The position numbers and the translations under genes were made by a program. A stretch of DNA of 64,000 nt from positions 119,972,001-120,036,000 of the forward strand of contig NW_024704742.1 of the NCBI RefSeq assembly GCF_018977255.1, in the 5' to 3' direction. The DNA comes from Callorhinchus milii. Lineage: Eukaryota. Below, piece by piece: positions 1 through 64,000 of the stretch; positions within the stretch are counted from its first letter, which is position 1; each line of letters begins with the position of its first letter. The notes under the pieces are model-generated. The model searched no databases. It was not told the DNA's origin and saw only the letters and a program-made list of their open reading frames with translations.

Positions 1-967
1 CAATATATTCAGCATTTAGCATATTTCCACAGAATGAGGAAGAAATTCAAGTGGATGCATAGTAATAAAGCCTTGAGGGAAAGAAAGGCCAGCTCAGCTT
101 CAGAAAAAAAATGTCAATTCCATGATTTCTATTTAAATGAGTCCTCAGGGCTGAGACATTTAGACTCTGGCTGTAGAACTATCCATTATGCATGCACATG
201 GGTCCAAATTTTTAAGTGTCAGTATGACTTCCATAATTGAAGCACTTTGAGACATCTCAAAGACGGGATAAGCCACAATATCAAACGCAAGGATTAGTAT
301 TATTATTCTATGAAACGCCTTTGTTCAAACCAATTCAGATGTTGAAATAAAAAAATTCTATATATTTATGGGGTGGTCTTGTGCAGTTTGAAATGGTTGC
401 AATTCAAGTTGTGAGTTACAATAATATTGTACATCTAGGTGATAAGTCAATTAGATTATAGTACCTGCTTACTTGAAGCAAACTGATGCTGATCATGGCA
501 TACTACTGATAATGCAAGTTATTAATATTACTGAAATTAAAATCATCTAAAAATATCACATGTATTCCTTAGAATTTAGACAAAAATACCAGTGTCACTC
601 TGAACATTCCAAGAAGGAGAACCAGAAGTAGAGACTCTGTACCACATTTTGGGGTGTTGTTCTTACATCACCAACGAGGCAAGGCGTAAATGAGGCTTCA
701 GCATTGAACCATTCCCATCCATATAGGCTGAAGAAACCCAGAAGTGCCAAACATTAAACTTCATATTTCTGGATCAATATCTTCTCCCAGACAAACTTTT
801 AACAGTCTGCAAAAATTCTATATCCATTAACTAAGCCAATATTAACCTAAAGCTTTGAATAAGAATCAGTAGACTGGTATGAATTAACTATCTGAATCAT
901 CTTAAAACTCAAAATTTTCTTCTGTAGCATGCTGAAGACATGGATCCTTTTCTTTTCTGCTGGAGGA

Positions 968-1245
968 ATAATAATAATCCTTGCATTTGATATAGCGCCT
1001 TATCACGCCTTCGAAACATCTCAAAGTACTTCACAGAATATACTGTAAAGTGAATTGACTGCACATTTTGTGGGAATACAGTTCAAGAGGTGTCCATCAC
1101 CTACCAGTGTGATAATAATAATCCTTACATTTGATATAGCGCTTTTCACGTCTTCTAGACGTCTCAAAGCGCTTCACAGAATATACTGTAAAGTGAATTG
1201 ACTGTATATTTGTAGGGAAAACGCGGCAACCAATTGTGCAGATGC
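968..1245 (-). mobile_element. Two 5'-truncated SINE 3' portions
   Basis: ataataatccttgcatttgatatagcg... tail at ~968 and ~1113. Confidence 0.85.
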
Positions 1246-1829
1246 CCAAATGGTTACTAATCATGTAAAAGCCTCGACTGAATGTTGGCAAACTGAGTTC
1301 TTCATCATAGTTGAGCCTGATCCTGCTCTCACCAGACATTCACAGGACATGTCACTGGGTAGCGATAAGGAGCCGGATACCAAACTGATTTTCCCCTCCC
1401 AAGCCTAGGGGTGCAACAGTCAATTTTAACACGCTAATTACTGCCTTAGCTGAGGTCAGATGGGTTTACAGAAGGATTTCAATCGCTAGCATTTTGCACT
1501 TAAGGCATAGATCTGCATCTGAATAGGTTAATGCCAAATTACTATAAGAAAAGATCAATTTTCATTTCAACATACTGCAATTCAGAGAAAGAAATTCAGC
1601 TGCTTCCTCTTCAAGGGTTAATTGTGATGGGTTCAATCGTGGAAAAGATTTATATCAAAATAGCCAAAAGTTTTCAAAGTGTAGGAAGCCATTCAGCTCT
1701 TTATGTCTATGTTGGCATCATGAATGCACCAATGCAGAAGTATAATAGGGACACTGAAACTGCCAGACATAAAGACATACTGAAACCGGAAGTGAATTTT
1801 GACGTCAATACTTTGCGTTTCCCTCCACA

Positions 1830-2172
1830 AACCACAGACCATCCAGAACTCTGCACCTCANTTTTTCTCCCAAACTAGGCTCTGCAAGTCTATCACCCCC
1901 ATTCTCACCTGGCTGCGCTGACTCCCCATCCCCCAGAGGATTGAGTTGAAGTTCATCATACTCATTTTCAAAGGCCGCCATCAGACTCCTTGCACCTTAC
2001 CCCTGCAATTTTTTTTAAAAAAAACCCTACCAACCCGTCCGCTTGTACCCCCATCCCCTCAGCTCGTAACCCTCCCAAATCCAACCTCCAGCTCAGGTGA
2101 ATATTCCCGACTGTCCAGCAATTTGGGACGTTCTCCTGACATAAAGGGCATTATACGATTGCAATTTGTTGT
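1830..2172 (+). mobile_element. Old L2 3' fragment
   Basis: Decayed atccagaactctgc...gggacgttctcctgacataaagggc...ttgttgtt. Confidence 0.65.
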
Positions 2173-4239
2173 TTTCCATATTGAAAAAAATGGGATCTAA
2201 ATTCTCAAATCAGTATGTTGTCTTGTAAAGAAATCAACAATAACTGATATTTATATAGTACCTTTCATGCTATTCAGTGACTTGGAACACCTAAAGAAAG
2301 CAAAACAAAAACGTCCAACATGGATGAACAAAATGTCAAATACACAATCTTCTAAATTAGCATTGTGTTAAGCTTCAATTTAGTTTTTTCAGCATTAGAA
2401 CTGATGAATGAAATTTCAAAGATGGTGAGAATTTTCAGAAAAATTACTGAATCTATCCAGCTCAAATTACCTTCATCAGTTTAAGTTTTTTGAATCAGCA
2501 CCCCTCAACCTCCTTAAAGCCAGGAAATATAGGCAAGGTCATAGTTAAGACCCTTCATTCTATCTATTAATCTGGTAAATCATCACTGGCCACCCTCTAA
2601 GCCTTGTAGATCCTTCCCAAGGTGTAGCGTCCAAAAATGAACACAATCCAAATGAGTTCTCAGCAGCACTCTTTACAACAGCAACATTGCATTGATGTTT
2701 TTATATTCCAGACCCCATGTTATACAGCTTGGCATCTGGTTAGCCTGTGAAAGTAAATAAAATGTCAAAGCAACTGCTGTTGTTGTAGTACAACATTTTT
2801 AATTATCGGAACCTTGCCTACCCATCCACTCTGACTCACAGTGGCTACAATTTTCATACAAGCTGACCTGACCAAAGTCGACAAGTGCCAAAATCCCATG
2901 AATATACTGAGGTTGATTCCAAGAGTTGTACAATGAGCATATTCAATGGTAACTTGGCATATGAGTTCATCTCATACTGCTGCGATCACTGATTTGATTG
3001 TACTGTGTTGGTACCCCGCTGAAATGAAGTCAATCATCCAAATATTGGGTTGGCTTGGGGTTCATAAACTATTGTTGTTTAAGTGACCCTATGAACACCT
3101 CAATTTCAGGATTGTCTTACATTGCATATACAATATCCTCAAATTCATCTTTCACTATTTTCCAAGAATTCACATCTATTATCAAGGTCAACTTGCTCTA
3201 CAGAAATGATACACAATTTTATCAACTATCAAAATGTACAAAGAATGTAATGATTATTGTTATATATTATGATGATATTTATAATCTATCCAGTTAATGA
3301 AAAAATACAGCATTAAAGGGAAAGAAAAGCAAGTGTTCTTATTTTTCCCTAATCTTGGTCATGTAAATAGTTTAAAATAAAATTATGCCTTTCTTTTCAA
3401 TATAGATTGATCCGCATTTTGACATAGTTGGAAGTAAAAATAATCAGGTAAAAACAAGGATAATCTCCTTCGGTTTATTCATATCCATAAAACAATCTTT
3501 TCAACACTTCAAAAAAGCAATCAAATCGACAAGAAAAACTGCTTCATTTACGTTGATTGCAAGTCATTTGTGGAAAATCAAACTGAAGAGCAATGAGTTT
3601 AAAAAAAACAGCTAAGCAATTTATTGTGCTCTGTAACCAACACTGCCTTCTCAAAGATCAACCCACATTGCAAAACTTAGAACGAGCTTTCAATTCCATC
3701 ACCTTGAGGTGATCAATGTAATGAAAGGTGAACTATTCAATCTGTCCCCTGCTCAAATTCTGTTACTCCATTTGGTATGGCTTAGCTTCAAATACTGAGT
3801 TAAATACTGCCAAACAAGGTTAATTAACTTTGATGGAAGAGACTTTGCTGCATCAGTGGAAACTACTAACCAATTTCTTTGTCTAAATCCAGCAGGGGGT
3901 AAGTGTTGGGGTCATTATTACCCTTTAAATAAAGACCTGTTATTTGTGAGAGTTATTTCTCATGGGCGCTCGTCAAGTACCTGAACCAAAAGAAAAAGGC
4001 AAAAGTACAATCTGTAAAATGCATTACTGGAGCAGGTGCCATATTAGATTTAGCATGGTGTGGGGGGGGGGCGAGGAGTCAGAGGAACTCCAGGATAGAG
4101 CTGATGTTGGGGCAGATAAGGTACAGTACATGAAGCAGGCCAGTGTTCGCTATACGAAGGGAGTGGCCGGGAGGTTGCCGAGGTATGTCAAGGGCAAAAT
4201 CATGAGACGATGTGGGGATTTGTCGAGAATGGATTCAAG

Positions 4240-4560
4240 CCCCATGTCGGGACATTGAACTCGCACATTTCAGGCTGACAAATCCAGTGCAGTGCTACAG
4301 GTGTGCTACTTTGTCAGAGGTGCTGCTCTTTGAATGAGAAGCTAAATCAAGGTCCCGTTTGCTTGTTCAGATCAATGTTAAAAATCCATAGCACTACTCG
4401 AAAAGATAATAGTGTTCTGGCCAACAATCCCCTCAAATAAAACTGGTCATTCACAGCATGGCTGATTTTGGGACATTACTGTGCGCAAATCTGCTGTTGC
4501 ATTCACCTACAAAATATAGTCACTACACTTTACTGTATATTCTGTGAAACGCTTTAAGTT
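4240..4560 (+). mobile_element. Old SINE remnant
   Basis: Core and tail similar to the other SINE copies (gggacattactgtgcgcaaat...gtgaaacgcttt). Confidence 0.6.
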
Positions 4561-7500
4561 TGCTCTGGAAATCGGTTACAGTCAGTCCAAGTCCGTTACT
4601 TTTCCTGGATTGAAAAATGTTTTTTTTTAACATTGGTCAAAAACAATATCAAATACGTTAGTGCAGTAACATTAAAACAAAATTTCCATCACATTTAAGG
4701 ATTTTAGAATCAGTCCAAAACTCAAGGTCAAGACATTTGGTTCAATTTTTTGTTTTACATTTATACAGGACACGAACTGTAACCCACTATATAACATGTT
4801 TACATAATGATCATGGACATTTACCTCCTCTTTCATTCAGAAATTAATTATGACTATGGGATCATAGTCAAAACAAGCCAACTTCAAAGAATTCATTGAA
4901 TTAGATGGGAAAAAAGTAGGTGGTTAAGAAGTCTGCAGGAGAGCTAATTAAGTTTTATTTCACAAAGCATAATGTTGAATTCTGGAAGTCTAAAAATGAA
5001 TGCATTTAAAAAAAATCTTTAAAAAGTAAGAATATCTTCTTTTAAAAGTCAAAGTGAAGGAAGTGATTTAATATTCTTACGTGTATCCAAATAAGCCATC
5101 ATTAAACCATCAGCCTGCTGTGAATATGGTGCTGCTATCATGGATATCAGTTCCAAACAAAAAGACTGCTTTTAGATTATCGGATTAAGGCACAAATCCT
5201 GAAGTAGATACATTATCTTGGGTAAAGACCACAAAATCCACCTTTGCAATCAACCACTATTTAGATGGGAAGTTAGTTGTTGACTGATATTGTCCTGTTA
5301 AATTAGGAAGTGAAAGAGCTTGTTGCATCATAGGAGCCCATTACAGCTTTTTAAGCAATAGTTAACAGAGAATATATCATCCCGAAAAACAGAACGTATG
5401 ACAAAATAATATGCAATTACAAATGATGCTGAATAGTACCCCAGAAACAAATCAAATTCAGCATCTCCCCGATCAAAATATATCAGAAGTGAATACATTC
5501 TTTTTTAATTCCTGCTTTGATACACTGCATCCAGAGTAAGAATTGAAAATTTGCTACTTTATTTTCAATTTAATAAATTAATTTTGTACTTAAGTCCAGT
5601 CACAACCAATAAAATAACTTGAACCATTAGTTAAAAGGAGCCATTTGTCTTAATTCCTTGGATTTGAATATTCAACATGAACACTTTTATCAAAAACATT
5701 TCAGAGGAGGAGTACTCGAACAGACATTTTGGTTCCAGCAGGCAAAGTCAGTTTGCATTTCCTGTCTACCTGCAGCCTGACCCCATTTTTGGCAGCAATA
5801 GAGAATACTGAGCCGACTGCATCCATCATTTGAGACTGACTGAATTAAACAATCCATTTCTAGAACTATTCTTTTATGATGTACATTTTGAAGAGAACAT
5901 TAAAAAGGAGTTTGCATTATATATAAATATATCACTTTTGACCACGAATAGAATCAAGTGTTGAATTGAAGCATTCACATTAAGATGATCATCTAGAAGC
6001 CGTAATTGATGCTAAATAAGGTGTGAACTGCAGACATGACTAGAACTTGGCTTGTAACAAAGAGAATGAAATGAAATAGAGCATTTATATATAGCCTAAC
6101 TTCCTCTGCCTTAGTNAAAAAATATATTTCTAAGAAATAGGAGAGAATTGTATAATGGACGTTTTCTACAATTTAGTAGAAATTTAAATGAAAACTTCTT
6201 GAAATAACCTACAAATCAATTTCAGTAATGTGCAATTGCTTATTATAGGCTGTACTGTGCAGGGAGATGTCCTTCAGATTTGGACCACAATCTGCCACTT
6301 GTACAGCACATCAATGGTATTAACTTCTCGGGTAGAATTACAGCCGGGGAAAATATTAATGATGAAATATTACTGATGAAATCTGTCTCATATGCCTTAG
6401 CATATGATAGAAACAAAAGTCTGATCCAAATTATCCTCAAAAAAATATTGTTTTTGGTGAGCCTGCTCTCTGACAAATGTGGAACCCCATCATCATGCTT
6501 AAGAGTATTAAAACCAAACAGAATTCCATGCATCCCAGCTACACAGGAAAAATCCCTGAGATATTTCATCTAATTCAATGTTGTTTAAGTGAATTTAAAA
6601 ACTAAATTTCCTGATTAAAGTACTGTATTCCCATTATGAGTACAAAGAAATTCTTCACCTGTTTTACTTGAAAACATGTATGTGTATATATTTATATAGA
6701 ACACACACACAGGCAAACAGTGAAATCTAATGATGCTTTGTGAACACAAGCAATGTCTTAACTGGCGCCACTCTGAATTTTTGTCATCAGTGAAGATGGA
6801 TGCAACAGTCAATAAACACAAGTTTCACTGCTTCTGTAATAATCCCTCCCTCAAACACTCCACTAAATATCAAAGTTATCACTCAATTTGACTTACCAGA
6901 ATAAGTATATGGTCTACAACAGTGAATCAATACCTTCAGTTCACAAAAGCAAACTCACCAGGAAGCTGATTACAGTAGATAAGGAATGGCTTCATGTTAC
7001 AGTGTAACAAACGATGATCAACAGGTATTAAATTGTGCAGCTTCATATAGTTTAGGTGGAAGAATTTTATGTCAATATTCAATGCGCTGGAACCCAAGAG
7101 AAAAGGCGCTCATGTAAACGTTGCCAAAATAGGCCTACCTAATCTCCTGCATTTTAAAAAAGTTTTGGGGGAAATAAGATAAGGCAGCAATATGTAGCTT
7201 TCAACAGATTTTAAATGGTTTGTGAATTCTCTAACTATGTGGGCTTACCCTTAAAAGTGTAGTTGCAATATTCAGAAAGTAAAAATTATATATTAGTTGG
7301 GGCTGGGTAATTGCAAAGTTCTTTCGCATCAGGCACGTGGATTCAAATCCTGCTCAGGCCCATGAAACAAAAGTCTCTTCTGTTGCCTATAATGCTGCTC
7401 ATGAATTTAGACCTCATAATCAGCAATCTCAGAGGCCACAGGGTAACTGGGGTGGAAAATGGAAAGACATGCAATGTTTATTCAGTATCCAGCTGTACTC

Positions 7501-10500
7501 TCCCTCATCTGGGAATGCTCCATGTTGAGATTAGGTGGCAGAAACCTTCTCTCCTCATTACCAATTATCCCTCACCTTCATTACATAAAAGATCTCTATT
7601 CCCTTCCCCCTCCAAAAAATACTAGTGATTTATTGTCAAAACGAACTCTAGAAATTCCACTTGCTTCATCAACAATTTGCTTTGAGTTGTGAAGTTAGTT
7701 CACAATCCAAAGCAAAAACAAATACCATTAAACCATTTTTCTCCAGTCCACAAAGTTGAAATCCAAGAGAAGATTAATTGAAACAAACCATCCGGAAAAG
7801 CTTTACTGCACAGTCTTCATTACTGGATTGTTACCAACATCGAGCTGTAGCTTTAGGATTGTTTTTTCCAAAACAGAGCCGACATCGAAGGTCTCTCCAG
7901 GATATTTTCGAAAGAGTTAAATCCTCGTGAGCATTTTTGTGACCCAATTTGATACAATGTAAAATGGTAGCTCATACAATGAAAGTTCCCAACAAAAAGT
8001 AGAAAACGAGGTGGTTGGGACTAATGGAGAATTTTCAGAAACTACGACAGATCATAATTTGTTCACAAAAATTCAAGAGAGACACACTATGGTATTTGAA
8101 CAGATGAGAATCCTCCAGACACACCCAGGCTTAATCTAACTTTTTATTGATTCGACACAGCAATTAGATCAGTCTTCTGGATCCTAGCAATCACCCTTCA
8201 CTTTGTTCACACACATTTCACTCTGCACTCTTTTTTGCTTCTCCTTTACTTTGCTGCATTGATAGATACATCAGAGTAGGCCTTTGAACATCTGAGTTAC
8301 AATGGAAAGTAGCAGCAGAGATTGAAGCTGCCTAAGGAAACAGTTAGAGAAGTAACTTTAGAAGCTGAACACAGATGATCAGGAAAGATTTAAGGGACAA
8401 GAGATAGTGTGCAAACATGATAGCCTCATGCTGTGAAAGACGTAACATTACAAGAGAAAAATGAAAACAGGACACAGCAGCACAGAACACAGTTAGCAAA
8501 AATATACTGTTAGAATTGATATGAATAGCAGTTAGTGACAAAATAAGTCTTCTGCTTCCCACTGACCCTCAAATAAAATATCCTTTTTACCCAGTAGAAT
8601 CAGAGAGAGTCTTTTTTAAAAAAAAGCCAAGGCTCTTTTATTACAGTAATTGAGACCTCAATTCATCAGACTATACGAGAATGGAAAAAGAACAAATGTA
8701 ATGCAAAACTAATACAACAGTGTGGTGAACACAAGATCAATTTTCTTTATCTATCCCCCCACCCCCCCGTCACGGTTCAGTCGCTTATTTCAGCCTGCTA
8801 TTTGGGGGAGAGAGTATGTGCTTTCCCACATGGAAAAAATATAAAGTCAGCCATTGTTCCACATCTCACAGCAAGCAGCTCAGAGCAGAGACCTGGGAGT
8901 AATTAGCTTGCTTTCTCAACCTCAGTCATGATCATCTAATATGAGCAATGGAACAAAATCACTCACAATATGTTACACCCACTTCAATGTATCGCAATGC
9001 ATTTTTAACTACATTCTCAGTAACAGTGAAAGACAAGTGGAGCATAATTAAAAAAATAAACAGATTACTGTAATTTTACAAAGCAGTCAAAGGACGCTTT
9101 TATCCTTCATATTTTGTCATCTGTGTCCAATTACAATTGATTACAATTTCTAATATTATTGGGGAGGTACCCCTTTTTTAAAGAGGGCCCAGCACCCTTA
9201 AAATATAGAGTTCTAAAGATCTCTTGAAGGTTCTCATATGGTTTCCATTTTTCAAACACAAACCAAAGCAAGCAAATTCTGCAGTGTTAGCTAACATTAG
9301 TCATGTTATTTTCCATCAAACCATTGTCTAAAAATGTCAAAATAGTTTTGCCTCCTACTGCCGCTTCTGAAAAAGCAGTAAAGATACTATAAGAGATATG
9401 CACACATACACAGACAGTGAGAGACAGAGAGAGAGTGTGTGAGAGAGAGATATAGGTCACAATGCCTGCAAAACAAAACTTAAACTTTGCAGCCTTCAAC
9501 CAAGAAATTGTCACCGTCATTCTTTACAATTGTTAACTAATAAAATTTCTATTCTTGTGTGCATTTCAATTTACTCCACAGACTACATTACGTGCAGGAG
9601 TACGGAACAAAAATATTTAATCCTTTACAACACTTTTTGGGCAATCCTTTTTNAAAAAAAGCTTCATTTCTTAACACAATGCCCGTCATAAATCAATAAG
9701 CGACTAACTTAATCACTCAGCTCCCTGTGGAAACTGAATATCATTTTACTTTGACGCTTCAGAAATTCAATGTCCCTGTAATTTTGTCGTTACAAGTTCA
9801 AGACAGAAATGGTGAGAACAGGCAGTCTTTAATAAAATATTTCATGCAGGCAAGACAATAAATCATGGAGCTATCACATATTCATCTTCTAAACGTTACA
9901 ATGAAAGCTTTTCAGACTGATACAGTAACAAAAGGTTAGGAAACCATTATCAGAAAAAGGCTGCAATTGCAATGTTAGTACAAATGTTGCATTTCTGTCT
10001 GGTTTACACTTATTTCACACATCTTCTCATCGTTCACTTGGTTTAGCCAGAGCAGACTCCCAACGACGTGTACTTCACCGCCACAAAGCGCTGTGGCTTC
10101 TCTACACATCACCAGCAACTGGAGGATGTGACCAAAGGAAATTTTAAAGCATTTCCCTTGCAGCCCACAAAACACAATTTATATATTCACTGAAAATCGT
10201 CAGAATGGCAACAACAGTGCATCTAAGACGTAACCCTGCATGAAGCATGCTCTATAAATGCCAGTTGTTTTTTAATCCATTCGAACAAAAAAGTTAGCCA
10301 CTGAACAGAATGATAACCAATCCAAACCTTCTCTGCATCATCTCCAATCACCACTTTATGAGAAACATTGGACCACAGGCAATGCAATTTAGAACTAAAA
10401 ATAGGCCCATCTGCTTCAGTGTTATCTATCATTTCACTCCTAAGAGTTTGATCAAGCTGTACTGTTTTTAAATTGCCCTACATTTCCAGGTACAATATCT

Positions 10501-13500
10501 GTATGAGTTCACAAACTGCAAGGAAGAAAGGGGAGTTTATCTATGCAACTTTGACCATGCTTATGTCAGTCTTTTAAAGACCTATCATGTATTAGGATCA
10601 CATAATAGATTAAAAGCTGCCAAACAGAAGGTACATCTGGCAAAATTAAACTTTTGATGACTCAAATGTATACTTTAGTACCTCAGTAAAGGCTGAGGCC
10701 TTTTGGTAAACAGATTAAAACATTCCACTTGATCTCGTTATATGATGTCCAATATTTCCAAAGAAGGTGCAAGAGTGCAGCGTACATGAAGATTCACCTT
10801 CAGGATTTTTTTTTACTGCCACCTGATTTAGTTACTCTCTTTGGTGTATTCGTAGCTAAAGAACAAAAGCACCTCGAAAACATCAAAATAGCTCAAAAGT
10901 GTTTCAAAGATAATAGTCTAGTGTATTTTATTGTAGGTATTTACAATGTGCACAGCAAGGTTCCACAAACAGCCATGAGGTGAACAAGCAATTAATCTGC
11001 AGAATTTCTGGCTAGAACACCAGAAGAAATTCCCTTCTTTTGAATAGTGTTGCTGGAGCTTTAACATTCACTAAACAAGCAGACGGGACCTCGGTTTAAT
11101 ATTTTGTTTAAAACAATGGAACCTTCAACAATGCAACAGTTCTGTACCACTTCAATGGAGCATAAACTTATACAAATTTAAACTGTATTTAAATTGCTTC
11201 TATGTGCCTATAGAGAGAAAGAATTTTAATAAGGCTTAGTGGGGGACTCCTTGGTGGTAATCAGTTTGCATGGAGACAGGAAGGTAGGTAGCATTTTAAA
11301 GCTCAAATGGCAGGCATTTTGATCTTACAGAAAGGCTCTCCCTGAGTGATACTACGTTTGTGGATATAATGTTACCATTTCCCAAAATTTTATCAAAGGT
11401 AATTGCTTTGTTCATTTCCGTATTTGTGGTCGAATATGCCAGTCATTTTGCACACAGCAAAGTTAAGCAAATAGCCACAAATATTAAGAAAAATGTTGGC
11501 TCGGACATTCTTTCTATTTCCAAAATAGTGTGTTTCTGAACAGGCAAAAAGCACCTGCCCATGTTAATAATCCATGTCAACAAAACAGACTAGACCCAGA
11601 GCCAAGAATGCTACCAAATGAGCCAAGCAAATATCTTTACTGGCAACTGGGAAAGGTGGTGAAAATGAATTGGTAAAATGGGTTATTAGGGAAATAATCA
11701 TTTCAGCATGGAAATCGGTTATATTCATAGGTTCATAGATGTTCAACAATGAAGATACAAACCTCTTTGAAGCAAGTACTGACCTGAATTGAATTCTACA
11801 CATTAGTAAAGATTATTTCAGCACAAAAATAATCAATTAAAATATCATGGCACCTCAAGGGATTTAATTCTCCAGTTAAAATGGCAACAGACCTTTTGAA
11901 ATTTAGCCTGGAGAATCCATTTCACAGATAAGGAAATTGGGATGAAGAGATTATTTATTCTAGGAGTTTGGAAAGGAGGTAGAAAGTGTTACAGAATGGA
12001 GTTCTTGCTACTGTCACAGATACAATCGAGATTGCCGATAGAACAAAATAGACCCCTATCCAAGGATTTGGGAACTACACCTGGAAAGCTGAGCACTTTG
12101 CAAAATAAAGTGAAAAAAAGAGGGAATAGAGTAAAGATGGAAAATTAGTGCAGGGTGGAGTTTGGAATTTAACTCCTGACATTGTCTGATAGGAGACTCT
12201 AACTCAGACAAACTCCCGACGATTCAAATAATTTGTGATAAATGTGACTGCCAGTTTAAGGATCTTAAAGGAAGTATTGTACGTCAGTATTATATGTTTT
12301 GTTCCAGCTCACTCAGTTTTTTCTACAATTATCCTGGTGGTTCCAGGTCATGCAGATTATAGACATTTCAGACCTGAGCTGAATTAAAAAATGTAAATAT
12401 TAATACAGACTGAGGCAGGGTAATTTAATTAAACATTAACATAGCTCAAAGAAAATAATTTAGCTCAGAATAAAATGTTAAAGAAGGTAAGATTTCAATC
12501 ACTTTGCCCCTGCTTTCTGGATCTCTCTCCCTGAATCATTCCACCTTGACCCTCCCTTTCTACCTTCAAAACATTTTTAAAACCTATCTCTGACTGCACC
12601 TTTGATCTCCGCCCTCCCACCCCCACACTGCTCGGGCTCCCACACAGTCTCAGAATAGTGCTTTGAGATGTTTTCCTAACTAAAAAGGTACTATAGAAGG
12701 GAGAGCTGCAGTTATTATTCCTGAGACTATCTGATGGAAAAAGACACTCCACAAATTTAACCTTTGAGCACAGTTAATGGAAATTGGATAAAACTTGTGA
12801 AATAAAATTAAGATAATTGAAAAAAACAATCTAAACCTTTCAAATTAACCCACATTCACAAATTTAGAATCAAGTGAAATTCACATTTAATTTAAAGTTA
12901 CTATCAATAACCAGGTATTGCATAATCCACAAAAGCTTAAAGGTACTGTATATATTTTAAGCACAGGCAAATTTCCACACACACAAGATAAGAGATAGCA
13001 GTTATTCAAAAGAAGTGTGACATGTTTTTTTTAGTAAATAGTGCAGTTTACTCTTCCAAATATTCTCCATCAGAGCCTAGTCCCAAAGATCTTTTCAACC
13101 AGACTTTTTAAATCCTTTTTATCTTTTTGGATTTTGTTGCCTGACCCAGTCAAATGATACAGCAGATTCTTAATTAGATCTCAAAGACTTCTGATCCATA
13201 GGTTTACCCTGTCACCCAGATGCCATTTTTTAAAAAAAAATCTTCTTCGAACAGCCTTCTTCTGAGATTCCATACAAAAGCATTGTTAGAACCAGGTTGT
13301 TGCCAGCAATAATGCCATTTAAAGACTCTTCAACAACTGTGTAAAACATCATATAAACTACATATATTCATCTCTCATAAATTAAGATTGTTATTTTTAA
13401 CAGAACAAATCATTAATGACACAAATTAATGACAGTGATGGCATATCACCATCACTGACACTTCACCTATTGGGGGGATATTAATTTCATACAATACCTA

Positions 13501-15949
13501 GGCTTTTGAACGTGATGTGGTAAGAGAGCTCAAAAGTAACAATTGCTTTATCCTTGGATTAAAATAAAGCCTCTGACTTTGCAGATTTGCAATAATTGCA
13601 AAGTCAGATATAAACCCTTTGTCATGTGTTGCCAATTAAACAGCAACCTAAATATCTTGGGCACCACATTCCTTTAGTTATCTCATACTTTAGGGGTTGT
13701 ATGGAACCCAAGGAATGGAAATGACGGCAGCTCAATTCAAGTACACTCGTGCTTTTGTGAAGGCAATCATGAGCTCTCATCTTCAACTTGTTGAGTTTAA
13801 GGTATCTTTCCATCAGATATAGTGTATATACATCAATACTTTAGTATTTCTACATACAGTGCAAAATAAGGTGTACTTGATGCACGTTCATTGGGAACGC
13901 TGCATTCATCAACCTTTGTGCTATGGAACCCACTGCAAGTGCCAAAGCTCCTAGTTACATGGATGGCAAAAATACTTCAAAAATTCATGTTTAGCAGCAC
14001 TGAATAGGTGGATCACATAAACAATCATTTTTGAATCTGAAAGGAAAATCTGTGGAAACAGAGATATACAATTAAAACTAAAATAGCTGAACATATCTCA
14101 GATATTTCTAGGCAAGAAAAAAACACAAGGGCCATTTTGCAGTTCTGAACTATTATACCAGTTTGCATTTGTCCATCAGGGAAATTTGCTTACAAAATAA
14201 AGTCACTACACTTCACAGTGAAGCACTTTAAGATGTCCTCCTGATGTGAGCGGTGTCATATCAAATGCAAGGAAAAATATATATACCCACAATAAAGGAC
14301 CATCCGGCTTCAACGTGATGGTTTATGTCCGTAAAAACAGATCCTGATTCTAACTAATATGCGGAAACCAGTTAGTAACTCCAGAATTCAGCTGGACAAA
14401 GATGAAGAAATGTATAGCTTAAACACATCTCCCCAAATCCCTTCTCCTTGCACTCACACTCTCCACCTTCAAAACTTACTTAAAAGCTATGTTAGTGTCT
14501 TTGGCCACTATCTCTCTTTTTGATCATCCCCACTTTCTTTGCAAAGTGCTTTGAGACATTAACAACAACAAATTGCATTTATATTACACCCTTTACATAG
14601 GTTATTATCATACATTAACACACAAGGCAAATGCACATTTTTGTTGAATTAAATTGTTTTGCTCACAAACAGAAATATTAGTGGAAAGAATAAGCATACG
14701 TCTTTTCCACGTTTGATACCCATCAGAAGCATGAAACACTGCCAAGTAGATCTAGAACATAATTCCCTCGGAATAGCTACAAATGTCCCTTAAACCCAGA
14801 GCATCTTCAAGTGCATCTGTTGGAGAGTCTCTTCCCCACACTACCCATTGGAAGGATTCATTATTTGTATCATATTATTGACAGTTTTGTCTGGTGCTAC
14901 CACTGCCACCAAGAACTAGGTGAAAGCTGCTGTAACTAGTTTTGTACAGGACTCTTACAGCCAGTGAAGACACTTGCATCTATCAATCTCAGCTGGTTAC
15001 AAACACATTTTTGCAGAAATGAGTGGTGTGTGAAAATCAACCTCTGTGCATCCCACTGTGTCCCAGTATGTTTTTTTTAAAAAGTCAGCCGGGTGTCTTG
15101 ACACATGCAGATCCACCCTCCACACCCCTAAAATATTAGTATGGTTATACTTCACATTTCCAATTTGAACAGCTTTGATTAGTTTTTTTTCTTGGACAGA
15201 AAGTTAGCACTTGAAGGTGAATTATGGCAAACTGGCTGTGCAACCATGTCCTACACTAGAAAATACTCTGCGTCTTCAAACACACTTCCTCGTTTTGCTA
15301 TAAAGGGGTTTGCATAAAGACATAACAGAAAGGGAGGTCAATGTACTTCAGGGAGCTGTTTCGATTCAGTTAAACTCAATAAGAAAGTGTTACTCACAAA
15401 AGCAAATGTCAAAAACACTAGGTATCTGAGAGCACAACAATGACATAAATATCTGATGCCCAGCTACTAAATAACCTTGAAGCTTTTCAGGATCCATGCA
15501 TACCTGTGCAGCACTAGATTTATTTTTTCAAAAAGAAAAACAACGTCAGTAGTAAGTAGATTTATTAAATTGTAATCTTCCTAAAAAAAAAGGTTGCAAT
15601 GTTTGGGAGGGAGGGAGGGAAGGAGGGAGTGGGGGAGAGAATCCAAATCATCACTAGTGGGAAGGAAACAAGGTCAATGTTTCAGGAGGGGGGGGGGAAA
15701 AATCTTAACATTTGCTTCCTGTCAATCAAAAGGTGCATCCACTGTGCTCTTAATGCTTAAGCCACTTGTCCTGACAAACTGATAGTCTCTATCTTTTTTA
15801 ACACCGTGACTGTGAACATACGAGAGCTGGTGGAATAAACTGCTTCATCTCAGGCCCTCAAGTTAAACAAAGGCTCCTCTGTACCAGACTCTCAGACCTT
15901 CAACAGCTTCAACTCCATTCCACGCTCAGGTTTACAGCACCTCAGCAAA

Positions 15950-17850
15950 CTGCACTCCTCCACAAACCCTCCCTCCCTCCCTCTCTCTCTCCCTCCCTCT
16001 CCTCCTTCCTCCCTCCCTCTCTCCCTCTCCTCCTCCCTCCCTCCCTTCTCTCCCTGGATATGCGTGTTGGGGGCTGCTTTAAACACGCAAAGGAAACATC
16101 TCAACGAGAGCGACAGTGCATCTTCAACAGGGACCGACTTGGGATGCAATCCATCTGTATCCCGCACGCTTTACAATGTATGGAAAGGAGGACGAGAGAG
16201 AGAGAGAGAGAGGGAGAGGAGAGAGAGAGCCCACAAGAGGAGACTGGAATCAAATCCCCCCCACCACCACCACCCCCACCCCTCACAACCCAGCCAAAAA
16301 AGCAGAGCCATTTTACCTCACTCCACCAGTGCTGCTGCAGACGCTCGTCTCCTTCATCAGGTTCCCAACTTCAAACACAACAGGAATTGCCACAATCCCA
16401 CAGCAGAGATTTGCGTGGAGTTGCGTTGAGAAAGACACCCAGTAGCGGCCGACGTTTGTGCGTGTGCAAATAAATATATATATATAGATAGATAGAGAGA
16501 GAGAGAAAGATATTTCTCTCTATATATATTAAATCCACAATAAAAAAGCCTTATTTCCAAGCCTGAAACCCCTGAGGACTGGTGAGAGCTCAGAGCCTGA
16601 GGACAGCCTTTGTCACCAGAAGTTTCCAAGTTTCTTTTCTTTCCTCCCAACACCGGGGGGTCAACTCAAGTCAACTCCCGTCTCTTCTTCTCTTGGCTTT
16701 TTTTTTCTTTCTTTCTTCTTCTTCTTCTTCTTCTTCTTCCTCCTCTCTTTCGTCCTTTCACATCAACTTCCTCGTCTGTGCTTCTCTTTCAAGGCTTTGT
16801 TCTCTCTCTCTCTCTCCTTTGCTCTCACACACTCTCTCTCTCTCTGTCTCTCTCTCCCTCTCTTTTTTTTTCTCTGTCGGTCTCTTTCCTCTTCTCTTTT
16901 TTTTTAAAAAAAACACAACACCACCAAACAAAAATAAAATGGAGTTAAAAAAAAACACTCACACACACACACAGGGTAGAGAAACAAAGTACAGGTCCTG
17001 TGGCCCCCCCCTCCCCAACCCCCTCACCCCACGACAGGAAACTACAGAATCCAGAGCATGTCCCAACCCACAAGAAAGTAAGACTTTTTTTTTGAAAAAA
17101 ACAATTAATTTTTAATTTAAAAACTCCTCCCTCCCTCCCTCCCTCTCTCTCTCCCTCCCTCCCTCTCCCTTTCTCTCCTCCCCTTATTGTAGTTTTTTTT
17201 TCCACCTTCAGGGAGGAGCTCTTGGCTTTTCTTTTTATATATATATATATGTGTATATTTATTTACACACCTTCTTCACAATAGTAAGAGTTAAATGATG
17301 GCCGCACCCCAAGTCCATCCAATGTTAATTCCTCCTCCTCTGGGGAAGTAAGTGACACTGAAACTCTCAGCAGCTCACGGTCACTCACTCAATTGACTGC
17401 TCCCCCCCCCAGCATCAGGCACACACAGAGAGAGAGAGAGGGAGGAAGGGAGGAAAGGGGGGAGGAGAGAGAGAGAGAGAGGGAGGGAGGGAGTGAGGGT
17501 AAACCACACAACTACACGTCCTCAGACAAGCTGCAGACAACACAGTCAGAGCGAGAACAACGCCAGTCACAGAGCAACAACTCCCTCACTCCCTCCCTCC
17601 CTCCCCAACTCACTGACTGACACCTCCCACACCCAACCATCTCCCCCACTCTCCCTGTCCATCACCTCCCCACCCCCCCCCCCCCACCCCTCTCCAGCCC
17701 CAATCAGCCCCCAGCACCTCTCTCGCCCAGGAGCAGGGACTTCCACTCCCTTGCTTCAAGTTTTGCATTAAACGCCCCCAACAGTGTTTATATATATGTG
17801 TGTGTATATATATATATGTGAGTTCTTTACATTACAGTGATGATGGGCAG
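15950..17850. promoter_or_regulatory. Promoter/first-exon-like island of an unidentified gene, probably minus strand
   Basis: TE-free, more CpG than the flanks, dense GA/CT/CCCT/TA/CA microsatellites, YY1-like AAATGATGGCCGC (~17293-17305), CCAAT (~17700), candidate minus-strand donor AAG|GTGTGT at ~17270. Plus-strand donors (~16582, ~17348) also exist, so strand is uncertain. Confidence 0.6.
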
Positions 17851-19125
17851 ACAGAGAAAACACTCCCATCACGTTCCTCTAATCATTGCATTCCCCACCA
17901 GCTCTCCCAGTAATGGTTTGTCATTCTCAAACCACAGGGCAATTGCAGAGAAGGGGAAGGAGAGACCATTCACTTGGGCAGATGTGGGGTTTTTTTTTTG
18001 TTGAGAAAAAGACTTTCGTTTTCTGTGTTTTGAACCGTGTGCAATTCAGCTGACAATAACACGAGTTAGTTGAGTACGTTTTCAAGCAAACAGGTTACTT
18101 AACCGTTCTTGGTATGTGTGTGTGTGTAAGTGAGAGGGTAACCAGGTGTTGGGAAATATATGTCTTATCCAACATACAAACACGCACGCAGACTCGAACT
18201 TGAGTGCGTCTTGAGTGGACCCATACTGAGCTAAAAACATTCTTCTCTGATCAGGAATGCACTTGTTCAGACTCGAACAGTCGCTGTGGTTTGCCATTTT
18301 ATCACAAAGGACATTTAGGTAGACCAATATAATGGCAATTTTGCAAATTAGGTGCGGTCCACTAAATGGGGTAATGGATTGTAAAGGATTCTCTAAATAA
18401 CAATGAGAGTATGTCAACCAGACCGTTGTTACTTCTGTTTGTATGTGTGTGTGTCTCTCTCTCCTTGTAGGAGCTTGTAGTTTTCTTGGTCGCTGTTCCC
18501 TGCGGAGTTTCACTTGGTGATGTGAAAACTGTTTCTATTTTGCAAGGTCTGTCAACTTCACACTTATCCGGACGAATGTAAAGTATCACTTAAGCAAAGT
18601 CAAGCAAGGCAAGGCAAGTCGAAGGAATTCTTGAAATGAAAAAGGGGAAAAATATTGCCTGTTCACCATCTGAAATGATGGGGCAATATTGCCGGTTGAA
18701 CCTATGGAAATATGGAGGAGAACAGTAAGGTCAGAACAAGGAAACACAGGCATTGGGACGTTTAAGAAATGCATACAAATAAGATTTGTATGTTATTTAC
18801 TAATCCATGCATTTGATACAGTGCCTAATCACATCATTGAGATGTCTCAAAGAGCTTCACAGCATATACTGTAAAGTGGATTTACACTATTATAAATTAT
18901 AATATATAAACTAGGTGCCCATAGCTGCAGTTAGTGAAACGTTATCAGTCAATTAATTGTGAAGGTGATATGGGAAAGAGAAAAGCAAGTGTTCGGTCAG
19001 GAAGAAAAGTGTGAAAATTGCAGCATAGACTGGGAGGATATGAACCATCGAGGAGCTGTGGGCAGAAGAGAATAAAAAGAAAAGTGCTAAACATCTCAAT
19101 TAAACCTGGAAATGATGGAAATTTG

Positions 19126-19413
19126 TAATAATAATAATCCTTGCATTTGAATATAGCGCTTTTCACGTCTTCTTAACGTCTCAAAGTGCTTCACAGAATA
19201 TACTGTAAAGTGAATTGACTGTATATTTGTGGGTGAAACGCTGAAGCAAATTGCACACAGCAGTGTCCCACGAACAGTCGTGGGTTGAAGTGACCAACTT
19301 ATTATTGTTTTCTTTTCTTGAGGGATTATTAACAGGCGTGTGGAGTAAGGAAACTTACCCAAGGTTTTGCCCTGCCGGGAATCGAACCCAAGGCGAGTGC
19401 TCTAACCACTGAG
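19126..19413 (-). mobile_element. tRNA-derived SINE, near full length
   Basis: Matches the 32265-32580 copy; B box GGTTCGATTCC. Confidence 0.9.
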
Positions 19414-20104
19414 ATTTATAACAGTGTAGCAAGCAAATCAAAAAAGGAAGATGTTTCTAATAATGCATTATTAGATTATTATTTGCATTATTATTCTAAC
19501 AATAATAATGCGAGAGAGAAAAGGATATGGTGGAGGTGAGGAAGAGACATGTGGAGGAGAGTATTAACACTGCTAGGGACTTATTGGGCGGAGTGACCTG
19601 TTTCATTATTATAGATTCTATGTAATTCTATGCAACAACTTAAACCTAGAACAGGAGAAGAGGTGATAATGTTACATTAACATCCCAAGGCACTGATTGA
19701 CCCAATTATATCCTTCTATTGACCTGATTATATCCTTCAGATACCTATTTACTTGATGTGTATTTCTACAGTGCATTGTTTTAACTTTCTATTATTTTGT
19801 TAAATCCACCCTTATCCCTTATCCTCTGATGAAAGATCAGACTGAAACATCAAGCTTTCTTTCTTTAACTTCGCACCCCTCCCCCACCCGCTAAAACAGT
19901 AAACACAATTTGCACTGTCCGAGAAGTCACACACTTTTTATAAACAGACTATTTTGAATGCACTGACTTTATAAGGATAATAATCCTTATATTTGGTATA
20001 GGATTATACCTCCAACAATGCTGCATGCCCCAGCCTGCGTAAGAATATCAGTTTAGACTATGTGTTCCAATACCCGATATGGGGCTTGAACCTACAGTTT
20101 CCTA

Positions 20105-20920
20105 CAGTTGAATGTGAAGACTGAGGCCCTCCTGATTGGTTCGCGCCAGCGCCTCAGCACTTCAACCTCCATGTTGCACACTACAACTCACCAAGTCAGT
20201 CAGGAACCTAGGTGGCTTGTTCAACCCTCAACTGTCTTTTCTTCCCCACATCCAAGCCATGACCCGCTCTGCCTTCCCTCACCTCCGTAACATCGCCCGA
20301 CTCCGCCACTATCTCACCCCTCAGGCCGCTGAAACTCTTGTTCATGCCTTCATCACCTCCAGGCTCAACTATACAAATGCCCTGCTTGTCGGCCTTCCCA
20401 ACTCCTCCTCCACAGACTGCAGATAATCCAGAACTCTGCAGCCCGTGTCCTCTCCCGCACCAAACTCCGTGACCCCATCTCCCCCATTCTCGCCCGACTC
20501 CCTATCCTTCAGAGGATCCAGTTCAAGATCCTAGTCCTCACCTACAAAGCCCTCCGTGGCCTCGCCCCACCCTACCTCTGCGACTTCCTAACCCCCGACC
20601 AACCCACCAGTTCCCTCCGCTCAGCCGGCTCTGGCCTGCTCCACGTCCCCCGATCCACCCGCCCCACCATTGGCGGGAGAGCCTTCAGCTACTCTGCCCC
20701 CAACCTCTGGAATTCCATCCCCTAATCTCTCTGCCTCGCCGCCTCCTTCAAGTCCTGCCTCAAGACCCTCCTCTTTGACCATGCCATCGGCCACCCCCCT
20801 TCCCCTCCTCTCCTTCCCCCCCTCACCCCAGCTCGGGTCTGAAATGCTGTACACTGTCCAGCGCCTTGGGACATCTTCCCGAAGTGAAAGGCGCTATACA
20901 AATGTAATCTTGTTGTTGTT
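20105..20920 (+). mobile_element. L2 LINE 3' fragment
   Basis: LRNIARLRHYLTPQAAETLVHAFITSRLNY, 3' stem-loop and (TTG)n tail. Confidence 0.92.
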
Positions 20921-21969
20921 GAACCCACAACTTTCTAACTCAGAGGTGAGAGTGCTACCAACTGAACCAGGCTGACACAACTTTATATTTAAATGGAAGA
21001 AAAAAATCAAACAAAATCATTTCTAGGTATAATACAATGTCAAAACACTTTTTTATTTTCTTCAGATTATTGACCCAAAAAGCAAGCCTACAATAATCAC
21101 CGTTGGTGATTGACCAGCCTGTCATGAATGAGATTTGGAACAAAACACTTCAAACCTGTGAGCTAGAGCTCTAAATTGTATAATGGACCTGGCTGGACAA
21201 GGATTGGACTATGTATTCACTGTCACTTTGTGTAAGTTATTGTCAGTATTTAATTTTGAACTTCTTTGTCTTATTCTGTGACCTACAACTCTCCTCTATC
21301 CCATAAAGGAGGTTCTGATAGCTGGGATGTCCTCCCAATGTGAAAGGCGCTATTTAGATGTAATTTGTTGTTCTTTTAGGTCTATTCCTGGCTCATTTCA
21401 AAACCTTAAACTGTCATTCGCTCTTGCAGATGTTGATTGACCTGTTGTAGATTTTCACCATTTACAGTTGTTTTTGGTTCAATCCCAATCCAATATTAAC
21501 TTATTGTAGAGTATTATTAATATGTAGCAGCTATGATATTTTAAAATTAAAATAAAACATTTAAGATCTTTATTACTCCCCATATAAAACTCCTGGGTAC
21601 ATTCACTGTAGCACTGTATTCAGTCTTGAAATGAGAAACATGATATCATTTGAAAAAAACATTTTATCTATTGTAGAATAGATAATAGAAGAGAATATTG
21701 TAGAATTAATTTCCATATTACAATTGTATGGGGCTGTTCTTGGCTCATTGATGATGCTGGTGCTCCTCCCTTGGGTAATAGAGCACTTTATCCTAATCTC
21801 TTTTTATAGACACACTGTTGCAGCCTTTCCTTCCTGAACACTTTCCTGTGTCTGAACAGGCTCCTTGGGCCTATAATAGCTACACAAATAAAAAGTGCTT
21901 CAGCATTGCCTGATATCAACAAATTATTTTGTTTGAGCGTTTTCTCCTCCATTTAAATGTAATTAAATG

Positions 21970-24025
21970 GCTCACTGAAGAGCCAGGTGCGGGCCGCTGA
22001 ACGCACCTGGGTCAAATCTGGCCTAATGGTCCACCGACAAATCTGTCTGGACCTCCTCAAAATCTACCGCTCCACTCCAGCATCGGCCAAATCGTCATTC
22101 CACTCCAGGATAACCCTGGAGGCGAAGAACAACCCCAGGCTACTGTTCTCTACCACATGCCAACTCCTCCGTCCCCACCGCCACCCCGCGCAGGTCATCT
22201 CCTCCAACCTTCACTGCGAGGAGATGCTGGATTTCCTTGAATCCAAGATCAAGGGAATTCGCTCCGCGGTCACTTCCCCTCCAACATCCACCCACCACCC
22301 ACCCCTTCCCTCCCACACTCCGACTCCTACCCATCCTCCCCTACACACCTTCGTACCCGTTTCCCCATCCTCTGTCACCAAACTCATCCTATCCCTTAAA
22401 CCCACCACCTGCTCCCTTGACCCCATCCCCACTCCACTCCTTATCTCTCAGCTCCACCTCCTTGCCCCACATATCACAGACATCGTCAACCTGTCCCTCT
22501 CCTCTGGCTCTGTTCCCATTCCCTTAAAAACTGCCACCATCACTCCCACCTTAAAAAAAACCTCCCTTGATGCGTCGCAGCTATCAAGCTACCGGCCCAT
22601 CTCCAACCTCCCCTTCCTGTCCAAGGTCCTGGAACGAGTTGTCGCCTCCCAGCTGCGCTCTTTCCTCTCCAACCATTCACTATTCGAACCCCTTCAGTTG
22701 GGTTTCCGTGCTGCCCATAGCACAGAAACTGCCCTGGTCAAGGTCACCAATGACATCCTGACCATCTGTGACCAGGGCTCCCTCTGCCTCCTCGTCCTCC
22801 TCGACCTATCGGCAGCATTCGATACGGTCGACCATGCTATCCTCCTCCACCGCCTGTCCTCCCACCTAAACCTTCAAGGCCCTGTCCTTGAGTGGTTTAG
22901 GTCGTACCTCTCCCAACGTCTCCACTTTGTCTCCACAAATGTTTTTTCCTCCGGCCCCCGCACTGTCTCAAGGCTCTGTCCTCGGTCCCCTCCTCTTCAC
23001 CCTCTATATGCTCCCCCTTGGTGACATCATCCGCAGACATGGGGTTAACTTCCACATGTATGCGGATGACACCCAACTCTACCTTTCCTCCTCTACCCTC
23101 AACTCCACGACCACCGATGTCCTGACAGCTGCCTGTCCGACATCGAGTCCTGGACGAGAGATAACTTTCTCCAGCTCAACGTGCACAAAACTGAGGCCAT
23201 CCTGATTGGCTCACGTTAGCGCCTCCGCACCTCAGGCGCTGACAGCATCAGCATCCAAGGCTGCACTCTCCACCTCTCAAAGCCATCAGGAACCTCGAGG
23301 TTCTCTTCGACCCTGAGCTGTCCTTTCTCCCTCATATCCGCGCCACAACTGGCACCGCCTTCCATCACCTCCGGAACATCGCCAGACTACGGCACTACCT
23401 CACCCCTCACGCTGCTGAAACTCTGGTCCACGCCTTTATCACCTCAAGGCTGGACTATGGGAACTCTCTCCTCGTCGGCCTTCCCGCCACCTCCCTCCAC
23501 AAGCTGCAGGTCATTCAGAACTCTGCAGCTCGTGTACTGTCCCGCACCAGGCTTCGGGACCACATCACTCCCACCCTCGCTCGCCTCCACTGGCTCCCCA
23601 TCCACCAGTGGATCGAATTCAAGATCCTCACCCTCACCTACAAGGCCATTCACGGCCTCGCTCCCTCCTACCTCTCCGACCTACTATCCCCCTACCTACC
23701 TGCCCGTACCCTCCGTTCCTCTGGCTCCGGTCTGCTCCACATCCCCCGCCCCAACCGCCCTACCATCGGTGGCCAGGCCTTCAGCCTCTCAGCCCCGAGG
23801 CTCTGGAACTCTATCCCCCAGTGCCTTCGCTGCCTCCTCCCTTTCCTCCTTCAAGGCCGGTCTCAAGACCTTTCTCTTTGACCGTGCCTTCAGCTCCCCT
23901 CTCGACTCTCTACCCCCTCCTCGCTCCCTCCCAGCTCGGGTCCAAAACACTGACTGTCCAGCTCCTTGGGACATCCTACTGACGAGAAAGATGCTGTACA
24001 AATGTAATTTTGTTGTTGTTGTTGT
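21970..24025 (+). mobile_element. 5'-truncated L2 LINE, ORF2 RT frameshifted
   Basis: [46 protein letters not shown]; (TTG)n tail. Confidence 0.96.
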
Positions 24026-24599
24026 CAGTAAGACTTAGATTGTTACATTAAATAAGACCGTTCCAAATTCCGTTTAGCTCATTTTCTACAGCTCTTAACA
24101 TACCTTAATATAATGTATAAAAGAATGCATAGTGGTTGTATAATGAGATATTAATGCATCTGCATTTTTCTTTTATCAAATTTCTTCATTGTAATTTATA
24201 TTGTAGAAAGAAAAGAAACATGTAAGTGGGTATGACAAATTAAGAGCAATGTAAAAGTAATAATAAATGTTCTTGTGCTCAACCACCAGGAAATGTCTCA
24301 ACCTTTGCACCATCATGTTTTTCCCCTTTGAGTTGATTATCTAGTAGTACGTATAAAATTTACAACATCCCAATTGCTTCTTTGACATCACCCCACATTT
24401 GATAAAATTTTGTACATTCGAAAATGCATTTGTACAGTTAATTTGGTTTCAGAGCTATTTTTATCCTCTCCAAGGAGAATGCCATATTCTGCAGATCCGT
24501 AGCAAGAAACTAGTTGATTGAAGCACAATTCCTCCAGATGTTTGTTTTAAGTATTTGAGTTGAAAGATTTATTTGAGTTAATTAGGCTTAAAAGATGCC

Positions 24600-24860
24600 C
24601 AAAAAGGTGAAGAAAAGTTGAATCAAGGCACGGATGTGGGGTTTAAAGGATAATTGCGGGTCAAACAGAATACCAAAGTTCCGTACTGGCTTTGTGAGTT
24701 GGATAATGATTCCATGTGTAGTGATGCTATCAGCCCCTGAGGTGAGAAGGTGCTGACAGGAGCCAAGCAGGAGAGCCCCTGTTTTGTCGAAATTCAATTG
24801 GAGAAAGTTAGCTTTCATGCAGGACTTGTTGTCCAACAGGCAATTGTTCAGATAGCAATA
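24600..24860 (-). mobile_element. Older L2 fragment (3' half of a split element)
   Basis: KANFLQLNFDKTGALLLGS..KPVRNFGILFDPQLSF. Confidence 0.8.
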
Positions 24861-27275
24861 CAACAACAACAAGATTTCATTTATAGAGCGCCTTTCACGT
24901 CGGGAGGACGTCCCAAGGTGCTGGACAGTTGGGTCGGCCGAGCAGGCGGGAAATGGTCAGGGTCAGGGGAGGGACGGGAGGGAGCGAGGAGGCCTTAGAG
25001 AGTTGAGAGGGGAGCTGAAGGCACAGTCAAAAAGAAAGGTCTTGAGACCGGCCTTGAAGGAGGAAGGGAGGAGGCAAGATGAAGGCACTGGGGGATGGAG
25101 CTCCAGAGCCTCGGGGCTGAGAGGCTGAGGCCCGGCCACCGATGGTAGGGCGGTTAGGGTGGGGAATGTGGAGCAGACAGGAGCCAGAGGAACGGAGGGT
25201 ACGGGCAGGTAAGTAATAATAATAATCCTTGCATTTGATATAGCGCTTTTCACGTCGGGAGGACGTCCAAAAGCGCTTCACAGAACACACTGTAAAGTGA
25301 ATTGACTGTATATTTGTGGGCGAACGCGGCAGCCAATTGCGCACAGCAATATCCCACAAACAGTCGTAGATTGAAAATGACCAATTTATTATTGTTTTTG
25401 TTTTTTGGAGGGATTATTAAGTAGGGGGATAGTAGGTCGGAGATGTAGGAGGGAGCAAGACCGTGAATGGCCTTGTAGGTGAGGATGAGGATCTTGAATT
25501 CGATCCTCTGGGGGATGGGGAGCCAGTGGAGGCGAGCGAGGGTGGGAGTGATGTGGTTGCGAAGCCTGGTGCGGGACAGTGCACGAGCTGCAGAGTTCTG
25601 AATGACCTGCAGCTTGTGGAGGGAGGTGGCGGGAAGGCCGGCGAGGAGAGAGTTCCCATAGTCCAGCCTTGAGGTGATAAAGGCGTGGACCAGAGTTTCA
25701 GCAGCGTGAGGGGTGAGGTAGTGCCGTAGTCGGAGGTGATGGAAGGCGGTGCCAGTTGTGGCGCGGATATGAGGAAGAAAGGACAGCTCAGGGTCGAACA
25801 GAACGCCGAGGTTCCTGACTGGCTTTGAGAGGTGGAGAGTGCCGCCTTGGATGCTGATGCTGTCAGCTGTCAGGTGCGGAGGCGCTGACGTGAGCCAATC
25901 AGGAGGGCCTCAGTTTTGCGCACGTTGAGCTAAAGAAAGTTGTCTCTCGACCAGGACTCAATGTCGGACAGGCAGCTGTCAGGACATCGGTGGTCATGGA
26001 GTTGAGGGTAGAGGAGGAAATGTAGAGTTGGGTGTCAACGGCATACATGTGGAAGTTAACCCCATGTCTGCGGATGATGTCACCGAGGGGGAGCATATAG
26101 AGGGTGAAGAGGAGGGAAGGAGGATAGCGTAGTCGACCGTATCGAATGCGGCCGATAGGTCGAGGAGGACAAGGAGGCAGAGGGAGCCCTGGTCACAGAT
26201 GGTCAAGATGTCATTGGTGACCTTGACCAGGGTGGGTTCTGTGCTGTAGGCAGCACAGAAACCTGATTGAAGGGGTTCGAATAATGCATAGGTGGAGAGG
26301 AAAGAGCGCAGCTGGGAGGCGACAACTCTTTCAAGGACCTTGGACAGGAAGGGGAGGTTGGAGATGGGCCGGTAGCTTGATAGCTGCGATGCATCAAGGG
26401 AGGGTTTTTTCAAAGTGGGAGTGATGATGGCAGTTTTTAGGGGAATGGGAACAGAGCCAGAGGAGAGGGACAGGTTGATGATGTCTGTGAGAAGTGGGGC
26501 AAGGAGGTGGAGCTGAGAGATAAGGAGTGGAGTGGGGATGGGTCAAGGGAGCAGGTGGTGGGTTTCAGGGACAGGATGAGTTTGGTGACAGAGGGTGAGG
26601 AAACGGGTTTGAAGGTGTGTAGGGGAGGATGGGTAGGAGTCGGAGTGTGGGAGGGAACGGGTGGGTGGAAGTTGGAGGGGGAGTGACCGCGGAGCGGATT
26701 CCCTTGATTTTGGATTCAAGGAAATCCAGCATCTCCTCACAGTGAAGGTTGGAGGAGATGACCTGCGCGGGGTGGCGGGGTGGACGGAGGAGTCGGGATG
26801 TAGTAGAGAACAGAAGGGGTTGTTCTTCGCCTCCAGGATTATCCTGGAGTAGAAGGACGACTTGGCCGAGGCTAGAGTGGAGCGATAGGTTTTGAGGAGG
26901 TCCAGATTTGCCGGTGGACCGTTAGGCCAGATTTGAGGCAGGTGCGTTCAGCGGCCCGCACCTGGCTCTTCAGTGAGCGGAGGTGGGTGGTGAACCAGGG
27001 GGAGGAGCGAGAGTTGGAGACAGTACAGGAGGTGATGGGGGCAAGAGTGTCGAGTGTGGAGGAGAGGGTGTTGTCGATGGATCAGTGAGGATTGAAGGCC
27101 AGAGGGAGAGGAGTTCAGAGGACTCCAAGGCAGCGGTTAGGGATTGTGGGGGTAACTTCTTCCAGGGGCGGTAGAAGATGGTGGTAGGTCTGGTGGAGGT
27201 GGGGAGGGGGTTGGAGGTGGTGAAGGAGATGAAGTGGTGTTCGGAGACGGTCTTGTCGGTAATGGTGACATCCGA
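24861..27275 (-). mobile_element. 5'-truncated L2 LINE
   Basis: Same RT motifs as 21970-24025 in the opposite orientation; internal deletion and SINE insertion. Confidence 0.95.
25214..25420 (-). mobile_element. 5'-truncated SINE inserted in the L2
   Basis: SINE core and tail; flanked by taagta (25210-25215 and 25418-25423). Confidence 0.9.
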
Positions 27276-27279
27276 GATA

Positions 27280-27530
27280 TAGTCTTGGAATCAAGGGCAG
27301 AGGCAGAGAGATAGAGTTGGGTGTTATCCGCATACATATGGATGTTAACTCGATGTATGTGGATGACATCAGCAAGCGGAAACATGTAAATGTTAAAGAG
27401 GAGAGGACCAAGGATAGAGCCCTGAAGAACATCACAAATGCCGATGCGGAGGGTGCGGGGGAGAGGGGGCTACTGTCAGCTACAAAGTGGAGACACTGGG
27501 ATAGGTAAGAAAGAAACCATGTCAGGAGCC
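27280..27530 (-). mobile_element. Older L2 RT fragment (5' half of the split element)
   Basis: [20 protein letters not shown]. Confidence 0.8.
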
Positions 27531-29649
27531 AAAAAATGTCTCTAATCGGTTTCAATCCTACCAACTTCTAACGATACTCAGTAAGGAAATTTATGATTTA
27601 TATCATAAATCAAGAAATAGTCAATCAAGAAAAACCTGAAGAAAACACTACGCATTGAATACGGACTTAGCTAAACTGGTGGAATGTTCATGTGGCTGCT
27701 TCTTGATCCACGGGACATGGGTTGGCCATCACAGTTCAACATAAATATAATATAAACATTTCCCTCTGCCCCCAAACCTCAATCATTCCAAATTAACATT
27801 TTCTTAATAATTCATTCTCCAACAGGATGGCAGACGGACCTTCATAAGTCTCCTTGACATAATCACTGAGGAAAGAACCATTCCAATCCCCATCCCATTA
27901 CCTTAATTTCAAATATAGATCCCAAACTACAGATTATTTTAAATTTATATTAACCAGCACTACTTGAGCTCAGGTAGGCAAAGCTGTTATCTAAGTCTGG
28001 CAGTGAAGAGACATGAGGGAGAAGACTCACCCTTTGCTCTGATAGAGGTGGAAATAATCTATGTTATTGTGTTCTCTACTGTTCTTGATGCATTCTCTCT
28101 GCATCTTATGGGACAATCTCACGAAGTTCTTTGGTGGACCATTTAAATTCACTTGCACAATGTGCAAGAAACTGGAGAAAGATCATTGACATTGTGAAGA
28201 AAAAGCTCAATGATGGACTTGTATATCACAGCAAATAGGGAATGGGGGTCACTCATCTGGTACATTCACAATGCAATTTTTTAAAAAGGCACAGTTCTAA
28301 TGGATGACCTTAAATTTTGACTTTGTCTACACTCGATAAAGTATGTGGAGGGCAATAACCGATAAGTAATTTCATATCAGCATTGTAGAATTTCCGAATA
28401 TTTGTTAATGAAGTTCTCTATTTCATTGAGGATAGTCTTGAGGACTTTGGAACTGAAATAGATCAAAGCAAAGGTCTCCATCAACACATGTTATTTATTA
28501 CTCATTTTGTTTACCTCCCTCATCACTTGAAAAAATTGACTAATACCAGGTCTGGTTTCATTGAGCTGACAACTCCTGAAAACCTCACCCAAATACCAAA
28601 GTAGTTATTGCTGTCATAAAATGTGACAGCATTTTCAGTGTTTGGGCAACAAACACGCCCAAACCTTTCTTCCTGCTGCACCTTCCTTAATGATATAGCA
28701 CTCGAAGATGCTGCCCAGTATGAAGGGTGCTAAATAAATTCAAGTTGTTGTTATGCAACATTAGAAGGTTATGCTTGAAGGCTTGGTTGAGGAAGGGCAG
28801 GAGGAGGCTCATGTGGAGCATAAACACCGGCATAACCAGTTGGACTGAATGGCCTGTTTCTGTGCTGTATATTCTAATGTATTCTAATGTTATACTCCTC
28901 ATTGCAAGATCCTGTGGACCACATTTAGTCCTAGCATGCATTTCTTTATTTTAAAATAATTTATATACTTTGGCTTCCTTGGGAAATGGAATGTTTACTT
29001 TGGACCAGTGTTCTGGTTTAGACATCAATGTCAGAACCACAGACTAAACTGAGCTAGAGTGATTCATTCATAATACTGTTAACATAACGATAGTGATATC
29101 ACTGACACTGAAGCAGAAACCAGATTTGTACTTCCTACCCCTGAAACCATTTGTTGAGGACTGTCAGAAAGATACCTGGTATCAGGTAGTTTTCAAAATA
29201 AAAATAACACTTTAATAAAATTATAAAATGGTTCATTGAAAATTTCTTGAGCAGCCATTTGTAAATCCTACATATATTGCCTAGTACTTAAATGCAAGAT
29301 TTCAGAATGTTGCCTTGTTAGTCTCCACCTTAATCTAATCTTTGTCCTTTAATAACTGTCTGATCTGAACATATCAAGGAGTTGTTTGCACAACTACTTG
29401 CCCACTGCAATTGCAAGCTCTTGAGATGTTACCCTATGTGAAACTCACTATCTAAATGCAAGTTTTTGTTGCAATTTTCTTTTCCTTTTTTTGTATCACA
29501 TTACAGTATTTAGTATTTTAGCATCTCCTACTTTTACTTTTGTATATTTAACCTGACTTCAAAGTAGAATACGCGCCGAATACTATATAGTAAACAATAT
29601 ATAATTAGATTTTAATGCTCGGTATGATGGAAGCGAATGACAGATGAAA

Positions 29650-29990
29650 GTAACTTTACATTTGATATAGCACCTTAACGCATCGTCAAGATGTCTCAAA
29701 AGCATTTACCGGATTTACTATCAAGTGCAATGACTGTGTATTTTGTAGGCAAACACAGCAACCAGTTTGAACCTACCAAATGCAATGACCCACAAAAGCC
29801 ATGAAATGAATGACCAACTTTATCTGGGTGATTGTTGGCCAGAAAAGTGGGAGCAACTCCCTTCTCTTTTCAAATAGTGTCATGGAATCTTTAACCTTCA
29901 CGTAAACAGCAAACAGAACTTCATCAAAGGACGACATTTCCAACAGGGTAGTACTCCCCCAACACCGAACTGGAGTGGCTGTGAGTTCAA
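29650..29990 (-). mobile_element. Old SINE
   Basis: Diverged tail and core. Confidence 0.65.
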
Positions 29991-30355
29991 AGTCCCAAAG
30001 AAGAACTGTTCTTTCAGTAATATCTTTGATAAAATATTTTATCAAACTTTTATCAGTTTAATCTTTGCCAAAACTATGGCAAATTCGTACAGAAAGTAAC
30101 ATTCAGTGACTGAATGTATGAAACAGCTCCCTCATGTGGACATGGTTAAGTAAAGGTTGACACAAAGCAGATACAGGCTGCTTCACGTTAGTTTTGTAAA
30201 TATTTGGAAGGATTGCTTCTTCAGGTTAAAGTTAGTGGATGAGTTTACCGACCGAGCAAATGGATAAAATGAAAAAGTCTACTATGGAACTGGAGTACTT
30301 AAGCCCATCACAGTATTCAGTCCTTTTTCAGGAATAGGTTGTGACTGAATAGAAC

Positions 30356-30662
30356 ATAATAATAATAATCCTTGGATTTGATACAGCGCTTTTCACGTCT
30401 TCGAGACATCTCAAAGTGCTTCACAGAATATACTGTAAAGTGAATTGACTGCATATTATGTGGGTGAAACGCGGCAGCCAATTGCGCACAGCAGTGTCCC
30501 ACAAACAGTCGTGGATTAAGTGACCAAATTGTTATTGCTTTTTTCTTGAGGGATTATCAGGCATGTGGAGTAAGGAAACTTGCCCAAGGTTTCACCCTGC
30601 CGGGAATCGAAACCAGGTCTCTCGCTTGTAAGGCGATAGCTCTAACCACTGAGTTACAGGAA
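30356..30662 (-). mobile_element. tRNA-derived SINE, full length
   Basis: Head with A/B-box-like motifs, core and (ATT)n tail. Confidence 0.92.
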
Positions 30663-30674
30663 TCCACAAGTACT

Positions 30675-31390
30675 CAAGTCCTGGATGAGAGCCAATGTCA
30701 GCCAATGTCAATACAGCTGAATGTCAGCAAGACTGAGGCCCTCCTGATTGGCTCCCGCCAGCAGGTCCGCACCTCAGGCACTATCAGCATCCACGGTTGC
30801 ACACTCCACCTCACCAAGCCAGTCAGGAACCTGGGCGTCTTGTTCAACCCTCAACTGTACTTTCTCCCCCATGTCTGTGTCGTAACATGCTCTGCCTTCC
30901 CCCATCTCTACAACATCACCTCCAGGCTCGCCTATGCAAACGCCCTGCTTGTCGGCTTTCCCAACTCCTCCCTCCACAGACTGCAGATAATCCAGAACTC
31001 TGCAGCCCGTGTCCTCTCCCGCACCAAACTCCGTGACCCCATCTCCCCCATTCTCGCCCGAATCCATTGGCTCCCTATCCTTCAGAGGATCCAATTCAAG
31101 ATCCTGGTCCTCACCTACAAAGCCCTCCGTGGCCTCACCCCACTCTACCTCTACGACCTCCTAACCCCCGACCAACCCGCCAGTTCCCTCCGCTCAGCCG
31201 GCTCTGGTCTGCTCCACGTCCCCCGACCCACCCGCCCCACCATTGGCAGGAGAGCCTTCAGCCACTTAGTCCCAACCTCTGGAATTCCATCCCCCAATCA
31301 CTCCCCCTCTCCCCCTCCTCAGCCTTCTTCAAGTCCCGCCTCAAGACCCTCCTCTTCAACCATGCCATCGGTCACCGCCCTTCCCCTACC
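30675..31390 (+). mobile_element. L2 3' fragment
   Basis: [38 protein letters not shown]. Confidence 0.92.
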
Positions 31391-32139
31391 AAGTTTTGGG
31401 GGCGTGGAGTGGGGAACTGTGAAATCAGAGGAAGCAGCAGAGAGTTTCATAGGGTATTCACATGAACATATGGAGTAAAAAGCTTACTGTCAATTGCATT
31501 CTTGTTGCTTACAGTAAAGCAGTGAAAACAGCTGACTACCATGGAATCATACCTGTATGAGTCAGTGACAGCGAAAGTTTTCAGACTACTATTTTTGTTC
31601 CAATGTGTCGGGTATATTTTGGTTTGAAGTGCCAGCTGCCCAAAATAGGCTGGGAATCTGGGAAGTTCAGAGTGTGGCAAAATGCTTTTAGTCATCGAAT
31701 TATCAAATTTATGTGTAATCAGTGTTTATCACAGACATAAGCTTTATTGTATATCAAACAGATAGTATGGTCACTTGTTTAACAAGTTCTAGATGTACAA
31801 TTGTCTGTCGTTGTCAGACTCCGCCAATACTGTGACTGTGAAGTGCTCCGGGACACTAACCCTCATGAAGGGTATTATAAAAATGCAAGTTGTTGTTATT
31901 GTAGGCACAAATTCAAACAATCAGTAATCTATTTCGACTGTGTCACAAAAAGTGCTTTTTATAGGTTGAAATGTTTTTGTGCTATTTGTTAAGATGCGCA
32001 TTTTCTGACTTTTAATTTTTTTTAAAGGAACGATTGCTGTAATTTCTTTCATTAGTGGAGGAGAAATGTGTCATATTGTGATTGTTTGATACCAAAAGAT
32101 ACTTACAATTGTTGACCCCAAATTAACTGTGCAAAGTAA

Positions 32140-32790
32140 TATGACGTAGTGCATCTAGACTTCCAAGAGGCATTTGATAAATTACTGCAGAAGAGACTCT
32201 TTCACAAGCTGATGTCACTGGGTGTCAAGAACAAGACATGGATTAAAATTTGACTAAAGGGAAAGAGTCCTGTAGCTCAGTGGTTAGAGCACTCGCTTTG
32301 CAAGTGAGAAACCTGAGTTCAATTCCAGCAGGGCCAAACCTTGGGCAAGTTTCCTTACTCCACACGCCTAATAATAATCCCTCCAAAACCAAAAACAATA
32401 ATAAAAATTGGTCATTTTCAATCTCTGACTGTTTGTGGGACATTGCTGTGCGCAATTGGCTGCCGCGTTCGCCCACAAATATACAGTCAATTCACTTTAC
32501 AGTGTGTTCTGTGAAGTGCTTTGGGACGTCCTCCCGACGTGAAAAGCGCTATATCAAATGCAAGGATTATTATTATTATAAATAGAGGATGGTCATTAGG
32601 AAGCTAGGTCAATATAGGGGGAGATATTAAGTTGTTTGTACTTGGATGCTTTAATGACCTGGATTCACAGACTCAATGCAAGTTAGATAAATTTGCAATA
32701 ACAATAAGTTGGAAGGGGATGGGAGTGGGGGGGTGGGGGGGGGGGCGATTGTAGAATCAGAAGAGGCAGGAACGACTTTCATAGGGTATT
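32140..32790 (+). mobile_element. Decayed CR1 RT fragment split by a SINE
   Basis: DVVHLDFQEAFDK at ~32143; KFA..KLG-like remnant at ~32690. Confidence 0.6.
32265..32580 (+). mobile_element. tRNA-derived SINE, full length
   Basis: A box TAGCTCAGTGG, B box GTTCAATTCC, L2-type tail gggacgtcctcccgacgtgaaaagcgct, (ATT)n. Confidence 0.95.
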
Positions 32791-33039
32791 CACATGAACA
32801 TATGGAGTAGAATGCTTACTGTCAATTGCATTCCTTACATACTGGTTGACTGGTGGTTTCTGAAACAAATGGTACTGATTCATCTGGATTTTAGCTCAAT
32901 CTAGGCTAACACTCCAATACAGTGATTGGGGGTAGAATACATTTTGGAGGTGCCATCCTTCACATGAGACATTAAACCAAGATCCTGTCTGCCTGTTCAG
33001 GAGGACGTTAAGGATTCCACAGTACTATTCAAAAAGAGA

Positions 33040-33330
33040 ATATAGAAACAGGAGTAGGTCATTCAGCCCCTCAAGCCTGTTCCACCCTTCTCGTGGCTGA
33101 TCTGGACCTCAGCTCCATTTACTGCCTTTACTCCATATCCTTTGATACCCTACCTAACAAATATCTATCAACATCAGTCTTGAAAATTCCAATTGATCCA
33201 GCATTCAGAGCCTTTTGGGAGAGAGAATGCCAGATTTCCACAACTGTTTGTGTGATAAGATGCTTTCTGGTTTCATTACTAACTGGCCTAGCTATTATTT
33301 TAAGATTATGCCCCCTTGTTCTGGATTCTT
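33040..33330 (-). mobile_element. CR1-like 3' end
   Basis: atagaaacaggagtaggtcattcagcccctcaagcctgttcc, reverse-similar to 48660-48860. Confidence 0.6.
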
Positions 33331-35109
33331 ATTAGTATTAATAATGCAAATGCAAGGATGTATAACTTGGTACTTGAAATGGGAGAAAACAGGTGGAAGG
33401 GAAAATAAAACTGATAGATATTGGTAAGTCATTTTTTCTGCAATCATGTAAAAATCCAAACCTGTTCTATCTGGAGATCAAATGGAAGCAATAAGCATTG
33501 TGGCATATTGAAACCAAATGCCTGCTTTCCCACAAACTGCCATTTAGAAATGTTGCAGTCCCCATTCACAACTGTTTGATCAAAACAGAGAGACACTAGA
33601 CAAATACATCTATATTTATCCAAGCATTTGCACAAGTATATTGCCTAAGCGTGGTTTTCTCAAGAGTCGTACATATTCTATTGCTCTTAGATCACGATTG
33701 AGCTTCAGTTGATCACTCTAAAATAAGGCTCTTAATTCAAATTCCAATTATAAATATTAAAGTAATTAATTAAACCTTTATTGCAGCAAGTTAATTAAAG
33801 CATTTTAGTACTGTCTTTCATCTGCAGACCAAACTGAATTTAACATAAGCACTATCTACCCATCAGGTTTTTAATAATCCTTGCCTTTCACATTGTAAGG
33901 ACCTCTCAAAATGCTTTACAGGATTTATTGCTAAGTGCAGTGATTGCTTATTTTGTTTCCCTTTATCTCAACAAAACACAATCAAGAGCCTTTTTTGTGA
34001 CTATTTATTTCAATGTCACCTTGCATTTACTTTGCTAGCAATGGCCAATTTCTAAATTGTTATTGTTAATAATACAAATGCAAGGATGTTTAACTTCTTT
34101 AGATATATATAAATAATTTTGTTTCTATGTAAACTTTTTTCAGTTCCCTCCAACTTCAGAATCTTTCCTCATTGATTATCCTTTGAGTCACAATGACAAC
34201 AAATTGCATTTATATAGTATCTTTCACGTCGGGAGCCCTAAGGTGCTGAGTAAAGAAAAACCTCCTGGGCTCTGTCCTGAAATTGCCCTTCACAATGCTA
34301 ACCTTATGTCCTCTTACTTACTGTTTTGGCACATCCTAATGTATTGATCTAGATGGAATCTTTCATGTGGTACTTTGTCTTTGCAAGTCTAAACATACCA
34401 CACTATATGGCTTCCCAGATTCAATTTGGGCTGCTGCCTCCTCAAAAAAATCTATGATAACTTGTTTTGCCCAGAAAATGCACTCTGAATCCAGTTTACA
34501 GTGTATTCTGTGTAGGGCTTTGAGATATCTCAATGATGTGATAAGGTGCTATATCAAAAAATGCAAATGCAAGGATTATTATTGTAGGCCAGTCTGGTCA
34601 CTGGTTAGCAATCAAGAGCAAGAATCCTTGATGTTGTTTCCCCTGTGTACCCAAATGGAACTGAGGCTAATTTTAGAGTCCTGCCAACATGGCCGGGATC
34701 ATCTAACAGCTCAAACTAGGAACTTGTAACCATTTGATCTGTTGTAACAAGCAGTCTCATTGCCTACTACAGATATTAGTTAGCTCCATCCTTTAAGATT
34801 CTGATATCACAAGCCTGGATGGAGTATTGTCTTAAATACCTAAGAGGAAGTCCGATATCTATTTATTCCAACTGAACGGGTTGCAAAGGAGAATTACAAG
34901 GGCCATCTAACTTAATATGGATAAGATGGAAGCCATGTTCCTTGGCTCTCGCCAATGTCTCCTCTCTTCAGGCTCTGACCTCCTCAAACTCCCTGGCCTC
35001 TCTCTTAATATCTCCAAGCCCTTGTGCTACCTTGGTATCTGATTCGATTCCCAGTTTTCCTTTCTTCCTCACATCCATTCCCACACCAAGACTACCTACT
35101 TTCCATGTC

Positions 35110-35335
35110 CACATGCCTAATAATAATCCCTCCAAAAACAAAAACAATAATAAATTGGTCATTTTCAATCCATGACTGTTTGTGGGACACTGCTGTGCGC
35201 AATTGGCTTCCGCGTTTCGTCCACAAATATACAGTCAATTCACTTTACAGCATATTCTGTGAAGCACTTTGAGACGTCTAGAAGATGTAAAAAGCGCTAT
35301 ATCAAATGCAAGGATTATTATTATATTATTATTAT
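35110..35335 (+). mobile_element. 5'-truncated SINE
   Basis: Core plus gagacgtctagaaga-type tail. Confidence 0.9.
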
Positions 35336-37372
35336 GTCTGTCCCTATCTTAAACATTAACATGCCTCCAGAATAGTCCGACCTTTCAGATGACAGAGGAA
35401 GTGCTGACGTAAAAGACGCATAAACTCTCTGGGGACATGAATCTAAATTGTATTCAGTACACACATAAAAGTCTACAACCAAAAAATTAATCCTTACATT
35501 TAGTTCACTGTCTGTCACATCCGGATATTTGTCCCAAAGTGCTTCACAGGAGATACTGCAATAATAATAATAATAATCATCTTTGCATTTGATATATTGC
35601 CTTATCACGTCTTTAAGACATCTCAAAGCGCTTCACAGAGTATACTGTACAGTGTAGTGACTTTGTATTTTCTGGGTGAAATCTGTTCTTTACAAATAAA
35701 ATTACATGGAATGAAAAAAGGGCATTCAGCCAGAGCTCATGAAACCTACCTTGTAATGGAGTTCACTCCACCCACTCTTATCTTATGGGGAAATGCTCTG
35801 CGTAGCAATTCCCTGAGCCCCGAAAGCAATCAGGCAAACCTCTAGATCATTTCCTCTCCACTGATAAATGCTGATCTCCTTCCCTCACAATGTTTCCTTT
35901 ACCCACTGTTTTTGTACTGTGGAGTAATTGTTTTCTCTTCACAGTCTGCACTGTACATAATGCACACTGTACATTATTGTACATAATAAGTTAAAAGAAA
36001 AGGGAATGTCGTCTGAGTAAACCACCCAGATTATGTTGCTCGGTGGGTCTTGGGGAGGGGGGGCATTCTGTATTTAAGGCCCCTTGGAAAAGAGAGGGAG
36101 ATGCGATTGCATGCTCAAAAAACAACAACATCAACCTGCATTTAAATACCGTATGTTTCAAGAGGAGGAATATAATAGTAAATAAGTTGCAAGCAAGTGA
36201 GCGGGACTACATTTCCTCTTATGAAGAAAAACACAAACACGTACAGAATTAATAAGCTGAATGATATAATATTCTCCAATTCTATAGCTGCTGTATTTTA
36301 GAGTCTTTTATGGGGGGATAGGCGCAGGAAATCTATTCCACATATGAACTACTCTGTTGGAGGGAAGGAAAAATCTGAATCATAGAAACAGGCCTTGCAT
36401 TGAATGACAAAAACTTTCCTGTGAGCATTGCTTGAATTGCTTGTCAAAACTGCAGTGATGAAGTCAATTTTGTTCATGCTTTACTGTGTATCAACAGACG
36501 ACAATAACAAGACACTCACTGACTGCTGCAATGTGCAAGGACAGCAATGCCAGTCACAGAAACAGAGAACAGAAATAAAGTCACAGCACAAAATCAATGC
36601 ATTCTACAGGAGCGCTTCTAGGGATAAGGTTGGAATCTGACTTATTCAAATAAGCATTACGAGACATTTTAGCTTCACTCTTGCAATTTGCACAATCGTT
36701 TGAATTCCTAATAACATTGTTACCTTATTATCTCTCCCACATATCCATTGTTCTACAAGTCATATCAACTCAAAATTTTGCAGAATATCCTTTCTATGCT
36801 TCCAAGTATGTTTTCTTGTTCTCCTTGAGGGGAGGGAGGTACACAGGGTCTCCTTAGAGTTGAACTGGCTCCAGGGTGACCTGTTTGGCAACAAAATGTC
36901 AGAATTAAGCCAGCCCTCTGTGGTGGTTTTAGTAGTCTAATTCCTGAGGCAGGCGGCCCTGCTGATCAATCAAATACTAGTCACTGGGGCAGAGACTCTT
37001 CCCACTCAGCTCCTGTTAACCCTGCAAACCAAAGCCCTAGCTGGACAAGTATCAGGAAAGCTTGCCAGACAGCGCTCTCAATGGCAAGCTATGGGTTTAG
37101 CTGGTTAGACTCCAGTAGTACCCCAAAGCACATTCTGCGGTCCCAAGCCTTGGGCTCTTGCCAACCTACGCCTCATACTTTCTGGAATTAGGTAAGCTGG
37201 ATCTTTTCTTCCAGGAAGAGAGTGTGCATTCCATTCCAATAAATATTTCTGTCATTTCTATGTACAGGTGGGAATGGTGGAACTCCCTGTTTAGTTTGGA
37301 TATGTGGGGATGTGTTTCTGCATGTGTCAGACATCCAGCCGACCAAAAAAATGTTTGGCTCTTGGTGTAGAT

Positions 37373-37516
37373 TCATCTTTTAACAGGATAATTCTCTTGC
37401 CGCTCCACAATCGTTCCTTTGCTCAAGAGGAAATCCTTTTGGTTAGGTTCACGACCAAGAAATGCCTTCTAAAGATTCTCCAAGTTTTGGATATAGCTTC
37501 TGAATTTCACACTCAC
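37373..37516 (-). pseudogene. NLN/THOP1-like last coding exon
   Basis: caattag|VSVKFRSYIQNLENL*KAFLGREPNQKDFLLSKG..* versus NLN FLKREPNQKAFLMSRG and THOP1 FLGRDPKQDAFLLSKG. Confidence 0.88.
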
Positions 37517-37629
37517 CTAATTGCCAAACAAAATTTTACTCAATTGGATCTAGAATGGAATGACAACAATTCAATGTCTGACTGGATATACCCTTTCCCT
37601 CCAACATTGAAAACTTGAACTGATCTGCA

Positions 37630-37955
37630 ACTCCTCTGGCTCCGGTCTGCTCCACATCCCCCGCCCCAACCGCCCTACCATCGGTGCCGGGCCTTCAGCC
37701 TCTCAGCCCCTAGACTCTGGAACTCTATCCCCCAGTGCCTTCGCCGCTTCCTCCCTTTCCTCCTTCTCAAGACCTTTCTCTTTGACCGTGCTTTCATCTC
37801 CCCTCGCGACTCTCTACCTCCTCCTCGCTCCCTCCTTTCCCTCCCCTCACCCTGACCATTTCCCCCCTGCTTGGGTCCTGACCCAACTGTCCAGCGCCTT
37901 GGGACGTCCTCCCGACATGAAAGGCGCTCTATAAATGAAATCTTGTGTTGTTGTT
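37630..37955 (+). mobile_element. L2 3' end
   Basis: Near-identical to 23715-24025. Confidence 0.92.
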
Positions 37956-38269
37956 GTATTGAAGACGTGATAAGGCTCAATATTAAATGCAACAATCGTT
38001 ATTATTACAATTTGAAGAAAGAAAGGATATTAATTCTAAAGGATTAACAAAATCAGAAGTAATTTTAGTCTTTGTTCCAGATAGATGCTCAAGACTGAAT
38101 GGAGCCAGCAGAAAAAATGATCTTGGAAATTTACCATTGCAGTGATTTTGTAAAAAGTGATTTTTTTTTGTGGGAGGAGTGTAAGGGTTCTTTCTGCCAC
38201 GTTGTCTCACTTTACTACTGTTGGCTAGAACCCAGCACTTAAGAATTATAATTGTATTGTATTTATATT

Positions 38270-38406
38270 ATCTGCACCACTTCATTCTGGAGAAGAGAGA
38301 GCATCAGGTATTAGTTTGGTAAAATCTGCCACCGTGGCTGATATTGTTATCTGTCTGGACCATCAGATGAAGATCAAAACAAGCTGCATGTAACATCTTC
38401 CTATTT
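38270..38406 (-). pseudogene. NLN/THOP1-like exon remnant preceding the HExxH motif
   Basis: Acceptor ttacag; HAACFDL..DG.RQITISATVADFTKLIPDALSLLQNEV (with frameshifts) versus THOP1 [41 protein letters not shown]. Truncated before HEFGH. Confidence 0.85.
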
Positions 38407-39198
38407 CTGTAACAGAAATAATAATAATAATGACAATCATTTCATTTTATATACCACCTTTCACATCTGGAGGTCATCTGAAAGCAAGGATTTACTGTAA
38501 TTGTGAAGTGACTGTATTTTATGTTGACGAATGTGGCAGCCAATTTGAACACAGCAATGTCCCACAAACAGCCATGAAGCCAATTTTATTTGGAGGACTG
38601 TTGGAATAAATTCAATTCTGAATAACTAAATGTGTAAATACATCATGGTTACAAAAGTATTGATATGATGTGCTGATCAGTTCGCTACTATAACACCCGA
38701 TTTCCCAGATAGCACAACAATACAATACCATGAAGATATCAAATTGAATAGATGCTTTCACCTCAAAATAAATAATCTGTGGCAAAATCTTTTTTGTTTT
38801 CAATTTGTATTACACTCAGTGCAAAGCATGTGATTATTTATATCTTTCCCTCCAGTGTATCAATTGGCTAACAATATTCTTCTGATGCCATCAAGTGGTA
38901 CAACTTGTAATTGCTGGCTCTACGTCAATTGTGTCCTCAGAATGGAAGCCACACTGAATGGGTTATTGGATAGGATAAGATAGTTGTGTCACAGGAATGT
39001 TTTGAGAAGTTGGATGGGTCGGTTAAATGGACCAATGAAACCATTACTTTGATTCTTACTGCCCACCCTCCCAGCTCAATTTCTGACACCATCTCTGAAA
39101 AGCATGCAAGACAGTACTGTATGTGAAGGACACTATATTAAGTGCAAACTGTTCTTGATTCGATATATACAAAAAAAGTATTTTAATTTCAGTTGTTG

Positions 39199-39306
39199 AA
39201 AGATGTTACATGCAGCTTGTTTTGATCTTTAGCTGATGGTCCAGACAGATAACAATATCAGCCACAGTGGCAGATTTTACCAAACCCATACCTAATGCTC
39301 TCTCTT
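39199..39306 (+). repeat. Inverted duplicate of the 38270-38406 pseudo-exon
   Basis: aagatgttacatgcagcttgttttgatc...cagattttaccaaacccatacctaatgctctctct is the near-exact reverse complement of ~38293-38399. Confidence 0.9.
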
Positions 39307-39900
39307 AATTTTTGCCCCAAACAAAAATCCTTCTGGAATCGTCTGGGCATCTCCATGATATTGGCATGTTACTGGTTTAAGTGTCTTATTGCGAGTGTTG
39401 TGTGGAAAACTCTCCAAACTCTCCAAAAAATAAAATGGAAAATACACTTTCCCCACATAATGATTTCCTTTCCGCTATACAAATGTAATCTTGTTGTTGT
39501 TGTTTCCCAGCCACACTTTCAGGAGGTGGGGAACAGCAGCGGAAAATTGCTTCCCAACAGCAAATACAAATTTTGTAACTTCCCACTCACCAGTTAGAGT
39601 GACGCTGAAGCAGGCGTTTTTACCTCTCAGCTGGGTCTCACGTTGTCTTCACAGCAGGAGAAAAGAAACAAAAAAAAGAATGATACACTACTATTTAAAA
39701 TAATCTATAAAGTAACTTAGGAAGGAACATGATGTGCTGCATATTTCAACCTTGGGGTTCTGTTAAAATTCCTCAGCTTTTTGAGCTTTCTTTCAATTTC
39801 CCTCTTCATATTCCCCACCAAGTATCCCCCGTTCATAGTGACATGTTGCAGCAGGAGAATAAAAGATATGAATTCACAAATAATAGAGTAACTGAAATAC

Positions 39901-40376
39901 CTTGGATAGAGATGAAACAATAGAAAGGTCTTCAGCCGAGACCTGAAAATAGGAAGAGATGGGGCGAAGCGAAGGGAGTGAGGAAGGGAATTCCAGAGCC
40001 TCGGGGCATAGTGACTGAAGGCATGGCCGCCGAGGGTGGAGCGGAGGACTCGGAAAAGGCCAGACCCGATGGAACGAAGGCGACAGGCACTGTTGTGAGT
40101 TGAGAGGAGATCAGGGAGGTAGGGGGTGCAAAGGAATGGAGGGATTTGAAGACAAGGGTGAGGATCTTGAAGTCGATCCTCTCTGGGACAGAGCATTTCT
40201 GATGTTCTTATGGTCAACAAAGTATTTGATTTCCTAAATCTGTGCTGTGTAGTAACACATATCCCACACATTAATCTGATCACACTCAAATCCTTACCCT
40301 TCATATTTCTTCTACTTTAATTCTAGATTAGAGCATCTCTCTTCACCGAAAGGTTTCAATTTCTCATATAAATCAT
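39901..40376 (-). pseudogene. NLN/THOP1-like large exon interrupted by an L2 fragment
   Basis: DDLYEKLKPFGEERCSNLELK*KKYEG*GFECDQINVWDMCYYTAQI*EIKYFVDH versus NLN [58 protein letters not shown]. Ends HLYPR|gtattt (NLN DLYPR). Acceptor AG changed to GG. Confidence 0.9.
39920..40190 (-). mobile_element. L2 fragment within the NLN-like pseudo-exon
   Basis: LRSIGSGL..GGHAFSHYAPRLWNSLP. Confidence 0.85.
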
Positions 40377-41069
40377 CCGTGGAACAAAAGATAATGAATT
40401 GTGACTTCCCAAGTGTCGCTCTGCCAAGTTGGGTGGTGGAGGCGGATTTCATTGTTGCCTTCAACAAGTTGACAGGCATATAGAAGACAGGGGCTTTAAG
40501 GTGTATAGGGATAAGGTGGGGCAGTGGGATTGAAGCTATACCCTAACTCTGTGGAGGGTTGATGGCCCCAACAGCTTTCTTGTATGTTTCTATACATTTA
40601 ATTTCAGATTTAACAAAAATGCATGTAAAAAATCTAGCAATTTATCGATCAAAATTACAATGACATTCTTGGAACAACATCAGTATTTGGACAATTAGTC
40701 CTAAAAATCTAGTAAACAAAAACATATATATATTTATTTTGCTTTACAAGAATGCAAATTCTTGGCCTACAATTCCTGGAATGTAACCCCAGGAAGCAAT
40801 AGATGTTACTTGGACAATTTTTTATTAAAATATGGCAAATGGAAAAAAGTTTTTTTTTCAGCTTAAGGAAAACAAAAACCAACCACTTTGTAAAGTGCTG
40901 CAAACTTACTGATACACACAAGGAAAACAGTAAATTACATCAATCCATATATCTCCTCCTCTAGTGCAAAGGAAAAGTGAACCCTGGGAGAGCATGTCTT
41001 CACTGCTCTTAAAGAGGGCAAGTCTTTGGAGTTTCTCTTTTTTTTTATTTCTCTTTTCGCACCGTGGGC

Positions 41070-41310
41070 TCCACTCTATAGGAACCTGGTTGTTAGTCGA
41101 TTGGCGGATTGTTTTCCAGGGGAAATAATCCTTTCAAAAAAAAATTAAATAAAAGTTTGGTCACTCAATCCGTGTGTTTGTGGGACACTGCTGTGCACAA
41201 TTGCTGCCACTTTTCGCCCACAAAATATCCACTTTACAGTACATTCTGTGAAGTGCTTTGAGGTGTTTCAGCATGTTAAGGCGTTATATCAAATGCAAGG
41301 ATTATTATTA
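41070..41310 (+). mobile_element. SINE, diverged
   Basis: Core and tail. Confidence 0.8.
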
Positions 41311-41645
41311 TCTAACCACAGAGATTACACTAAAATGGGCAATTTATTAAGTGACAGACAGCAAATGGAACTTCAGTATTTTGTGATGTGTCAGTAGGTT
41401 CAACAAGCTGCAGCACGCATTGGCAAGAAATTATATCAGTTTGTGTTACCAGACAAATGACTGCAATGAGACGTAGGAAAAAGTAACCACCAAACATTTT
41501 ACAAGCTATAGCAGTTGGTAAACCGCCTTGTCTTTTCTTCCTGTTTGCCGACAGCAATGCACCAGAATGTCACTGATCTTACAAACATACCTTTTTAAAA
41601 AATGTGAGTTCAAAACTGCAGGAAATTTCAATCAAAGGAGCAAAC

Positions 41646-41775
41646 CTAAGAATTTCATCACATATTCAGCTTTTCGCACCATGTACATTCGAGTACAATG
41701 GGGAACTGAATCCCAAGAGTTCTGTTGCTTTTGCTCGAAGTGAAATCAGCATTTCAGTTTTTTTTTAATGTTTTC
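41646..41775 (-). pseudogene. NLN/THOP1-like exon remnant
   Basis: ggcag|GAAAAC...TTCTTAG|gtttg; frameshifted ENIKK..EMLISLRAKATELLGFSS..VLE..MVRKAEYVMKFL versus NLN [45 protein letters not shown]. Confidence 0.8.
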
Positions 41776-41824
41776 CTGCCAATAGAACGTAAGATTCAAT
41801 CAATGTTTATGAGATTTCACAAAC

Positions 41825-41928
41825 TCAATTTTGCAACTGTGCTAAATAAAACATTTTCATCCTCAGCTGAATTTACATTGAACCAAGTTTATTTATATAT
41901 TTTAAAAAAAATCTATTTGAGGGCTTCC
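41825..41928 (-). pseudogene. NLN/THOP1-like exon remnant
   Basis: AG..GT bounded; FNVNSAEDENVLFSTVAKL versus NLN FNKNLNEDDTFLVFSKAEL. Confidence 0.6.
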
Positions 41929-42089
41929 CTGATGGTTGTGGATTGAGCTGCAGCTTTGCTGATTTGATTCAAAGAGTGCTGCATTTGTTGATCTCAGTCT
42001 GGGCTGCATGGCTAAGCTGAGCTGAGCCTGGGCTTCTTGAGGTTAAGGTTGGGAAAACCTTAAAAAAAAGGGTGGTTTTATTCCTCTAT

Positions 42090-42910
42090 ATTAACAACAA
42101 CTTGCACTTATATAGCACCTTCCACGCAGGGTAGTGTCTCAGAGCGCTTAACAGTGGCGGAGCCTGACTCCGGGCCAGAGGGGGGGAGGGGTGGGGGAGT
42201 AACTGTAAGTACGGTCGAAAAGGAAGGTTTTTAGGTAGGACTTGAAAAAGAGTAGAGAGGGGGCAAAGTGGAGGGTCTGAGGGACAGTGATCCAGAGTTT
42301 CGGGGTGTAGCTTTACAGTGCCCTCCACGCAGGCTGAATGTGTGAGGTCCAATGGTGCAGAGAAGGGAGCGAGGGATGAGCAGGAGGCTGGTGCCAGTCG
42401 AGCGGTGGATTGGGGAGTGAAGAGGTGGGAGAGGTAGGGAGGTGCCAGGGCGGGAAGGGATTTCAACACGAGTATGAGGGTCTTGAAGTCGATCCATTTA
42501 GTGATGGGGGGCCAGTGGAGTCTGGTGAGATGTGGGTACAGAGTTTGTTCTGGGTAAGTATGTGGGCAGCAGAGTTCTGAATGAGCTGGATTTTTTGAAT
42601 AGTGGAGCTGGAGAGACCGGGGGGAGGGGGTTTGAGTAATCCAGGCAGGAGGTGACAAATACACGCATGAGGGTTTCAACTGCATTTGGGGTAAGGTACA
42701 GTCGAAGCTGGGCAATGTGGCAGAGGTGGATGTCCTGGTCAGGGACCGGATGCAGGGAAGGAAGGACAGCTGGGGATCGAACCGGATGCCTAGATTGCTC
42801 ACTGGTTCGGTGAATCTGAGGAAGAGCCCAGAGAGGTTGAGGAGTTCAGATCCACAGGAGTGAAGCCATTGAAGGGAGCAAAGGAGTATGGCTTCCATCT
42901 TGTCCACATT
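42090..42910 (-). mobile_element. Old L2 3' fragment
   Basis: LNVDKMEAILL..NLGIRFDPQLSF..LHWPPITKWIDFK. Confidence 0.88.
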
Positions 42911-43354
42911 GAGCACATATCTGCTCCCACTCTCTGGAACTACATCTCAGAGTAACCGCGACCCGTCCTCGCTCTCACCTCTTTCAAGGTTCGTCTCAAG
43001 ACCTTCCTCTTTGACTGCGTTTTCCATCATTTTTGCCCCTCCCCACACCTCTGTCAGCTCCTACCCCTAACTCAGGACGTCCTCCCATTGTGAAAGGCAC
43101 TATATAAATGTAAATTTCTTTTTGCACTCCATGACATGTTTTGTACCAAAATATAGAATAAACCTTTACAATGACAATCACTTTACATACCTTACATTCT
43201 GTGAAGCTCTTTGAGACTTCTCAACGAGATGATAAGGCACTATATCAAATGCAAGGATTATTATTATTAATTGTTGCATGGGTTAACAGCAATAATTGGA
43301 CGCACAATCTTTTGTAAGACATCTATTTTTTCCTTCACCTCTTTACAAAGCATC

Positions 43355-43680
43355 GCGAGTGAGAGACCTGGGTTCGATTCCCGGCAGGGCAAAACATTGG
43401 GCAGGTTTTCTTACTCCACACATCTCTATTTACCTAGCAGTAAGTAGGAACCCAGATTGACGGATTGCATTTCCGGGGGTAATAATCCCTTCAAAAGAAA
43501 AAAAACTAAAAAATTGGTCACGACTGTTTGTGGGACACTGCTGTGTGATATTGGCTGCCGCGTTTCTCCTACAAAAAATATACAGGCATTCACTTTACAG
43601 TATATTCTGTGAAGCGCTTTAAAACATCTCGAAGACCCGATAAGGCACTATATCAAATGCAAGGATTATTATAATTATTA
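43355..43680 (+). mobile_element. SINE, longer-core variant
   Basis: B box GGTTCGATTCC; extra middle segment; tail. Confidence 0.88.
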
Positions 43681-43699
43681 CATCAGTGATCAACAACCC

Positions 43700-43749
43700 A
43701 TGGCCACTTTAGGCCTGCGTGGGGTGTCAAGAAGTAGCTCTCTGAACAC
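43700..43749 (-). pseudogene. NLN/THOP1-like early exon remnant
   Basis: After acceptor ttttgtacag, TTCAGAGAGCTACTTCTTGACACCCCACGC reads roughly VQRATLDTPR with one frameshift, versus THOP1 VQRNILDFPQH. Short and weak. Confidence 0.35.
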
Positions 43750-43974
43750 CTGTACAAAATCAATACCAATAATTACATTTGGGTGAGTTGAATAAACAAA
43801 TGACCTATTGAGTGAAAAGCAAAATGAACTGTAGCATTTCACAAATCCATAGAATATATTTCTAAACCATATCAAGCCAGTGCTCATTTTGTAAATTTCA
43901 GGGCAGTTTTGAACTGGGGCCCCTTTTAAGCATTCCAATCAATCCTAATGTACACACTGGGTAGCAGTGTGTAC

Positions 43975-44463
43975 ATCGAATTCAAGATCCTCATCCTCAC
44001 CTACAAGGCCATTCACGGCCTTGCTCCCTCCTACCTCTCCGACCTACTATCCCCCTACCTACCTGCCCGTACCCTCCGTTCCTCTGGCTCCGGTCTGCTC
44101 CACACCCCCCGCCCCAACCGCCCTACCATCGGTGGCCGGGCCTTCAGCCTCTCAGCCCCGAGGCTCTGGAACTCTATCCCCCAGTGCCTACGCCGCCTCC
44201 TCCCTTTCCTCCTTCAAGGCCGGTCTCAAGACCTTTCTCTTTGACCGAGCCTTCAGCTCCCCTCTCAACTCTCTACCCCCTCCTCGCTCCCTCCCTTCCC
44301 TCCCCTCACCCTGACCATTTCCCCCCTCCTCGCTCCCTCCCTTCCCTCACCCTGACCATTTCCCCCCACCTCGGGTCCTGACCCAACTGTCCAGCGCCTT
44401 GGGACGTCCTCCCGACGTGAAAGGCGCTCTATAAATGGAATCTTGTTGTTGTTGTTGTTGTTG
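43975..44463 (+). mobile_element. L2 3' end with a tandem duplication in the 3' UTR
   Basis: IEFKILILTYKAIHGLAPSYL; (TTG)n tail. Confidence 0.93.
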
Positions 44464-46448
44464 TAGCAGTCCATATTCATGACTGAGGTTCAATTAAGGA
44501 AGAAGTGGGGGTGGTGGCAGACCACACAATATCAAACATGGTTTGGCGTTACTCAATGATTAACGGTGTCACGATCACACAATGTCTGCAAGTTACTAAA
44601 TTCGCGTCAGATCTCCTTGCTGCTCTCCTCAATCCTGTGACTTGTTCGTAAAAAAATTAACTAAACATTTCCCCAGCGCTGACAAGTCCGGAGAGGCATT
44701 GAAATATTATTCACCAAAAAGTCATACACGGGCAAATTAAAACCCTTTATTTGTGAGATCAAAAAGACACCATGTAGGTACGGATGTGTTCTGTTATATT
44801 TAAATAAAGAGCATGCGGTACAGTATAAGTGCAGTGTATTTGCTGTGCACTTTACAATCGTCACAAACTTTAGGGGTGTGCAAATGGAGCTGCTTTTTCT
44901 GCAGTACTTTCAGATCAGGTCAGGTTGACCCTGGTCTTGGCCAAATCAGATCAGGCCAGACCAGGGTGACCCCAGACAAGTGGCTGCAACTTTTGTGCCC
45001 CAATTGTCACCTGTTCAGATTCTCTGCAGATTTACCTGAAATAACAGGGAAAGCTCCATGAGCTAGAAGGGGGAGAAACTAATACGAAAAAGGTCAAATC
45101 AATTATCCAATTGAACTGGCTTCTTGGCACAACTGACCAATTCGTGCAATAATCCTTTGCACCTGGAGGAAATCCTGCAATAGACCCCTCCTGAGGGCAA
45201 TAATAGGAAAGAAACTCAGGGCTCTGAAAAAGTCAATCATCATCAGCACATCTCAGCATTTGCACCTTTCCCTGCACAGTCCTTCCACCCACAGCCAACA
45301 GGAGAGTTTCAGCAACAATGTGACTTTTTAAAATATATATATATATAGGTCGTCTGATGCTCTGGCACTTTTCTCAGGGGCTCACTTGCTAGCCAGGGCT
45401 TTGAGGTTTGCTCATATCCCAGACCAGAGATGGCTGCAGAGTGACAGTGAGATGGACCTGCCCTGATTCCTGGGGTTTGCACATAACACTGGGAGGTGGC
45501 GCCTGTGTTCTGCAGCTGTGAGTCTGGAGAGAGTGACTGAGAGACTGTGTGAGTATCTACACAGAGAGAAAATAACATATGTTTGTTTTTGTTTGCTGGA
45601 GTCTGTATATTTTTTGTTTCTAACATCAAGAATCTCAGCATCTTTCCAAGTGCAACAACTTGCAATTTATATAGTGCCCTTCATATGGGGGTTGGTTTCA
45701 GATAAATGGGTAAAGTAAGATTTCACAAAGCAAAGAGCATCCTAGTCTACTGCTAATGGCTTGTGCATCCAGAGCTAGCAACAGAGCTTGTATTTCAAAC
45801 TTATTCCAGTCCTAGGTGAAGTTGGAGAAAATATTGACTGAAGAATACAGTACTGTGGCCTTGCTCTTTTGCATCTGTAAAAAGGATAAAATAATGGAGA
45901 CAGAGACAGCATTCCTGAAATTATTAATTTTATTTTCAAGAAACAAGTTGAAGCAGTTCTTTGTACAGTACTGGAGCCTTTTAAATTGTTTTGGGAATGT
46001 TTTAAGATGTTGTAGTCTTAAGAGAATATAGCATTTTTTGGTTCTCTGGTCAATTGGTAGTCTGACATGTGCTTAAGAGTATCTTAAACAGATTGAGTTG
46101 CACCTACACTTGCCTGGAATTATACCTGTGTACTGTGGGTGTAGCTCTACTGTACTACCCTCAATTTTATTTTGCTGTTCCAGGGAAAATTGCCCAGGCT
46201 GTGATCTGGCAAACTTAGCCATGTAACATAGAGCAGGTATGACTTATCCCAGCAGGTTACTTTAAAATTCAGCCATTTTGTATGTTTCTGGAGATTTTGT
46301 TAGTTTCTGGGGGTGAGAAGGTCACACTAAATTGATCAATTGTGAGCCTGTGTCATTAAGACAATGTGCCAATCTTTTGCCAACTCCTGAGAACAGAATA
46401 TTTCCATCTGTTCCATTTAATGTTGCCTCAGCACATTTCTCTTCACAG

Positions 46449-46560
46449 GTACTGAAATTTATTTAGTTGAAAATTTCCTGAACTTGCCTATAAGCAGTTG
46501 GTTTCTGTGCTACCGTTGCAGAGAGGAGAAAAATGGAGGGGGGAACAATTATGCAAAAAA
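46449..46560 (+). pseudogene. SGT-like first coding exon remnant
   Basis: Acceptor cttcacag; CTATAAGCAGTTGGTTTCTGTGCTACCGTTGCAGAGAGGAG loosely resembles SGTB IKHLVYAVIRFLRE. No start codon. Confidence 0.35.
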
Positions 46561-48169
46561 ACTGTTCTTAAATTCACTCTCAAGGTAATGGTTTTGAACC
46601 CCAAATTAGCCTCTTGGTATCTGTTCTTGGTTAAGTAGCTTTGAAAAGAACAGCTCATTTGAATTGGACCAGATTGATGGGTATTTCTCTGCATTGCTAT
46701 GTTACCTCCACTGTCTGCTGGCGGATTTGTTAATTCATGCAGTATATTTTGCTGACAGCTTTCTCTGCTTTCTGGATGCTGTAGTTCTATTAAAATATAC
46801 GATTACAATGTTAAAGTAGCTGATGACTTTTTATGTTTGGATGTAGAAACAAAAGGGGCCAAATCTTAATTGGAATTTTTTAAATCTTCTCCAAATGTTT
46901 ATTGATTTGAATGTGCTTAATGTCTATAATGTTTAAATTTGGCTTAGTTGATAGCACTGTTGCTTCTGGATCATAGGTTGGTTTGAAAATCCAATGTAGT
47001 ACTAGGGGAGCAATGTATTGTTGCAAATACTTTGGATGAGCTGTTGCACCAAAGATCTGTTTAAGTGGATATTAAGCAGGCAATTTGTGCATAACACAAT
47101 AAGCCATGAACCCATGAGCAATAAGCCATGAAGTGCATGATCAACTTTATCTGGGAGATTGTAAGTCACTTAAAAGAATACTAATTTATTTGCCCTTTAA
47201 GCTGTTCTGTAAAAATGTACTGTAAATATAAACCCGTTCGTGTAACAGAAGATTTTTGAGGTGCTCAGTTTAAACAAAAATGAAATGATACAGGACAGGT
47301 GTGGCTAGAGTTGATCAAGTTGGTCATGCTCAGCCTTATAAATTGAGCTTGAAGGCAGATTTAATTTAGAGGTCCTTGCCTGCAAATCCATTCATTCCCT
47401 GGTACCCCCTTATCTCTTCAGCCGTTTACTTCTCAGCTAACTCTGGCTTGCTGGATGTTCCTCTGCTCTCTCCCCACCACCATTGATGGCTGAGCCCTTC
47501 CTACCCCCCTACCCCCAGTCTCCAGAACTCTTTCCTTCAACCACTCTGTCTCACTCCCTTGCTTTCCATCTTTAATTCTCACCTCAAATCCTACCTCATC
47601 AAATGTGCCAGTGGTCACCACCTCCCCTCTGCTTGGCATCCAACCCCATCCTTGTAAAGGGCCTTGAGACATCACCTTGTGTAAAGGGCACTATATAAAT
47701 AGAAATGTTTGTGGAAAACAGGATTGCAAAGTAGATTGCCTTACTCCCTAACTAGCAATATGTGACAACTTCTGAAATATGGTGAAAAGGGACCACGTCT
47801 GGGTAAAACAATACACCTCATTTCTCTTATTGGCTACCCTGTGACAAATTGCCTCAATGCTCTCGAATACTTCAGCCCTTCAATAAACTGTATCTCCAGA
47901 CAGATTAGGTTTTGGAAAGTGTACTTTATATACAATAGACTCCTGATAACTTGTCACTCCAAGGGAGAAGGAAGGGCTCAGTGATATTTATCTGGAATGG
48001 CGACTGAGGCATTAGTATAAATATAATACATAAATGCGTCTGGGATATTGACAGCATGATGACGTGAGTGGCAATGACAAGTTAAGCCGTTGTCAGGAGT
48101 TTACTCCAATACCAGTGTAGTCTTGGTTTATCAACAGGATTTACATTGATTTTTTTTCTTCTCATTCAG

Positions 48170-48268
48170 TTGCCATACAGTGCTTGGAAGCAGCCTTTGA
48201 AATTACTTCACAGACGGCCTTCAGCCAATCTCCACGGATTCGCCAGATGTGCTTCAATGGTTAATAAG
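48170..48268 (+). pseudogene. SGT-like exon (N-terminal dimerisation domain)
   Basis: Polypyrimidine tract and cag|TTGCCATACAGTGCTTGGAAGCAGCCTTT = (V)AIQCLEAAF versus SGTA VAIQCLETAF; in-frame stops; ends AAG|gt. Confidence 0.85.
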
Positions 48269-48659
48269 GTGGGGGAGCTATGTTAATATGCAGGAAACAA
48301 TGAGTGAACTACAATTCTAGGTGGGCAGCACATGGGTATATCATAGGATTGTGGCTGCAGTTGCACAATTGAATTTCAGTTATAATCTAGGCTGTCAAAG
48401 GAACATATTGATAGGGTATAGTGTAGGAGTTAAGAACATCAGGCTTATTACACCAGCAGGTTTTACCATCTTGTCCTCTGTTGGGGAATTGTGGACTACT
48501 TTTTCTGTTTTTTTTAAAAAAAGATTCAAGTAAGCTTGTGTAGCAGAAATGAAATGTGATGGATGAATGCATCACAGAGAGCTTCCAGGAGATTACATGA
48601 GTGAGATGGAATTTGCTTGTCGTGTAGGTTTAGTCTTGTCTGCCGAAGGATTAAGGTTG

Positions 48660-48860
48660 CTGGCCTACTTCAAGATGGAGGTAGATAAATATTTGTTAGG
48701 TCAAGGAATTAAGGGATATGGGGCAAGGGTGGGTAACTGGACTTGAGGTATAGATCAGCCATGATCTTATAAAATGGTGTAACAGGCTCAAGGGTGTAAT
48801 TTTTTACCCAGAAGTGGTCCCTTTTCACCATATTGCTGAATAGCCTACTCCTGTTTCTGT
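48660..48860 (+). mobile_element. CR1-like 3' end
   Basis: ttcaagatggaggtagataaat...atcagccatgatctt...gcctactcctgtttct. Confidence 0.6.
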
Positions 48861-48962
48861 GTATGTAAATATGTACTGGCATTCAATTTCATGATTTCTT
48901 ATATTCAATATATTCAACCTTGAAATTGGTCTCTTGCTTCATTTGTAATGTGCACTGACTAG

Positions 48963-49024
48963 AATCTGCATGCTGCAGTCCACACTGATGATGGTGGATT
49001 ATACCAAAACTTTTCAAATGATGG
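48963..49024 (+). pseudogene. SGT-like TPR exon remnant with internal deletion
   Basis: QSTL..MVDYTKTFQMM(G)|gtaatt versus SGTB QSKL...AIDSKYSKAYGRMG. Confidence 0.5.
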
Positions 49025-49189
49025 GTAATTTGAAAGTTGCTTGTTGTATGCAGGAAATCTTCCTAGTAAATTCTAAATGGCTAATGTGTGATCTTCCCAT
49101 TCATACACTAACTCTCAACAATTCTGTATTTACCATGAACCAGTTTGAATATTTCTCCTAAATGTTCTATATCTCTGCTTTCTTTACAG

Positions 49190-49309
49190 ATAGCTTTACC
49201 AACTTTGGATAAGCATCACAAGTTGGATAAGTATCACAATTGCATGCGACAGCAAGGCTGTGGAACTGGATCCTGAAAATGACGGAATGTAGGAGAAGTA
49301 TCAAATCCC
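49190..49309 (+). pseudogene. SGT-like third-TPR exon remnant
   Basis: tctttacag|IALPTLDKH..KAVELDPEND..EVSNP|gtaagt versus SGTB LALTALNK..KALDLDPEND..REVSSP; contains an 18-bp tandem duplication and a deletion. Confidence 0.85.
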
Positions 49310-49769
49310 GTAAGTGTGTTACTTGTTTGGATGTAGAGTTTGCATATTTAAATCTACACCTGTCTGCATGAAACTAGAATTGTGCAAGTCATCTTCAACT
49401 ATTTATCAGGATTGGGTCTTCAGTATAAAACTGCAGATCTGATGCAATGTCATATTACTCTATTGTAAAATTGGGGTCTAAGTATCCTAGATTTTCAAAG
49501 AGAAAATCTAGGATATGCAATGCTAAGCATGTGTAAGCTTGCTAGGATCGTGATTTAGCCACACACTGGCCGTGAGTCAGTGCTGGAAACATTTAGTTAG
49601 TAATCTACAGTGTAATTTGCAATTGTGTTTAAAGGCTTCAATAATTCAAATAGTTTGGTTATTCTTCTGACTTTCAGACAGACTTAACAAATTTAACTGA
49701 TCAAATATTTGTTATTAGTTTTCAACCAACAATGTAATTGTGTCTACTTACCGCTCTGTCCTTGCCTCC

Positions 49770-52700
49770 GACAAATCATCCTTCTACTCCAAGATAATCT
49801 TGGAAGTGAAGGACAACTAGAGGCTATTCTATTCTCCACCACCAATCGGTTCCTCCATCCATCTTCCACGCCTCGTCCGTTCTCTCCTTATGCTTTGACT
49901 GTGAGGAGATGCCGGATTTCTTTATGTCCAAAATTGAGGGGATCCGTTCAGCTGCCTCCGCCCTCCCAACCGCCCCTCCCTCCCCATTGCCCCACCACAC
50001 TCCAACCCCTACCAATCTCTCCGTCCACATTTTCAAACCTGTTTTCCCTTTTTTCATCACCACCATATCCAGCATGAAACACTCCACCCCTCTCCCTACC
50101 ACCCAGCTCCACCTCCTCGGCCCTCTGCTCTCCGACACCATCGATCTCTCCCTTTCATCTGGCTCCAATCTCCTAAACAGCTACAATCACCCGCATCCTG
50201 AAAAATCTTCCCTGGACCCATCCCTGCTTTCTAACTACCAGCTCATCTCCAACCTCCCTTTTCTTTTGAGGGTCCTTGAAAGAGTTGTTGCTTTGCTCAT
50301 TCCTCTCTTACCACTCCCTTCACAAACCCCAACAATCTGGTTTCCGTGCCCCTCACAGCATTGCAACTGCTCTGGTCAAGGTGACAAATGACATTTTGTC
50401 CATCTGTGACCAGAGCTCCCTCTGCCTCCTCATCCTCCTCAACCTCTCTGCTGTCTTTGATCTTGTGGACCACTCCATCCTCCTCCACTGCCTCTCCTCT
50501 CACTTCAACCTTCCGGGTTCTGTCCTTAAATGGTTCTGGTCTTATCTCTCACACCATCTCCAACGGTTTCTCTTCCAGCCCCTGCACAGTCTCATGTGGC
50601 GTTCTCAGGGCTCTGTCCTCAGTCCCCTCCTCTTCAACCTCCTCGTGCTCCCCCTTGGTGACATCATCGGCAGACATGGGGGCCAACTTACACATGAATG
50701 CGGATGACACCCAACTCTATCTCTCAGCCTCCACCTTTATTTCAGTACAACTGATGTCCTGACAGGCTGTCTGCCTGACATCAAGTCCTGGATGAGAGCC
50801 AATGTTCTACAGCTAAATGTCAGCAAGACTGAGGCCTTCCTGATTGGCTCACGCCAGCAGGTCCACACCTCAGGCACTATCAGTATCCACGGTTCCACAC
50901 TCCACCTCACCAAGTCAGTCAGGAACCTGGGCGTCTGACCTTCAACTGTCCTTTCTCCCCCATGTCCGTGCCGTGACATGCTCTACCTTCCCCTACCTCT
51001 ACAACATTGCCCTACTCCACCATTGTCTCTGCCTCAAGCTGCCGAAACCCTCATACACGCATTCGTCACCTCAAGGCTCAACTGTGGAAACTCCTTCCTT
51101 ATTGGCCTCCCCAACTCTTCCCTGCACAAGCTGCGATCATCCACAACTCTGCAGCTCGTGTCCCCTCCCACACCAGCTCTGTGACCCCATCACCCCCACC
51201 CTCGCCAGCTCCACTGGCTCCCCATCCCTCAGAGGATAGAATTCAAAATCCTTGTCCTCACTTTCAAGACCCTCCACGGCTTTGCCCCCTCCTACATCTC
51301 TAACCTGCTGACCCCCTATCAACCTGTCTTCTCCCTCCACTCACCAGGCTCCGGCCTGTTTCAGCTTTCCCACCCGACCTGCCCTACCATCGGTGGCCAG
51401 GCTTTCAACCTTTCTGCCCCCACTCTTTGGAACTCCATCCCGCAATTCCTTCGCCTTGCTCCCTCTCTTGCCTCCTTTAAGCCATACTAAAGACCATCCT
51501 TTTTGACTGTGCCTTCAGCCGCCTTCCTACTCCCTCTGCCCTCCCTCATCCCACCTCTGCCCCTCACGCTCAGGTCCTGATCCCTGACTGTTCAGCACCT
51601 TGGGATGTCCCAATGTAGTGTAGTTGTTGTGGAAGTTTGAACAAATTACTACAGTTGGCAAAATAACCAGAAAAACAACCAACAATTTAGTCTTCTAAGT
51701 TTCCTTCCATATTTAATAAATTCATAACTTGAGGAAAGCAAAGTAGGCAATGTTTTTTGTTTGTTCACCAACCTTTGTACCAGTTTGTAAACTTATGTTT
51801 ATTACATTAGTTTGCAGGCATGTTGGCATAAACCTAAATACTTTACGAATATTATTTGCTTGTGAATGGGCTTTTTTTTATTGTTTAAGACGAGCACAAG
51901 AAACATGCTTACTGTTTACATGCATTGTATATGAATGTCCTCCTTGACGGTCTCCCCAGCTCCACCGCACACAATATTCAATTAACCCCAAACTCCGCCT
52001 GGATATTCACCCGCACAAATTTCCGTACCCCCATCACACCAGTCCTTGCCAGGCTCCACTGGCTCCCACTTACAGAATGGATCGATTTCAAGATTCTCAC
52101 TCGTTTTGAAATCCCTTCTTGCCCCTTGCATCTCCCTACCTATCTGATCTGTTTACCCCCAACTCCACCATCCACTGCTGTCCAGTCCAGAACCTTGGGT
52201 CTTGTTTGACCCTCAACTGTCCTTTCTACTGCACATCTGTACCATGACCCTCTCTGTCTTCCCTCACCTCTGAAACGTCGCCCGGCTCCAATACTGTTTC
52301 GCATCTCAGGCCGCTGAAACCCTCATACACACCTTCATTACATTGAGGCTTGACTATGCAAACTAATTGCTTGTCGGCCTCCCCAACTCCTCCCTCCAAA
52401 GGCTGCAAATCATCCAGAACTCTGCAGCCCGTGTCCTCTCCCGCACTAGGCTCTGTGACCCTATCACACCTATCCTTGCCCAGCGTCACTGGCTTTCCAT
52501 CACACGGGATAGAGTTCAAGATCCTGGTCCTCACCTTCAAAGCCCTCCATGGTCTTGCTCCCCCGATCTCCTAACACCCTACCACCCTGCTTGCTCCCTC
52601 CACTCAGCGGGCTCCGGCCTGCTTCATGTCCCCCACCTTGCTCGCCCTACCATTGGATGGCGGGCCTTCTGCCACTCTGCCCCCACCCTCTGGAACTCCA

Positions 52701-53160
52701 TCCCATAGTCCCTCCATCTTGCCACCTTCAGACCCACCTCAAGACCCGCCTCTTCGACCGTGCTTGCAATTTCCCTTTTTTCCCCTCCTACTCTGCACCC
52801 CACTCCCCTGCTCGCGTCTGTAACTGTCTGTCCAGTGGCTTGGGACGTCCTGCCGACGTGAAGGGTGCTATACAGATGTAAGTTTGTTGTTGTTGCTTCC
52901 ACTTGGCTGGCTATGGCCTCCTGTTTGTCCCTTGTCCCCTCCGCTCCACCATTGGTGGCCATGCCTTCAGCCACTATGCCAACAAAACTCTGGAACTCTC
53001 TCCCGCAATCACTCCGCCTTGCCCCCTCCCTCTCCACCTTCAAATCCCGCTTGAAGACCTTCCTTTTTGATCGTGCTTACGCTCACCTTCCCCCTGCTCC
53101 CTCTTCCCCTGGCTCAGGTTCAGACTCTGCCACTGTCAAGAGCTCTGGGATGCTACCCTG
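49770..53160 (+). mobile_element. Cluster of older L2 fragments
   Basis: RT motifs QSGFRAPHS, LNLSAVFDLVDH, QGSVLSPLLF, ADDTQLY and several separate 3' ends. Confidence 0.88.
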
Positions 53161-53166
53161 GGTGTG

Positions 53167-53488
53167 GAGTCCTGTAGCTCAGTGGTAAGAGCACTCGCTT
53201 TGTAAGCGAGAGACCTGAGTTCAATTCCAGGCAGGGCGAAACCTTGGGCAAGTTTCCTTACTCCACACGCCTGATAATAATCCCTCCAAAAAAACCAAAA
53301 ACAATAATAAATTGGTCATTTTCAATCTATGACTGTTTGTGGGACATTGCTGTGCGCAATTGGCTGCCGCGTTCGCCCACAAATATACAGTCAATTCACT
53401 TTACAGTGTGTTCTGTGAAGCGCTTTGGGATGTCCTCCCGACGTGAAAAGCGCTATATCAAATGTAAGCATTATTATTATTATTATTA
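53167..53488 (+). mobile_element. tRNA-derived SINE, full length
   Basis: Nearly identical to 32265-32580. Confidence 0.95.
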
Positions 53489-53599
53489 AGGACACTGTAC
53501 AAATGAAAATTGTTTTTATATAGACTTCCAAGATGGAAAATCTTGTTATCTCATTACAAAGCTTCTATTTTATTCATTTCTGCATATTTCCCATTTCAG

Positions 53600-53688
53600 A
53601 CAGAGGACAGCAGATGGAAGAACAGAATGAAAAATTAAGAAATCCGATATAAACCTAATCGTTCTGTGACAGCAATGATTGTTCCTGA
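53600..53688 (+). pseudogene. SGT-like last exon, copy A
   Basis: catttcag|..GQQMEEQNEKLRNPI*T*SFCDSNDCS* versus SGTB GQQFAQQIQQQNPELIEQLRNHIRSRSFSSSAEEHS*. Confidence 0.7.
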
Positions 53689-54149
53689 TCTCTTGTGGTA
53701 ATTGTGTATTCTGACTATCCAAATTCAACTCGCGTACAATACATAATCACTATCACTTTTTTCCGGAAAATGTTGAAAGCAGATCCATCAGAATGTGAAA
53801 GTAAAAGTTGGCTTAATCTTGTCAGCTGTCTTGCATTACAACATTTTAAATGATTTGGGTCTTTCAGATCCTGATAGACATGAGATTTGTAGCATTTTAT
53901 CTTATTTCAGATCGTTTGCTCCTGCAGTACTTTAGAAATTCTCGTATTGAGTTTATTTAGCGAAGTGCTTATGTTAAGTAAGGGAGATTGCGTCATATTG
54001 TTATAGAGAATGGTAATTATTCTCAGTTTGTATCCCATGTAAATATATGACCATTTGGGTGTAGTTTAGCATAATAGTTAGAAGCCTGAAGTAATAAACT
54101 TAGTTTCCTTCAAGAATGTCATGATTATAACAAACAAGCAGTACCACTC

Positions 54150-54695
54150 CCAACAGAATACCCAGGTGCTGGCTGAGTAAAAGAACCATTCTCAGTACAC
54201 ACTCAGTAAAATCCAAATCATCCAAAGCTCTGCCGCCCGCATTCTCACCTGCACGAACCTCTACTCCCCGATCACCCCTGTCCTTGCCAGACTGCAATGG
54301 CTACCTATCCCAGAGAGGATCGACTTCAAGATCCTCACCCATTGTATTCAAGTCCCTGCACTCCCCTAACTCTCTGACCTCTCTCCTCGAAACAGTACCC
54401 GTTGCATTCGTTCCTCCGGGTCTGGCCTCCTCCTCATCCCCCGAGTCTTCTGCTCCACCCTCAGCGGCCGTGCCTTCAGCCACTGTGTCCCGAGGCTCTG
54501 GAACTCACTTCCTCACTCACTTTGCCTCACTCCCTCCCTTCCTATGTTCAGGTCTCTGCTAAACACCTTTCTTTTTGACTGCGCCTTTGGTCACCTTCCT
54601 CCCCCTCCCCCTGGCTTGGTCCTGAGATCCATTACTGTGAAGCGCTCGGAGACGCCGTCTGGCGTGGAGGGCGCTATATAAATCCAAGTTGTTGT
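54150..54695 (+). mobile_element. L2 3' fragment
   Basis: IIQSSAARIL.., RLWNSL, 3' tail. Confidence 0.85.
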
Positions 54696-56243
54696 ACACT
54701 TAACACAATTTGAAACCAGTCACGTACCGCTAAACACAGGAGAACAGGCCAGTACGAGCTGGACGAGATAAGAAATAAAGATAGTAACACGCACATAAGT
54801 CATCTTTGTCTAACAGGGACGTTATTGTCCTGATGCTGCTAGAATGGTATAAAGATAGGAAGCTTAGAAAGGAAAGGTATCGAAGAAAGGAGGAACACAC
54901 AAGACAGGAGGGCATCTGGCTCAGTGGACTCCAGATCGTGCAAACTACCGACACTGAGAACTCGGAGCAGGAAAAAAGCGACCGACCACTGTGCTTGTTG
55001 CTGGCATTAGGGATTCGGACCAAGACACCAAAGAGGAAGTTTTTGGCGAAGACTACAGAAGACAAGAGGAGCGACCCAACGAGGAGGGACAGTTTAGCTC
55101 TGCTGACTCGGAGGTTGTGCAAGCTGACGATACAGAGACTGTCAGGAGTCGGTGTTACCAAGTGACCAGCTGCCGTGCGTACAGTCGATACTGGAACTTA
55201 GGTAACTGAACGATAGGAGATTGAACCAGTGAAAGCGTAGTAACAGAGGAGCGGAGTTTCAAAGGGATACAGCCAGTATGTATGTAGTATGTAGCCGAGA
55301 CAGTTCAGACAATCAGCTCAATAAGGGACATCGACACATAAGATCATCGAATCCGAAGTGCAGCCAGACGGAAGGGAACGAAAGACGGAGAGAGAGGGGA
55401 AGAGAGCCGTGCAAGGCAGGGGAAAAAAAACAGACCTTGATGAGATCTCCAGGCAAATGCCCAGAAAGCCTGGTAGTATGATTACACCCCCACGAATCCA
55501 CGCAATGTTCCAACTCAGCAATACTAATTCTGAATTGTGTATGTATTTGTTGTAAGATTTATTGAATGTGATTACATGTTGCTTATTGATAGAAACTGCT
55601 GGTATTCAACCAGTTTATAACCATGTTATTTAATCTGTGCCTGTTAACTTGTATCAAACAAAACTATAATTTTAATGCCTACCCTGACTACATGATGTCC
55701 TTGTTGACCCTTGTACTGAAAAATTTACACCCAGACTTTTGTTCACAAAACATTGGAAGAAATTGCAAGTTTGGGACTCCCTCTCTCTACAAAAGGTGTA
55801 TTTGACAGTTGCACTTTCCACACTGTGGCCGTGAGTCAGTTGCACTTTCCACACTGTGGCCGTGTGTCAGTGCTATGCTGTGTTTATTTAGTAATCTACA
55901 GTGTCGGATTAGAGATGGGTATAAAGAGAGAGCAAGTTATATAGACAAATAGAAATTCCAGACAGTTCAAAAAATCAGAATAGCAGAGAAAACTGACACT
56001 ATAGTGACAATGTAACTTCTGATAGAACGTATCATCACATAACAAATTGGCTAAAATGCTAAGAATTCTGTGATAACCACTTGTCTGCACTATTTCCTTA
56101 TCCAAAATAAAGTTGTTCCAAATTTGTGGTGGTCAGCAATTTTCTACTGTAATTCTGTTTTCAATGGTGTGATTAAAGGCTTCAGTAAGACTATTATTAC
56201 AAAGCTTACATTTTATTCATTTCTGCAATATTGCCCATTTCAG

Positions 56244-56335
56244 ATGGAGGACAGCAGATGCAAGAACAGAATCGAGAGTTAAGGAATTGGATCCGAACCC
56301 AACTGTTCAGTGACAGCAATGAAGATTGTTCCTGA
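56244..56335 (+). pseudogene. SGT-like last exon, copy B
   Basis: catttcag|..GGQQMQEQNRELRNWIRTQLFSDSNEDCS*; open to the terminal stop but with deletions relative to SGTA/B. Confidence 0.75.
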
Positions 56336-57279
56336 TCTGCAGTGGTAATTGGGTATTTTGACTTTCCAAATTCGCGTTGTGTGTAATGCATAATGGATTC
56401 CCAGCACATTATTGAAATAGCAGAAAATGTTGACCACGAGTCCCTCAGCTGAATCTTCTGAAGATGGTGTTGCTGCAGTGAAACATTTAAACATTTTAAC
56501 TGGTTTTGGTCTTTCAAATGCTGATAAACCTGAGATTCATAACATTTTATCTTATTTCTTATTTGCTGCTGCAAGTTTTTTAAATTCTCGTATGATGTTT
56601 ATTTAAGAAAGTGGCTATATTAAGTAGGTGAGAGATTACTTCATATTGTTCATGAGAGAATGTTAAAGAATGGTGATCGTTATCAAGTTTTTAATCAATG
56701 TTAGAATGGTGATTGTTATCAAGTTTTTATCCCAGATGTTTGTTCACAAAATATTGAAGGAAAATGCAAGTTAGTTATTCCCTCTCTCTACAGAAAGTAT
56801 ATTTGACTTTGCCCTTATGATGTTTTTTACATTTTGTGTAAACTAAGTTATTGGTGATGTCCTTTCAATTGTTGCATTACAGCTTTACTTCACTTTTGTC
56901 TCAAATAGGGAATGCCTTTATCAATGATGCATATTCTGCCAGCATTCATAACAAGAACTCATCCATTCTAACCCCTGCAGCTTGCATGTTGATAGATTGA
57001 GGCATCTAGTATTGCAATTTACATTCATCCAGTCAATTCAAAAAGTTCACTATTGCTCATGCTGACATATACTGTACAGATATCACATTATAGTCTTTAA
57101 TTTACAAAAATTAAGTCTTAACTGTGTACATATGGATGTTGAAAAAATGCGTACATCCGATAAAGGATCATGCATACACAATGATTTAATTTTCTCAGCA
57201 AAGGTATAAGATAAGGATGGGTGCAAGTGCTCAATGCTATCCAGTAGTTGAGTAAAACTATTACTCGAATACTGGAAAG

Positions 57280-58200
57280 TAACAACAAATTACATTTCTA
57301 TAGCGCCTTTCATGTCAGGAGGACGTCCCAAAGTGCTAGACAGTCAGGGATTTGGATCTGAGCAGGGGGTTGGGATGTTGGGGGTGGAGGATAGGAGGGT
57401 GGCCGAAGGTGCGGTTGAAGTAGAGGATCTTGAGATGTGCATTGAAGGAGGGAAGGGAGTGAGGTGAAGGGACTATAGGATGGAGTTCCAAAGTGTATGA
57501 GCAGAAAGGCTGAAGGCCTGACTGCCGATGGTGGGGTGTGCTGGGCAGGGCACATGGAGCAGGCCGGAGCCTGCTGAACGGACAGGTTAATAAGGGGTTA
57601 GCGGGTCACAGAAGTAGGAAGGGGTGAGGGTGAACTATACTCTGGGAGATGGGGAGCTTGGTGAGGGTGGGGTGATAGGTTCATGGAGCCTGGTGCAGGA
57701 GAGGACATGAGCTGCAACTTGTGGAGGTAAGAGTTGTGAAGACCAACAAGCAGGGAGGTGATGTAGTTGAGCCTAAATGTAATGAATGCGTGAATGGGGG
57801 TTTCGGTGGCCTGAGAGGAGATACAGTGGTGGGGCTGGGTGATGTTGCAGAGGTGGGGAAAGGCAAAGTGGGTCATGGCACGAATGTGGGGTAGAAAGGA
57901 TAGTTGAGAGTTGAGCAAGACGCCAAGGTTCCTGACTGCCCTAGTAAGGTGGAGTGTGCATCCATGAATGGTGATGCTGTCAGCGCCCGAGGTGAGGAGG
58001 TGCTGATGGGAACCAATCAGGAGGGCCTCGATCTTGTTGATATTCAACTTTAGAAAGTTAGCTCTCATCCAGGACTTGATATCTGACAGATGTAGTGTCA
58101 GCACTCCTGGCGTCCAGAGTGGAGGCAGAGAGATAGAGCTGGGTGTCATTGGCATACATGTTGAAGTTGACCCCATGGCTGCAGATAATGTCATCAAGTG
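57280..58200 (-). mobile_element. L2 3' fragment
   Basis: LSDIKSWMRANFLKLNINKIEALLIG. Confidence 0.9.
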
Positions 58201-59424
58201 GTAGCATGGTATTACTGTTATTCATTGTGACAAACAAAGGTTATGAAAGAAATGATTAATATGACCTTGTCACAGTGTCTTACTCTTATTTATGATTTAT
58301 TGAGTTTTGAAGTCCAATCAGTTCTCTCTGTCAGTCGCTTTGGCCTTACTATTATCAATAAAGTGACCAACATCCAATGGGTTGAGGGGAATCGTGACTT
58401 GAGTCAAACAAATTTTTCTAGTATAAGAATTTTTATTTGAATGCAATACTTTTTATCTTCCAGCAATAAACATTAAGTCTGTATCCACTTCTCTTAAATT
58501 CTGCAAAAACTAATGACATTCAACAGTTATCCCTGGCAGAACCCACTACAAGTTCCTATTCAGATGGAGACCTGGAACAATAGTCTAACTCCAAGAGTCC
58601 TCTATTGATCAGTCTGCCCTGGTTGCCTTCAGTTGTTGATATTTATTTACTTTTTTTAATGCGGTCAGCATTGTGATTTTTGTAATAGAATTAATATAAT
58701 CATCAGTGATCTTTTCAATACTCAGGTGATCATTGTGATTCCTTGTTTGGATTGAATATCACACATTTATTAGTGTTTAATCAGAGGTTTCTGATTGCTG
58801 TCATTTCTATCTTATTTATTGTTTACCTAAAAGTATTACTAATTATCAAGATATTGTGATCTAATCAAATATGGTTTTACTCTAGTTTTAATTTTTCTCG
58901 AATGAGTAATTAGGTTAGGCTGTTAACTCTTTTATTCCCCCCCATATTTCCCCTTCTTGCTGCAACTGAGTGGTCACTTTCACACCCGGGTGTAGCAACG
59001 TCTGCTTGTCCTAAATATGTCATGCATGAGCCACGTCTGAAGCTCTTAGTTATTTTGCCAGAATAAAAAGTATGGTGTACATGGTAGCAATGGGAGCAAG
59101 CGATTTACTGATCTCACATTGCCCTGTGCCTCTGCACATAAGCACAAGTGATATTGAAGTGAAGGCAATCCTCGTAATAACAGAGCAGGTTAACTGAATA
59201 ATAACCCGACGAGTGACATGTTTATTATATTTCACAGTAAGTAAATTAGGGAGCCCGCTAAGTGGAGGGAGCAGGCAGGTTGGTAGGGGTTTAGGAGGTC
59301 GCAGAGGTAGGGGCAGCGAGGCCATGGAGGGCTTTGAAGGTGAGGACCAGGATCTTGAACTGTATTCTCTGCATGATGGGAAGCCAGTGGAGTCGGGCGA
59401 GGATGGGGTGATGGGTTGAGGGTC

Positions 59425-60890
59425 TGGAGTAGGTTTTGGGTTAGGGGTTACAGTGAGTGTTAGGTTTTAAGCATTGGGTTTGGGGTTTTCGGTTTTAGGC
59501 ATCGAGTTTGGGGCTAGGGGTTAGGCATTTTCAAATTTCGGGGGTATTTTAACACCAACTTGTGTTCGCGAGGCACTCCTCATGCTGGAGTTTTATCGAA
59601 TTTGGCTCTGGTTCATGAATGTTTTGTTTGATTTGTTGCTTAATTTGTCCCTATTTGTCTGTCTGATTGACAGGCTTGAGGACCATGTGACCCTCTTGTT
59701 GTTTCTCTCCAGCTTGAGTTAGTGTCTGAAAAATATGCATATGAGGCAGTGTGGAAAGTTAAAAGTTTTTAACAAAGACTTTGCCCATGTGATCAATTTG
59801 GTATCCATCAGAAGTCAGTCTGCTCTTTTAAAAGCTATTTTAAATTAGTTTGGGGAGGAAACTCCGATTTTTTTTATTGTTTTTCGCCAAAAACTGGCCT
59901 GACCCTTCATTAGCCGAAATCAGGTTTTAGGAAAATGTTAGGTTTGGGAAAAATCGCATCGTTTCTCGGAGGTCCCGAGCCTGTTTTATTTTTAATATCC
60001 TATCATCACCTCCTGTCAATTTGTTTCCTCTGTGGCACGTAATTGCTCCCCTCAAAACTGGCCGTCCCCTTGGGGACCCCCTTGTTTTTGGTATCACCAT
60101 GACAGGCCCGTAGCTTGGCTTTGACGTGTGTTGACCGATCTGGTTTTTTCATTGGGGAGCGTTTGCCGTGACACTAGAAATATTTTTTAAAAATAAAATT
60201 ACAATTTCGGGGCTCTTTTCACACCAATTTGTGTTCCCCAGGTGTACCTTGTGCTGGAGTTTCATCCAATTTGGCTCGGGCTCCTGAACGTTTTGTCTTA
60301 TCTGAATCGTGGGGTGGGTTATTTTTGGACCCCTTACTGTAATTTTTTGGTGGTAATTTTTTAGGGGTAGGGGTTAGGGCTTTAGGTTTGGTTTAGGGGT
60401 TAGGTTTGTGGTAGTTAGGGTTAGGCCCAACAGGAATTTATTCCTCCCCATGTTCCATGAAGTGTATGTTTATCAATTTGTCCCTACCCTTATGTCTGAT
60501 TGACCGGCTTTAGGCCCAGTGACCACCAATTGCTGTGTTTGGCAGCTGCTGTCTGTGTGGAAGATCAGGAGTCAGTTCGCACACAGACTGTTTGCAGGAG
60601 TCCATCTGCTATTCTAAACTGTATTTGCCAGTAAAGAAGTCCCCATTTTGACTCTTCTGAAAAATTCTTCTGGATCCCGTTTTAATTTTTGTCGACAGGG
60701 GTTATCAGTGGGCCAGAAAGTGAATGTTCAATTTGTCCGCATTCTTATTGCCAGTTTTTGGCCCTGGTCACCTGTTCACGGCCCCCTTTCCCTGAGGTTA
60801 TTAAGAAGTAACCCAGTTTGACCCTTTCCAAAACTTTCTCCTAGAGTTAGGGTTCAAATTTTTCTGTTTGCTTTCTGTTTTACTGGGGGT
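59425..60890 (-). repeat. Mosaic of Penelope-derived fragments with TTAGGG-like tracts
   Basis: Repeated GIY-YIG-end and RT-N-terminal fragments, a ~100-bp direct repeat (59530-59630 / 60203-60300), degenerate ggttaggg runs. Confidence 0.7.
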
Positions 60891-62500
60891 TTAAGCCGTC
60901 TGGTGTCACGGATTGCAGTTTCCTAATCCAGTCCCGCTCCTTCGCTTTCCTCTGTGCTGTGGTCCAGTTCCTATAGAATTCATGACTTCAATCGAATCCC
61001 CCCCCATGTTCTATAAAGTGCCTGCTTATTAATTTGTCCCTATTATTTCTGATTGCACTGAGGTGACCTGTAACTCTTGTCCTCGGTGTGTTACTCGTTT
61101 CCCCCACGTACAAGATCTGGCATTTTTTGCATCTAATTGCATAGATCACATTATTTTGGCCGCACTTAATTTTGTAGTGTGTAGTCACTGATGTCCCCAT
61201 TCTGTTCTCTTTTTTTTGGGGGTGGCTAGATATTTACACATACCGTATTGTGTGTTTCCACAGCCTTTAGTACCTTGTTTTCTCAACCTACTGTTGACTG
61301 ACCAATCTTTGATGTTTCTATTCCTTCTGTATGCAGATACGATTCTGGAGCCCCCTAATGTGGTGACCTCCTTTTTTAATTTCTCAAATTTGTCCTTTAC
61401 CACCCTGTTAATCTGCGTTGTGTAATCCGAGTATGTGGTTATCAGTGGTATAATCTTTTCTGTTTCAGTTTGGGCCCGTGGGGCTATCGGATTCCTCAGA
61501 AATTTGGACTTAATTTGTCTAAGGAAACATTTAGCATATCCCCTCTGTCTGACCGCCGCGAATAATGTTGCTGTGGCCGTTTCGAAATCCTCCTGATTCG
61601 AGCAAATACGGTGGAATCGTATCAGTTGGGACTTAATTAGCCCCTGGAAAGTGTACCGTGGATGGTAGCTTTTCTTGTGAAGTAGGGCATGAGTGTCAGT
61701 GTCTTTAAAGTTGCGCGACAGGGGGTTTAGAAAAGAGTCTATATATTTTGCTACCCTATAGGACTCACTGCCACAGTCGGACACAATGAGTCTGCCAGGT
61801 GGAATTTCACCGGGTACTGTCCAGGAATCCGGGTTTTTATGTACTTTTGGAAGGATGTAGAATCTGCGGGCTCGTGGATTTTCCCCTCCTAAGTATTGTA
61901 ACTGTCTCTGACTGATGTGTTTACTCTTCGTGAGATTTGCCAATGTGTCTTGAATTTCTTGTTGGGTTTCTTTGTATATGGGTTTTGTCAGTTTCCTATA
62001 ATATTCATTGCTATTTAGCTGCCTGTGTACTTCTAAGAGATATTGCTGTCTGTCCATGATTACAATACTGCTGCCTTTGTCTGCTGGTTTCATGACAATA
62101 TCAGGGCATTCCCTGAGTTCCACTAATGCTCGTCTTTCCCTTTTTGTCAGGTTTTGGTTTAGTCTCTTTTGAGGTAGCCTCCCTACCGCTGCCATCGTCT
62201 TGTCCCTTAATGTTAGTAGTTTGGGGTTTATCTGGTTATCGCTAGGGGTCCACCCAGCCGGCTTTGTAAAACTTGTTTGCCTGTTGTCGTCTATCCTCTC
62301 AAATACTTCTGGGTTATGAAAGAAGTCACGCAGTTTGACCCTTCTAAAAAAAATTCTTCTAGATCCTGGCTCAATTTTGGTCGGCAGGGATTATCAGTAG
62401 GCACAAATGTCAGTCCTTTATTTAATACGCTAGCCTGTGCCATTGTAGGCGTGAATGCCTGGGAGACGGTAAGAAAGGTTTATCCCCAGGCCCAGGTCCT
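60890..62500 (-). mobile_element. Penelope-like element RT + GIY-YIG, RT core deleted
   Basis: LNKGLTFVPT; KPADKGSSIVIMD; FYILPKVHK..PPGRLIVSDCGS; thumb SYHP; GIY-YIG VIYAIRCKKCQILYVGET..H..ISRHF. Confidence 0.92.
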
Positions 62501-62524
62501 ACTTTTCTGGGGCTCCTGTGCTTA

Positions 62525-62990
62525 TTAGTTTAAATGTGCTGACCAGTGTTTAATCATGGTCTGGGCTGTGTCTTTTGTCCAATGTATTTTGTTCCCTGTT
62601 CTACCCTGAATTGTTTGGGTGGGATTGCCGGAATGCCCTGTTGTTTATTTTTTATAAATGCATTGACTTCTTCTAGTGTGACCCTCTCGGATGTTCGCAG
62701 ATCCGGGCTGAAATTAATTTCCGCGACCTGGATTTAGGCGTTAGGAAAGTAGTTTTGCCCTTTTCACCGTGGCTTGCAGCTGTTTAGTCGCAGTCTTTGG
62801 CTGCTGACTCTGGTTGTGGATATCGATTGAGAACATGACTTTGCGAGTTTTGTGGCAGGGCTGAGTCCCGCTCAACAAGCAATCTATATGGTGGAAGTTT
62901 GCCTCTGGAAAAGCGTCTACTTGTGTCGCTATTAGGACAACTCCTTATCTTTGTCATGTTCTCATCTCCAATTATCATTACCGGCCTACT
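62525..62990 (-). mobile_element. SGNH-hydrolase-like upstream ORF of the Penelope-like element, frameshifted
   Basis: Manual translation: PVMIIGDEN..QVDAFPEANFHH..VMFSIDIHN..FPNA..INFS..VNAFI..KIHWT..HWSAHLN*. Confidence 0.7.
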
Positions 62991-63279
62991 GGGTTTTAAC
63001 ACCCAGTCTGACCTTTTTCTGTCACGCAGTTTGACCCTTCTAAAAAATTCTTCTAGATTCTGGCTCAATTTTAGTCGGCAGGCGTTATCAGTAGGCACAA
63101 ATGTCAGTCCTTTATTTAATACGCTAGCCTGTGCCATTGTAGGCGTGAATGCCTGGGAGATGTTTATAATGTTTGTCCCCAGGCCCAGGTCCCGCTTTTA
63201 GGTTAGGTTAGGGTTAATAATGAGGATAAGGTTTTTTTGGGTCCAGGTCAGGTGTTGGGGTTTAGTTATTCGCTGGTCT

Positions 63280-64000
63280 AGTCTGTTTTACTGGGTGTTT
63301 AATCTCTCCGTGTCACTATCCGTAACTTCTTGATCCAGTCCCTCTTTCTTTCCCCTGTACTATGGTCCATGCCCATGACTTCCATTGATTCCTCCCCATC
63401 TACAAAATTCTATAAAATGTTTGTTTATTAGTTTGTCCCTATATTTAATGACACTGAGGTGGCCCATGAGCTCTGTGCGAAATGTATTTCCCATTTCCAC
63501 AATATCTAAGCGCTTTGGGATGTCCTCCCGACGTGAAAAGCGCTATATCAAATGCAAGGATTATTATTATGTAAGATATGGCATCTTTTGCATCTAATTG
63601 CACATCTAATTGGTATAATTTTTCCAGCTTCTGTTTGGGCCCATGGGGGTGCCAGGTTACCAAGGAATTTGGACTTGATTCCCCTGAGGACTTGTTTAGT
63701 GTAACCCCCTCTGACTGCTGTAAACAGTGTTGTGGTTGCCCTCAAATCCTCCCAATTTGAGCAAATTCGGTGGAATGGTGTTAGGTGGGATTTGATCAGG
63801 CCCCGGAAGGTGTGTTGCGGGTGGTAGCTTTTAGTGTGTAGTAGCGCGCGTGTGTCCATTTCCTTAAAGTATACTTTTGTACCTAGTTTGTGGTTGTCGT
63901 CTTCCCTTTTGTACACTGTGGTGTCCAGGAAGTTTATCCTATATTTATCTGTTACTGCCTTTACTTTAATAGAGCGGTGGTGGTTGTTTAATATGTTCAT
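63280..64000 (-). mobile_element. Second Penelope-like copy (RT C-terminus, thumb, GIY-YIG) with a SINE tail at ~63508-63570
   Basis: INFLDTTVYK..YFKEMDTRALLHTKSYHPQHTFRGLIKS; AIRCKRC. Confidence 0.9.

What the first reader, a model, noticed from the sequence alone, without database searches (positions are those of the whole stretch)
37373..56335. Head-to-head NLN/THOP1-like and SGT-like pseudogene pair, possibly a lost third ohnolog pair
Seen: exon remnants of both genes in correct order with splice sites, on opposite strands, facing away from ~44-46 kb. Established: SGTB-NLN and SGTA-THOP1 are divergently oriented neighbours in human, in paralogous regions. Inference: both remnants look like mosaics of the two known paralogs (THOP1-like RQITIS..DFTKP with NLN-like REPNQK; SGTA-like CLEAAF with SGTB-like DPEND..EVSNP). 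That fits a third whole-genome-duplication copy that survived long in this lineage and then decayed. The six-frame ORF track mostly misses it.
Basis: partly seen in the sequence, partly recalled or inferred. Interest (0 to 1): 0.85.

Follow-up and report, generated by a model that had tools for sequence, protein, structure and literature searches.

The report
Decayed neurolysin–SGTB gene pair, elephant shark
The window holds the eroded, still faintly transcribed remains of the ordinary neurolysin (NLN) and SGTB genes at their usual chromosomal place in the elephant shark, so this is the loss of a known gene pair and not a relic of an extra duplicate.

Summary
The exon remnants are real. On the minus strand, thimet-oligopeptidase/neurolysin-like pieces lie in gene order at 40416-40198, 38406-38294 and 37468-37373 (best tblastn E 2.6e-11; reversed-sequence control gives nothing at E<=1e-3). 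On the plus strand, SGT-like pieces lie at 48170-48268, 49190-49309 and 56244-56335. Each is weak, but they are the top three of 4096 six-frame ORFs and are in gene order.

The genome is Callorhinchus milii. It has an intact THOP1/SGTA pair on contig C21, and whole-genome searches find no intact NLN or SGTB anywhere. The window sits on C1 between RAD17, a p85 PI3K gene and a MAST gene on one side and single-copy TRAPPC13 on the other. That is the NLN-SGTB neighbourhood of human 5q12-13 (partly recalled). The two other MAST/p85 paralogous regions lie on C21 and C5.

So this is the canonical NLN-SGTB pair, decayed in place: stops, a frameshift, lost catalytic and TPR exons, transposon insertions, local duplications and no CpG island. 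It is not a third ohnolog. The "mosaic" residues are ancestral states. One assembled contig from a probable RNA run splices through two SGT-like exons at GT-AG sites. Ordinary gene loss, modest interest.

The parts
37373..37468 (-). Remnant of the last coding exon (exon 13) of the neurolysin-like gene. It is an open 31-codon frame ending in TGA at 37373-37375 and preceded by the acceptor tctttag.
   Evidence: Sequence read. Best PDB matches are thimet oligopeptidase and neurolysin C-termini (E 0.13-0.6). tblastn. 147 HSPs from 277 M3 queries, best E 1.3e-5.
38294..38406 (-). Remnant of the first two thirds of exon 8 (..HAACF.. to ..FTK..), behind a preserved ttacag acceptor. It carries one frameshift and in-frame stops. 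The part that should hold the HEXXH zinc site is missing.
   Evidence: (223 HSPs). The acceptor and frames were read from the translations.
39179..39374 (+). Inverted duplicate of the exon 8 remnant. It shares the frameshift and stop of the first copy and reaches about 18 codons further. The HEXXH position reads ESSGH.
   Evidence: Inverted repeat arms 38293-38420 and 39179-39306, 88% complementary. tblastn residues 452-491, E 1.9e-4. 117 HSPs. Alignment.
40198..40416 (-). Remnant of the 5' half of exon 7, with 3 in-frame stops (2 TAG, 1 TAA). The 3' half is replaced by an interspersed repeat. One of the stop mutations creates a GTAAGG at 40297, and an assembled contig piece ends exactly there.
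   Evidence: E 6e-9; E 5.4e-7 against the whole genome; 175 HSPs, best E 2.6e-11. Repeat match at 39919-40145. Contig record 2 covers 40298-40377. Flank read.
41702..41755 (-). Possible remnant of exon 6 (..LR.K...LLGF..). It is in gene order but weak.
   Evidence: 10 HSPs from 277 queries, best E 0.3. Alignment.
44751..47750 (.). Former intergenic and 5' region between the two genes. It is CpG-depleted (observed/expected 0-0.21) and has no CpG island. The intact THOP1 5' end on C21 has GC 0.59-0.66 and CpG observed/expected 0.86-1.09.
45406..45548 (+). Upstream exon of a spliced transcript. It has no SGT similarity and is followed by gtgagt.
   Evidence: Contig record 4 of run X5. Flanks.
48170..48268 (+). 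Remnant of SGT exon 2 (dimerisation domain, ..VAIQCLEAAF..). The acceptor position and phase match C. milii SGTA exon 2. The SGT frame ends in two stop codons inside the exon.
   Evidence: E 0.003; 81 of 120 SGTA queries; E 0.01. Unique in the genome.
49190..49309 (+). Remnant of SGT exon 6 (end of the TPR domain, ..KAVELDPEND..). Both splice sites are preserved. It has an internal deletion with a frameshift and a stop.
   Evidence: E 0.25; 101 of 120 queries; E 1.3. Unique in the genome.
53584..53987 (+). Older direct duplicate of the region holding the last SGT exon, truncated by an early stop.
   Evidence: Five direct-repeat families 2644-2650 bases apart, 77-84% identical. 8 of 120 SGTA queries hit 53572-53637.
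56244..56335 (+). Remnant of the last SGT exon (glutamine-rich C-terminus) behind ccatttcag. The stop codon is at the same place as in SGTA, and there is a 4-codon deletion.
   Evidence: E 0.002, 52% over 31 residues; 120 of 120 queries; E 0.012. Contig pieces at 56279-56469 and 56730-56890.

Best explanation
These are the unitary (non-duplicated, unprocessed) pseudogenes of the canonical neurolysin (NLN) and SGTB genes of Callorhinchus milii. They lie head to head at their conserved chromosomal position. Shown: both genes have lost coding capacity through in-frame stops, frameshifts, deletion of the catalytic exons (NLN exons 9-12 and the HEXXH part of exon 8) and of the TPR exons (SGT exons 3-5), transposon insertions and local duplications. 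Also shown: the region between them no longer has a CpG island. Inferred: because the two genes shared one divergent 5' region, a single event that silenced that region probably removed selection on both at once, and both then drifted. Their paralogues THOP1 and SGTA, intact on contig C21, presumably cover the lost functions. Shown, with one caveat on the kind of run: several ancestral splice sites still work, and low-level spliced RNA runs through SGT-like exons 2 and 6. In the ancestral frame this RNA cannot encode an SGT protein.
For: Species and place: an exon on C21 is 100% identical to C. milii THOP1. The window is C1:119972001-120036000. Remnants: see the observation check. Unprocessed: the pieces are separated by intron-sized gaps, and acceptors or donors sit at the positions used by THOP1 and SGTA. 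Disabled: 3 stops in exon 7. There is a frameshift and a stop in exon 8, shared by both copies. No HEXXH lies in the chain of pieces. None of 149 minus-strand ORFs reaches Pfam Peptidase_M3 at E<=1. SGT exon 2 ends in two stops. No canonical copies elsewhere: Pfam M3 hits 3 loci only. C21 is THOP1, with 13 intact exons. C16 is oligopeptidase-A-like. C4 is a distant M3 gene. The whale NLN fragment P0153 finds only C21, this window and a weak C4 hit. C. milii SGTA finds strong matches only on C21; all other hits are 31-48% identical TPR matches. Synteny on C1: RAD17 at 115.10 Mb, p85 PI3K at 119.20 Mb (-), MAST at 119.51 Mb (-), the window, then TRAPPC13 at 120.18 Mb (-). TRAPPC13 and RAD17 each hit one locus only. 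In mouse, Nln and Sgtb are neighbours followed by Shld3, Ppwd1, Cenpk and Adamts6 (passages of PMC10154780). The rest of the human order is recalled. Age: no DNA-level similarity to the C21 locus except interspersed repeats (70 blastn hits, all repeats). No CpG island. RNA: one 386-base contig of run X5 joins 45406-45548, 48170-48266 and 49188-49309 at GT-AG sites, and both exons are unique in the genome.
Against: Sequence alone does not assign the M3 remnant to NLN. At 16 informative columns where THOP1 and the only available NLN (a partial whale protein) differ, the remnant matches THOP1 at 5, NLN at 1 and neither at 10. AU tests reject none of three placements: remnant with NLN (p 0.72), with holocephalan THOP1 (p 0.77) or with all THOP1 (p 0.80). 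No SGTB sequence and no non-mammalian NLN could be obtained, so orthology rests on synteny and on the absence of other copies. Much of the human gene order is recalled rather than tested. RAD17 lies on the opposite strand to what simple collinearity would predict. Absence of intact NLN and SGTB is shown for this assembly only. The kind of run X5 (RNA) is a guess by the tool. The single-event silencing is inference.
Confidence: 0.85

Rival explanations
1. One reading: a third ohnolog pair from the vertebrate whole-genome duplications, beside NLN/SGTB and THOP1/SGTA, which survived for a long time in this lineage and then decayed.
For: In a quick tree the remnant sits unresolved with NLN and the THOP1 clade, inside the vertebrate group (SH-aLRT 94) and outside THOP1 (82). 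It shows residues of both paralogues.
Against: The genome has no other NLN or SGTB for this to be a third copy beside. The window lies in the paralogous region marked by single-copy TRAPPC13 and RAD17, next to one of three MAST/p85 pairs. The other two pairs lie on C21 (with THOP1/SGTA) and on C5, and no M3 or SGT remnant was found near C5 or the C29 MAST. The mixed residues are ancestral by outgroup comparison.
Confidence: 0.03
2. A lineage-specific segmental duplicate of the C. milii THOP1/SGTA pair that landed here and decayed, with NLN/SGTB lost without trace.
For: The AU test does not reject grouping the remnant with holocephalan THOP1 (p 0.77). Exon 8 matches THOP1 better than whale NLN. 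The spacing of the remnants (about 3 kb from exon 7 to the last exon) resembles the compact C21 THOP1 gene.
Against: No intron or exon DNA similarity to C21 remains; all 70 blastn matches are interspersed repeats. The THOP1-like residues of exon 8 are ancestral, shared with outgroups. The copy would have had to insert exactly where NLN-SGTB belongs, in the same order and orientation relative to MAST and TRAPPC13, while the resident pair vanished completely.
Confidence: 0.04
3. The remnants are no longer protein genes but have been kept as a divergent pair of functional long non-coding RNAs. This adds to the pseudogene reading and does not exclude it.
For: A spliced contig uses three GT-AG introns and two ancestral exons. 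Further contig pieces cover the 3' exon and part of the M3 exon 7 remnant. At least five ancestral splice sites are still canonical.
Against: Contig depths are about 3-4. There is no CpG island. Heavy transposon load and local rearrangements fit neutral decay. Slow sequence change in this species could preserve splice sites by chance. No relative was available to test for conservation.
Confidence: 0.1

Closest known systems
Neurolysin (NLN), M3A metallopeptidase, and its paralogue thimet oligopeptidase (THOP1)
   Same: About 50% identity over exon 7 to both C. milii THOP1 and whale NLN. Intron positions are the same as in THOP1. The gene is head to head with an SGT gene. Its chromosomal neighbourhood is that of NLN.
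   Different: It has no HEXXH zinc site, no exons 9-12, 3 stops and a frameshift, and no Pfam domain hit. It is not an enzyme gene any more.
SGTB / SGTA (small glutamine-rich TPR co-chaperones)
   Same: Remnants of the dimerisation exon, the end of the TPR domain and the glutamine-rich C-terminal exon lie in gene order, with SGTA-like exon borders and a stop codon at the same place.
   Different: TPR exons 3-5 were not found. The frame is broken in exons 2 and 6. Exon 1 was not convincingly found (best E 3.4). Assignment to SGTB rather than SGTA rests on position only, because no SGTB sequence was obtained.
Unitary pseudogenes such as GULOP (named in the introduction of PMC9004415, passage seen), and transcribed pseudogenes in general
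   Same: A single-copy gene disabled in place in one lineage. Introns are kept, disabling mutations have accumulated, and residual transcription remains.
   Different: Here two adjacent, divergently transcribed genes decayed together, and each has an intact paralogue, themselves paired, elsewhere in the genome.

Membership tests
Peptidase family M3 (Pfam PF01432), active enzyme | HEXXH zinc-binding and catalytic motif | tested here: not met
   No HE..H lies in the chain of pieces on the minus strand. The only match between 30 and 47 kb, at 34353-34367, is unrelated. The position reads ESSGH in the inverted copy and is deleted in the collinear copy.
Peptidase family M3 (Pfam PF01432), active enzyme | Domain match above Pfam's gathering score | tested here: not met
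   0 of 149 minus-strand ORFs (37.0-46.8 kb, at least 22 residues) hit Peptidase_M3 at E<=1. The genome-wide family search did not list the window.
THOP1/NLN subfamily (by descent) | Significant similarity, in gene order, to THOP1/NLN proteins with shared intron positions | tested here: met
   Best E 2.6e-11. Four to five pieces lie in gene order. 192 HSPs at E<=1e-3 against 0 in the reversed control. Acceptors lie at THOP1 exon borders.
NLN orthologue | Conserved neighbourhood (MAST4 and PIK3R1 on one side, SGTB then TRAPPC13 on the other) and no other NLN in the genome | tested here: met
   The human order is partly recalled. Mouse Nln-Sgtb adjacency comes from PMC10154780.
NLN orthologue | Shared derived residues, or tree placement with NLN | tested here: inconclusive
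   At 16 informative columns the remnant matches NLN at 1, THOP1 at 5 (3 of them ancestral) and neither at 10. AU tests reject no placement. Only one partial mammalian NLN was available.
SGT family (SGTA/SGTB) | N-terminal dimerisation domain (Pfam SGTA_dimer) | tested here: inconclusive
   E 0.0023, 18.1 bits, below the 26.8-bit cut-off. The best PDB hits are SGTA at E 0.3. It is the top hit of the SGTA profile, E 0.01.
SGT family (SGTA/SGTB) | Three TPR repeats | tested here: not met
   Only the last 10-14 residues of the TPR region are recognisable. No TPR family hit among 111 plus-strand ORFs.
Third 2R ohnolog pair | Canonical NLN and SGTB present elsewhere in the same genome | tested here: not met
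   Searches find only THOP1/SGTA on C21 and this window.
Third 2R ohnolog pair | Location in a paralogous region other than those of NLN/SGTB and THOP1/SGTA | tested here: not met
   The window lies with single-copy TRAPPC13 and RAD17. The other MAST/p85 regions are on C21 and C5, with a further MAST on C29.
Unprocessed unitary pseudogene | Introns retained, disabling mutations present, no functional copy of the same gene in the genome | tested here: met

The most novel reading that the evidence does not exclude
The decayed NLN-SGTB pair has been kept as a divergent pair of spliced non-coding RNAs that still use ancestral splice sites. Under this reading, one regulatory event silenced two neighbouring protein genes, and their transcription unit was then reused.
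Probability: 0.1. Interest if true: 0.5.

Novelty: new member of a known kind. Interest (0 to 1): 0.3.

Why it matters
It shows that the elephant shark, a reference genome for early jawed vertebrates, lacks neurolysin and SGTB as working genes and relies on THOP1 and SGTA alone. This bears on how redundant these paralogue pairs are: neurolysin degrades neurotensin and bradykinin in mammals (passage of PMC10154780). It is also a clean example of two divergently transcribed neighbours being lost together. It carries a caution for ohnolog hunting as well. A decayed orthologue in a slowly evolving genome keeps ancestral residues and can look like a mosaic, and so like an extra paralogue. Synteny and a genome-wide census settle the matter where a short, eroded sequence cannot.

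Tried and rejected
- Pfam scan of 149 minus-strand and 111 plus-strand ORFs: no M3 hit, and only a sub-threshold SGTA_dimer hit.
- Protein search with the last M3 exon: too short. Read through with X, it returned no candidates, although a stored lungfish THOP1 shares 6 words with it. That blank therefore means little.
- Representative search with C. milii THOP1 and a cluster look-up of 10 hits: no full-length vertebrate NLN. Only one partial whale NLN (P0153) was recognised.
- Last protein search, with the C-terminal SGTA exon: the named hits among the 120 listed are SGTA and no SGTB was recognised. The SGTA-versus-SGTB likeness of the remnant was therefore not tested.
- Tree and AU tests: uninformative, and the quick free search was worse than the constrained trees.
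- Diagnostic-column count: too few sites.
- Possible SGT exon 1 at 45221-45307 (E 3.4, 3 of 120 queries) and an out-of-order match at 45103-45225: treated as chance.
- Sequencing runs: no RNA holder listed. Parts of the stretch without contig cover are not used as evidence.
ERBIN and SREK1 next to the window were therefore not examined.
- CENP-K family search: 9 scattered matches, several with stops, none near the window, so it is no use as a marker.
- Atlas look-ups of the C4 and C16 M3 exons: only 'M3 peptidase'.
- PDB search of the PH-like ORF at 54788-55162: no hit.
- Earlier-findings look-up: nothing.
- Literature searches found no paper on NLN or SGTB loss in cartilaginous fishes or on a third THOP1/NLN ohnolog. 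The searches were: neurolysin + elephant shark; SGTB/NLN/bidirectional promoter; neurolysin + thimet oligopeptidase + whole genome duplication; Callorhinchus milii + unitary pseudogene; and two on TRAPPC13/SGTB/NLN. In PMC9004415 a term search returned no NLN, THOP1, SGTA or SGTB.

Full report
**What the window is.** An exon of contig C21 of the window's genome is 100% identical to Callorhinchus milii thimet oligopeptidase. The window is C1:119972001-120036000 of a 991.5-Mb assembly. It is rich in repeats: reverse-transcriptase fragments lie at 22-23, 26-27.5 and 50.3-50.7 kb, and a GIY-YIG ORF at 61 kb. Interspersed repeats fill much of 37.6-38.0, 39.9-40.1, 41.1-44.5 and 52.8-54.7 kb.

**The M3 peptidase remnants are real.** C. 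milii THOP1 (P0003) gives tblastn hits in gene order on the minus strand:
- residues 308-365 at 40377-40210 (E 6e-9, 52% identity, three in-frame stops);
- residues 422-443 and 452-473 at 38432-38294;
- residues 649-695 at 37516-37397.

With 277 stored M3 proteins as queries, the same places collect 175, 223 and 147 HSPs (best E 2.6e-11). A weak piece at 41755-41702 collects 10 HSPs. The real window gives 192 HSPs at E<=1e-3; the reversed window gives none. The best PDB matches of the last exon are the C-termini of thimet oligopeptidase and neurolysin.

**The SGT remnants are real but far more eroded.** A profile built from 93 SGTA proteins was run over 4096 six-frame ORFs. It ranks 48121-48261 (E 0.01), 56189-56332 (E 0.012) and 49194-49289 (E 1.3) first, second and third. 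All three lie on the plus strand and in the order of the protein. The reversed window's best hit has E 3.6. Of 120 SGTA queries, 81, 101 and 120 hit these three places. Pfam SGTA_dimer hits the first at E 0.0023, below its cut-off. Its best PDB matches are human SGTA.

**Anatomy.** The pieces are separated by intron-sized gaps and keep splice signals where THOP1 and SGTA have exon borders:
- tctttag before the last M3 exon;
- ttacag before M3 exon 8 (read);
- cattcag before SGT exon 2;
- ttacag and gtaagt around SGT exon 6;
- ccatttcag before the last SGT exon (C21 exon maps).

These are therefore unprocessed copies. Both genes are disabled:
- M3 exon 7 has 2 TAG and 1 TAA, and its 3' half is replaced by a repeat.
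- M3 exon 8 has a frameshift and a stop and lacks the HEXXH part.
- M3 exons 9-12 have no trace in the 820 bases between exon 8 and the last exon.
- No upstream M3 exon other than a doubtful exon 6 was found.
- SGT exon 2 ends in two stops, and exon 6 has a frameshifting deletion and a stop.
- The SGT TPR exons 3-5 were not found.

Two local rearrangements followed the decay. The exon 8 remnant lies in an inverted duplication (arms 38293-38420 and 39179-39306, 88% complementary). Both arms share the same frameshift and stop. The last SGT exon lies in a direct duplication (53584-53987 and 56228-56633, 77-84% identical). The stretch between the genes (44.75-47.75 kb) has CpG observed/expected of 0-0.21. 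The 5' end of intact THOP1 on C21 has a CpG island with GC 0.59-0.66 and observed/expected 0.86-1.09.

**Where the canonical genes are.**
- Pfam Peptidase_M3 finds three loci in the whole genome. C21:7.315-7.323 Mb is THOP1, with all 13 coding exons intact. C16:15.686-15.694 Mb has a catalytic exon closest to plant oligopeptidase A (E 2e-23, against 2e-10 for THOP1/NLN). C4:68.03-68.06 Mb is equally distant from THOP1 and NLN. Both C16 and C4 are only 31-45% identical to THOP1 over their matched exons.
- A partial whale neurolysin recognised among the representatives (P0153) finds only the THOP1 exons (41-73% identity), this window (E 5.4e-7, 3 stops) and a weak C4 hit.
- SGTA_dimer finds only C21:7.327 Mb, head to head with THOP1.
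- Full-length C. milii SGTA finds strong matches only there. Every other hit is a 31-48% identical TPR match.

The assembly thus holds one intact pair, THOP1/SGTA, and no intact NLN or SGTB.

**Synteny.** On C1 the order is:
- RAD17 at 115.10 Mb;
- a p85 PI3K regulatory-subunit gene at 119.20 Mb, minus strand;
- a MAST kinase gene at 119.51 Mb, minus strand;
- the window, with the M3 remnant (minus) and then the SGT remnant (plus);
- TRAPPC13 at 120.183-120.185 Mb, minus strand.

TRAPPC13 and RAD17 each match a single locus. As I recall the human map, this is the order and, except for RAD17, the orientation of RAD17-PIK3R1-MAST4-(SREK1, ERBIN)-NLN-SGTB-TRAPPC13 on 5q12-13. For mouse, passages of PMC10154780 give Nln, Sgtb, Shld3, Ppwd1, Cenpk and Adamts6 in that order on chromosome 13. 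The other MAST/p85 pairs lie on C21 at 9.44-9.48 Mb, on the chromosome of THOP1/SGTA, and on C5 at 22.2-22.3 Mb. A fourth MAST is on C29. A true third ohnolog pair would be expected near C5 or C29, and no M3 or SGT match was found there.

**Why the remnant looks like a mosaic.** In exon 8 the THOP1-like residues (RQ, FTKP) are also the consensus of 30 invertebrate and other outgroup homologues. The whale NLN states are the derived ones. REPNQ in the last exon is the outgroup consensus too, and lungfish THOP1 carries KAFLGREPNQ. C. milii SGTA itself has DPENE and CLETAF. The mixed look is therefore retention of ancestral states and not a sign of a separate lineage.

The count of informative columns is too small to decide. 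Of 16 columns, 5 match THOP1 (3 of them ancestral), 1 matches NLN and 10 match neither. In a quick tree the remnant is unresolved with NLN and the THOP1 clade. AU tests reject none of three constrained placements. No DNA-level similarity to the C21 locus survives apart from repeats, which argues against a recent copy of THOP1/SGTA.

**Transcription.** No run is on record as RNA, and the tool's label for X5-X8 is a guess. One 386-base contig of X5 (depth 3.4) lies on 45406-45548, 48170-48266 and 49188-49309. The three junctions are canonical GT-AG once two ambiguous bases are assigned. Both SGT-like exons occur only once in the assembly, so a retrocopy is not the source. X5 holds only about 5% of the sampled words of 44.5-49.5 kb. 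I therefore read this contig as spliced RNA.

Further pieces cover 56279-56469 and 56730-56890. One 178-base contig covers 40298-40377 and leaves the genome exactly at a GTAAGG created by one of the stop mutations. Its other 98 bases were not listed, so splicing on the M3 side is inferred and not shown. In the ancestral frame the joined SGT-like exons contain stops, and no ATG-initiated frame runs through them.

**Explanation.** The pair is the canonical NLN-SGTB pair of C. milii, dead in place. Shown: homology, intron retention, disabling lesions, absence of other copies, conserved neighbourhood, loss of the CpG island and a residual spliced contig. Inferred: both genes were released from selection together when their shared divergent 5' region was silenced, THOP1 and SGTA compensate, and the loss is old. 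The grounds for an old loss are:
- a terminal branch of about 1.07 changes per site for the remnant, against 0.32 for whale NLN;
- 12% divergence between duplication arms that already shared the lesions;
- no residual nucleotide similarity to the paralogous locus.

**Limits.** I could obtain neither an SGTB sequence nor a non-mammalian NLN, so orthology is argued from position and census and not from a tree. The flanks next to the window were not read. Absence holds for this assembly only. Whether sharks or other chimaeras keep the pair was not testable here. I found no paper on this loss.

**Verdict.** The 'third ohnolog' interpretation is not supported. This is an ordinary lineage-specific loss of a known gene pair, of modest interest because the two neighbours were lost together and because some splicing persists.

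Noticed in passing
G000:C16:15686341-15694288 (+); loci L003, L009, L010, L020, L021: C. milii has a multi-exon M3 peptidase gene whose catalytic exon is far closer to plant oligopeptidase A (E 2e-23) than to THOP1/NLN (E 2e-10). From memory, mammals have no such gene.
   Followed up: partly
G000:C4:68030582-68060075 (-); loci L004, L007, L008, L011: A third, distant M3 gene spread over about 30 kb, equally far from THOP1 and NLN (about 30 bits). It is presumably the mitochondrial intermediate peptidase, but this was not named by any tool.
   Followed up: partly
window 54788-55162 (+): A 125-codon open frame with a sub-threshold PH-domain hit (E 0.0012, 19.7 bits against a 25.1-bit cut-off) and no PDB match. 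A 155-codon frame overlaps it on the other strand. It may be a chance hit.
   Followed up: partly
window 60991-62390 (-): A GIY-YIG ORF (E 7.7e-7) lies directly downstream of a 401-codon ORF. From memory, this layout resembles a Penelope-like retroelement.
   Followed up: no
window 21963-23202 (+), 25997-27469 (-), 50270-50704 (+): Reverse-transcriptase (RVT_1) fragments of LINE-like elements. The one at 50.3-50.7 kb lies inside the former SGT gene, between the exon 6 and last-exon remnants.
   Followed up: no
G000: C2:56.16 Mb, C26:1.40 Mb, C13:11.68-11.70 Mb, C1:5.70 Mb: CENP-K family matches at several unlinked places, several with stops inside and apparently without introns. They may be retrocopies. 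None lies near the TRAPPC13 side of the window.
   Followed up: no
window 53226-53488 and about ten other places; L016:8394-8658: An abundant short interspersed repeat shared with the C21 locus (up to 91% identity). It is very deeply covered in the probable RNA runs.
   Followed up: no
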